A stretch of 63,700 nucleotides of DNA, filler included, from Octopus bimaculoides (lineage: Eukaryota): assembly GCF_001194135.2 (NCBI RefSeq). It is 7 parts of 6 records of this genome, joined end to end, with 100 filler letters (N's around TTAATTAATTAA, not from the genome) between each part and the next. Parts side by side here need not be neighbours in the genome. Positions count along the whole stretch, not along the records: positions 1 to 9,155 come from NC_068986.1; 6 more parts are not named here. One strand, 5' to 3'. Below, piece after piece: positions 1 to 63,700 of the stretch. Position 1 is the stretch's first letter. Each line of letters opens with the position of its first letter. A program made the translations under genes and the position numbers. The notes beneath the pieces were generated by a model, which had not been told where the DNA came from, made no database searches, and saw only the letters and a program-made list of their open reading frames with translations.

Positions 1-613
1 TATGTATATATATATACATTTATATATTCAAAACGATATATAATTGAAGCGTTAACAATATAGAATATTAGGATATTTAACTCCCCTCCTACTTTACGTG
101 CTTACGTTCCATTCTTAAGCCCGAAGCGCAACCAGGGGGGCATGCGGACCAACATCGGAAACACTTCTTTACAGGCAAACATCAATTGGATTTCGTATGC
201 ATGCTTGGAAATGTGGGAATCATTATGCGAAACAAAAAAAAATACCTTTAATGTTTTAGGAATATGCCTGCTGTAAGACTGATGTTCAAAATTATATGTA
301 GCGTGTACCATATTTTCTTTTGCAAGAGCTGTAAAATTCTCTAATAGTGTATGTATTATCAATTTTTTTCAAACCATAATGTTGTAGTTCTCTATATACA
401 CTAACACTTGCATATTTAGAACACAGAGTGAGGTGTCACCAGTCTCTCACATAATAGAAGTTTTTAAAATGTGCCTGAGATGACATTTAATGAGTGTATC
501 ACCGTAAACTTGCAATTAGAGATTAAATATTGCTTATTAAGGGAAATTAATTTAGACATCGAGAACATTAAAATATTTTAACGTTGATTGGTTAATGCAT
601 TTTATTGAAAAAT

Positions 614-642
614 ATGCTTAGAATGATTTTGGAAGATATTAG
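614..642 (+). CDS. Possible upstream coding exon end (MLRMILEDI-R)
   Basis: Consensus donor AG|GTGAGT at 643; the frame from ATG614 ends in phase 2, matching the phase-2 start of exon A1. No other support. Confidence 0.3.
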
Positions 643-1562
643 GTGAGTGGTGGTGTTATACTCACCTATATACAAGATACATTAACAAACAATTTTTCAA
701 GAAAAGTCCACTCTTACACAGAGAAATGATAATTAGAATGCACAGTGCATGTAGGATTCACTTACACACAATCACGTTTTATTAATAAAAATATTTAAGA
801 ACAAAAAACAAAAAATATCAAATTTTTTGCAACAGGAAAAGCCAATGATTGCGAAAGCAAGTACATCTCAATTTGTCATTCAGCCAAGTCGAAATACCCA
901 TTTACATATCCTGATATTAAACTCTGCCAGTACGTATATACATATATATATTTATTTATTAATGCTATTTCTCTCATCTAATACATAAAGTTATAGTTTT
1001 TGTATAAAGCAACAGCTGCGTGGCTTCGGATTTAGTTCCACGAACACATTAGAAAGTGTCTAGCCCCGATTGAATAATACTTTGCAACCCAATATATTAA
1101 GTAGAAGCTTTGTGGATAAACTGTGTAATATCACATGGTACAAGACTAGAAATACTCGTTGGGAAATGAGTAGTTCATAAAGCTACTTTATCAGATTGGC
1201 ACTAGATATATATCGAGGTAGAATGGCGCATGTTAACCACATTCAGATTTAAATACACGTTTAGCTGATTAATAAACACAAAGCTGATTTTTCCGAAATG
1301 GACCAGTATAGCTATATGAGGCAAGACAGCAGACTGTTTTATATAACTCCTGCCTCTGAATACGAATAATTTATTAAATCCAGGAAGTATGACAGGATAC
1401 TTTTACAAAGCAGTATATTGATCTCAGAATGTAAATAAAGATGATATGAAACTGGTACATATTTTTTTTTTTATCAACCCTCAAATTTAAAATTTATGAT
1501 TAAGTTTTCGGAGTTTATTTTAATTTTAAAAAACATATTTACTGATTTATTTTCAACATCAG

Positions 1563-1654
1563 GCGCATTGTCGAGTATCAAAGGTGTGCTGACCACCTCA
1601 AAGACGAACATTGCTTTGAAGCATTCCGAGGACTCTTTAGAATTACTTGCCCTG
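1563..1654 (+). CDS. Coding exon A1 of an unassigned Cys-rich repeat protein (RIVEYQRCADHLKDEHCFEAFRGLFRITCP)
   Basis: Acceptor ...ttttcaacatcAG| and donor |GTAAGA; 92 nt, phase 2 to phase 1, open frame; paralogous exon at 7709-7800 has identical length, phase and Cys positions. Confidence 0.88.
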
Positions 1655-1860
1655 GTAAGATTACATTATTAGACTTGTATTATTAGCAAAATATTATCCT
1701 TGTCATCATTGTAACATCTAATATAAATTACTAATTATGACATGGATTAAGACCGGAATTAAATGTTGATTCATCTACTCATCTAATATTTCATCAAACT
1801 GTCCAAAGGTTATAGCAAAAACAAATAATATGTTGAAATTTGTATATTTTATTTTTTCAG

Positions 1861-1951
1861 GGAAAGACAATTGCATAGAGTTTTTCAAAGTATATTGTCA
1901 ACAAGCCGAAGAAATGTTTCCAGTACAATCACCAGATAAGGATTTCTGCAA
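1861..1951 (+). CDS. Coding exon B1 (GKDNCIEFFKVYCQQAEEMFPVQSPDKDFCK)
   Basis: Acceptor ttttattttttcAG| and donor |GTATAT; 91 nt, phase 1 to phase 2; splices in frame to A1; paralogue at 7944-8034. Confidence 0.88.
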
Positions 1952-2064
1952 GTATATATGTTGCTTTTACTCCTCTGACTATTGTTACTACATCTAATAG
2001 TTATCTGCTTATATCTTTTATTATACAATCAACTATTTATTATTAATGTTTGTATTATTGGTTA

Positions 2065-2281
2065 ATGCGGCGAGGGATCAGAATCGTTACAATGCTGAGC
2101 AAAAATGCGTAGCCGCATTTCGTCCGTCATTATGTTATGTGTTCAAATTCCGTCGAGGTTGATTTTGTCTTTCATCCCTCCGCGGCCCATAAATTGAGTA
2201 CAAGTCGAACACCAGCCGATGAAGTCGACCACCCCGTCCCCTAAAACTGGTAGCTTTGTTCCAAAATTTGAAATGAATATC
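2065..2281 (+). mobile_element. tRNA-derived SINE family A (diverged copy)
   Basis: Aligns to copies at 3332, 24249 and 48301 (cagaatcgtta...gttcaaattccgtcgaggt...tttcatcc). Confidence 0.8.
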
Positions 2282-3331
2282 TGTTATATTGGTAGAAGTC
2301 AAGAAATGCTTACTTGCAGTGCACTAACTTCAATAGGAAACAGTAACTGATTAGTGCTAACTACATCGATTAGTGCTAACAGCTAACACATCTCGACATC
2401 AATGTCACTCGAAACATTTTTTAGCAGGTCAAAAAATACACTGTATATTTCCAGTATATGCACAAGTCCATGAATGTGCGACTAAACCTAATGTTTCTGC
2501 ACGATTCGTGTTAGATTTTAACATATGTATTCTACTGCTTCAGAAAACGCGTTAAAATATATCATATCAAAACTACTATTATTTAAAAAAATTGCTGTTT
2601 GTAAATATGATTAGTAAATAAATTTTCCGTATCTTTCTTCAAGTTATAAATCATGAAACATCATTTCTTTAGAATTTTCTATGCTCACTTCGCTATTATA
2701 TTTATAAATATTATTTTCATTACTAAAGAACCTCTGGATTACAAATGAGACATTGAAATCTATTTACTGTGTTCATTAGAATATATTTTAGCAATCCCAG
2801 ATATATGAACATTATAAAAACGGGGCAATTTCATTTCAGAAGTTAAATAATTTATGGTTCTTGCGCAATGACGTTCCCATATAAGTTATTTTACAGACGC
2901 ATACTAATATATGAAGACTGTGCTAATCTGAAGAAACACAAGTGTGCAGGGCACTTTCACCTAATTTCTCTCGTGAATTGTTATGAAGGTAATTTTTTTT
3001 TAATCCATTTAATCGATCTTATTTGGGACAGGGCTGCATAGATGCAATAAATTCCCAACACAATTACATTTGTCAAGTTGCTTTTTACGTTCAATTCCAT
3101 TAATGTTTAAAGCATTGTTGAACTTTAGCAATGTTGGTACGCATTGATTTGCCTTCAGCTCTCAATTCCTGGAGAAGTCATACAGCCGCTGCGATATACT
3201 CTGTTCTAGGTGTTTGATCGGTTGAAAATGTGCACAGATCTCATTTTTCCTATTTCTGTGTGCGTCTACGTTTCCCCTGTCTAGCTCTCTCCTCTGGCTC
3301 ACAGATTTATGCTATATTCTTTTACTTGTCT

Positions 3332-3546
3332 AAGGTGGTGAGTTATTAGAAACGTTAGCACGCCGGACGAAATGCTTAGCGGCATTTCGTCTGTCTTTAC
3401 GTTCTGAGTTCAAATTCCACCGAGGTCGACTTTGCCTTCCATCCTTTCGGGATCGGTAAATTAAGTACCAGTTGCGTACTGGTGTCGATCTAATCGACTG
3501 GCCTCTCCACAAAAATTTCGGGCCTTGTGCCTAGAGTAGAAAAGGT
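3332..3546 (+). mobile_element. SINE family A
   Basis: gaaacgttagcacgccgg...gagttcaaattccaccgaggtcgactttgccttccatcctttcggg; B-box-like GTTCAAATTCC; multicopy in the window. Confidence 0.9.
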
Positions 3547-3942
3547 TATTTTACTTGTTTTATTCATTAGCCTGTGGCGATGATGGGGTCAACGCCTTAT
3601 TAAGTTTTAGTCGAGCAAATCGACACTAGTACCTCTTTTAAAACCTAGTATTTACTCTATCGTCTCTTGTGCCGAACCGCTACGATCCGAGGACATAACC
3701 ACACTAACACCAGTTGTCAAGTGGTGGTGGGTGACAAACACAGACATAAAATCATGCATACACACACACACACACACATACATACATACATACATACATA
3801 CATACATACATGTATGTATGTATGTATGTGCACGACGGCCTTTTATCAGTTTCCGTCCACCAAACCCACTCACAAGATTTCGGTCGGACACTTAGCCTGA
3901 AACATGTGACTGAGAAGCAAACTTCTTACCACGTAGTCAATG
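3547..3942 (-). mobile_element. SINE family B with internal (CA)/(TACA) microsatellite
   Basis: Reverse complement of the family seen intact at 53660-54052 (gccgaaccgcta, cagttgtcaag, cagtttccgtc.accaaa.ccactcacaag). Confidence 0.85.
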
Positions 3943-3980
3943 TTCTTTGTTAAGTTACTAGATCTTGCTAAATATGAATA

Positions 3981-4625
3981 GAGGGTGCGTAATATATTTG
4001 AGGAAGATTTTTTATTTATAAAAAAAATAAAGCAGTTATATAATAACACATAATAACTTCATTAAAAAAAAGCTATGGGGATAAAAATAAACATTCTTTT
4101 CCATAATGTTATTCAATAAATCCACCTTCAGCTTCAACAACTGCTTCTGTATGAGATCTAAATCTAAATGCTCGAATCAAGGGGTCTTGGTTCATTTCGG
4201 ACGTTACTCTGACTGTGGCAGCTTTCAAAGAATCTTTGGTGTTCATTGACCTCTCTCTCAACAACGCTCCACATGTAATAATCCAATGGATTGAGATCTG
4301 GGGAATTAGAAGGCCAAATATTAGGGGTTGTGTGACCATGAAAATGTTCAGCCATCCATTCCTGTGTTACTAGAGGCATGCACGATAGTCTGACGTTAGA
4401 TGTTGACACTAGAATGGCTAATCTACGCGGATAGAGGATCGTGCATTCTTTATGTCTCTATCGTATTACGATATCCGCATAGTGTGCATACCATCTCCTT
4501 TTGTAATTTCTGTAACTGAAGTGGCTGGACAGTACACGGTTGGAATATGAAAGGAACTATGAAACACAGTGATCTTCAGGCCTTTTGTGCAACAGCACAC
4601 TTCAATTTCAATAAAATCATACCTC
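3981..4625 (-). mobile_element. Tc1/mariner-superfamily transposase remnant
   Basis: WPSNSPDLNPLDYYMWSVVE motif on the minus strand (the WP..SPDLNP.D signature); TA-gagggtg terminus at 3979. Confidence 0.8.
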
Positions 4626-4669
4626 ATCATGTACAAAGTATATAGCATATATATCATGTATATACAAAT

Positions 4670-4985
4670 AAGGTGTGGCCATGTGGTGAGAAATTTAATT
4701 CCAAACCGTATGGATCCAGGTTCGGTTCAATGTCGTGGCACATTGAGCAAGCGTCTTCTACTACAGATGATAGACAGAGATTGAAAGAGAAGTGTGTGTC
4801 GTTGTGTCTTTATGTTTGGGTTTGACCTCCACCAGCGATTGACAACAGGTGTTGGTGTCTTTATGCCAGTGTAACTTAACGGTTCGACAGAACAGATGCT
4901 AAAAAAGCATAAGAACTAAATATTCTTCAAAGTGGTGCCCCAACATGGTAGTAGTCTATTGAATGAAGCAAGGAAAAGACAAACG
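4670..4985 (+). mobile_element. SINE family B (diverged, internally deleted)
   Basis: gtggccatgtggtgagaa...gtggcacattgagcaagcgtcttcta...gtaacttaacggttcgac...ggtgccccaacatgg. Confidence 0.8.
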
Positions 4986-5271
4986 ATATATACCTGCTAC
5001 CTGCTGCCAAGAGTAAAAAAGAGAGATAGGGATAGACAGAAAAAAGGAAAATATTCCTTGTATATGAAAACTATGGAAATATTTATAAAAAAAAAAACGT
5101 TTCATTTAATTTTTCCATAATTTAGTTGTTTTTCATTTTTTACACTGAGTTGAAAAAGTCGCAAAGATTGAAACCGGTACTAAAATGTTCTTCATAAAAT
5201 TATTTTAGTATTTTCTACTTTGTCTTATTTTCCTTATATATATATTACATGTATATTAAATATGTATACTA

Positions 5272-5804
5272 TTCTATAACTTTGAGATGAGGAATTCTGT
5301 ACATTATTTACAATGGACGGATAGATGTCCTCGCCTTGTTTGTTGTTATCACAACGTTTCGGCTGATGTAGTCTCAGCCTTCATCAGGTGTTCTGATGGA
5401 ATTTCAAAGCAAACCCTTTATCTGATTAATGGAGTACACTGCTCTCATTCCTAAGGTATGTTGCTGATGTTATTTTTTTCTGTTGCTGTCATTTTTCAAG
5501 TCACTGCCTCAGATTGAACTTATGCTATATGCTCGTCGGCATATAGCGTAGTGGATAAGAGCACGGTTTACTAAACATCGGATTCTAAGTTCAATCCCAG
5601 GCAATGACTGGAAAAATAATATCAGCGGGGAAATACCATCAGCAACATACCTTAGGAATGAGAACAGTGTACCCCATTAGTCAAATGAAGAGTTGGGTTC
5701 TAAATTCCACCAGAAAACCTGTTGAAAGCTGGAGAGTACATCAGCCGAAACCTTGTGTTAATAACAAACAAGGTAAGGATAACTATCTGTCCATTGTAAA
5801 TAAT
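5272..5804. mobile_element. Palindromic tRNA-head / hammerhead-tail retroelement, copy 1
   Basis: Left arm 5272-5525 is the reverse complement of right arm 5538-5804; A/B-box head at 5538-5610; homologous to 56482-57096. Confidence 0.85.
5350..5390 (-). ncRNA. Minimal type-I hammerhead ribozyme motif (core intact)
   Basis: Minus strand reads CAC-CUGAUGA-A-GGCUGA(gacuaca)UCAGCC-GAAA-C-GUU-GUG: core CUGANGA, stem II, GAAA, palindromic ACGU stem III, short stem I CAC/GUG. Confidence 0.7.
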
Positions 5805-6124
5805 TTTCAATTAATATGTATATAGACACATACATAAATATAAATATACATCCATGCGCACTTGTGTGTGTGTACATACATAACCATACACGCATAAATA
5901 TAAGATATAATTAAAGCGACTGAAGCAGTGTTAATACCAAAAGATAAAATGTAAACGCACCACAAAACAATATGAAAGATTCTCTCATGGTAAATATCGA
6001 ATGACAGTGTTCGAACACGATATCCACTTGTAAGTGATGATAAATTTTACCTTTTGGTATTTTATTTCTGTCGCTTTAATTATTTTTATTTTGTAATAAA
6101 TCCACCGTATATATACACCTTGGA

Positions 6125-6275
6125 CTAGGCCCCGCTCAATGGCAGGATTACCAAGTTTTGCTACTTGAGTAGACTGAATTGTTTTGGTCAAGATCACAAC
6201 GCATCGCCTGGTAGAGGAATCAAAAACAGAATCTTAAAATCATGAGTGCAACACGCAATACACTAAATCCTGCGG
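6125..6275 (-). mobile_element. Diverged SINE head related to 51700-51860
   Basis: Minus strand gcaggatttagtgtattgcgtgttgcactcatgatt...accaggcgatgcgttgtgatcttg. Confidence 0.55.
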
Positions 6276-7035
6276 TCACTTGGTAAAATCTATTAATAGT
6301 CCCTGAACACTGACAATTTTTAACACTAATTGGTTAATGATGCTTTACCTAAAAACATGCATACAGCGTTCTTGTAAAATATTAAGAGAGCGAGTGTGAT
6401 GGACTCCTACGTAGAACACACTTTAACAAACACATCTTCAAAAATGCAGCACTTACACCATGAAAACATAACGATGGAGCCAATGATATGTACCATTCAG
6501 ATACACTTCTGCATGGTAACGTAAACTAATACATAATTCGTACAACACAAACACTCCATAAGAGAATTATTGAAAATATAAATATTTACAGGAAACCTAA
6601 AACTATCCTTAAAGTTACCGACATTTTCAAATACACATAACAGCAAAATCCAGAAAATAAACACTATTCTAATAATTATAAACATTTTAAATCTACCTTT
6701 AAGGACTATATCAGTCCAGCAGTTTTTTGTGAGCAATGTCACAAAATTTTCTAACATCCATTCCACCCTCAGATAGCAGATAACTTTGATACAGATTAGA
6801 ACTAAATCTTTAGATTTATGGTGTATCATGCAATATTTCGTGTTTATGGTAAAATTGATAAAGAACTACTATAACAACATTTCGAATTTGTAGGACGTAT
6901 TGATTCGGTTAATTGCCAAGTAAAATACAAGTCAAAATGTTATGAAGCCAAGAAGAAATACCCATTAACATACCCAGATAAGAACAGCTGCTCGTACGTA
7001 AATATATATTTATTCCTATTATTTCTATCATCACT

Positions 7036-7254
7036 AAGGCAGGGAACTGGCAGAATCGTTAGCACGCCGGTCAAATTGCTTTGCGGCATCTCCTCCATCT
7101 TTACGTTCTGAATACAAATTCTGCCGAGGTCAGCTTTGCCATTCATTTTCTCGGGATCGACAAAATAAATACCCGTTGGGCACTAGGGCTGACGGAATCG
7201 ACTTCAACTCTTTCCCGAACTTGTTGGTTTTGTGTCAATATTCGAAATCTATAT
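7036..7254 (+). mobile_element. SINE family A
   Basis: Same head and core as 3332-3546. Confidence 0.85.
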
Positions 7255-7708
7255 TTCTTACATCAAAAGAGGACTACAAATAATTTTCTGGAGTAAAGTA
7301 ATTCACTAGGGTACTGTACTTGATTAGTACTAGATACAGCAATCTCAGGAAGGAGCATTTAAATCACATTCAGGCTTAAACGCAATTTTGAAATATTACA
7401 AAATATAAAGCTGATTTATACCATGTACACTAGTATATGAATGTGGAGCTGGGTAACAAATTGTTATATATAACTCCTACCTCTGACTAGAAATAATTGA
7501 AGTGTGCAAGGAGAATTACACATAAGAGAAATTTGACCTCACAATGTAAATAATTATTTTTATTGCTAGATGTGTAAAACAGGTGCATAAAGTATTTTTA
7601 ACTCAAAAATCCGAAATATCGCCAAACGTAAGAATAATTTTCTTTTGTTTTCTTTTTAATATTGAAATAATGTTTACCGGTTTTTTTTTGTTTGTTTTCA
7701 CCGACCAG

Positions 7709-7800
7709 GCGCCTTACTGTTCTTGAAAAATGTGCTGAAACTTCGAAAGATGAACATTGCATCGAATCATTTAAAAGGGCCCATCAAATTGAATGCCCTC
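7709..7800 (+). CDS. Coding exon A2 (RLTVLEKCAETSKDEHCIESFKRAHQIECP)
   Basis: Acceptor ttgttttcaccgaccAG| and donor |GTAAGA; 92 nt; conserved C..KDEHC..F..I.CP with exon A1. Confidence 0.88.
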
Positions 7801-7943
7801 GTAAGATGATTTTATTAGTCTTGAATCATTGATAAAGTTTTATCTTGAAATCTACCTGAATTATTTCCATCAACTGTCACACAAAATAGTTCTGAAGAAT
7901 TTTAAAGAGTAAAGAAATAAACATTAAATTTTACCTTTTTCAG

Positions 7944-8034
7944 CGAAAGGTGGCTGCATAGAGTTATTCCAAAAATTGTGTCCCGAAGTCGAAAAAGATC
8001 TTCCGATACGATCACCAGATAAGGATTACTGCAG
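7944..8034 (+). CDS. Coding exon B2 (PKGGCIELFQKLCPEVEKDLPIRSPDKDYCR)
   Basis: Acceptor ttttacctttttcAG| and donor |GTGTGT; 91 nt; conserved CIE.F...C...SPDKD.C with exon B1. Confidence 0.88.
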
Positions 8035-8461
8035 GTGTGTATACTATTTTTACACCTCTGACAAGTCTAATTATTATAGCTATCGTTTTCATGTATATTA
8101 TAAATTATATAATAAATTATACATTGGTATCACCCAGTGTTAATTACTAATATTTGTTACATTGGCACAAATATTAGTGCCAAGAAATATGTTCTTGGAA
8201 TGTACTAGATTCAATAGGAATCAGTAACTGACTAATGCTAAAATACATCGATCGGAAATGGTACATTTAGACGACAATACTAGTTAAGCTAACTTGAGAC
8301 ACATAGATATAGGTAATTCCCAACAAAGCTCAAATTCCCAAACGTGCGATTAGGACATTATTTCGCATCAGCTTTTCAAAATACATTTAATACTTCAGAA
8401 ATCTTGTAGTAATATTTCATCATCTCGAAATACGTGCACTTCATAATACTTTTATTTAAAA

Positions 8462-8790
8462 CTAGCAGTATAGCCCGGCTTTGCCCGGGATTAAGTTGAG
8501 ATTATTAAGCTAATCAAGTTCTTTATTTCAAACCAAACTAAGTAACATGACGTCAAATTTGGGCAGAATCAGTTTGCAACTGGAGCGCATGGGTTGGGAG
8601 TTTGATCGGCAAAGGTGATCAGGTTACACATGCCATCCCTTTCAAAACACCACCGCCATCATCTAAACCCTCTTTGCCCATGGGTTAGGAACCCTTCCAG
8701 CAAGGAAAATAGAATGACCAAAAGGGCTCCCGATTCTCTGTGTCAGAAACGGTTCTGTTCAGATCACAACGAAGTCTTAAGTATGTATAT
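8462..8790 (-). mobile_element. Helitron 3' end
   Basis: Minus strand CCCGG-GCAAAG-CCGGG...CTAG|T at 8462; 5' end not identified. Confidence 0.65.
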
Positions 8791-8947
8791 ATATATATAT
8801 ATATATGTTTTGAAATATATTAGCGCGCCAAAACGAAGACTTTTGAATTTTACCATTAAGCTGTAAATAGCAGAACCATATGCACGCGCACCCATGACGG
8901 TGGGCAACTCTGTATACGATTCTGATGATTGCGGTTACATTACAAAT

Positions 8948-9004
8948 CAGGCTGAAGTGGAATGGACAAATGGTAAGATTTGTTAAATCCGAAACCGGTT
9001 CCTG
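8948..9004 (+). ncRNA. Degenerate hammerhead motif in a probable Penelope-like terminal remnant
   Basis: CAGG-CUGAAG(U)-GGA..ACAAAU/AUUUGU..UCC-GAAA-CCGGUU-CCUG; stem I CAGG/CCUG and palindromic ACCGGU stem III; core lacks A9. Confidence 0.5.
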
Positions 9005-9199
9005 TTTAAGAATGCTTTTTTAGGTCATTTTAAATGTCTTGCCCGCTCACGTTTTGGTATGCTGCTATATTTCATGTTGAGAACAATTTAGGTCTTAATA
9101 GACACAAGATGTGATCTATTTCTAGCACATTAATTGTCCACGTTATTGGTCAACGNNNNNNNNNNNNNNNNNNNNNNNNNNNNNNNNNNNNNNNNNNNN

Positions 9200-9211
9200 T
9201 TAATTAATTAA
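9200..9211. other. Assembly spacer TTAATTAATTAA inside a 100-nt N gap (also at 29699, 44146, 49753, 55821, 62075)
   Basis: Identical 12-mer centred in N runs six times; gives stop codons in all six frames; artificial. Confidence 0.95.
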
Positions 9212-9255
9212 NNNNNNNNNNNNNNNNNNNNNNNNNNNNNNNNNNNNNNNNNNNN

Positions 9256-9464
9256 GGCTGACTGTTTTCCCGTAGCCTTTGTAACCGCATCCAGTTCTCT
9301 TTAGCAATTCAGTTAAAGGTGTGAGTGCCAGGCAGAACAGGAGTGGAGAGAGCGTGCCTCCCTGGAATATTCCTCTTCTAATGGGGATGGCTTTCGTTTT
9401 CACAAGTCCCTCTTTTGTTTGGAGATGTAGCACTGTCTGCCATTTGTTCATTGAGTGCCTTATG

Positions 9465-9466
<2 letters not shown>
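9256..9466 (-). mobile_element. R4/Dong-like LINE reverse transcriptase fragment
   Basis: IPIRRGIFQGGTLSPLLFCLALTPL (RT motif); junction directly at the (ATT)n array. Confidence 0.85.
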
Positions 9467-9536
<70 letters not shown>

Positions 9537-9578
9537 GTTGTTGTTGTTGTTGTTAGTGTTGTTGTTGTTGTTATTATT
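9467..9578. repeat. (ATT)n/(GTT)n microsatellite
   Basis: Direct reading. Confidence 0.98.
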
Positions 9579-9579
9579 A

Positions 9580-11750
9580 TGCTCACATCAGATTAAACTG
9601 TAAGAATAGAAAAATTCTTAATCTTGCATGTCGAAAACCCTCCTCAGTCTCCTAGCCGTTCCTAATAGCACAGTTTTCTGGAGATATACCCGACTGGGGT
9701 TTATGCCTATTTCCTCTACCCATCTATTCAAATCTTTAGGGGTAGTTCCTAGTGTACCTATAACTACTGGGAATACATTTTCCTGCACTTTCCAAAGTCT
9801 CTGTAATTCAGTAACTAGATCCTGGTACCTTGCTATTTTTTCTGTACCTCATATTTATTTTATTATCATTTGGGACTGTAAATTCAATTATATGGCACTT
9901 TCTATTCTCTTTATATTCTACCACTAAATCAGGCCTTCTAACAGCAACTTATGTTTCTTACTTTCAAGTACTTTACTAGGTTTATTTTCATACTTTTTTT
10001 CAGTATGGTCAAATCCTAGCTTCCTACATTACTCCGAGTGGATTACTCTCCCTAGTTTGTCATGTCTTTTCTTGTATCTTTCTGTGCCAGTAAGCTTCAT
10101 TCACTTACTATATGCGTAACATTTTCACCCTTTGATTTGCCTGACCTACACTGGGAAACCACTTAGTTTTTGTCCATTATGGTTTGTATCCAGTTAATTA
10201 TTGATGCTTGATCATGTACTGCTACGAACAAACTTTGTGTCTCCCTTTTCAACGTTCCTTTCTGCAACCATGACCATGTCTCACTGCTACTATTTTGTGC
10301 AAATGTATTTAGGAATCTACCATGCTAAGCCTTTTTTTATCAGTCAGATAATATTTGTTCTCTTTTTTGGTTTTTAACTCTATTTTGACTTTTGGTTTCT
10401 CTATGTCCTGCTGTGACTCTAGCAGCCCTTAATAAACATTCTTCACTATAGCCTACATAGAAGTTTACTTCTATTCTACCTAACTCTACGCAGTCTTCAA
10501 CTGATATTAACATTCTTCCACCTTTCTTTCTAGGTAAGAATAATCTTGTTATTCCTGCTCTTGGGTGGAGTCCTCCATTCTTCTTGAATGCGTTCCTAGT
10601 TTTTTTTTTTTTGTCAAGCTTTGCTCATTTAGTTTTAGTCCAATCTACAAGAGCTGCTGAGTATCTTAGCAATGCTACTACCCTTGTATTTACAGCCTTT
10701 ACTAGATTCACACCATTTAGCTTAACTCCTCAGCATCGACACCCTTCTGATGTACTCCTTCTCAATTTTCGTTTTCATTTCTATAGTTAGTACTCTATCA
10801 CATTGTAATAATCCTAGGTACTTATACGTCTCTCCTTCATCCAACGATTTTAATATCTCTCCATCTAGTAATTAGATGCCTTTGCTGTTAACTACCTGTC
10901 CCCTTCTCATGAGAAACTTTACACATTTATCTATGCCAAATGCCATATCTTTTTTTTTTTTTTGCTGAAGTGTCTTATATTATGTGTTAAGGAATCTGTC
11001 TGTTTTTTTTTTATTCTTACTACAAATCTTCCGATCATCCATCTAGAGCATATGATTAATTTCTGCCTTTAGTATTTCTGAAGTCATATCCTTCCTTTGC
11101 CTTCTTTAATTCTGAACTGGTGGGGGGGGGGGTCAAATATAAGACAAATATTAAAGGGAATGACGAGTCTCCTTGGAAAATTGTAGAGATTTACTTCTCA
11201 TTTTGTAGAGGTCTACATTCAATTTTTTCATGCTAAGCCTAATTATTCTAATTATTTCTCTTATGCTGTCTGCAATACTGAATATACTCAAGCATTCACT
11301 TTTACATGAGTGTGGGATCATATCATTTCTTATAACCCATCCATGCAATTGTTAGCCTATTCTTTCTAGATTTTACTTCATTTAGAGCTGCTTTGTCTTT
11401 GTATAAGAACTCCTATGTTCCTCTAGCCTTCTTCCTACAACCTATCTACCCTTCTGGCAGTAAATTCTGGTTGTCAAGGTGCTCGTAAAAGCCTCCTGAA
11501 AGCATTTCTGCGGCGAATAGCCTCCACACTAACGGTAAGCAAGTGATTGGTCTACAATTGCTATCCGTATTACCCTTGTTATAGTCTTTCATAAGGAATA
11601 CTGTTCTCCCTTTAGTTATCCAATCTGATATTAGTTCTTCCTTAAGGCAATCCTGAATTTGTTCCCTCAGCCTCACATGTAAGCTGCTAAATTTCTTTAA
11701 CCAGTACCTTTCAACTAAGTCTTGTCCTGGCAGTCAACGCGTATATAACT
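9580..11750 (-). mobile_element. Decayed, deleted R4/Dong-like LINE 3' portion
   Basis: DWITKGRTVFLMKD..KGNTDSNCRPITCLP at 11446-11676; C-terminal QKTVLLGTARRLRRV at about 9630-9680; 3' end abuts (AAC)n/(AAT)n on the minus strand. Confidence 0.85.
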
Positions 11751-12679
11751 TATTCTTATATATGTTGTATTAATTCCTTATTGCCTTATCTTACGAAGTT
11801 TCCCATGATGCTGTTTGAGTTTAAGTCCCCTGATTCAGCGCTACTTTTCATTTTTATGGGTTGCTAAAGAAGGTATCAATTCAAGAAATAGCACTGGAGA
11901 AAACGCTAAATCCTCGAACACGATGCTGCTTTGTTATATCTGTTGAAGAATGTATAAACTTCTAATAACACAACCTGGGTTATAGAGACAGAAACTGCCA
12001 TTTATCAAGAATGTCAAACAACTAAATCAAATGGTTAATGAGAGATCGATGACTTCAATGAGCATTGGACCTATAATACCTGAAAAGAATTTTGAAAGAC
12101 ATATTGTCGTTAAAACATGATTTTTAATGAAAGAACTTTACCTACGTTCGGCTTCATTTCTGTTTCATCAACGAAAGATGGATTGTTCAGTCATGGTAGT
12201 AGCAAAATCTGGAAGGTAATGTGCAAATTATGGGATTTCTAAATAGAAGTAGGTGTATCCAGGTGAGCTGAAACATCGTAGCTGCGTAGAAAGATTATTT
12301 AGAAACAGCATACTCAAACTATGTGTATTTGAGTTTTCATAAGAGTAAGTGTGGACGTATGAGCACAGAGCGCAATATATATGTGGTCGAGTAATTTGAA
12401 TACATACACTATATGCCTTAGTTCATTATATTATATATTTCTTGTGTGTGTCTCTGTGTATGAAATTATCAGTGTTTATTATATATTAGGACATATTTAA
12501 TTACAAATAAAAAAGAGTAGAGAGCGATTAGAAGGGCTGCAAATAAATGCTTCTTTATTCCCACTGGATTTTATTTATCATCTTCAATATTTAGATGCAA
12601 AGTCACTCAATAATTTAATATTTGATATTTTCCTATAACTTTTGAAATACTTTGAATAGCTTCGATCGAAATTGTGAGT

Positions 12680-12683
12680 AATA

Positions 12684-12751
<68 letters not shown>

Positions 12752-12779
12752 GGTTGTGGTGGTGGTGATGATGACGATG

Positions 12780-12810
<31 letters not shown>

Positions 12811-12826
12811 TAATAATAATAATAAT
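12680..12826. repeat. Compound (GAT)n(GGT)n(CAA)n(AAT)n microsatellite
   Basis: Direct reading. Confidence 0.98.
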
Positions 12827-14699
12827 ATCAACATAGACATAGATCTACAAACAAATATTTTTTAGGGAAAATGTGATATGGAGCCTGTGTTGAGTAGTTG
12901 TATAGGCTATTTCATATTTCATTAAAATATCGTTTCAGAATATCATTATTCTGTATATCATGTTTTATTTGTTTTGTTTTAACAGTTTGTTTGAAATGCA
13001 CTGAGTGCAAAATGCTCCAAGTTAATAAATCACTAAGTGCATGTATATACAATGACTAAGTACATGTATACACAGATAGCGAAGTACATGTTTACAGAAA
13101 TACAGACATAATAGTAAACATCTAAACGAATACACTTAGAATAAACAGCTGAATCAAAAGGATGATGTAATTATATGAATTATAATTACAACAATGTCAA
13201 CTTACAAAAAAGGAAAAAGAGGAAAAAGAAACAAATAATAATGGCAGCTACAACATTAACTGCAGAAAATATTCTCCAACAATGGCAGCAGGTCGCTTTT
13301 TTAATGGCAACACAAAAGCCATTGTTATGTTATCAAATGAATTACATTGCACTCTTCAGTCTCCTCTAGAAAGAGACAAACATATTCCACAGTTATTTTG
13401 GGATATTATTTTTTGTAAATCGTATTATTACGCTGCTTTGTTTCATTTGATTTCATGTTGGTAAAACTGGTGAACATTTCGGTTCATACATTTTGTCATA
13501 TACAGTTTCATGTCATAAAATCTGAAGTTCAAGCCCAACCGATGTTGTTTTAGCTTCCAATCCTCGAAATGTTTAACATTGTAATGGATGCTTGGTATCG
13601 ATTTAATTTTCTATGCATCAGCCAGCGTAGAGGTAGCTGAGTATATTTTCTTTTGGTTTGACAGTCTGTTGTAAATATAGTTTCGCAAGTTTTCGACTTC
13701 CTTTTCGTGACAGGTAACTGATTTCTTTATGCTTTTCGTGTCTTATTAAGTTACCAGTTCACTAAGATATGATACGTAGGGGAGTGACGACATTGCGATT
13801 AATATTCAGCTTTGAATCAGTGAGGGCTGAATGATGATCAGAGGGTGGATTTCATAGAGTGGAAGCATTCGACAGAATGATTAATGACTAAAAGCATACT
13901 TGTAATGGCTTAACTGGAGCAAAGTCTCAAATGAACTGAAAAATGTGTAGTTTTGCTTCCGATCTAGACTGTACGCACAGTAAATCAGTTCGAAGCTACC
14001 CTTAACAAACCTAATGGATGCATGTATTTCAGAGTGGTTATCTCCTCTTCAACATCAGATCATGGAAGGGATAGAGGCAAGAGACTGACCTGAGAGAGTT
14101 TTCTCTTCTTATTATATTCCATTCAGTATACTGTTACTGATTTCGCTAATAAACGGATCAATCATAAGGAAATAAGAAAGAGAAGATTTAAACTGTGATG
14201 TATATACATATAAACATGTTACCAGTTCAAAAAGGACTGAGGCATATTTGAACCCCCGTTCGAAAGCCATTTACTCTATTTTGACACGGAGAAATGTTTT
14301 AGCTATATATGAGTAAGTGTAAACACACTAAGGTTGAAGTGATCCCTAGCTAGCCTGTGGGATGCATGCAGTTTGGAGCAATCTACTTTTAGGATATGCT
14401 TTTTATAAGATGCACTATGTATTAAATTTCCTGTTTTGTATGAAAATTGCAATAGGTTTCAGATTATGAGTGTTCTTTAACACTCATGATACTAACAGAT
14501 ATTAACACGGAATAAATCATTCGTCTAAGATTTACTTCATTCTCGATCTTGCGGTGTCCTCACCCCTTGTCGTGAACAACAACAACAACAACAACACCAC
14601 CAACAACAACAACAACAACAACAACAACTTGTTTTAACCTCTAGCTACTTTGCAACTGTTGTATCTTGCTAACATATTTTCTAGCCATGCATAAACTTC

Positions 14700-15600
14700 G
14701 CACCGAGATGGAATCAAGAGTAAAAGTCCAAGAGGGGCGATTACCTTTCCATACTGAAATTGACGGAACATTTCACAGCGATAAATTTTTATACAATATG
14801 TATTTCTTCCAAGATTTGTTTAGGTACACCAATCAAATTCGCACAGGCTGCAAAGAACGTCAGGAAATGCGCAGTTCTTGAGGATTTTCCCACCTTTCAC
14901 CAAAGAAGCTGATTTCTCCACTTACGTATTTTATAAGGGTGCTGTTTGCTGTTTAGCCGAATAGATTTTTTCTCATCACCTGCATACCACTCTGAGACGA
15001 GATACGTCTTCTATGAAGCTTGCGAGATTCCACCTGCAGTACAACGTGGTCTTTCGTTATGCTATTATGATTAGGTAGTTAATCACACTTCTTCATCGAG
15101 TTCAACACATTTGAGATGAGCTCTCGCAACGATATTTTTAGCTTGCCTCACAGGCAATACATGTTCCTCCCTTCTCCTTGTAACACACGTCTCCCTTGCG
15201 TATAAGGCTAGAGGTTTTATTAGTAATGACGGCACTAGTACGTAAGATCTTGTACTATTTTACTTCGAGAATGCCATTTATAGATGTATCCTACTTCAAT
15301 TCTGTTCTTGCTCTCTTCAAGATTTCAGTGTTCATATCCCGGCATATATATGCTTTGTACCTCAATAACGTACCCCTTAACTTCTTCGAAAACATTGCTT
15401 CTCACATGTATTCATCCTTACGCCATGTCTTTGGACCGCAGGTAATTTGTTTTCAGGTTCTCCATTTTAACGCCGTCTGCTGGGCTATTGGTTTGTAGCC
15501 TATCTGGCCAGAATGGTTTGTAGCCTATCTGGGTTTTCGGCGATGTGTGTGACGTCATCTGTAAATCGGCGGTGCGTTAGTAGCGACCTGTTTGCATGCT
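14700..15600 (-). mobile_element. Possible decayed Ginger/GIN-type integrase-like element
   Basis: Frameshifted VLPVRQAKNIVARAH..NHNSITKD..FFAACAN resembles an integrase H2C2 zinc-binding region. Weak. Confidence 0.3.
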
Positions 15601-17036
15601 TGTTTACATAGATGCACGAACGTCCATACATATAACCCCACCACACGTAAACCCACAAGCACATGCATATAAATATAATAAATAGCATGTTTATGTGTAT
15701 AAAAATATGTTTATACTTATATATTAATATGTATATACGCATATATATATATATATATATATATGTGTATATGCTTGTGTATGTGTATGTCTGTGTATAT
15801 AAGTTTGTATGAGTATGTGTTATATAAAATTCCGTTAATGTAGTATGATAAAATATCCTTCCTCGGCTCAACAGGCCAACTTACTGTGTTAATGCAATTG
15901 GGAATTCGACCACAATCACATAATACACGCCGTTATCAAATTCTCAAATATATTGAGATCTAAATGAATGTCATTATACATCGTAGAATATGACACATCT
16001 GCAACTAATAGAATTGATCTTCATTATCGAAACACAATTAGTGTGGATTCTAACTAACAGTTTCATTTTCTCATAGTACTTCTACTTTGCAGATAATCAC
16101 GGTTAATTGTAGATGGAAAGAACGAAGGAGAAAGTGCATTGGGGAAATCAAAATGATTAATATGTGATTTGATTATGTGTCATATTACTGCTGATGCTTT
16201 GTTTATGCTTTGCTGTAATGAGTGTTGCTTACGTTTCCTGAGCTACATATAACTGAATTGGCAGTCAAATTGAGGGAAATACGTGTATGTGATGTTAACG
16301 GATCTAGCTCAGTAGATAACCAAATCGCAACCTGTTTGAAGACAGAAGTACTGAATCTGAGAGAATGAAGGCTAAAATCGTGTTTTACATGCTGCTTGTA
16401 TGTGTTTTACATGCTGCAGTTAAGGTAACTGTTAGTTTAGTGAAAGGGAGTGATTAACTATCTCGACTGCAAAGATTCTTACGTGCATATGTAGCCACAG
16501 TAGAAAACCATATTATCATCACTAGTTAAAAACATATTTAGACTTGACACAAATATATGAAAGGGAATTGACTGTGATTTTTTGTTGAACGAATTCTGTC
16601 AATAAACGTTTACTGAAATACCATTTAAAGAAAGATATTTATGTTTAAATAGTTATCACATCTTTTCATTTGGTGAAGTTATAATGGCTCTTTGACTTGT
16701 TTCAACAGCATGAAGTTATTTCTGATTTGTAGATGACTGGAACAAAAGGGAAAAATCGTGTGACTTTCATGGTATATCTATGATATACTATTATAGATCG
16801 GTTCTTCTTTGTTGCGTCCTGTATATAATTATACATAATTGAAATGTTCTGTATTAGCTGTAGAACATCTTAAGTATGGCAGGAAAGATATTCTAATTGG
16901 TTGTATTTAAATCATAACTCAATACATATCAAGGGAATTGATAAAATTGACAATTCGAAAAGTTTTCTTGAAACTAACTGAAAACTATGTTACAACTAAC
17001 AATATAAAACTCAACAATGGTTAAGATGCAAGTTAA

Positions 17037-17776
17037 TATTTGCAATCTGATAAATTTTGTGTCGGGTATTTTCCCCCTTTTTTTAAAACCACAAGCTTCG
17101 AAATCATGTGGTTAGCGTGGTTTTTGTATGAAAAACTTTTTGAAAACAGTTTTTTTATACACCACCTCCTACATGATCCCACTTCGGACCTATTTTGGCC
17201 TATCTTTTTTGCGCTTCAAAACCATGGGAAAAGCATTTTTGGTAAAAAAAAATATTAAAATTTTCAGAGGGAACATTGAATGATTTAAGGGCGATTTGGC
17301 AGTTGTTTCTAACACATCTAAAGATAACCCTCCTCGTTTCTTTATCACTCCAGCATGTATTGATGTTTTTCAATATTTTCCGCCCAGCAATACATTTATA
17401 TCCTATAAAAAAAAAAGAAATTGAGAAATTGTGAAATTTTTGAAACCTACTTTCTGCCCCCGATGGTTTCTGTTTAGAAATTAATATATTGGAGCGCCTG
17501 AGATCATTGCTGGCATTTATCCACAGTGAGTTAAAAAAATTACGGAGATGTACTTGCATAGCAAATGAATTGATCTGAGATCGTGTGCTGAAACAAAAGC
17601 AATTGCAGCGTGGAAGATGTTTGTAAGCCATTCAAGAACACATGAAAACCGTTAGCTCATTTCAAAATTTTAATTCCCTTTGTGTGAAAATATGTTCGTC
17701 ACTTGGAAACCGTGACCTGTTCACTGACTAAACTTCACAAAAGTGATGCGGCACGAAGTTTTGTCATTGAACAGTA
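17037..17776. mobile_element. Possible old non-autonomous TIR DNA transposon
   Basis: Left tttgcaatctgataaattttgtgtcgg weakly matches the reverse complement of the right end (tgttcaatgacaaaacttcgtgccgc). Confidence 0.35.
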
Positions 17777-17867
17777 CACGCGCGCGCGCGCGCACGCACA
17801 CACACACACATTCGTTGCCTTTGATTTGTGTGTATATGTATCTACGCGTATGCGCAAGTGTGTATAG

Positions 17868-17948
<81 letters not shown>
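17777..17948. repeat. (CG)n(CA)n...(TG)n alternating purine-pyrimidine tract
   Basis: Direct reading. Confidence 0.95.
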
Positions 17949-17949
<1 letters not shown>

Positions 17950-18529
17950 CTGTTGAAGTCGTTCATGCAACGTTTTTGTATAAGTATTAGCTTAGTGGTA
18001 CAAAGTGTTTGGAAACTGTGAATAAGATGCAATTTTCGAGTACTTGTCGATAACTTTTGTCTCCTCGTCTTCGAATAGTAATTATCCAACTTTCTAGGCT
18101 CTTCTCATAGCTATCTCGCGTTCAAAAATTATACGGGTATTTTAAAAACTTTTCATTCAATAGATAATGTTTATACATTACGTAAACATTAATAGAATAA
18201 ACTGTATGCATTCCAAATAGTGAATTAAAACTTAAAAGAGAAAGTGAGAGACTTGGAAAGGAAAATGGAATACTCCGAAGTGAATGCAATGAATATTTAC
18301 ATATGCGAGAAATTGGAGTTACAAAATTCAATAAACTTGATAATTCAAAATTACAGAAAATTTCTAAGAACATGAATTTATAAAAATATTTCCTGACGAT
18401 CAACCCTTTAATAATTGCTCTCTTTTAGTACTTTTAGTAATTGTTACATACCAAATTAAAAGCAGCTTTCTCTATTATAGTATAGATGTAGTCTCGAACC
18501 AAATCTAATGATAAACAATTTATTGAAAG

Positions 18530-19130
18530 TTTCCAATATTATGGAGTAATCTGATCATCTCATCTAGGTCGTCCCATAGGACACCACATATAGGGGTTTC
18601 GGTTACGCATACTATAGGCCTCACAGTGTAATGCGCAGTTTCCATCTAACTAGGAATATTAGGGTCTCATCCATTGTCTTGTATTCAAGATCCTCTGTAT
18701 GATATCCTGCTATGTTAAAGCCAGGAATCTGATCTGTTAGGTTCTGCCGATAACTAAATCCACGCCCTGCTACCGACGCTTCGATTTATTGTCGTTAAGG
18801 TTTTGTCTGTCTCTGACCTTTCGACCTGTCTGGCTTGGTAAAACGTACCGAAAGATTTCACTCCCTCCAGCATAGCTCTCCTGGTCAATGTAGCACACAG
18901 GCAAGTCACTGCGACAAGGTACTTGTTTAATTGGTCATTGACTACACAGTACTTTATCCGCCCTTTAACGTGTCTTATTTTTCATCCAGGAGGGTGTCCA
19001 ACAATCAACCTCCTCACTAGCCAAGCTTGATGCGGCTGCCTGTTTAGTCGCCGACGAACAGGCCATGCGACATGTTGTACTGGGTTACATGTTACCAGTA
19101 GCGCTCAAGAGCGACCTGATATTAAATGAA
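18530..19130 (-). mobile_element. Probable RTE-type LINE 5' remnant
   Basis: GC-richer segment resembling an RTE 5' UTR followed by decayed RWKLRITL (about TWNVRTL, start of the APE domain). Recognition by eye only. Confidence 0.4.
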
Positions 19131-21149
19131 AGCGTAATGGAAAAGATAATTCGACAGCCCTTTGATTAATTGTTGCTACGAGTAAGTGAAACATCGCTTC
19201 CTTGCATGAATATGATGAATGTTCCTGTCTCATCATTAGTTCACGAGATTACTGTTCCAGGATATTTTAGATGTCGTTTGAAGGCTGAGAGTCACTTCCA
19301 AATGAAATGCGATTACGTAATCAATATAGAAATCATTTGCCATAACGGAAATGAGTAGTATAATTAATGGCAACATATAAAAAAGAAGGGTACCTCTCGC
19401 TGCTCATAAACATCCTTTCTATTAACTTTGTTTGAAAGACTGATATAGATCTCGGTATATGCTGAGACAATAAAGAAAATATGCAGGAGATAATTTGTTC
19501 GGATACTTCTCCAACTAAAAATATACGTTCGATGCTCCATTTTGTTACTGGTATGAAACAACTGCATTCTAAAACTGTCCAGCATCTAAGAGAAAATTAT
19601 TCTCAATGAAGTGAATTTGAAAAGGTCAATGAATTGAAGGATATTTCAAGGTGGATATATCAATCACATGGAATTAAAATAGCTCGCCTTTCTTTTTCGA
19701 AAGCTAGTGATCATACTGTTGGAACTATTTTTGATAAGGTCATTCTTTGTCAAAATTCTGTATGTGTTATTCTTACAACTTTTGCAAGTTTATCTTGTAA
19801 TGCAGGTAAAATATCAATAAAGATGTGAATTATCCGGTACCGTGATCAGCTGAGCGAAATCATCGTTAGAGCCTGATGAGTTGCATATTACAGGACAGAG
19901 ACTGACAACGATGCGTAGGACACATCACTATACTTGCATTCAATGGCGAAAATTTTATATGTAAATACAAGAAAGGATAAGAATCTATAACAAGACATTT
20001 TACTAAATTTTAGGATTTTAACACGCAGAATACAGCTTCTTGCATTGCTCTGTAGAAATTTTGTTACATTTACAAGGGAAGGGATTGAGCAAAATTCTAT
20101 CAAGCATATAACGCTAACGTTGCAATTAAAACCAATGGTTCAGATATATGATAATACAGAAATATTTAACTAAGCGACTATTAGAATTGAAATTATTGTG
20201 TAAGGGATTATTGTGTAAGACAAAGCTCCGGTAGAATATTTGGCAATATTATTGTTAATAGGTGAAATAAAATACTGAAATACCGAGAGGAAAATATTGA
20301 AAAGTGTATAGTGTGGTATGAAGACATGGCACTTGCCGTAAAGCCGAAAATACGAATTTTTCTGGGTTTATAATAATTACAATTGTTTCCACATTTTTAT
20401 TCGTTCCAAAATGAAGAGTATGTTATACTGAAATATATTAAGGAAAAAAATGTCCAATGACGCAAATGCAATATTATGACACAGACAAAGTGAAAATACT
20501 ATTTTCAATGAATGATTTCATGGCGATCATATTTTTCATGCATTTCGTGGGATTTATGTATAAAAGTTGGAAATAGTTAGGATTTATAATATTTTTATTA
20601 ACTGATATAATTTAAAGGATATGATTATACAAATGTCGTGTGATAGAAACATTCTCTTTGCTATCATACTAAACTTTTTTTTTGATCGTGATATATATCT
20701 TGTCACAACGGCACAAATCATTATGCTGAAATTAAAAGGATAGTGGCCACATTATTGAGGAGATATTTTGTGATATGAAAGGTACAAAATATTGGATAGA
20801 AAAGAGCAAAATGCTTTTAAATATGCATATAACTTGAAGAATGGAAGATTAGACTCTCTTGCTAATGTCACGAACATAGTAGTTTCTTAAAAGCTGTTGA
20901 TTTGTCTAGCCAGATATAATAATTGATAAGTATGAAGAACAAAACCACTTAGGTCGGTAATTGTAAATTTCATAAGTACTTCTTATATAACTTAATGAAA
21001 CTAGGGCTAAACCTATGATGTCACTTCTATAACACCGAAAATTAAATACAAATAAAAGGCAGTGTTATAAATAGGTTTAAATTGATATTCAGTGAGTGAA
21101 ATCTCTATTAATGCGTATTTATTTGTCATGTTTATACATAATAACAATA

Positions 21150-21360
21150 ATATTGCTTTCAAGTATTGGCACAAGGTTAGTAATTTCGGTGAGGAGAAAA
21201 TCGTTTACAACGATCCCAGCACTCAACTGGTGCTTATTATATCCACCCTGAATGGACGAAATACAAAGTTGACCCTGGACAGAATATGATCTTAAGACAT
21301 GAGACGGACGAAATGCCGCTAAGCATTTTGCCTGGTGTGCTAACCATTCTGGCAGCTCGA
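21150..21360 (-). mobile_element. SINE family A (diverged)
   Basis: Reverse complement of the family A head (gacggacgaaatgccgctaagcatttt...gctaaccattctggcagctcg). Confidence 0.8.
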
Positions 21361-21989
21361 AGCCATAAAAATAGCCTGAGTAATGATAGTAAACAAAATG
21401 CAAAATCCAGAATCTTAAGCTTTGAATGGGATTTCAGTTCCTATTAATAAAAATAGTAATTTGACAGCTGAGAGTTTAAAAGTTCTGCACATGGTGTTAT
21501 TTTCAGTCCTTAAATAGGACCGAATTAGTACAACTGATTTGAAATACACTTATATTGTTGTGACGGCGCATACATTTTACACGTTGATTATCATTACTTA
21601 CCACTTCAGTGCTAGGGTGTTGCTGAAGTTTTGTGCGAGATTACAGCTTTGAAATATGTACTTAGTACAAACTAGTAATGACAATTGTTTCTTTATTTGA
21701 ATAGTACCACATAAGCATAGATAGCTAGAAGTGTGATTAGTAGGTGCATGGCTTCATTTAAGAGTCTCTTGCTATCGAATGGTTGAGCAGAATGGTAGTT
21801 TTCGCATTACGGCATTAGTCTCATGTTTAATAATCTCTTGCAAACGAGACACGTTGAGAAAGCTACGTGGCCAAGATTTCTGGGTGGAAGAGGACGCCAC
21901 CATTCCTGCATATGTGGAAAACGTTTCACAACGGTAGGCCCTTCAACGTCGACTGTTACTCTTAGAATACAGACGTGTAGTATGCACTC

Positions 21990-22410
21990 GTCGGATTTTA
22001 GTTTTCACGCCAGATGACCGAACGCTTAGAGCACAATCCAGCATGTTTTGAGCGATTTTCATGCAGGGCTGCTTCAACAGCTCTGCAGAAACTTTGGGAG
22101 CAAATTTTGCTAGAATTTCCGTCATGCACAAATCATTCGTTAAATGGAATGCACTTACTGTGCATATTCCAACTTTGTGAGAGATTTCCTGGATTGTTAG
22201 ACGACGGTCTTCCATGACTATTCACCGAACCTTCTTAATCTGCTCCTTGTTTCGCTTGTGGATAGCCTGCTAGAGCATGCAATGTTTTCCACTTAAGTGC
22301 AATCATATTTGAAGCGGTTGTACCTCACGTTGATTCGAGTTTTGCCCATGGCTGAATCTTCTGGTTTGAGCTTCAATACCACCATGATTTCATGGTGGTA
22401 TTGTAGCTCA
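21990..22410 (-). mobile_element. Mariner transposase N-terminal remnant
   Basis: AMGKTRINVRYNRFK...VMEDRRLTIQEISHKVGI...AKFAPKV, a decayed match to the mariner HTH and WVP region. Confidence 0.8.
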
Positions 22411-23692
22411 ATATGTTTTCCTTCCAAGTTTCGCCAGTTGTTATAACCAATACACATATGATCAATTCTGTCTTTATTGCTATGTACGTTTACATTATCA
22501 TGTATTTTCTTTCTCTTGTTTACAGTGAGTAGGTTAATATTAGATGTAAGGGGAATTTGGCTAATATTAGAAGTAAGGAGAGTTTGGCTAACAGATTGGC
22601 TATATTTGTGTATATTGGGTCCAGTATTTGGGAAAAAAACCTAGGTTTCATTGAATAGTAACATTTGATAGATTCCTGTGCCGAAATTTGGTTGAGTCCC
22701 ACCAAAAGAATTGCAGATAATGGATGTTATTAATGCCATTTAGAAACACTGATATTGGTATGATGTACACAACGCGTGGTTTCGATGGAAATACGTGGAG
22801 ATGTTATGCAGCTAGGTAATTTAGCAAAGGACAGGGCAAGAGCCATTATAATTATAGAATAAAAAAATATAGTAGAAATCATCCAAAATTAATGATGACG
22901 TATATTAATGCGTGATTTGTTTCCTACGAGTTGATTGCTTACGATGTTAGCTCTTTTCCACAATGTGTGTAGCAACAGCATTGCTGGCATGTACAAATCA
23001 GTACTCAATATAAATGCCTACATGAACCTGCATAACCTAATTATATTTCATAGCGATAACACTGAAAATAAATTCATATGCATACGACATCCACTGATAT
23101 TCCAAAAATACACTGTGATAGATTAAACAAATAGATTACTAAGGTAGTTGCTGATTAGCACCCGATACATCATGTACGTGCATGGATACTGTTAAAGATG
23201 TGCCAGCTATGAACAGCCAGTACTCTTGTTAGGCTTATCAATATGTAGGATCGTATTGTCGACGAAATTAATTTCAATTTCGTAATTGGCAGTACGAGAT
23301 TAGAGTGAGAATCAATTGATTGCAAGTTATAGCTTAAATCACGACCACAAAGAGAGTTTCTATCGTTGGCATCTGTCAAAAACTAGTTTAGGAAGGCACC
23401 GATGTTTTCTAAAAAATTAAGACAAAAATACAGATTTCCTGCTCGCAGAAGAGAATTCAATATTTCCTCGTTGACGTAAATGACAATACATCATTTTCAC
23501 AATAGACGAAAAATTTCCCTAAGAGACTCCGTAAGAAATTGTATCTAATCAAAAAAGAGTAGGAAGAAAAGGCTACGCGAATCGCACGTTCATGATAAAC
23601 GATCACAGAGGCATACGCTTTCATGACAAAAGTATTCACGACCAAAATGCTCCATGTACACACTCTTCGAGACAATACATAAACAAACACGT

Positions 23693-23750
<58 letters not shown>

Positions 23751-24248
23751 GCACGCACAAACACATACACACAAAGCTTAGGGTATGCTTCAAGTTTTTG
23801 CGAAATTATCATAGATAATTTGTGGTTCGTTGGCCCAGTCGATGGAAAGTTGCACGGAATATATAGTAATGCTGTGTCTAACTGCATGTTAACATTCCAT
23901 CTATGTCAAATGTGTCTTTAATTGTTTCGAGATCGATAAATAAATTATAAATTTCTATGGCTGTGCATCCTATGCTACACCCCTTGTGTGGGATGTTCTT
24001 GTGCCTCAAGTTTGGGAAGGTTGAGAGGGTTTTCTACATTTATTTATTTGAGCAAGTCCACGAATATATATGGACATATAAAATCGTTAGTTAAAGCATA
24101 CTACATGCTACCATGTATGTGACGACCATACCGCACCACACCATTGCATATACTATCTTTCAACTTGAACAAATACCATACCTCCATTTATCCATGTTAA
24201 ATATGTTTTCGAATGAGTGTGGTATAAATGCCATTATGTTTTCCCTTG

Positions 24249-24685
24249 AAGGTGGCGAGCTGGCAGAAACGTTAGCACAACGGGCGAAATGCTTAGCGGT
24301 ATTTCGCCTGCCGTTACGTTCTGAGTTCAAATTCCGCCGAGGTCGACTTTGCCTTTCATCCTTTCGGAGTCGATAAATTAAGTACCAGTTACGCATTGGG
24401 GTCGATGTAATTGACTTAATCCCTTTGTCTGTCCTTGTCTGTCCCCTCTGTGTTTAGCCCCTTGTGGGCAATAAAGAAATAAGAAAGAAACAATCATGCC
24501 GGTCAAAATGCTTTGCGTTATTTCGTCTGTCTTTATGTTCTGAGTTCAAATTCTGCCGAGGTCGACTTTGCCTCTCATCCTTTCGGGGTCGATAAATTAA
24601 GTACCATTTGCATACTAGGGTCGATCTGATCGACTGGCCTCGCTCCTCAAAAATGTCGGGCCTTGTGCCTACAGTAGAATAAATT
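24249..24685 (+). mobile_element. Two tandem SINE family A copies (24249-24485 full length; 24496-24685 5'-truncated, different tail)
   Basis: Both contain ttctgagttcaaatt..gccgaggtcgactttgcc..tcatcctttcgg.gtcgataaattaagtacca. Confidence 0.9.
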
Positions 24686-26177
24686 ATTTTTCATTTGTTT
24701 TCCCCATAGTACTTCGATTAACTTACACGTGAAAAAACATTATAACTATAAATTATTACATGAACATAACTCATTATTTTTACTTTGATTTAGTATTCAA
24801 CTGAATTTTAGCTATTAGCCCAATATATCAACATGCGGCATTCTTAAACTAATTTTATGTTTTTGCTGAAAATAATAAAAAAATATTCCCTTATCATTAT
24901 CAGCATTAATATTACTATTGTGTTTGTTATTACTGTTATTCTTATATTACTATAATTATTTGAGTAATATGATTTTAAAGCATGATTTCATTGCACAATC
25001 GAGCATATCTTTCTGTTCTTGGAGTATGTGCAATGATTTAATGCATCTCTCTGTTTTCATTTTGGAATAGTATATTATGTAACGTTATTACATTATTGAT
25101 GGGCGATTTTATTAACATCAAGAGCAGTCAATTAATAACTTTGGCGGAGTGGTGGAACAAATGTATTACAGCTTATCAATGGTAAGCATCTTTAGATTTT
25201 CAAATTTTGCGATACCAGCGGAATCACTTGTTTTTTCATAGCTCCTTAGTCGCTAATAAATTAATATAATAAAGCAGATTTAATTGTCAGTTCTTCCTCA
25301 CCAAATCTGTATTATTTTGTCTGTAAGTAATCATTATTGTTATCGATATGAGAGTTAAACATGGGAACGAATTATTATCTTCACTTCTGAGTCCGGCGTG
25401 ATCAACACTTCTTTAATTTTCTTTTTGTTTCAACCGATAAATTAGGTTAGCAATCAAGTAATACTAAGGTCGGTCGTACGTGTATGTATACTCAAATATT
25501 AACATGTATCTACACACACAGACACACGCATATATACACACATATACATACATGCACGCACGCAGAAACAGACAGACACACACATACGCGCACACAAACA
25601 TATCCTTTACTTCTGAGCAAGTAAATTAATAAGCACATACTATAACTTCTCAATTTGGTTTGCCAATAATATTCTGCTTTGAAGTGCATCGCTAGCAGTG
25701 GTTCGTTCTTGACTGAGTTGATAGATATTAAAAACCGAGAATGAACAAGCAAAGCATAAGTATGTCTTTAGAGCATTAAATTTATAACTTAAACTTAGTG
25801 TGAAATAGTTATAGCAAATATCGTAAAGTCTTTTACAGCTGTTTCTAAAAGAACTAAGCATTTGGAAATTATATTTTCAAATTTAGATTTTTACGTTAAC
25901 AAAGAATTCCGTCATCGGAGAGTGAGATAGAAGGGGAGAGGGCGAGAGAGATTGAGGGAGGGAGAAATAAGGAATATCGTTAATCCATTCAGGGATTAAA
26001 GAGTGTCTAAAGTAAAAGATGATATTATTTGGTAGATCCTTCAGATAGTAGAATATATAGAATATATAGAATAATAGCATGCAGACCGCTTAGTGAATGC
26101 ATAAAAGAGGATAGAAACTATTCAGTATAGAAGAGGTACATAACAAAGTCGTCCAGACGATATAAAGAGACAGTGAT

Positions 26178-26273
26178 ATACATACATACATACATACACA
26201 CACATACATACGTACGTACGTATGTGTGTATGTATGTATGAATGTATGTATGTATGTATGTATGTATGTATGT
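26178..26273. repeat. (TACA)n-(TATG)n fold-back microsatellite
   Basis: Direct reading; centred on cgtacgtacg. Confidence 0.95.
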
Positions 26274-26449
26274 AGTTAGTTCAAATTTATAGAAAAACAA
26301 AAACGAAGACGCGTAGGAACAACAAGCAAGTGCATTAGTTTCACACCCGGGAAAAATGGAAAACTTTTTTATGTTTCGAACTTACGCTTTTCGACAGTCA
26401 GGAATAAGAGGAAATAAATAGAAAGAGAAAGAAAAAAAAAACCTGTTGA

Positions 26450-26876
26450 GTTCTTTTACGCTTTGCTCTTTTGCACGTTTCTGCCATTTGACTGCGGCAT
26501 GCTGAAGCACTGACTTTGATCGAGCAAAGCGACTCCAGGACTTATACTTTGTAATTTTAGTACATATTCTATCGGTCACTCTTGCCGAACCGATATTTTT
26601 CGGGGACATATACACACAACATCGGTTGTCAAACGATGGTGGGGGACGAACACAGACACACAAACACACAGACACACTCACACACAGAAATATACACATA
26701 CATATATTATACAGGACAGGTTTATTTCAATTTCCGTCTACCAAATCCACTCACAAGGCTTTGGACACCCCGAGGCTAAGGAGAAGACACTCTTACAAGT
26801 TGCCACGCAGTGGGACTGAACTTGGAATTATATACTTTAGAAGCAAGCTTCTTATCACACAACTTTGCCAGTGCCT
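26450..26876 (-). mobile_element. SINE family B
   Basis: Reverse complement of the family B body and head. Confidence 0.85.
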
Positions 26877-27819
26877 ATATGATATCAGTATATAGATAAC
26901 TAGAGTATACTTTCAATTTACAGGTGAAAAGTTTTTAGGGCTGTCTTAAACACCAATGCATAACTCAGATGAACAATTACTCACGTGCTTTAGTAAAAGA
27001 AACTAACTCCGTTGTTGATACAGAACAGTTTTTTACACTCTCAATGATCGAGTCCTTATATTTCATTCCTCATACAAAATAATTTAGTAGTAATCTACAT
27101 AGGACGTTCAAAAAGCTTTGGAATGTACATTTTTAGCGTTCCGGTTGAGATAGTGTGAAGCAGAGAATTCAATACCATATAAGATATTTACAATGATTAT
27201 AACCAATATTTTGTAGCAAAGAATTTTTTGTGTGGTGTAGTTTGGAAGTGTTGTCCTTGTATTTCTTATGATACAAAGTGAGGTTGATGAGAAGGTGTTT
27301 CTTCCAAACGAGCTTGAAAGATAGGTGCACTTGAAGAAACTTACTTGACATTTGAAAAGGAAAATTCACAGAGTACTCTACGCCATTTTACTTCGTGTGA
27401 GCGGATTCCACGTATACACTTGTATATTCAAAAATAATGAGATTACACTCTGTGCTTTATATGCTGCATTAAACCGTTTGCCCATTTTATTATTCAGCTA
27501 TAAAGACCATTGGTTTCGCCATGATGTATGGACGATGTGATGAAGTACCTTACTTTACTTCCATTGATTTTTGAATATACAGTTGTATTGTAAAATGCGG
27601 AGGATAAATACTAATGCAAACAAGTAAGAACAATCTCTTCCACAGTAGAATTATATACAGTTTAGATTACGAGGCGGCCGAAATCACAAGGATGTTAGGA
27701 GATTAAATAAATATATATACTCCTTTCATACCACCTGACTTTTATAGTTTATATTTAAACATATGTTTGTATATGCATTCAAATATATACATATATACAT
27801 AAATATGTGTGTATTACCT

Positions 27820-28195
27820 TTTATCTTTTCTTTAGTTTGGTCATTAAACATCAACCATATGATACAGGGATTTTAGTTCCACGAAACGACTCCTTATTTC
27901 TTCAACCTAATATCGCTTGTAGCATTGTCTTGCCAACCTCTAATTTACGGGCTATGAGTCAAACAAAGTGGTAGTATGAGACATGCACAGGCTCACAGAC
28001 CTAACAGAGGCATATATAAAACAGGCTTTTTTCAGTCTCTGTAAACCAAATCTCCTCACGAGGCTGTGGTCTACCCGGGGATGTAATGTGGCTGAGCAAC
28101 AAACTGGGTACACCCATACACACATGCACGAGCACGCACACACATACACACACCTAACCACAGACATGGTTGTGTATTAAGAAGCTTGCTACCGA
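27820..28195 (-). mobile_element. SINE family B (highly diverged)
   Basis: ttcagtctctgtaaaccaaatctcctcacgaggctgtggtc matches family B. Confidence 0.6.
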
Positions 28196-28199
28196 TTTA

Positions 28200-28792
28200 T
28201 CGTTTTGGTTAGTTAAACTACTGTCTTTGTGTGTAACACACGTGTTTTTTGGTTGTCTTGGCGGTGCGAGTTTTCCCTCTTGCTTAATGGAGGGGCGTCG
28301 TGTGAAGTTGTGAAAATTTGAATTATTCTTCTTCGGACTTTGTGTCGTCTGAGGAAGAAATGGCAAAATGTTTAAAAAGAAGCGACAAGGAAATAGAAAC
28401 TAAGAATGGTGCTGCAACGGCAAAAGGAGAAATTAAAGACATAGGTCTAGAAGAATTGAGCAGGTTCAAGGAAATACTTAAAAGGGAGGGAATGATGTAA
28501 AAGTGTTCCTCCCCAAAGAAGTGATAAAGGATAAGAATGAGAGGGCGATTGTTTACAGGACATAAGCAGAGGCAACAAAAAAATAGAAGTGGTGTCGGTG
28601 GCACAAGTTGAAAATGCGTTGAGACCAGTCTGGCAAGAGATATCCTACATTGCCAGGGGAAGAAAGTATGGAACGGTGGAGGAGCAGTTTCGTGAGATAG
28701 CTACCGCCAGACTGCGCTTAGCTACACCATTAAGAGGTATAGTTATGCGTTGTGGTAAATTTAAGGGTCAGGTGTTAGTAGTGGAATTATAG
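28200..28792 (+). mobile_element. Possible non-LTR retrotransposon 5' UTR and ORF1 remnant
   Basis: Protein-like frameshifted frames MNYSSSDFVSSEEEMAK... and VENALRPVWQEISYIARGRKYGTVE; family not established. Confidence 0.4.
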
Positions 28793-28849
28793 TTGGCGTT
28801 ATAAGGGTCAGTAATGTTAATGGAGTCAGATGGTGTTTGGGTTTTTGTT

Positions 28850-29470
28850 GGTGGTTATGTTGAGGTAGTTTGTTAGGATGGAGTTTAATTGGTTGCGGAT
28901 TTCTGAGTTTCTTCTTGTTAAGTTGTTGGCTAACTCCGGCAATGTTGGTGGTGTTGGAGTACGGCAATTTTATAGATTGGAGGTTAAATAGTTTTCTAAG
29001 TGTACTAGAATAAGGCAAATGCTTTTCGAGTAAGGCGAAGAAGAGTTTAGAAATTCGAGATTGAACATTAAGAGCGAAGGGGCGGCGGAAGAATTAGATA
29101 ACGTTCCGGATTCTAGTTCGTTTAATCCAATTACGGGGTTAACTGTGTGGGGATAGGGTTTTTGAGGTGTGCGCTGTTGTCTGTTTCGGTGAGTTGTGAT
29201 GTATATAGTATTTGGGGGTCATCTGGTAGTAGGTTGCTAGGTAGTCTGTTATTAAGAAATCTGGACGGGTATTAAGGGGTGGGATGGGGAGATTTTACGC
29301 TTAATATGTGGGCTTGTGTAACTGGTTTCAGTTCTTAGTTTAGTGGAGAGAGGGATATCCTACATGGGGGATGTATTCGATAGAATTTTTTATATTCAGC
29401 ACGTTGTAGTGCACAATTGTAATATTCAGCAAATTAATTGAATGCATCTTTATTAGCAGATAGTGAGGAA
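28850..29470 (-). mobile_element. Penelope-like element fragment (between RT thumb and GIY-YIG)
   Basis: RIRNVI.FFRRPFALNVQSRISKLFFALLEKHLPYSSTLRKLFNLQSIKLPYSN, a decayed match to the PLE motif RKRKIIWFNPP..FL.L..KHF....L.KIFN...K.SYS. Confidence 0.65.
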
Positions 29471-29586
29471 ATCCGATAGGAGACAATTTCCATAATGGAT
29501 TTTAGGAAGGAGCACAGGGTGGCTGGAGGAGAAGTTCACGCACAGGTTTCCCCCAGGTCTGCGGCATGGTTACAAGTCCAGGGTAA

Positions 29587-29654
<68 letters not shown>

Positions 29655-29759
29655 NNNNNNNNNNNNNNNNNNNNNNNNNNNNNNNNNNNNNNNNNNNNTT
29701 AATTAATTAANNNNNNNNNNNNNNNNNNNNNNNNNNNNNNNNNNNNNNNNNNNNTATAT

Positions 29760-31767
29760 ATATGTCAACCTCTGTTCATCACATTGAGATGCTCTGGCTT
29801 TTGTAGTGCACAGTCTGTTCGTTTCTTGGTATGTTAAAAGAAAGTTTTCAACTCATATATGTATAGAAAGTAAATACACGTAATTCAAAAACACGTTTTA
29901 TGTAGCTTATTTCATAACTAAAACACAGACACAGATTATAAACAATGAAAGGCCGATTTTGGTGATTCATTTGACAGAGGAAGTAGAGAACCAATCCGAT
30001 GATAAATCTGATCTTAAATCTTGAAAGTTTACATGAATCCTGGTTCAGTTAAATCACTTGTGGCTCCAAATGATGTCATCTGTAGCGCAGCGTTGCATTG
30101 TCTAATTTTAGTTTGGAAGTGCTTCGAATCTTGGTCAGTTGTTGCCAACAGTTTCTTCAATGGCTCTGGAGGTTGGTGATTGCAAGGAGTTTAACTTTTC
30201 CACCACTGCAGCACAGTGCAGGTGTCTCTCCAGTCCACTTCCTTGCTTTACAATGTGTACGCTCAGTTGTCATTGCACCAATGAAAACTGTGTCATCTGC
30301 GTAATGAACTGCTGGATCATAATTGAAAGCTGCTTCATAGAAGTTGCTTCTCTGAGCTGTTGCAACTGCTCTTCGTTCTGCAGTGTAGATCCTATTCCTT
30401 GTCAGCCGTGCATACCTCTGTTCATCACTTTGAGATGCTCTGGCTTTTGTAGTGCACAGTCTGTTCGTTTCTTAGTATGCTTCCCTTTCTGAAGCTGTCT
30501 CTCTTTCCTTGGACAGAGACATTCTTTTGGCTGGCCTTGACACTGAAAAACACAAAACCGTTGCAAAAGTAAATTAGAAATTTTTAGGGAAATTAACAAA
30601 GTGTACAGATTTAAATGAAATTTTTGNNNNNNNNNNNNNNNNNNNNNNNNNNNNNNNNNNNNNNNNNNNNNNNNNNNNNNNNNNNNNNNNNNNNNNNNNN
30701 NNNNNNNNNNNNNNNNNNNNNNNNNNNNNNNNNNNNNNNNNNNNNNNNNNNNNNNNNNNNNNNNNNNNNNNNNNNNNNNNNNNNNNNNNNNNNNNNNNNN
30801 NNNNNNNNNNNNNNNNNNNNNNNNNNNNNNNNNNNNNNNNNNNNNNNNNNNNNNNNNNNNNNNNNNNNNNNNNNNNNNNNNNNNNNNNNNNNNNNNNNNN
30901 NNNNNNNNNNNNNNNNNNNNNNNNNNNNNNNNNNNNNNNNNNNNNNNNNNNNNNNNNNNNNNNNNNNNNNNNNNNNNNNNNNNNNNNNNNNNNNNNNNNN
31001 NNNNNNNNNNNNNNNNNNNNNNNNNNNNNNNNNNNNNNNNNNNNNNNNNNNNNNNNNNNNNNNNNNNNNNNNNNNNNNNNNNNNNNNNNNNNNNNNNNNN
31101 NNNNNNNNNNNNNNNNNNNNNNNNNNNNNNNNNNNNNNNNNNNNNNNNNNNNNNNNNNNNNNNNNNNNNNNNNNNNNNNNNNNNNNNNNNNNNNNNNNNN
31201 NNNNNNNNNNNNNNNNNNNNNNNNNNNNNNNNNNNNNNNNNNNNNNNNNNNNNNNNNNNNNNNNNNNNNNNNNNNNNNNNNNNNNNNNNNNNNNNNNNNN
31301 NNNNNNNNNNNNNNNNNNNNNNNNNNNNNNNNNNNNNNNNNNNNNNNNNNNNNNNNNNNNNNNNNNNNNNNNNNNNNNNNNNNNNNNNNNNNNNNNNNNN
31401 NNNNNNNNNNNNNNNNNNNNNNNNNNNNNNNNNNNNNNNNNNNNNNNNNNNNNNNNNNNNNNNNNNNNNNNNNNNNNNNNNNNNNNNNNNNNNNNNNNNN
31501 NNNNNNNNNNNNNNNNNNNNNNNNNNNNNNNNNNNNNNNNNNNNNNNNNNNNNNNNNNNNNNNNNNNNNNNNNCCCCCCCCCCCCCCACCACCACCAGGG
31601 TTCCGTTACTCAGTATATGAAAAAAATTAAGAGTCTGAAAGCATCCCTGGAACATAAGTAATGTATGTTCCTAGTTTGAAGAAAATCAGTTGAAAAATAC
31701 GGCTGCTATAACCTTTTACACACACAGACACACACAAACACACACACAGAACGGGATTTATATTATA
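29760..31767 (-). mobile_element. Decayed Helitron with RepHel N-terminal coding region (spans the gap 30627-31573)
   Basis: AAFNYDP...IGAMT..HCKARKWTGETPALCCSGGKV...IRQCNAALQMTSFGA...PGFM.TFKI..QIYHRIGSLLP; 31600-31767 resembles the 5' end of the neighbouring Helitron. Confidence 0.85.
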
Positions 31768-31866
31768 AACTCAGCAAGGAGTTAAGGTTCTATGATATGC
31801 ATATGTATGTATATGTGTATGCATAGAGATAAGTAGTTAGACATACATACATACATTATATATATA

Positions 31867-33139
31867 CTAGCAGGCGTACCCGGCGTTGCCCGGGGCTGTT
31901 AGTTAAGTATGCCTGTTTGGTTATTAGACCATTCACAGATGCACCTTTGAACTGAATGAAAGAAATCATAATGGCAAATGTTCCCTGCGTTGTTTGATTT
32001 ATTTAGTGCAATAGTGAACATGCAGAATCATACACCCACACCATTGTCATTGTTTTCCATTGAGACAGTAGGTCAGTCTGTAAAAAACCGGCAATAATTG
32101 AGTTTATTTTTCTTACCAAATAACTGCTGACATGTGCTCTTCAGCAGATGGAAAGGTTGAGCCTAAGATATGACATAAAGAGAAATAGCATGTTTACCTG
32201 CTGTTTCGCTGGGTTGTAAGTCGAACTGCGCGTTGTGCTGTAGTCTCTGCAGCTCGTGCAGCAGCAGTTGAGGAAGCATCTCTTGTAAGTCGAACTGTGC
32301 GTTGTGCTGTAGTCTCTGCAGCTCGTGCAGCAGCAGTTGAGGAAGCATCTCTTGTAAGTCGATCTGCGCGTTGTGCTGCAGTTTCTGAAGCTCGTGCAGC
32401 AGCAGTAGAGGAAGGGCGGCTCGTTGCGCAGCAATACCTGCTAACCGATCACAACGCTGCTCTTCACTTTCCCTTCTTCGTGCTGAAGCAATCCTAAGTG
32501 CATTGAGAGAGTTTCTCTTGGCGGCGCCCTCGGCAGATTCATTTGCACGCATACGTTTACTTTTCTTTGCTGCATTTGTTTTCCGACCTATATTTGCGTC
32601 GAGGCATGGTGGAAAATTATCAGTTTACGCAATAGAAAAAGTCCTAAGGAAAAAGCAGCGAATGTGTAGCACCAAAAAGATAGTAAAATGTAGTTGGCAA
32701 AAATGTTAATCAAACAGACCGAATGAAGGATTTGTAATTTTGGGTAAGAGTTTTGAAGTGGCTAGTTTAAGTTGAAATAATTATATGAAAAAGAGCGCTC
32801 ACTTGAAAACAGGTAAATCGTAACATGCAAATGAATACTGCTGGTAGTACTGTGCAAGCAGTTGATAAGAGTTCGTCACAGCTGACAAAGTATTGATTTT
32901 TTCCAGCTGGGTGTGTGTCACGTGTTTTCGCTGGCTCATGCCAAATCCTAGGCGAATTGAGAGTAGTCTATTTATGTTGGGGGCGCGGAATTTCGAGGAA
33001 AAATTGTAAGAAAAAGCGTCCGATGTCAAAGAGAGCACACATGTCAAATTTGATAAAATTCGGTTGAAAATTGTAGGAGTAGAAGTGTTTCACACAACAC
33101 ATACACACAGACAGATAACTTGCCTATTAATATATAAGA
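31867..33139 (-). mobile_element. Complete non-autonomous Helitron (1273 bp)
   Basis: Minus-strand 5' TC(ttatatattaat) at 33139; 3' hairpin CCCGG-GCAACG-CCGGG then CTAG at 31867; inserted between A and T; carries a frameshifted RepHel N-terminus (MPRR..ANIGRKTNAAKKSKRMRANE..RESEEQRCDRL). Confidence 0.88.
32215..32420 (-). repeat. 69-bp tandem repeat x3 in the Helitron ORF remnant
   Basis: Unit starts tgtaagtcga at 32215, 32284 and 32353; one minus frame gives the RDASSTAAARAAETTAQRTVRLT repeat. Confidence 0.95.
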
Positions 33140-36100
33140 TAACACAATATGCAACCAGACCTACATTCACACCATATCGTGGTTATGCTACATCTGTGGT
33201 TGTCTTTCTACATGAAACCAGTGGTAGCCTACGTATAAAAATTTGACTCTGTGTCCAAACTGAATTCTCACAATGTTTGTTGGCTTATAGAAAGGTGTGT
33301 GTGTGTATGTATACACAAGTATACACATATGTATAAGGAATTGTTTTCTGTAAACACCAAGATCTTGTGCTAAATCCAGTCAAATTCAAGCAAGATACAC
33401 CGAAATAATATTGGAAATATTGAATTAACTGAGGATTGATTTAAACTTTCCTTTTGTCAATATATTCAAGCGGTGATGAAACTGAAATGCGATTTTCTGC
33501 AGGCCTTTCCAGTGCTGGTGACGTTTGAAATTTAACGGACAATTCTCGATCACACCACTTCAAAAGACGGTGGCTGCCGTTTATATTTCAGCTCTCTACG
33601 CTCTGAGTTCAAACCCTTCCCAGATTTATTTTGCCGTCATTTTGGGGGCTCGATAGAAAAAGAAGAAAATTAGGTACTAGTCTGGAGCTAATGCAATTCA
33701 CTAGTTTATGGATAAATTGACCGAGGAATTGTCTATCTCTGTTCGTAAATACATGGGCATCTAAAACAATTCCAAAAGCATAGCACATGTTACCAAGGAC
33801 ATAATAGCTTGCGAGTGACGACTGATTATTTATTCTGAATTGCTTGTTGACTTAGATAACATTTTTCTGTTAAGGAGTGTTTAGTAATCACTCTTTCATT
33901 ATTTTATTGTTATCTTAATCTCTCTCTTCTAAATAAACTTAGAGATAGTCCATCCTCTGTGTGATCGTTTATCATACAAGAAATCGCATGGATCACGTGG
34001 GTGTATTCTGAGGCCTATAGCGTACCAAATACCCATTCTTTAAAATATGCCGGTATCTATGGAAAATTCCATTTTATTAAAAAATATTAATTAAAGAAAT
34101 TCCAGAAGAGCTATTTTCTGTTAGTCGCTAAATAATATTTACAAATGATTCCCAAATTGTGTAATTTTTCTGGTATGTTATCGCTAATTTCTTTTTGTAT
34201 TCTTTACTCAGCTAATAACAGTTACACAATCAATAAATTTAGAATAATAGCAAGTACTCAAAGACATTAGAATTAATGAAGAAAGCAGTTATTATGTTAA
34301 CTCTACCACATAAACGTCCTCTGTTTATTGCATATCTGTATATCTGAAGACTTCGTAACTTTGCTTGGCAGAGAAATGGAATGCATGTGCTATGTATATG
34401 TACTGGAAACAAAAATCATGTTGAAAAACTTACTGTAGGTTTGAACACGTGATTATATAACTTATTTGTTCTGCATTACTCTTTCTTCCGTCGATATTTA
34501 TATTTGTATATTTTAATATTAATAACCTACACAAACATACAACTACAAATGTACAGAGATGGAAAATAATAACTTTTTATTCTCGTTAATCATATGAACT
34601 ACGATAACACGAACGGTGTTCTCAGCAAAGGAATTAACTATTGGAAATATATAACAGATTTCATGTCATAGTCCTAAGTGTAAGAGAGAAAAAGAGAAAG
34701 AGAGAGAGAAGCGGGGAGGGACAGAGATAAAGAGACAGCGAGACAGACACAGAGAGATTAAAAAGACAAAGAGGGAACGATATCTCGCAGTGAATTAAAA
34801 TTAGTTATCTTTAGTTGAAATTTTCAATAATAAAAGAATCTTGACGACCGTATATTAATAAAAATATATTAAAATTAGAATTTTTAAGAATTTTCCGGAT
34901 AGTATAGACTTTAATAATTACATTCTTTTAGGAAAAGTTACATACTCCAAAACTAATCAATAAGCATTCTTTATTGTAGTATGTGTTTGTATACGTGTGC
35001 TTGTATATACACATATTGTTATACATATATACACACATATACATATATATTCATATACTCATGTACATATACTTGCATGTATTAATATCTTTATATACAT
35101 ACGCACGCATATATATATATATATGCACACACACACACTCAAATACATACATACATACATACATACATACACGCACATATACGCACGCACACAGCGAGGA
35201 ACAAAAACAAACGACAAAAAATGCCCACAAAAAGGACGGCTTACGTTCTCAAGCAACGCTATTATCTTGACAGTCAGGGAAATGAAAAAGTTAATGGCTA
35301 TAAGTTACGGATATTGTCCTGCTTGAGGTTGAGGGAAAAGTGGAGAGGAACTGGAAAAGAAGGAAGAAGAAAGGGGGAATAATTAAAAAGGAAACTATTC
35401 TGGTGAGAGAAGGCACGTGGTCTACATGTTTAGTAGCCGCTGACTGACCGAAGTAAAGAGTAGACAAATTGAAGTAATTTTTTTGATAGAAAAGTGAATG
35501 CGTGGACTGGGGTGTGTCTGTGTGCATGCTGGTGTGTGTGTTTGAGTGGTATGGAGAAGTAGTTTCTCTGTGCGAGGTTCTTTGTGTGTCACGTATTGTG
35601 TGTGTCTGACTGCATGTCTGTGTATTTGTGGTCTGTTATATGTACATGTACGTGTGTGCAAGCGTGTGTGCCTTTGTATGCATGTGAGTGAGTGTTTGTG
35701 TCTGGTTTGTATAGGAAAACACGTTAGAATATTGGTGGCGAATTGAGGCCATAAAATCCATAGAGGTAGAGTCCAAAAAAATACAAAGATCTAATAGTAG
35801 TCCGGGTGGAGCGATGGTTGGATGGATGGGAAGAGGTACCGAAAGTTCAAGGAGAAGGTAAGAGAGATGAGAGGAGGAAGTTCAGTTTCGCAGGATCAAA
35901 CTGGTGTAACCACGTGAGTGTATGTAATATATAGTTCAAATTTTCAAAAAAGAAAAAAAAGAAAAATGAAGACAAGTAAGAGAACAACAAGCAGGTGTAT
36001 TAGTTTGACGCCCAGGAAGAATGGAAAAGCTTGCATCCTTCCCAACCACATAGATCTCACTTTGTCGCACCCTGGGCAAGTGACTTGCAACGAAGAGCTG

Positions 36101-36172
36101 CGTGCGAGCATGCATCATCTCGCAGCCAGCTGCCTGATAGAGCTCTGCCGCATGCGCTTGAAGTAAATAATA

Positions 36173-36290
36173 CAGTAGTCCCCCGGTATTTGCGGGGGTT
36201 ACGTTCCTAGAGGACCCGCAAACGGTGAAAAACCGCGAATATTGGACGTGGTCCATAAAAATGCCTATAACTGTCAAAGATATGACGTAA
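36173..36290 (+). mobile_element. Tigger/pogo-like terminal fragment
   Basis: TA-CAGTAGTCCCCCGGTATTTGCGGGGGTTACGTTCC, a typical Tigger-type TIR. Confidence 0.6.
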
Positions 36291-36294
36291 TGTA

Positions 36295-36590
36295 TATAGA
36301 TGAGAATGTGTGTGTGTGTGTCTGTCTGTCTGTCTGTGTGAATCCCTAGACCTTGAGAACTACACAACCAATTTCATTCAAATTTTACACATGCCTTACT
36401 TAAGGTCCATGTAGTGTCATAGGCCAATTTTAAAAAAACTTCTTGCCTCGTGCGAGCCCAGAGCAATATCTTATCTTCTCCACTATTTCAGTATTACGTG
36501 TCAAAAATGAAACATTAACATCTCTCTATTGTAATGTCAGATATATTCACTTTAATACTGAAACTATTAAAGTGAAACTATTATCTCAAA
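36295..36590 (+). mobile_element. Probable Helitron-type 5' fragment
   Basis: tgtgtgtctgtctgtctgtgtgaatccc...aaccaatttcattcaaatttt resembles the architecture of the 5' region at 33040-33139. Confidence 0.4.
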
Positions 36591-36713
36591 TATATACAGG
36601 CATACATACATATATGTAGATGTATATATATAGATATACATGTAATATGTACACATATATATATACACATATATGCATGCATACATATATAAACCCATAC
36701 ACACACATATACA

Positions 36714-37085
36714 TAGGTGCAGGTGTGGCTGTGTGGTAAGAAACTTAGTTCCAAAATATATATATGGTCATGGATTCAGTACCAGTGTGGTGACTTGGCA
36801 TGTGTCTTCTGCTATAGCCTCAGACCAACCAAAGCCTTGTGAGTGGATTTTGTAGACAGAAACTGAAAGAAATCAATCGTATATATATGTATATATGTAT
36901 GTATATATGTATGTATATATGTATGTATATATGTATGTATATATGTAAGTGTATGTGTGTGTCTTTGTCTCTGTGTTTCTCTCTCATCACTATTTCACAA
37001 CTGCTGTTCGTTTATTTACATCCCCATAACTTACTGGTTTGACAAGAAGAAACTGATAGAATAAGTACCACGCTTATCAAAATAA
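36714..37085 (+). mobile_element. SINE family B
   Basis: ggtgcaggtgtggctgtgtggtaagaa...gaccaaccaaagccttgtgagtggatttt gtagacagaaactgaaagaa. Confidence 0.85.
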
Positions 37086-37566
37086 AAAAAGGCACTAAGC
37101 AGTGTCTCATATTTTTGTTTGCCTACTCAGTTGTATCNNNNNNNNNNNNNNNNNNNNNNNNNNNNNNNNNNNNNNNNNNNNNNNNNNNNNNNNNNNNNNN
37201 NNNNNNNNNNNNNNNNNNNNNNNNNNNNNNNNNNNNNNNNNNNNNNNNNNNNNNNNNNNNNNNNNNNNNNNNNNNNNNNNNNNNNNNNNNNNNNNNNNNN
37301 NNNNNNNNNNNNNNNNNNNNNNNNNNNNNNNNNNNNNNNNNNNNNNNNNNNNNNNNNNNNNNNNNNNNNNNNNNNNNNNNNNNNNNNNNNNNNNNNNNNN
37401 NNNNNNNNNNNNNNNCACAAAATCCAAGCCTAGGGTAGTGCTGTGTGATTCATATAATTTCATGGACCGACATTACTGAATTGATCCTTATGATATTTGG
37501 GACTTAGATTCAATGCATAACGGCAGGTATAATTCAGTATGTTTGGTTTGAATTTGAGATAGCTTA

Positions 37567-37830
37567 AAGGAGGCAGAACCTCCATGAAAATTCATAAATT
37601 TTCGATGTTGATGAAATTTCAACCATAGGCAATTGACACACATCAAGAAGTATTCTCAAAGTTTCCATTTCTCATGAGGATTCTAAGACCCCCTAATGGG
37701 GGCCTTAACTCCCAAATTTTAGTAATTTTTTAATGATCCAAAACTAGATCAAAAGTACTAAATGGATCTTTATGAAATTTGGAAATTATATTCCATGCAT
37801 AAGGGCCATAACCCCCATCAAATTTCATAT
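37567..37830. mobile_element. Possible Kolobok-like terminal fragment
   Basis: Begins TTAA-AGGAGGCAG; no second end found. Confidence 0.3.
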
Positions 37831-37844
37831 CGACCACAGAACTT

Positions 37845-37944
37845 ATTCCTTGTAAGCGTATGTCGTTTTTGCCGAACCGCTAATTTACAGGGAGGTAAAC
37901 ACACCAACATCAGTTGTCAAACGATGGTGGTGGGGCAAACACAG

Positions 37945-37975
<31 letters not shown>

Positions 37976-38322
37976 TATACATATATATACACACATACAT
38001 ACATGTATATATATATATGGAAGTAAAGCCTTACGGCAGGGATACAAGATTTCACAGGCACAGGGAAGAATATAGATGTTGCACGGACAACGGCCGGACC
38101 AAGAAAGAAAGGTCAGGCTTGGCCGAACACCGGTATATATATATATATATATATATATATACGACGGGCTTCTTTCAGTTTCCGTCTACCAAACCCACTC
38201 ACAAGACTTTGCTTGGCCCGAGGCTATAGAAGACACTTGCTCAAGGTACCACGCAGTGGGACTGAATCCGGAACCATGTGGTTGGTAAGTAAGCTACTTA
38301 CCACACAGCCACTCCTGCGCCT
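37845..38322 (-). mobile_element. SINE family B with a 119-bp foreign insertion at 38016-38134
   Basis: Family B sequence on both sides of the inserted segment. Confidence 0.85.
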
Positions 38323-38333
38323 ACATACATACA

Positions 38334-38359
<26 letters not shown>

Positions 38360-38367
<8 letters not shown>

Positions 38368-39110
38368 AATACAAAATGGGACAAGAACGCAAAACATCCA
38401 GACAGTTAGGTGATACAAGGAAGGGACAACAAAACATCCAGATAGACGATACAAAGAAAACAAGGACGGGTCATTCGGAGTTTTCTTTCCTCAGTCGAGT
38501 TCCAGATTATCCTTGCAATTTTGGCTGGTTATACTCGAGATTTGTCCAATCTGGCCAGCCCCAAGGAAAAACTGAGCTAAGAGCATTAGATTCCTTGGGA
38601 GAAAGCAGCGAATGTATACGGAAACAAGGGTTGAAAAACGGAGAATGTTACACCAATACAAATACCAGGATATAACAATAGGTGTTATTCGACTAAGGAC
38701 GAATTAAATTAAGATGGCGTGTATGGAAGTAAAGCCTTACGGCAGGGATACAAGATTTCACAGGCACAGGGAAGAATATAGATGTTGCACGGACAACGGC
38801 CGGGCCAAGAAAGAAAAGTCAGGCTTGGCCGAACACTGGTCACGTGGGGAGAGAAGAGAGAGAGAGGTAGAGGCAGAAGGACAGAAGAAATAAGGAGGGG
38901 TGAGAAAAACTGACAGGGACACTGAAATGAAAAGAGAAGGGAAAGTGAGCATGAAGAGAAGGGCAGGAAATGTGAGAGAGGGGGAACGAAAGTACGAAGA
39001 GTGGAATGAACAAAATAAACGTGAAAGGACTGATAGAACGAAGGAAAGAATAAAAGAATAGAATCGTACAAGATTTAGATAAGTATATACTTACATATGA
39101 AACCAAAGTG
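38360..39110. repeat. Unclassified non-coding repeat, source of the 119-bp copy at 38016
   Basis: Internal aaaacatccaga duplication; start aaatacaaaatggga recurs at about 39145; purine-rich 3' part. Confidence 0.4.
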
Positions 39111-39559
39111 TACGTATGCCGCTATATATATATATATATGTAAAAATACAAAATGGGAGAAGTTATATATATAATATTTAATAATTAATAATTTTATGAA
39201 AAAAAAAACTGTACAGTTACTCACCAATAATGAATGATATTGATTTAAGATGACGATGATGAAAATAATGAAGGTAATGACTGCACAGCATAGAAGATTT
39301 AAAGCTCTTCAGGTGACGCCTCTTCTTCAGGTGTTTTAAGGGCTGTCGTATCTTCGTGCAAGGCTTTCTTTGTGGGTTTGAGGAACATTGTGATGGGAAG
39401 TTTCTTCATGGTAGTGAGGAGAGTTTTATATGTCTGCATGGAAGCATCGATGGCATTTTTCAATTGGAGAGACCGAACCATATAGGGATCCCATGCTTCC
39501 CTTGCAATTCCTATGTTGTCCTTAAAAGGTCGGACAGACGTTCGATTGCTAGGCTCGAT

Positions 39560-40091
39560 GACTGACTGCATTGTCGCCATGAAGAAGCCAATTCTTCACG
39601 CTTCACATATCTGGCTGCTTTCGCCGAATGTCCTCCCTCAAATGCTTCAATACGTTGTTGATTGTCCTCCGACGATCTTCATGCACAAGCTGATGAATTT
39701 TCTTCACATTTCCAGATCGCTCATCGTCTTGCAGGGACGTATTTCCATTTTTAGAGCACCCGTTCCACTCGAAACATTGCGTATGACTCATTGCCTCGTC
39801 ACCGTAAGCTTACCGAAGCATTCTCATTGTCTCTGAAACAGATTTTCCAAGTTTAACGCAAAATTTCACTTTAGTTCTTTGTTCCATCTTCCTGTCCATC
39901 ACAAAAATTGCAGACTACAGCATACACGTGATAACAAAAACACAAATTTCACAAATTGCGGAGTAAACAGTGATGTCACTCGGCACACCGCCTCATAAAG
40001 TCACTGCTAGCTCTTATTGCGCATGCAACCGTGTGCTGCTATATGTTGGCGCGCTACAGAACTAGTTCGAGAACTTTTTGATACCGCCTCG
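39560..40091 (-). mobile_element. Internally deleted mariner element
   Basis: AYGDEAMSHTQCFEW...DDERSG...LVHEDRRRTI...LREDIRRKQPDM..NWLLHGDNA; TIR TA-cgaggcggtatcaaaaagttc at 40091. Confidence 0.85.
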
Positions 40092-40198
40092 TATTTTACC
40101 TGCAGAGAGCATAAGAAGTATTTCGCCTGGTTTAATATACCCTATTAACCCCTCTATATATATGTGTATGTGTGGGTGTACATATGTATGTTTCTATT

Positions 40199-40199
<1 letters not shown>

Positions 40200-40266
<67 letters not shown>
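40200..40266. repeat. (TG)n microsatellite
   Basis: Direct reading. Confidence 0.98.
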
Positions 40267-40270
<4 letters not shown>

Positions 40271-40672
40271 GATAAATAGATATATGCATATGTACATATG
40301 TATACACTCATATACATACACGCATATACATATATATTCAGTAGTACTTATTATTTTGAATATAATTAATAAGAACTGTCGGAACGGTAGATTGACAGAA
40401 TTGTTTGAGTGTTATATAAAACAGCAAACAGAATATTTTCTAGTGATTTCTTTATAACAGCAAAAGTTTCTAGCAGCACAAACTGAACAGGGTATCCATT
40501 ACTGAGGAACTTTAATTAAGCCGAAACACCAGTATCAGAAACTTCGCTTATGCCATTTGGAAAAGTTGTTCTCTGAAATAGAGTCCTGCAGCTTTCGTTG
40601 TTCTATATTTGTATATTCATTATAAAGGATGTAGAAATAGTTATTTCAGTCAACATTACGATTACGTGCACA

Positions 40673-40716
<44 letters not shown>

Positions 40717-41631
40717 CGTACACACAGACACACACACACACGCACACGTACAGAGTAGAAACTTACATGAATCTGAATATGTATGTAAGTATAAATGTAA
40801 TCGTTTCAGTGAGAAAATTATGTTTAAACCATCGAATATTTCTACTCGTTCAAAAGTTTCTAGTTTTAAAATGTTGATATGAAGTTTACTTGTGTTTCCT
40901 GCAAAAAGAGTCGAGTTAAGAATTTAGGTTTAATAACGTGTCCTTTGTTAACTTAGGATTTTATATTTCTCTAAAACGCTGAAATGGTTTTCTATTGCAG
41001 CGGATAAATATGGCTAACGCAAAATGTTAAACTGTGTGCGAGAGTTCTTCAGTTGCCAGATTTTTGCCGATACTCTAGTAGATTTCCTATCATTATATCT
41101 CAATTAAAAGTTGTGTTTATGGTCCCTTTTTTAATGGATTCGTAGTTAAGCCTACAATGATAGAGAAAAATAATCAATATTCATAGTAACCTTATAAACC
41201 AGTTCTGTGATTAGATGATACTCTCTGAGAGGATGTTATTTGCTATTAGTGCTATTCTTATTAAACGAGGGATCCGTATCGCTTTGTTGATTACTTCATA
41301 AATAAGCTACTATGTAAAACTGTATCTTGCTCCATGCAAAACTTTGATCATACTTCTATTAAATAGTTTGTTAGTATTTGTGATAATTGGTTAGTTATTT
41401 GTCTGAAAGATGAAAAATGTCGTGTTATTAAAGCGGAATCTTAGAGATCGAGGAATGCGTTATGCCAGTTAACTAATCTCAGCATTGAGGCCTTCATTCG
41501 CTATATCTTTAATGCACATCATAAGTATGAAAACTATGACATACATACATGCGTACGTACAATCATACATACATAATACATACATACATACAAACATAAT
41601 ACATACATTCATACATACATACATACATACA

Positions 41632-41939
41632 TTTTTGGTGGCACTCCGTCGCTTACGACGTTGAGGGTTCCAGTAGATCCGATCAACGGAACAGCCTGCT
41701 CGTGAAATTAACGTGCAAGTGGCTGAGCACTCCACAGACACGTGTACCCTTAACGTAGTCTCGGAGTAAGTTGTGGTTAAAGGGTACAGCAGGGTTCGCC
41801 ACCATCCCCTGCCTGAGCCTCGTGGAGCTTTAGGTGTTTTCGCTCAATAAACACTCACAACGCCCGGTCTGGGAATCGAAACTGCGATCCTATGACCGCG
41901 AGTCCGCTGCCCTAATCACTGGGCCATTGCGCCTCCACA
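41632..41939 (-). mobile_element. SINE family C (internally deleted) inside a (TACA)n array
   Basis: Matches 59740-60129; (TACA)n on both flanks. Confidence 0.9.
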
Positions 41940-41989
41940 CATACATACATACATACATACATACATACATACATGCATATATACATAAG

Positions 41990-42960
41990 TGTCGAAGTGC
42001 ATCCCCTGACCAAGTTTGCATACATGAGGCTGATAACATCATAAGACCTGGAAGGCAGCTCCTTGAACAAAACTCTTTGCCTGATAACCTAGAATAATGC
42101 CCAAAGCAGTCGCACAACTCTACCGCAACATATCATCAGATGAAAGGGTGAGTTTATATGAGCAGAAGACTACGCATGGAAATGTTAGTAGAAAGCTCCG
42201 TGATGATAGTAACATCGATCATTAAAGCAGTTTATCATGGACGAATAGCCGGATTACAACCTCCCACTTTGAAGGGTATGCGTTGGCAATCTAGGAACAG
42301 GAAATATCAACCAAATGCCTGATGCACAAAAGGAATAGAGATGTAGGAAAAGCCGTAAAATGTGACAACCGATGCAAACTTTGTGGAGTGCACACTGAAG
42401 ATATCACCTACATCATAAGCAGTTGTTCGAAAATGTCATCACAGTATTATCTACCGATGAGACATGACGTTGTAGCTAGGACACTCTGTAATGAAATCCG
42501 TCGGAAGGATAATCCCGAGGACAAAGAAATAAAAAAGGAATACTAGGGGCATGTACCAGTGAAGACCTCAATAAAATGTAAGCACAACAGACCTGCTCTG
42601 GGATAGAGAAGAGAAACTGTGCACAGTTGTGGAAATTAACTGCCCAGTGGATGTTAACATACAGCTGAGGATCTGTGAGAAAGAGAACACCTATGCTGAA
42701 CTATTGAGAAATCTGCAGTTACTCTATCCAGATTACAAGTTCAGGTTTATACCTGTAATTATTGGGGCCCTGGGATATGTAACACACTGCCTAAATAATA
42801 ATCTTGAGAAATTAGGCTTCTCAGAACCAGAAAGAAGAAAGCTAATTCGAAGACTACAGATCCAATCCATCACTGGAACTGTAAAAATCTGTAAAACTTT
42901 CCAGAAGTTTATCATATAAATATATATGAGCATGTCTAGATATGTAATTACGTGAATATG
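41990..42960 (+). mobile_element. RLE-type (R4/Dong-like) LINE 3' end, (TACA)n-flanked family
   Basis: CCHC knuckle CKLCGVHTEDITYIISSC..RHDVVA; RLE region VEINCPVD...EKENTY...FIPVIIGALG; ends GTVKICKTFQKFII*. Confidence 0.88.
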
Positions 42961-43081
42961 AGAATACATACATAAAGCATAAAAATGTGCACAGACATAC
43001 ATACATGCATGCATACATACATACATACATACATACGTACATACATACATACATACATACATATATGCATACACAGACATA

Positions 43082-43400
43082 CGTAGTTTGCTGCCTAAAA
43101 ATGTGTACAAGATACTACCTTCCCATTAGACATGACATTGTTGCCAATTCGGTTTACAATGCTATATGCAAGAAGGATTGTCCTGACTGCCATACCAAAG
43201 GAACGCTCAAACTAGAAAGTATCTCCACCTTTTAAAGTAAACAATACTGATAGAACATTACAATAAAAACTGCAACCTGAATCTAGAATTCTTTGAATTC
43301 CCTTATAAAGAACTGAGCAGATTGATTCGCATTGTCCAGATACAATCGATTAAAGATACAGTGAAAATTTGTAAAACATTCCAGGGATTCTCTAAGGTGC
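43082..43400 (+). mobile_element. Second, internally deleted copy of the same RLE-LINE family
   Basis: YYLPIRHDIVANSVYN...IQSIKDTVKICKTFQGFS*. Confidence 0.75.
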
Positions 43401-44004
43401 CTCAGTGAATATAGGTACATACACAACAACTTATACTTATGGAATACAGATACACGCACGAACATAAACAGGAATGTGTCATATACACTTGTGTTCTATT
43501 GTGACATGTATAGTCACGAGTAAAAAATTATTCACAAGCACATACATGTGACAACACGCACACGTATATACATACATCAACTAATTCACAAACCCCAAGA
43601 GCTGTCTTGATTTAAACAAAAGGGCCTTGCCTCTTTATAGTGGCCGGTTTGAATTCTGCAAAGGAAAAAACTTAGAACAAATCCCAAATATACATACATG
43701 GCAATAAGAAACGCTGTGAACATAATTGGTATTTTCAAGCTTCATGTCATACACGTGCGTTCCTGCAAACCGATTGCCTCGATATTAACAGCAAAGGATA
43801 CAATATATATATACCATCCATACATATTATAGGTAGACAATGTAGCATGGCGGAAATAGATTGTTACAGAAGGTGAGGTAATAGGATAACGTTAAGAGAG
43901 GAAGATTAAGAAGAAAAGTTAGGAGAACAATAATGAACATAAATATACGCACACACATTTAGGAATACTCACATGCACTCGAATACCTTAGCTAACACAT
44001 GCAT

Positions 44005-44071
<67 letters not shown>

Positions 44072-44201
44072 CATACATATATATATATATACATATATAT
44101 ANNNNNNNNNNNNNNNNNNNNNNNNNNNNNNNNNNNNNNNNNNNNTTAATTAATTAANNNNNNNNNNNNNNNNNNNNNNNNNNNNNNNNNNNNNNNNNNN
44201 N

Positions 44202-44296
44202 TGTACCCTTATCAGACGGGTAGTCATGATGGGTATATTGGGCTTCGTATATTTTACCCCAGTGTCAATTTGATGGCATGCACTGCTCTCTCACTC

Positions 44297-44349
<53 letters not shown>
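44202..44349 (+). mobile_element. 3' end of the same (AAT)n-tailed element
   Basis: Reverse-complement match to 58357-58450, followed by about 18 AAT units. Confidence 0.75.
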
Positions 44350-44370
<21 letters not shown>

Positions 44371-46160
44371 GTTCTCCCACAATATTCTGAAGTTAATACA
44401 AAACTCAATGACAATGTGACGAACTGAACTCACAGCATGGGGAGTTAAGCTGAGAGAGGTAAATATCAAAAGGGGAATCTTTCAAGGGGACAGTCTGTCG
44501 CCTCTCTTATTTGTTCTTTTGCATATTACCACTAACGAGCGTTTTCAGAAAGATGCATGTGGGGTACATGCTAGGCAGGGTGAAAGTAAACAACTTGTGG
44601 TTTATGGACGACCTAAAGCTATTCTGTAAGACCGAGAAAGAAATTGCGTTTGACGGCAACTGTGCAGATGATTAGCAAAGATATTGGCATGGAATTTGGG
44701 ATCGAGAATTGTGGTGTAATGATTCTCAAAAGGGGGAAAATCAATAAAAACCATGTTTCCAAAGGTGAATTATTCAAACCCCATGAGATCAAGCTGGAAA
44801 GTGGTGAAACTATAAAGGAAGTCAGAGAGGAAGGATATAAGCACCTGGGTATCAATGAAAGAGATAAAATGAATGAACACAGGATGAAAAAAAGAAGCAG
44901 GAAAGCGTACTTGAGGAGAACTCGGCTTGTGCTCCAATCGAAGCTAAACGGACGCTATAAGATTAGAGCAATTTACACGTGGGCGGTTGCTTTGATGAGA
45001 TATGGGCAGGAATAGTATCTTGGAAGAAGCATGAATTACAAGAGATAGACCGGAGAACACGTAAATTAATGAAATGAACGAGGAAATGCACCCCAAGAGT
45101 GATGTATCAAGATTGTATGGAGAAGGAGGACGGGGATTAGGGTGTGGTGAAGGTTGTGTAAGGAAAGAGGAGAATAACCTGGCTTGGTATGTTAAGGGGT
45201 TAAAGAAGAAATGATTGAAGCAGTAAAAATGCAAGGAACCTTAAAAGTGAACGAAGCCGTAGATCCAACACAATTTGAGAAATACCAGAGAGAGAACGGA
45301 TGAAGAAGATTTGGCAGGGCAAGAAAATGCAGTCAGTTTTTGGAGAATAAAGATGACACTTATTGGAACAAACACTTGGCAATGGCTGCAGGAAGGAGAT
45401 TTAAAAGGGCCCACTGAGGTATTAGTGTGCAGCACTCAAGAAGAAGCTCTCAGAACAAACTACTCCAAATATCACACTAATAAAAGCACTGACTCGCCAC
45501 AGTGTAGGATGTGCTCTGAGAAGGGAGAAAGTATAAACCGTATTGTTAGTGAATGCTGCAAGCTTGCACGACGTGAATGTAAGAAGAGACACGACAATGT
45601 GGCCAGATATGTCCACTGGCTGTTGTACGGTAAAGCAAACCACTTGAGAGCTGAACAATGGTAGGAACACAAGCTAGAGGGAGTAATGGAAAACGAAAAT
45701 TACAAAATACTCTGGGATTTTAACATGCAGTGCGACCAAGTCATAGAAGCGAGACGACCAGATATCATGCTCATCCATAAAGATGAAAAGGAAGTAAGAT
45801 AACAGATGTTGTAATACCAGGCGATTCGAGAATGAAATGTAAGGAAACAGAAAAGAGTGAGAAATACCAGCCACTGCGGGACGAGACAGGAAAGCTATGG
45901 GGCATGAGGAAAGTAATGGTGATACCGGTGGTAATTGGAGCATTAGGAGCAGTTACCAAGGGCTTTGAAAAACATATTAAGAATATTGGAGCTGCTGTCA
46001 GGTTCTAGGTGATCCAGAAGACAGCCTTGTTGGGTACAGATCGCATTCTAAGGAGAGTATTGTCTCTTTGAGTCACAGGAGAAGGCACTACTTGAAACCT
46101 TTGTGATTTGTTATTGCCTGCTTTCAAGTGAAGGACAACCGGTAATTAAGAACTATCCGA
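44350..46160 (+). mobile_element. 5'-truncated R4/Dong-like LINE (RT, zinc knuckle, RLE; many stops and frameshifts)
   Basis: RGIFQGDSLSPLLF, FMDDLKLF, CRMCSEKGESINRIVSEC..RHDNVA, RPDIML, VVIGALG, QKTALLGTDRILRRVL*; (AAT)n on the 5' side and (TAC)/(AAT)n on the 3' side. Confidence 0.92.
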
Positions 46161-46228
46161 GAGTCATTCATACTACTACTACTACTACTACTCCTACTAT
46201 TACTACTACTACTACTACTACTACTACT
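46161..46228. repeat. (TAC)n/(AAT)n microsatellite between LINE fragments
   Basis: Direct reading. Confidence 0.97.
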
Positions 46229-46660
46229 AACAATAATAATAATAATAGAGTGGATTCATTCCATGAAGTCCGAACTCCATCACTTGAAGGCTCCACGACA
46301 GGACCATGTGCGCATAACAACGGAAGATGTCGTTGCATATATATCAAAATTACCAAACTGGAAAGTGGCAGAACTAGACAGAATTTAAGGCTACTGGCTC
46401 AAGTGGTTTACGTCAACACACAAGAGAATTGCGTTGCAATTAGACAATTGCCTACAGAGCGGTGCAGTTCCAGAATGGATGGTAGAGGGAAGAACAATAT
46501 TGTTAATGAAAGATCGATCAAAGAGCAATGAGGTTGGCAATTACCGACCCATTGCTTGCCTTAGCATCCTATGGAAAGTATTAACAGGTATCCTCGCAGG
46601 GAAAATATAAACGTTCTTTTTAGGAAAACAATCTACTGCCAGTAGAACAAAAGGGATGTC
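46228..46660 (+). mobile_element. R4/Dong-like LINE fragment from upstream of the RT
   Basis: EWMVEGRTILLMKDRSKSNEVGNYRPIACLSILWKVLTGI in a + frame. Confidence 0.8.
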
Positions 46661-46699
46661 AAACTTTGTTTTTGCGTTTTCTTGCTCTATTTTTAAGTG

Positions 46700-46761
<62 letters not shown>

Positions 46762-46786
46762 GCATATATGAATATGAGGTGGTATA

Positions 46787-46849
46787 AAAAGGTTCCAGAG
46801 TTAGTTAAGTTTCATAAAAATAACTTAAACTTTTACCATTATCGCCTTC
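46787..46849 (+). mobile_element. Mariner-like terminus running into a gap
   Basis: tgaggtggtataaaaaggttcc resembles the TIR at 40091. Confidence 0.45.
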
Positions 46850-47590
46850 NNNNNNNNNNNNNNNNNNNNNNNNNNNNNNNNNNNNNNNNNNNNNNNNNNN
46901 NNNNNNNNNNNNNNNNNNNNNNNNNNNNNNNNNNNNNNNNNNNNNNNNNNNNNNNNNNNNNNNNNNNNNNNNNNNNNNNNNNNNNNNNNNNNNNNNNNNN
47001 NNNNNNNNNNNNNNNNNNNNNNNNNNNNNNNNNNNNNNNNNNNNNNNNNNNNNNNNNNNNNNNNNNNNNNNNNNNNNNNNNNNNNNNNNNNNNNNNNNNN
47101 NNNNNNNNNNNNNNNNNNNNNNNNNNNNNNNNNNNNNNNNNNNNNNNNNNNNNNNNNNNNNNNNNNNNNNNNNNNNNNNNNNNNNNNNNNNNNNNNNNNN
47201 NNNNNNNNNNNNNNNNNNNNNNNNNNNNNNNNNNNNNNNNNNNNNNNNNNNNNNNNNNNNNNNNNNNNNNNNNNNNNNNNNNNNNNNNNNNNNNNNNNNN
47301 NNNNNNNNNNNNNNNNNNNNNNNNNNNNNNNNNNNNNNNNNNNNNNNNNNNNNNNNNNNNNNNNNNNNNNNNNNNNNNNNNNNNNNNNNNNNNNNNNNNN
47401 NNNNNNNNNNNNNNNNNNNNNNNNNNNNNNNNNNNNNNNNNNNNNNNNNNNNNNNNNNNNNNNNNNNNNNNNNNNNNNNNNNNNNNNNNNNNNNNNNNNN
47501 NNNNNNNNNNNNNNNNNNNNNNNNNNNNNNNNNNNNNNNNNNNNNNNNNNNNNNNNNNNNNNNNNNNNNNNNNNNNNNNNNNNNNNNNNN

Positions 47591-47637
<47 letters not shown>

Positions 47638-48064
47638 AAGTATGTTAGCCATGATATTGGTTGCATAAGAGAAAAGTATTTAAGACTATTCTCTTAATGT
47701 TCAAACGATTATTTGTGAATGTTACAGGTCGATATAATATCCTCCAATAGTGATGAATAAAGCGTTCGTTTCTCGATATCAGATCAATATTGTTTTGTAA
47801 TCGTTCTTATATCTGCTTGTCTCTCTGTTACGTATTCATTATAGCAAAAACGCTCGTATTATGTTTAGGTCAGTAAATAACAGAAACAAACGAGATGCTT
47901 CTCAATGGGAATCAATCCACAACAGCGGCAACAGTGACCACGACGATAAAAATATGTCCAGTCTGTTAAGAATATCAATATTTTATTGAAACTCCGAGGT
48001 TATAGAGTGCAAGGGTTATTGTTGTTGTTGTCATCATTAGTGGTGATGACGGGAGTATATGTTA

Positions 48065-48280
48065 TTTCTATCTTTTATCTTTTACATATTTCAGTCATTG
48101 GACTGTGGCCATGCTGGGGCACTGCTTAGAAGAATTCATAATCCAACAAGACGTCCTCAATACTTATTTTTAAAGCCTTGCATTTATTCTATCTGTCTCT
48201 TTTTGTCGAATTACTCAGTTGCAGGGACGTAAGATTACAATTATTGGTTGTCAAGCTGTAGTGGGGGACAAACACTAAGA
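48065..48280 (-). mobile_element. SINE family B, 3' part
   Basis: ttcagtcattggactgtggccatgctgggg...ttgtcaagctgtagtgggggacaaacac. Confidence 0.75.
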
Positions 48281-48300
48281 CNNNNNNNNNNCACACAAAT

Positions 48301-48534
48301 CAAGGCGGTGAGCTGGCAGAAACGTTAGCACGCCGGGGGAAATGTTTAGCGGTATTTCGTTTGCCGGTACGTTCTGAGTTCAAATTTCGCCGAGGTCGAC
48401 TTTGCCTTTCATCCTTTCGGGGTCGATTAAATAAGTACTAGTTACGCACTGGTGTCGATATAATCGACTTAATCCGTTTGTCTGTCCTTGTTTGTCCCCT
48501 CTGTGTGTAGCCCCTTGTGGGTAGTAAAGAAATA
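48301..48534 (+). mobile_element. SINE family A
   Basis: Close match to 24249-24485 including the tgtccttgtttgtcccctctgtgt tail. Confidence 0.9.
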
Positions 48535-49808
48535 ACACACATAAATCTATATATGCATATACATGTATAGATATACTTCTGTATATATATAAAAATGTGT
48601 GTGTGTGCGCGCATGTCCCTTATGCATTCGAAAACTGACTTGTCGATTTTGACGTATGGGGTATCAAAAGATTCAGTAATCTTTGGTCGACCAAATAAAC
48701 TTTATTTTCATTTACATATTTTCTACGTTATCTCAAGAAGTTATAGTTATTTGAAATACACTGCTCTACAATGACCAAATTTCATTAGAAAATGAAAATA
48801 GCTTCACACTTTCAATTTGAACCAAAATTACAAAGTGTTGCATTACGAGAGTGATGATGTGTGAATAATGAAAGTAATTTTTTTCTGAATTAGTCACATC
48901 TGTACTATGATAAAGAAAGAGGCTTATCATCTATCTCTCTATATATAAAGGCTACCGAATAAACTATGTTTTTGACACAACACTTTTACTACTAAAATAA
49001 CATCGGAAACGAGGTCTGGTCACACAATTTTGAGGTCATTTTCGAGCAATATTTCGATTTGCTTCTAGTGTATCAGTTTCGTCGGATGTTTCACGTAGAA
49101 TTTTACTCAGCTAAACATTTATGAAAATATACATATAAATATTGGATTAAAATAAGCAACAACCCCCACCAAAAATGCATTGAAAGGCATCCATTTCTCT
49201 ATGTCATTCACACACTCTTTCTCTCTCTCTCTCTCTCTCAAATGCACAAGCACACGTACACATATAAAAAAGATGTATGCATATGTATTTATGTACGTGT
49301 ACATGAAAGATAATGTGTGTGTGTGTGAGAGAGAGAAAGAGAGAGCGAGTAAGTTCCACTTACACATACATGCAAAAAATACATACATGACAACACACAC
49401 CTTCACTCACCCATCACCCACTCACTCACTCACTCACTCACTCACTCTCTCACTCTCTCACTCTCTCTCTCGCACGCACACGCACACACGCACACACATA
49501 CACACACACACACACACACATACACACACACACACACACACATACACACACACGGTAAAACTTCTGTACGAATTATGTTAATCGTTGCTGTGTGCACACA
49601 CAAAAAATACAGCTCAAATCCAACTGAAATGACCTTTTTCTGTTCTATAATTTGCGTTTGTGATGAGCGTATTTAAAAACTTTCGATATAAACTTAAAAG
49701 TAAGTTTTNNNNNNNNNNNNNNNNNNNNNNNNNNNNNNNNNNNNNNNNNNNNTTAATTAATTAANNNNNNNNNNNNNNNNNNNNNNNNNNNNNNNNNNNN
49801 NNNNNNNN

Positions 49809-50222
49809 GTCGACTTATGACCACAATTGGTGCCAACTGACTGATCGTAAGTCGATTTGGTCGTAAATCGGCCTATACGCCTACGTAGCTTTGTTTTATA
49901 TTTTTACATTCTTAAGGTATATTCTCAGGTAAAAGTCACACACACCATTCTGTATTATGCTATTATATTAGCATTATTAAAAAAATTTCCAATTCTCAAG
50001 CAGTCGTCTTATAAACAAATACGAGGTTGCCTCGATGTCTCCGTGACAGGATAGTCATCCAACACAGTGGCGATGTATAACCAAACCTAGGAGAGGCGTT
50101 TGTTAGCTGACATCATTCGTAGACGGGTTAATTTCTGAGAAATTAAAGCCATTAGATTTCAACTGGACTATTGGCGCGTCAATCATCGTAAAGTCGATCG
50201 ATCGTTAGTCGACGACGACCTG
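49809..50222. mobile_element. Tigger/pogo-like MITE
   Basis: Left end gtcgacttatgacc (cut by the gap) and right end gatcgttagtcgacgacgacctg-TA form imperfect TIRs; no ORF. Confidence 0.65.
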
Positions 50223-50817
50223 TATAGTAAAAACAAATACTCGAACATTAAAAGTAACAATAACAAAACAACAAGATGACGTGCACAGGGAATTTATTAG
50301 TCTGACGCTCGATAAAGAGAGAGAGCTTTTAGACGTTTCGAGCATAGCACTTCGTTAGAAAGGAAAACGGACAATATCACCAACAGCACGTGTGTAGTTA
50401 CATCGTTATATTTGGAGATGGTCATCTTTTGTAATATTATAAGTCTGAATATGTTTGAGGTACGTTCGAACTGGAAAACAAGCTACTCACTGCGTTTTGT
50501 CACGGAAAACATATCCCGTTTGTTGACAAATGGTGTGTATACAGCTTGATCAGCTCGCAACGTCACCTACCCAAACTGTGAGATGCTAGCATTTCGGAGC
50601 AGTTATCTCTTGTTCGGTCACAGACACCTAGCAGGCAGCGCAACGAGATGATTGAAGACATTGACACTCTAATGCATTTTCAGTCACCGCCAACTGGACT
50701 ATTGGCGCGTCAATCATCGTAAAGTCGATCGATCGTTAGTCGACGACGACCTGTATAGTAAAAACAAATACTCGAACATTAAAAGTAACAATAACAAAAC
50801 AACAAGATGACGTGCAC
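50160..50817 (+). repeat. Perfect 127-bp direct repeat (50160-50286 and 50691-50817)
   Basis: Identical by eye from caactggactattggcgcg to gatgacgtgcac; spacing 531 bp. Confidence 0.95.
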
Positions 50818-50959
50818 TATTTATTCGATCTTCACTTTAGTTTTATTACTATGATTTTTAGTTTATTCGTCTGTCAAAGTTCTTTCATCACACATTCCGT
50901 GATCGCTTCAGCGACTCTTCGCCCCATGAATCTTGCTAAACAAATACATAAACGTGCAT

Positions 50960-51031
<72 letters not shown>

Positions 51032-51594
51032 GCGTGTGTGTGTGTTTGTGCATGCGTACTGTTGTATGTGGCTGCGCGTATACGCCTATATACTGAGTCG
51101 ATGTATAGTGAAACCTACTATATACTTGTAAGTGTGCCACTATAGCCAATAGATAGTGAGGTGACATCTAGCCATTCAGTCAACTAGACCCCTAGTGTAT
51201 CGAGTTGAAGATCTAGTAATCTTCAATATTCAATTTGTTTTGAAACCGTATAAGTTTAGTTTGAATCTTATCATGACTGTTGGTCATTTTAAGAATATTC
51301 ACACATTATATCTGAGACTGACTTTGAAAGTTGTTTTAACATTAGGTGTAATTACACTTTTAGATTAGATACTGTTTAATGTTGAACTATTTCTTTACTG
51401 TCTTCCTTCTCTCCCAACAGGCAAGAAGATTCACACTGGATGTAGTCACTAGTTGTGGAGTATGATGGCCAAACAACGAAACTTGATTATCTCTGTAAAT
51501 CATTCACGAATAAGATTATATTAGATGTGTGTGCATGTGTGTGCGCGCTTGTGCATGTGTGTGCGTGCATGCGTGAACGCCAGTGTGTATGTAA

Positions 51595-51689
<95 letters not shown>

Positions 51690-51699
51690 CATTTATATA

Positions 51700-51860
51700 T
51701 GCGCATAGCTTAGTGGTTATGGTGTTGCACTCACGATTGCGAAATTGTAGGTTCGATTCCCCGGATTGGGCGTTGCGTTGTTCTTCAGCAAAGCACTTCA
51801 TCTCACGTTGCTCTGCGATCATTTCGTCATATGACATGTGACACACGGTGCACCTATACA
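51700..51860 (+). mobile_element. tRNA-like SINE head related to family C
   Basis: gcatagcttagtggttatggtg...gtaggttcgattcccc (A and B boxes); a related diverged copy lies on the minus strand at 6125-6275. Confidence 0.7.
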
Positions 51861-52181
51861 GTTCATGTCAGCTTGCTCGCCTATATCAACTTGCTTACCA
51901 TGTCAGTCTGATGATGGTGAGCAAGCCGGAACTTCAAAGACACTCAACCTTTTCTTTATTGACCGGGTGCGTTTTTTTTTTCACTTCCAATAGCAAAGAG
52001 CAGTTGCCATGGTTTTTGTCAGAACTGCTCGCTCTCATGAGAGCAGGATTATGTAATCAGGCTGTTATCTAACATCCCGTTTAACATCCAGTGCGAAACC
52101 GATTTGTAATATTGGTCGCAATGGATATACAATGCACAACACTTCAGTTAATATATAGACATATATGCACACACACATGCA

Positions 52182-52253
<72 letters not shown>

Positions 52254-52624
52254 GCATTATATTACACGTACAATGACGATTTTCACTCAGTATTTGTCAC
52301 AGCTGTCTGACGAACGCGAACGTAAAACTCTGAGTAACAGTTCTGTGATAATTTAGCAGCTTTAATAAAAAGGATATTACCCTAGCTTCGGTATTGGAGT
52401 ATTATTTTTTCTACCTTTTGCACTTATGTGTTTACCTGTGTATGTATATATACATACATACAAGTATACATACAATTGTACATACATAATTATAGACGTA
52501 TACTTATCTCTCTCTCTCTTTAATATAATGTAATATATGTGTATGTGTGTATGCGTGTATACATACATATATATACATATGTGTGCCTGCGTGTGTATGT
52601 ATATTTACATACATGCATGCATGC

Positions 52625-52691
<67 letters not shown>

Positions 52692-53659
52692 CGTGCGTGA
52701 CATATCAATTTGCACTTTTGTTTCTTCGTTGGATAAAAACAATCTCAGACACACCATGCTTGAATGAATGCCTGGATGGTTGCGACTGACGTGCTTATGA
52801 TCCGATATCTTCATCAATCAGAGCTAACCTGTCTTTAACGACCACCAACAAGCACAACAATGTTGGCAGATTAGAAATTCCAGAAGACTATGATTCTAGC
52901 GAGTTTTTTTTTTTATGAAAAGAATGGGCAAGGTGGGTGCATCCATAGAAAAGGGGATGACTGTACTGAACTTGTTACATCAGACCAGATGTAGTATTGT
53001 AGCAGCAATAAAAAAGACAGACAAATAACCTTGATTCTGTAAACCCATAGTTGTAGTGTTTCTCAGTAGGTATTAGCTGATCGGTCGAATGATCTTCCTT
53101 AAACATCCGTGATATTTTGGCAGTATTCTAGCTCCAGTGTGAGTAGCATTTTTTTTTTTTTCTGGATCGCTCACCTACTGATTCGAGCGAAAGAATTTTT
53201 AGACTCTGAAAAGGAATCCTTGTTTTTTTGTGATGTCGATTTTGTTTTCTTTCGGCATCGTCCATGTACTGAGACCTACGCTTGGTGGCTATTAACACCT
53301 GTGTACTTGATTCTATGTCTGTGTGTACAGTTGTGCTACTGGGTCCGATACTGTGATGTAAATTTGTTGGTATCAGCTTCAGATAATTAAATATTTGTAG
53401 TCGTGTACTAGCATAAAACTTGTTTTATTCTAAACCCGGACATCGTTGAGTATGTTATATATTATACATGTTATGTATGGGCGCAGCCACGAGTTTCCAG
53501 ATTCAAGTGCACAGCATTGTATCTTGGGCAAATGTTATTTTCTCTTTGCCTCAAGTCAATCCATATCTTGTGAGTGAAACCAAGTGGATTATACAATATA
53601 ATTTAAATGGTACAGCTTTGTCACACACTGACGCTGATACGGCTTAAGAATTACGTTAA

Positions 53660-54052
53660 GGCGCAGGCGTGGCTGTGTGGTAAGAAGCTTGCTTCCCAAC
53701 CACATGGTTCCGGCTTCAGTCCCACTGCGTGACACACTGGGCAACTGTCTTCTGGTATAGCCTCGGGCCGATCAAAACCTTATGAGTGGATTTGGTAGAC
53801 GGAAACTGAAAAGAAGACCGTCGTGTATATATATATATCTGTGTGTCTTTGTGACTGTGTTTGTCCCATACCACTGCTTGACAGCTGGTGTTGTTGTGTT
53901 TATTTCCTCCATTACATAGCGGTTTGGCAAAAGAAACCGATAGAATAAGTACTAGGCTTGAAAAAATAAGTCCAGGGGTCGATTTATTCGACTAAAACTC
54001 TTTAAGGCGGTGCCCCAGCATGGCTGCAGTCAAATTACTGAAACAAGAAAAA
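53660..54052 (+). mobile_element. SINE family B, near full length
   Basis: tRNA-like head ggcgcaggcgtggctgtgtggtaagaagc...ggcttcagtcccactgcg; 3' gactgaaacaag-A-rich tail. Confidence 0.9.
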
Positions 54053-55090
54053 TATAAAATGCATACACGTGTCTGTGGAATTCTCAGCCACTTATACGTT
54101 AATTCAAGAGCAGGTAATTCAGATGATCGAAGAATTGAATTCTCATCCTTAAATTATTCACCACCCCTATGCAATGCAGTTTGCTAGGAGAGATCTTAGA
54201 GATTGTGAGTGGAGAAGCAACTTCGAGGGTTATTTATAATGACTTTGCGGGAAACAGTAAACTTCTGATCTAAGTGATAAGAGATGGATGTCGTCCATGG
54301 TGGTTCTATTAGACACAGGAGAAGGATCTACTGATGTCCAGTGTAACAAAATTACTTTGACTAAAGCTGTCAGTGATGAGGCACCACGGGTATGTAACAG
54401 AGGAGAACAAGATTCAAGCATGTCTGACTCTATGGAGACCGCACTGGCAATAATGGAAAGAGACCCCAAATAATAAAGGAGAGGACTGTTTGCAATTGTA
54501 CTTTGCAACTGTACCACTAGCTTTGAAAAGTTAGATTTGTGATCGATAAAGCGTCAATTGATATCGATTATCCTGCATACAATATTGGTGGATATTGTAA
54601 ACAATAGTGTAAGCATTTAGCAAATATCTATTCATAAAAACATATAATATCCTTTCCGACGGCCAATTCTAAATTGGTAAAGTCCTCCAGGAAAATTTTC
54701 TTGCATAACAACAGCGATTTATGCATTGACAAACATCAATAAAGAAAAGTAGAAAACCTGAGATTGATCGTTAAAAGGTTTTGTTTTTTGCCATTTTTAC
54801 AATCCTTTATTCTAAAAGGTTTTTCTTTTCTTCTTTTTTTATATTTTAGTTCAAGACTGAGATGAAATATCCTTTAACTAAAACATAAAGAGACGCCAGT
54901 AACATCTATAATATTGGGAAAAGGTATAAAGACACCAATAAATCACACAGATTCTACAAGAAATGCTGGCATTTTAAAAGATTGTCACAAACTCTTCAAC
55001 TCATAATGCAATTCATGAGAAGGATAATCCATAAAGCATCCAACACACACCCCAAACCCAAATATCCCCCAACACACACACTCATATACG

Positions 55091-55093
<3 letters not shown>

Positions 55094-55159
<66 letters not shown>
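55094..55159. repeat. (AGAT)n microsatellite
   Basis: Direct reading. Confidence 0.98.
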
Positions 55160-55161
<2 letters not shown>

Positions 55162-55687
55162 ACATGCCACTGGTCTCTGAGTAATTTCTCTCAGCTCATT
55201 GATGTTTATATATATATATATAATGACCATGGCATTGTACCTAGAAAGTTCCCCTCTGGACAGGTTGTTTATGGAAGACCGGCAGTCGCCCATGTATATC
55301 TTAGTCAATGCACGGTGATCGCTTATAAGCTTTCTTATATATTATTATTGTTGTTGATGTTGTTAACAGATTGTAAAATTCGGCATCGCTTACCAAATAA
55401 TCGAAGAAAACGCACGTGGAAAGATTGCTTACAAAAGGAAAAAAGGAAAACATTATGAATTATAGTTCTTAAATCTGACGGGAAAAAAATTAGGTTGTAC
55501 GTTAGTGTAAATGGTAACACACTTGTCGCAAATACAGAAAAGTGTGGTTTCGAGTCTCTTGTGTACGGAAAGCCCTGCTTTTTTTTCTGTCAAATGGGGT
55601 CTATTTGCCCCAATATTAGACTATTTACCTTAGTCAATGCACAGTGGTCGCTTATAGGCTTTAAGCTTATAAAATATTATTATTTTT

Positions 55688-55776
<89 letters not shown>

Positions 55777-55914
55777 NNNNNNNNNNNNNNNNNNNNNNNN
55801 NNNNNNNNNNNNNNNNNNNNTTAATTAATTAANNNNNNNNNNNNNNNNNNNNNNNNNNNNNNNNNNNNNNNNNNNNGTATATATATGTATATGTATATAT
55901 ATGCATGCATATTA

Positions 55915-56410
55915 TTAGGGATACTGATAAGTAATGTCACGTTTCATATAATGAGTTCAAGTCAGCATAAAAATAAAAAAAACCTGAATATATTCAATCA
56001 CAATATCCATCACCATAGTAATGAGTAACATTTTCCCCCATCGAAACTAATTTTCTGATTCCTTGGGCAAAAGTAAAAGGAAAGAACGAGTTCTTTGGAA
56101 AATAAAAATAGATGGAGTATCATTCGACATCGTCTCTGCCTCTGAATATTTCTTCCACTATTAAAATGTTCAAATGACCTAGGGATGTGAATGTCTGATG
56201 GTGCTAGGTCCGGTGAGTAGGGACAATGGTGTGCAGCTTCCCAGCCCAACGAATTTACCGTTCCTTGGATTATTTTCTATACTCTGTCTCCGTCTTCTTG
56301 AAATGACCTTGTACAGTGGATCAAGTTTCATTAAAACTCTGGGATTGGACCATGACACTTTGACGTGGATCCTTTTGTGACATGGCATCAGAAAATGCTT
56401 GAAAATGCAT
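55915..56410 (-). mobile_element. Mariner transposase C-terminal remnant
   Basis: GWEAAHHCPYSPDLAPSD (the YSPDLAPSD motif); TA-ttaggg terminus. Confidence 0.85.
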
Positions 56411-56527
56411 TACATTACGCAAAACAGAAATAACATAGAAATACATAATAATGTGTACAATGTAGAAGTATGTTATAACTACATTATTTACATTTGACAG
56501 ATATTTCTCCTCATCTTGTTTGTTGTT

Positions 56528-56573
56528 AACACAACATTTCGGCTGATATACCCTCCAGCCTTCATCAGGTGTC
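56528..56573 (-). ncRNA. Minimal type-I hammerhead ribozyme motif (left arm)
   Basis: Minus strand GACAC-CUGAUGA-A-GGCUG...CAGCC-GAAA-U-GUU-GUGUU. Confidence 0.7.
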
Positions 56574-56636
56574 TTGAGGAAATTTCGAACCTGGGTTATC
56601 ATTCCTAAGGTACTTTTTTTCGATGTTGTTATTATT

Positions 56637-56669
<33 letters not shown>

Positions 56670-56964
56670 GTTCAGGCCACTGCTTGGAATCGAACTCGGA
56701 ATCTTGGGGTTAGTAGCCCGTGCTTTTAGCCACTACAACTCGGAATCTTGGGGTTAGTAGCCCGCGCTCTTAACCACTATGCTATTTTACCCACTGGCAT
56801 ATGACGTAGTGGTTAAGAGCACGGGCTACTAGCCCCGAGATTCCGAGTTCGATTCCAAGCAGTGACCTGACCAATAACAATAATAATAATAATGATAATA
56901 ATAATAATAACATCGAAAAAAAAAGTACCTTAGGAATGAGAACCTATGTTCAAAATTTCCCCAA

Positions 56965-57010
56965 GACACCTGAAGAAGGCTGGAGGGTATATCAGCCGAA
57001 ATGTTGTGTT
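56965..57010 (+). ncRNA. Minimal type-I hammerhead ribozyme motif (right arm)
   Basis: GACAC-CUGAAGA-A-GGCUG(gaggguauau)CAGCC-GAAA-U-GUU-GUGUU; stem I GACAC/GUGUU; C15.2 replaced by U. Confidence 0.7.
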
Positions 57011-57980
57011 AACAACAAACAAGATGAGGACAAATATCCGTCAAATGTAAATAATGTAAATAATGTACATAATTCCGCATCTCTTCAATATAGAACTATG
57101 TTATAACTAATTTAGTGAAGGTTTATACAATGACTGGACCTGCACGAGGGGACTATTTTGAAGGAGAAGATGTTAAAACTTAGGTATATGAGTTATTTTT
57201 CGTTAAACATAACTAGACAGGGAAATTTTTGAAACTACTTTGTATAATGTAACATATATAGTTTGTTGTAACTGGTGAAACGTAGGGGGCTACGTTGGCT
57301 GGAATAATGGAAGCACAGATGTCAACAACGACAGCAATAACACCAACAACAACAGCATTTCTATTGCTTTTCACACTCAGACGGAAGATTAGACGTAAAA
57401 CATTGTTTCTATACTTTCGTTAATTGAACTCAGAGAAATTTCTTATGAATGCTCCTATGAAAGATCTATCTGGATGAGGAAGTAAGAAAAAAAAAAAAAA
57501 CTATTTTTACACGCAATGCAGATTTGTCGATTTCAACACTGAAAGGATTGAGTAATTAAAAGGGATCTACGGGTTGTCATTTCGTTATTCAGTGCTTCCA
57601 GCTTGCCAATCTAAATTCCAATTCCCATTGCATATTCTGTGATTCGCTAATTCCTCTTACATGAAATTGTACATGAAATCTTTGGTCTTTATTCCTGCTG
57701 CAACTTGTTTGTTCAGACAATTGGACTGTACAATGTCATGACATGTGAGAAGGAAGGAGGATTGAGTGGGGATGAGGTGAGGGGGAACGTCTTCAGTTTC
57801 AGAATTGTGTTGCGGCGCTAAACTTACCCAAATTTCTGTCCTTTCAAAATCAAAGTCAACTTGATTAACTACATAAATTTGTATCGTACACAAAAGCAAC
57901 TGGGAATTCTCATATGCTTACAAAAGAATATGTATCAACGTGAAATTTAACAGCAACAACTACAACAACAACAATGATAA

Positions 57981-58290
57981 TAATCCTTTCTACTATAGGC
58001 ACAAGGCCTGACATTCTGGGGGAAGGGACTAGTCGATTATATCGATCCCCAGTATTTTAACTGGTACTTAATTTATCGATCCCGAAAGGATGAATGGCAA
58101 AGTCGGCGCCAGCGGCATTTGAACTCAGAACGTAAGGACGGATGAAATGCCACGCAGCATTTTATCTGACGTGCCAAAGATCCTGTCAACTTACTACTAC
58201 TACTACTACTAATAATAATAATGATTTCAAACATGCTGGGGGACGAGACGAGTCGATTATATCGATCCCCAGTGTTCAACTGGTACTTAT
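57981..58290 (-). mobile_element. SINE family A copy (57981-58192) plus a tail fragment (58215-58290)
   Basis: Reverse complement of the family A core; duplicated agtcgattatatcgatccccagt tail. Confidence 0.8.
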
Positions 58291-58356
58291 TGATAGTAAT
58301 GATAACAACACCATCAACAATAATAATAATAATCATCATCATCATTATTATCATTA

Positions 58357-58910
58357 TTGAGTGAGAGAGCAGCACATGCCATCAAAGTGACACGGGTAAA
58401 ATATACGAAACCCAGTATACCCACCATGACTACCCGCCTGATAAGGATACGTCAGGCATATGCATCACAACCATATGTGTGCGACATCTTGATCTTATAT
58501 CAAGATAAACAGCGCATGACCTCGCATGTGGAGCTCAGTTAGAATTTTCTTCAGGTTGTATAGCCCATCCCATGCATATATACCTTGAATAAGGGTTGCT
58601 TAAGGACGTGGAGCGAAACACCAGCAGAGGTGAATTATTCAAACCCCAAAGAATTCCTCTCAACACATGGCTATGATGCTCCCCTACTACTTCTGTTCGT
58701 GATCAGAGATGCACATATTGTCATCCACTAAGGGACATGCTCAACTGGTTAAGGTCAAGCAACTGACAAGCAAATCTGTTGTATGGAACAGAATTTTCGC
58801 TGTAGGCCATCTTTTATACCAGGACAAAACAATATACCTGATAACACTTCCAATAAGTTAAGATCAGAAGCCACGAGAGCCACTGCCTGGTATTGCATCC
58901 GGGCATTTAT
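58357..58910 (-). mobile_element. About 550-bp non-coding element with (AAT)n tail, inside an (ATT/ATC)n array
   Basis: The 3' end gatggcatg..ctgctctctcactc-(AAT)n is shared with 44202-44295 on the + strand; microsatellite on both flanks. Confidence 0.75.
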
Positions 58911-58945
58911 TATTATAATCACCACCATCATTATCATTATTGTCA

Positions 58946-58995
<50 letters not shown>

Positions 58996-58999
<4 letters not shown>

Positions 59000-59185
59000 T
59001 GGGGAGTTGGCAGAATCATTGACATATCGGATAAAACGCTTCTGATGTCAAATTCCGCCGAGGTCGACTTTGCCTTTCATCCGTTCGGGGTTGATAAAAT
59101 AAAGCACCCATCAAACAGTGGGGTTGATGTAATCGACTTTGCCCCCTCTCCCGAAGTTGCTGGCCTTGTGCAAAAATTTGAAATT
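58996..59185 (+). mobile_element. SINE family A
   Basis: gagttggcagaatc...aaattccgccgaggtcgactttgcctttcatcc. Confidence 0.85.
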
Positions 59186-59434
59186 ATTATTATTATCATT
59201 GCTGAAATAAGCTAAGATGGAATCAATGATTAGATGTTGTGTTTTAGTGTGTCCATTACTATTTAATTTTTTAGGAGTGAAAGTTTGGCAGACAGCAGAG
59301 AATAGATTTATATTCAGACTGGTGAAGAGTATCCGTACATATTCGTTCGGCTTGTTAGAAATAACAGCTCCATTTCTCTCAAATTAGACTCTATTATTAT
59401 TACGAAACGAAAATCACACAGGATTCTTTTATTC

Positions 59435-60148
59435 CCTTATTCTTTTATTTGTTTCAGTTATTTGACTGTGGCCATGCTGGAGCATCGCCTTTAGTCGAAC
59501 AAATCGACCCCAGGACATATTCTTTGTAAGCCTAACATTCTATCGGTCTCTTTTGCCTAACCGCTAAGTTATGTATACAACGGGCTTCTTTCAGTTTTAG
59601 TCTATCCACTCACTCCAGTAAATCCCCTCACAAGGCTTTGGTCAGCCCGAGGCTATAATAGAAGACACTTGCCCAAGATGTCACACAGTGGGACTGAACC
59701 CGAAACCAATGTGGTCGGGAAGCAAGCTTCTTACCGCATGTTGTTGTTGGAACTCCGTCGCTTATGATGTCGAGGGTTCCAGTTGATCCGATCAATGGAA
59801 CAGCCTACTTGTGAAATTAACGTGCAAGTGGCTGAGCACTCCACAGACATGTGTACCCTTANNNNNNNNNNTTCTCGGGGATATTCAGCGTGACACAGTG
59901 TGACAAGGCTGGCCCTTTGAATTACAGGCACAACAGAAACAGGAAGTAAGAGTGAGAGAAAGTTGTGGTGAAAGAGTACAACAGGGTTCGCCACCATGCC
60001 CTGCCGGAGCCTCGTGGAGCTTTAGGTGTTTTCGCTCAATAAACACTCGCAACGCCTGGTCTGGGAATTGAAACTGCAATCCTATGACCGCGAGTCCGCT
60101 GCCCTAACCACTAGGCCATTGTGCCTCCCCTTACCGCATAATCATGCC
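59435..60148 (-). mobile_element. SINE family B interrupted by a family C SINE
   Basis: Family B resumes after 60129; CTTACCGCAT duplicated at 59730-59739 and 60130-60139. Confidence 0.85.
59740..60129 (-). mobile_element. tRNA-derived SINE family C with 10-bp TSD
   Basis: Minus-strand head gaggcacaatggcctagtggttagggcagcggactcgcggtcatagga...caattcccagacc; homologous to 41632-41939. Confidence 0.9.
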
Positions 60149-61545
60149 TTATAAAAGTAGGTAGTCGTAAATACATTATAGCTGAATGAAAAATAATGTG
60201 ATGGGCACAGGAGGAACGTCTTTGATTAATTGGTGTGGTCAACCATTTGCTCGATCAATAAGTGTACTTGATCATGAATCAAGATCTTTGATCAATAGTT
60301 CGGTTCGATCAGAGCTGAACAAAAACATCATAAACTTGAGGCTCAGCTTAAACCACAAAATTGACGACGTAAGCAATATTACTTTCCATAACTTTGTTAT
60401 CACCAATCGCTTCTTATCTCCCCCACTCCCTCACTGCATTGTCCTTTCCTTCTTTTTTCTTCTTTCAATTTTTCTTTTTTTGCCTCTTATCTCGCTCAAC
60501 CTAGCTTTGATGTCATTCTAAAGCATATTTTCGAAACTTTTATCTTGTATTTTTTAAAAAATCTTATATCACATTTTATGTGTTAAAGGTCAACGATGGC
60601 CAAATGCTGACCTTCATGTTTCCACCACGATCAGCTCTCTCTTCTTCAGTCCCAACTTTATATTTCGCTGCTATTATAATTCCCATGTACTTCGTTCTTC
60701 TTTCTTTCGTAAGTTAATTTCATTCAGTAATATTCATACGTGTTTTATTTTCTGTTTATATCGATATATTCTTGAGGTTTTCATATTTTTCCCCGTTTTG
60801 GTACATTACATTCTAGCATTGGGTATTTAATGATCTTTCTTTCATCGTATCTCAACCTAGATATTCTCGGGCAACCACTTATGGTCCTTTCTACATGGTC
60901 ACATGACCACTTAGATAGCTCAAGAGAGCAGACAATCTTCCCTCAAGTCACATACTACTCTTGTATTAATATAGGAAAAAACCCCTAAAAAAAGTAGCCC
61001 TAGAAACTATTAAAAAACTATAAGAAAAAACATGTTACGACTAAAGTGACTTTGATCATAAGTCGACTCGATTACGGTTGACCTGAAACAAAGCAACAAA
61101 CAGCAACAGCAACAACGACAACATCAATAACAAATATTCTCAACCATTTTCATTCCATTCCATTTCACCCAAACGGCTTTTCGTCCAACTTTGACAAGCT
61201 TCTATCTTCTCTTTCCTCCTCTGATCGTAATTACGTAACTCCTACTTTCACTCTCTCAATCTTTCATGTTTTTTTACCTACATTATTGCTTCTTACTACA
61301 GACAGCCTTATGAAAAGAAAGGAAAAAAATAAAAAAAGAAGCCTCTCCTTTTTTTTTTTCATAAAGGAATATTTCATAGTGCTACAGGAATGCTGTAAGT
61401 GTTTTTTAAACAAGTGTATATGCCGGCGTTTGGGAGGAAAGTAGAGAAAGAACGACATCGTCATTTACCAGAAGGGCAGAGAAACAAGATGACTTTTAAT
61501 TTCTAAAATGAGTATAAAAACGCCAAGTAACAAGCACATAAAAAG

Positions 61546-61955
61546 AGAGAGAGAGAGAGAGAGAGAGAAAGGGAGAGGGGGAGGGAGAGTGTGGAAGACA
61601 GAGATAGAAATACATAGATAGACACGTATACATATAGGTATGTATATAGGTATGATTGCACACAAACACGTACACAGACACACACACACACACACACACA
61701 TATAGGTATATATCTATATCTACATCTATATCAATCTGTACCTCTCTCTCTCTCTCTCTATCAAGCTATCTAATTTATTTGTATATATATTGTGTATGTG
61801 TGTGTGTATATATATATATATGTATGTATCTATGTATAATATATACATGTGTGTGTGTATATATATATATGTATCTATGTATATATATATGTGTATATAC
61901 ATATGTATATGCATATACACATATATACATGTGTGTGTATCTATCTATCTATCTT

Positions 61956-62030
<75 letters not shown>
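61546..62030. repeat. Compound low-complexity (GA)/(CA)/(TA)/(CT) tract
   Basis: Direct reading. Confidence 0.95.
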
Positions 62031-63700
62031 NNNNNNNNNNNNNNNNNNNNNNNNNNNNNNNNNNNNNNNNNNNNTTAATTAATTAANNNNNNNNNNNNNN
62101 NNNNNNNNNNNNNNNNNNNNNNNNNNNNNNTCCCAGTTGGGTACTTTTAATCCCCAAAAATATTCCTGTTGAAGATAGAAAAATAAGAAATTACCTGAAG
62201 AACATTAACAATAATATAAAAGTTGTGAATTGTAGGTTGTTATAAATAAAACAAAGAAACTNNNNNNNNNNNNNNNNNNNNNNNNNNNNNNNNNNNNNNN
62301 NNNNNNNNNNNNNNNNNNNNNNNNNNNNNNNNNNNNNNNNNNNNNNNNNNNNNNNNNNNNNNNNNNNNNNNNNNNNNNNNNNNNNNNNNNNNNNNNNNNN
62401 NNNNNNNNNNNNNNNNNNNNNNNNNNNNNNNNNNNNNNNNNNNNNNNNCAGATGTCAGAAGTGTTTGGTTAATCAAAAGTGTATCAGAACCTAAACAGGC
62501 AACATCAACTACAAACAGACACACCACTTGGTCCATCCATCCATTCATTTTNNNNNNNNNNNNNNNNNNNNNNNNNNNNNNNNNNNNNNNNNNNNNNNNN
62601 NNNNNNNNNNNNNNNNNNNNNNNNNNNNNNNNNNNNNNNNNNNNNNNNNNNNNNNNNNNNNNNNNNNNNNNNNNNNNNNNNNNNNNNNNNNNNNNNNNNN
62701 NNNNNNNNNNAAGCTTGCTATCCTTTTTTGTAAAATTCTAATCACATGTCCATCATACTATAAATGTGTACTCTCAATGCGGAGAGGAAGTGACTTGACA
62801 TATTCATTGCTTGAAATAAATCATTTGTGAGTGTGACACCTCTTCTGCTCTGACTAATTAATATAAACTGTTAAGTAAACAACACAAATTATGGAAGACA
62901 CCGTCTNNNNNNNNNNNNNNNNNNNNNNNNNNNNNNNNNNNNNNNNNNNNNNNNNNNNNNNNNGGCACATAATGACGATTTCTTTCACTGGATCAAAGCC
63001 ACAATTTATAAAGAGGTCGAAGGAAAGTAGACAGAACTTATTAAACACCTACACCATTCACCTACGGACAATTAAGCCCTACATGTGAGTGAAGTGTGAT
63101 CCACATCCAGATGGACACTGGACAGTGGAGAAGCTACAGGTCACTCGAACTACATTTTGTCATCTTAAAAAGGACCATTTAATTATGTAGTCCTATGCTC
63201 CCAAGTAAAAGANNNNNNNNNNNNNNNNNNNNNNNNNNNNNNNNNNNNNNNNNNNNNNNNNNNNNNNNNNNNTTAACACAGATATTTGATTAAACAACAA
63301 CGATAAGAAGTGATATGGTTCTCTTGAGTGTCCTCCATTAAGATTCGTCTTTATATTGAAGCAACTACATGTGGTAAGAAATCATTTCAATATGGTGATT
63401 TCAACTGGAATTAATTATCAGCTTTCTACACNNNNNNNNNNAACTGGAATTAATTATCAGCTTTCTACACAAGAACCTAGAATGGTTTTCACCAGAAATC
63501 CAAGGTTGTTGATTCCCATCAAGTTTGGTGAATCGATTCTCTTTCTGAGAATAATCCACAACCATTCATTTTTATGGTNNNNNNNNNNGAATCGATTCTC
63601 TTTCTGAGAATAATCCACAACCATTCATTTTTATGGTATTCCTTGGTAGAAACAACTTGAAAACAACAAAGAGATGTGCATAGTTCAATAATGCCTTCAG

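What the first reader, a model, noticed from the sequence alone, without database searches (positions are those of the whole stretch)
1563..8034. Unassigned gene built from a duplicated 61-aa, six-cysteine two-exon module
Seen: exons of 92+91 nt, phases 2-1-2, occur twice and splice in frame A1-B1-A2-B2. Cys spacing is C-x8-C-x11-C-x5-C-x7-C-x16-C, with conserved KDEHC, CIE.F and SPDKD.C. The ORF track misses them because the exons are short. I cannot match the pattern to saposin, GFR-alpha/GAS1, OBP or other folds I know. Inference: an extracellular, disulfide-bonded, probably helical repeat domain that may be lineage-specific.
Basis: partly seen in the sequence, partly recalled or inferred. 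Interest (0 to 1): 0.75.

Follow-up and report, generated by a model that had tools for sequence, protein, structure and literature searches.

The report
Octopus gene of tandem three-helix cysteine domains
The short exons are real: they are an inner piece of an already annotated but unstudied octopus gene that strings together many copies of a small, disulfide-locked, three-helix domain, which seems confined to octopuses and looks like a distant relative of the BMP-binding N-terminal domain of repulsive guidance molecules.

Summary
An Ax+Bx pair lies between A1-B1 and A2-B2, and a B exon lies upstream.

The window is Octopus bimaculoides chromosome CM046606.1, gene LOC106874482. RefSeq XP_052824452.1 ("uncharacterized protein") contains six of the seven exons. 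The array continues 5' of that model, so its start is doubtful.

O. vulgaris and O. sinensis carry the same array exon for exon. Against O. vulgaris:
- the reading frame stays open;
- 21 of 21 cysteines and all 14 splice sites are kept;
- the rest evolves almost neutrally (73% aa identity, dN/dS 0.81).

The structural unit is B+A, not A+B. AlphaFold predicts a three-helix bundle with six cysteines (pLDDT 92). A downstream paralogue has a signal peptide, and small relatives have GPI-like tails.

Only Octopus proteins match, among 1.84 billion representatives. The only known family that matches is Pfam RGM_N. That match is weak for this protein and above threshold for two relatives. Foldseek found nothing.

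Verdict: a real, lineage-restricted, fast-evolving secreted repeat protein. It is probably an RGM_N-like domain in a new tandem architecture. Its function is unknown, most likely multivalent extracellular binding.

The parts
836..929 (+). Exon B0 (first half of domain D0: helix 1, YP..PD loop, start of helix 2).
   Evidence: AG/GT and the correct phases; joins in frame to A1 and to upstream exon A-1 at L001:4602-4693. The O. vulgaris and O. sinensis orthologue is CESTYRSICTSAKTKYPFTYPDVKLC, 80/94 nt identical, with AG/GT kept.
1563..1654 (+). Exon A1 (second half of domain D0: rest of helix 2, helix 3).
   Evidence: Encodes XP_052824452.1 from residue 8. The orthologue in L003 is 26056-26147.
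1861..1951 (+). Exon B1 (first half of domain D1).
2897..2988 (+). Exon Ax (second half of domain D1).
   Evidence: Encodes RILIYEDCANLKKHKCAGHFHLISLVNCYE with AG/GT. Part of XP_052824452.1. The orthologue in L003 is 27380-27471. The B1+Ax domain was modelled at pLDDT 92.
6894..6993 (+). Exon Bx (first half of domain D2).
   Evidence: Encodes RIDSVNCQVKYKSKCYEAKKKYPLTYPDKNSC with AG/GT. Present in XP_052824452.1. An orthologue is present in L003.
7709..7800 (+). Exon A2 (second half of domain D2).
7944..8034 (+). Exon B2 (first half of domain D3). Its partner, exon A3, lies beyond the gap at L001:20914-21002.
563..2370 (+). Copy 1 of the tandemly duplicated unit of about 6 kb (B-A-B-A, introns included).
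   Evidence: Collinear self-matches: 563-703 ~ 6305-6444, 848-949 ~ 6912-7013, 1169-1698 ~ 7297-7844, 1843-1979 ~ 7925-8062 and 2276-2370 ~ 8149-8252, at 64-75% identity.
6305..8252 (+). Copy 2 of the same duplicated unit.
   Evidence: A third copy lies upstream at L001:2238-4693.
624..644 (+). RefSeq first coding exon (MILEDIR). Probably not the true start.
   Evidence: It gives no signal peptide. It lies in sequence that is intronic in the duplicated copy. Its donor GT reads GA in O. vulgaris and O. sinensis, and O. vulgaris has a 1-nt deletion after the ATG. In-frame module exons continue upstream.

Best explanation
The window is an internal 9.2-kb stretch (about CM046606.1:89,201,636-89,210,790, + strand) of Octopus bimaculoides gene LOC106874482.

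Gene and domain:
- The gene encodes a long tandem array of ~60-residue domains.
- Each domain is a three-helix bundle carrying six invariant cysteines, presumably three disulfides.
- Each domain is encoded by two short exons: a B exon (helix 1, the YP..PD loop, the start of helix 2) and an A exon (the rest of helix 2, helix 3).
- Domain borders fall on phase-1 introns and the internal intron is phase 2, so whole domains can be added, lost or skipped in frame.
- The array grew by tandem duplication of a two-domain, four-exon unit of about 6 kb, introns included.

Shown: exon structure, orthology, constraint, the predicted fold, and restriction of hits to Octopus.

Inferred:
- The product is secreted, because the paralogue has a signal peptide.
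- The domain descends from, or shares ancestry with, the RGM N-terminal domain (my estimate about 0.6).
- The protein acts as a beads-on-a-string, multivalent extracellular binder. The disulfide scaffold is fixed while the surfaces evolve fast. Its ligand differs from that of RGMs, because the BMP-contact residues are not kept (about 0.35).

The overall confidence of 0.7 weighs the gene and domain anatomy (above 0.9) against these two weaker inferences.
For: - Identity of the locus: the window is 100% identical to L001:9379-18533, and XP_052824452.1 contains the A1..B2 translation exactly.
- Extent of the array: thirteen consecutive exons in L001 read in one frame with 0 stops and all AG/GT. 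O. vulgaris has 29 alternating A/B exons, each with AG/GT at the position its phase requires.
- Duplication: collinear self-matches that include introns.
- Constraint: exons are 86% identical to O. vulgaris and the whole window, introns included, about 87%. Even so the frame, 21/21 Cys and 14/14 splice sites are kept. dN/dS is 0.81 (bootstrap 0.48-1.46). The neutral expectation is 5e-6.
- Fold and register: the B1+Ax model has pLDDT 92 and three helices. The two-domain model has pLDDT 88 and pTM 0.54, with the linker at the A-to-B junction. Relatives with signal peptides start with a B half and end with an A half.
- RGM_N link: the window protein scores E 0.005. P0004 scores 29.1 bits and P0009 37.9 bits against a cut-off of 24.2. 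15 of 29 single domains hit RGM_N and no other family recurs. Four of the five PDB hits of one profile and all four of the other are RGMB chains.
- Controls for that link: hhalign gives P 0.0014, and 0 of 300 column shuffles reach the real score. Cys-preserving shuffles and reversals give no RGM_N hit.
- RGMB-ND is a bundle of three helices with three disulfides (PMC7354924).
Against: - No RNA evidence could be reached. No signal-peptide exon for this particular gene was found in the sequence available.
- The RGM_N similarity is local: about 31 columns around D-x2-[FY]-C-x2-L-x2-Y-x2-C-x7-C.
- It is below Pfam's cut-off for the window's own protein (17.5 bits) and for XP_052824452.1 (15.8 bits). 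hhalign probability is only 18-19%.
- The above-threshold scores of the relatives sum several weak repeat matches. Repeat proteins can give spurious hits around 1e-5 (PML_C for a reversed control).
- Foldseek against the PDB returned neither RGM nor anything else significant, for either model.
- The RGM residues that contact BMP/GDF (the RG[D/N]-L loop and His106) are not conserved.
- dN/dS near 1 fits relaxed constraint as well as diversifying selection.
Confidence: 0.7

Rival explanations
1. The domain is a de novo, octopus-specific invention. Its likeness to RGM_N is convergence, imposed by packing three short helices with three disulfides.
For: There are no homologues outside Octopus. Foldseek finds no RGM. 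hhalign probability is below 20% and covers only 31 columns. The helix-1 and helix-3 Cys spacings differ from RGM (x7 against x4, x11 against x21).
Against: RGM_N is the only recurring family out of 24,736 Pfam models, and RGMB chains are all four PDB hits of one profile and four of the five of the other, out of 177,635 distinct PDB sequences. Shuffles that keep the cysteines lose the hit. Column shuffles never reach the real score. The spacing C-x8-C-x7-C is identical, as is the pattern of two Cys per helix. Small family members have GPI-like tails, as RGMs do.
Confidence: 0.3
2. The domain belongs to the GDNF-receptor/GAS1 (GFR-alpha-like) domain family rather than to RGM_N.
For: UniProt names the relative A0A0L8GPX5 (P0006) 'GDNF/GAS1 domain-containing protein'. 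GFR-alpha and GAS1 are also helical, disulfide-rich and GPI-anchored (general knowledge).
Against: Pfam GDNF (PF02351) did not appear for any protein or single domain at E<=1 to 10. No GFR-alpha, GFRAL or GAS1 chain appeared in profile searches of the PDB at E<=10 or in Foldseek. From memory, the GDNF/GAS1 domain has about 10 Cys in five helices, not 6 in three.
Confidence: 0.08
3. The exons are a decaying pseudogene array, or they are chance ORF fragments.
For: Exon nucleotide identity to O. vulgaris (86%) is no higher than intron identity (87%), and dN/dS is 0.81. The RefSeq model has an odd start.
Against: The frame is open over 216 codons in two species and over 13 exons in L001. All Cys and all splice sites are kept. 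The joint neutral probability is about 1e-7.
Confidence: 0.02
4. One reading: a small gene of four exons (A1-B1-A2-B2) encoding a 122-aa protein with two modules.
For: All modules share the same intron phases, so A1-B1-A2-B2 is in frame. Isoforms of a relative differ by whole domains (P0007 cluster).
Against: Ax and Bx lie between the pairs, are conserved across species and are part of the RefSeq transcript. The array extends well beyond both ends of the window.
Confidence: 0.03

Closest known systems
RGM N-terminal domain (Pfam PF06535; RGMA, RGMB, RGMC/hemojuvelin; structures 4UHZ, 4UHY, 4UI1, 6Z3H)
   Same: - About 60-70 residues, three alpha-helices and six cysteines placed two per helix.
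- Shared central motif D-x2-[FY]-C-x2-L-x2-Y-x2-C-x7-C.
- An extracellular setting. Small octopus relatives carry GPI-like tails, as RGMs do.
- RGM_N is the only family found by Pfam and PDB sequence searches.
   Different: - It occurs in tandem arrays of 2 to more than 14 copies, instead of once.
- No RGM_C / von Willebrand D-like domain follows it.
- Helix 3 is about 10 residues shorter, and the helix-1 Cys spacing is x7 rather than x4.
- The BMP/GDF-contact residues (the RG[D/N]L loop and His106) are not kept.
- The window's own protein scores below Pfam's cut-off, and Foldseek does not link them.
[quoted passage not shown]
GDNF receptor alpha / GAS1 domain (PF02351, SMART GDNF)
   Same: A helical, disulfide-rich extracellular module, repeated 2-4 times in GPI-anchored co-receptors for cystine-knot ligands. 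One octopus relative carries this name in UniProt.
   Different: It is larger, with five helices and about ten cysteines (from memory). There was no sequence or fold match in any search here.
Other tandem arrays of small disulfide-locked domains with symmetric intron phases, such as prosaposin's four saposin domains or EGF/Kazal arrays
   Same: A beads-on-a-string build. Modules are bounded by introns of matching phase, and the array expands by tandem exon duplication.
   Different: The cysteine pattern and fold differ, and there was no Pfam hit to any of them. This is an analogy of construction only.

Membership tests
RGM_N domain (Pfam PF06535) | Score against the family HMM at or above the gathering cut-off (24.2 bits) | tested here: inconclusive
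   The window's 216 aa score 17.5 bits (E 0.005), the single domain D1 19.5 bits and XP_052824452.1 15.8 bits, all below the cut-off. The homologues P0004 (29.1) and P0009 (37.9) are above it, but by summing repeats. Cys-preserving shuffles score nothing.
RGM_N domain (Pfam PF06535) | Bundle of three alpha-helices held by three disulfides (PMC7354924) | tested here: met
   AlphaFold predicts helices 3-18, 28-41 and 46-58 at pLDDT 92. Six Cys are invariant across 29 domains, two per helix. The disulfide pairing itself could not be read from the tool output.
RGM_N domain (Pfam PF06535) | Three-dimensional superposition on a solved RGM-ND | tested here: inconclusive
   Foldseek against the PDB returned no RGM chain and nothing with E<2 for either model. 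Foldseek is weak on 60-residue helical bundles. A direct TM-align was not possible.
RGM_N domain (Pfam PF06535) | BMP/GDF-binding determinants: the RG[D/N] loop, Leu103 and His106 of RGMB (PMC7354924) | tested here: not met
   In the alignments, the residues after the fifth Cys are AGHF, FEAF or IESF instead of RG[D/N]L. The His106 position is not conserved.
RGM protein family (whole-protein architecture) | A single RGM_N followed by RGM_C (partial vWD with an autocleavage site) and a GPI anchor | tested here: not met
   No RGM_C hit in P0001, P0002, P0004, P0006-P0009 or P0011. The architecture is a pure tandem array. It is therefore not an RGM.
GDNF/GAS1 domain (PF02351) | Match to the family HMM or to solved GFR-alpha/GAS1 chains | tested here: not met
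   Absent from all Pfam scans at E<=1 to 10, from the PDB profile searches at E<=10 and from Foldseek. The UniProt name of P0006 must rest on another signature that I could not test.
   No such Pfam family appeared at E<=10 for the window protein or at E<=1 for the 29 domains.

The most novel reading that the evidence does not exclude
Octopuses turned the BMP-binding N-domain of repulsive guidance molecules into a free-standing module and expanded it. One branch gives small GPI-anchored proteins and the other gives giant secreted arrays of 15 or more copies with fast-evolving surfaces. This would be the first RGM_N-type domain outside RGMs. The arrays would act as multivalent traps or co-receptors for cystine-knot (TGF-beta/BMP-type) ligands or for new ligands, under diversifying selection.
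Probability: 0.15. Interest if true: 0.7.

Novelty: new variant of a known kind. Interest (0 to 1): 0.45.

Why it matters
- **Annotation.** Gene models at this locus are fragmentary in three octopus genomes (401, 205 and 147 aa, none with a signal peptide). The conserved exon chain implies a protein of roughly 900-1100 aa. This shows how arrays of ~90-nt exons escape gene finders.
- **Domain history.** If the RGM_N link holds, a domain thought exclusive to RGMs has a second life as a tandem repeat, which gives a natural experiment in re-using a growth-factor-binding module.
- **Evolutionary pattern.** A fixed disulfide scaffold with near-neutral surfaces, tandem expansion and restriction to one lineage is typical of immune, reproductive, secretory or chemosensory binders. 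The family is therefore a candidate for an octopus-specific trait. No paper in the searchable library mentions these loci.

Tried and rejected
- **The search for homologous proteins.** It even missed human RGMB, so its word index does not reach these proteins and the empty results say nothing.
- **Candidate upstream A exon at 175-272 (C-x8-C-x12-C).** Rejected. Its frame does not fit B0, it does not align with the other A exons, and the true partner of B0 lies upstream of the assembly gap at L001:4602-4693.
- **Possible exon start at 9128.** Rejected, because the next exon is at L001:20914.
- **P0005 (4271 aa, metagenome).** Spurious repetitive translation with no match to the domain profile.
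- **Idea that LOC128248155 (P0001) is the missing 5' part.** Rejected. It lies about 11 kb downstream on the same strand and is a diverged paralogue.
- **Foldseek against the PDB, on both models.** Nothing usable.
- **tRNA and Rfam scans of the window.** Nothing found.
- **Literature searches by locus, accession and family name.** Nothing found.
Full report
**1. What is in the window.**

All have AG/GT borders, and the Cys spacing and motifs are as described.

The same scan showed three more exons of the same two types on the same strand:
- B0 836-929
- Ax 2897-2988
- Bx 6894-6993

Joined in genomic order, the seven exons give one 216-codon frame without a stop, while the other two frames are full of stops. 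The window therefore holds 3.5 repeats. A1-B1 is not spliced directly to A2-B2. Introns are 633, 206, 945, 3905, 715 and 143 nt long.

**2. Internal duplication.**

A self-comparison shows five collinear matches between 563-2370 and 6305-8252, at 64-75% identity and with introns included. The repeat unit of the gene is thus a four-exon, two-domain block of about 6 kb (B-A-B-A) that was duplicated in tandem. Paralogous domains differ by dN/dS 0.24-1.15.

**3. Where it comes from.**

A profile of the modules was searched against 1.84 billion representative proteins. It found nine hits. Eight are Octopus proteins and the ninth is a spurious repetitive translation.

One cluster member, XP_052824452.1 (LOC106874482, O. 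bimaculoides, 'uncharacterized protein', 401 aa), contains the A1..B2 translation exactly. Its locus L001 holds the window at 9379-18533 with 100% identity, bounded by runs of N on both sides. The gene is therefore annotated, but nothing is known about it, and no paper in the library cites the locus or its relatives.

**4. The RefSeq model is probably truncated at its 5' end.**

- It starts with a 7-codon exon (MILEDIR, window 624-644), has no signal peptide and skips B0.
- Upstream in L001 there are five more module exons. These five, the window's seven exons and the next downstream exon form one chain of 13 exons. All have AG/GT borders, and the chain reads in one frame with no stops.
- The donor of the MILEDIR exon reads GA instead of GT in O. 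vulgaris and O. sinensis, and O. vulgaris has a 1-nt deletion after the ATG.
- B0, by contrast, is conserved with its splice sites.

**5. Orthologues.**

The loci of the O. vulgaris protein P0002 and the O. sinensis protein P0004 carry the same array, exon for exon.

- In O. vulgaris, 29 alternating A/B exons follow each other over 46 kb, each with AG/GT at the position its phase requires. The array runs off the 5' end of the locus.
- The window aligns to L003:24496-33261 at about 87% identity, introns included.
- The seven exons are 84-89% identical, no better than the introns. Yet the frame is open in both species, 21 of 21 cysteines are kept and 14 of 14 splice sites are kept.
- Amino-acid identity is 73%, and dN/dS is 0.81 (bootstrap 0.48-1.46).
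- Simulated neutral drift at 14% divergence keeps the frame open and all cysteines in 5e-6 of trials. It would keep the 28 splice-site bases with P = 0.015.

The scaffold is therefore under strong constraint while the rest of the surface changes almost freely.

**6. The structural domain is B+A, not A+B.**

- The relatives that have a signal peptide (P0001, P0006, P0007; P0009's N-terminus looks incomplete) begin with a B half right after it, and all four end with an A half.
- The RGM_N matches span B into A.
- AlphaFold models B1+Ax, using a 29-domain alignment, as a three-helix bundle with pLDDT 92.3 and pTM 0.78.
- A two-domain model has pLDDT 88 but pTM 0.54, with the linker at the A-to-B exon junction. 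That means confident domains in an uncertain mutual orientation, like beads on a string.
- Six Cys, P20, D25 and R31 are invariant or nearly so across 29 domains.

**7. Family and architecture.**

- About 11 kb downstream on the same strand lies LOC128248155 (P0001/P0010). It has a signal peptide followed by about nine domains and is a diverged paralogue.
- On other chromosomes there are short relatives (P0006, P0007, P0009) with two to four domains and a hydrophobic C-terminal tail that looks like a GPI-anchor signal; P0006 and P0007 also start with a signal peptide, while P0009's N-terminus looks incomplete. The GPI reading is by eye.
- Their isoforms differ by whole domains.

**8. Comparison with known families.**

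Positive evidence for Pfam RGM_N:
- For the window protein, Pfam gives only RGM_N (E 0.005, 17.5 bits, below the 24.2 cut-off).
- P0004 (29.1 bits) and P0009 (37.9 bits) pass the cut-off.
- 15 of 29 single domains hit RGM_N at E<=1, and no other family recurs.
- Reversed and cysteine-preserving shuffled versions of P0009 and P0004 never hit it.
- Two domain profiles searched against all PDB sequences returned RGMB N-domain chains almost exclusively (E 0.01-0.19). The second profile also listed one antibody chain at E 2.
- hhalign against human RGMA/B/C N-domains gives P 0.0014 over 31 columns. The probability is only 18-19%. None of 300 column shuffles reaches the real score.

Evidence against, or missing:
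- Foldseek finds no RGM and nothing else significant.
- The BMP-contact residues are not kept.
- There is no RGM_C domain.
- GDNF/GAS1, the name UniProt gives to P0006, was not recovered by any search here.

I therefore call it an RGM_N-like domain (homology about 0.6) in a new architecture, and not an RGM. [quoted passage not shown]

**9. Likely mechanism.**

Shown: a modular, disulfide-locked helical repeat, a probable secretory route, a fixed scaffold with fast-changing surfaces, and growth by unit duplication.

Inferred: a secreted, multivalent extracellular binding protein in which each domain is an independent binding surface. The partner is unknown. A BMP-type ligand is possible by ancestry but is not supported by the contact residues. 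The evolutionary pattern fits immune, reproductive, secretory or chemosensory roles. Only expression and binding data can choose among them.

**10. Limits.**

- No RNA evidence and no other cephalopod genomes could be reached.
- The first protein-search tool was blind to these proteins.

Noticed in passing
window 2063-2205, 3331-3499, 7052-7203: A dispersed element of about 150 nt occurs three times in the introns, 74-78% identical between copies. It has many further copies in the O. vulgaris locus, so it looks like a SINE. ARAGORN and Rfam do not recognise it.
   Followed up: partly
window 4164-4409, minus strand: An 81-aa ORF carries the WPSNSPDLNPLDYYMW motif. It looks like a relic of a Tc1/mariner-type DDE transposase inside the 3.9-kb Ax-Bx intron. 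The Pfam DDE_3 hit has E 4.5e-4, below the cut-off.
   Followed up: partly
window 5298-5809: A large foldback of nested inverted repeats, with arms of 48-101 nt that are 77-86% complementary. It resembles a MITE or hairpin element in the same intron.
   Followed up: no
window 624-644: The RefSeq start exon (MILEDIR) of XP_052824452.1 is not conserved. Its donor GT reads GA in O. vulgaris and O. sinensis, so the annotated start is doubtful.
   Followed up: yes
window 8465-9155: The end-to-end alignment with O. vulgaris stops at 8464. The last ~690 nt have no orthologous match in L003, so they may be a lineage-specific insertion next to the assembly gap.
   Followed up: no
L003 10001-50141 (O. 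vulgaris CAI9724703) and L004 (O. sinensis XP_036359395): Both gene models start at an ATG inside an intron (MSKS + VAVEDSC). The O. vulgaris model also reads an A-type exon in the wrong frame (…SVLRDSKINIASNPFKEPIKLLAQ). The locus is mis-modelled in all three species.
   Followed up: partly
L002 10001-53483 and 56803 onward: The tandem paralogue LOC128248155 has its signal peptide on a separate short exon. Its model ends 'EL*' right after an A exon, which may be read-through into an intron. A further gene with a 704-aa product starts 3.3 kb after it.
   Followed up: no
window 3775-3830 and 8786-8806: A palindromic (CATA)n/(TGTA)n microsatellite and a (TA)n run.
   Followed up: no
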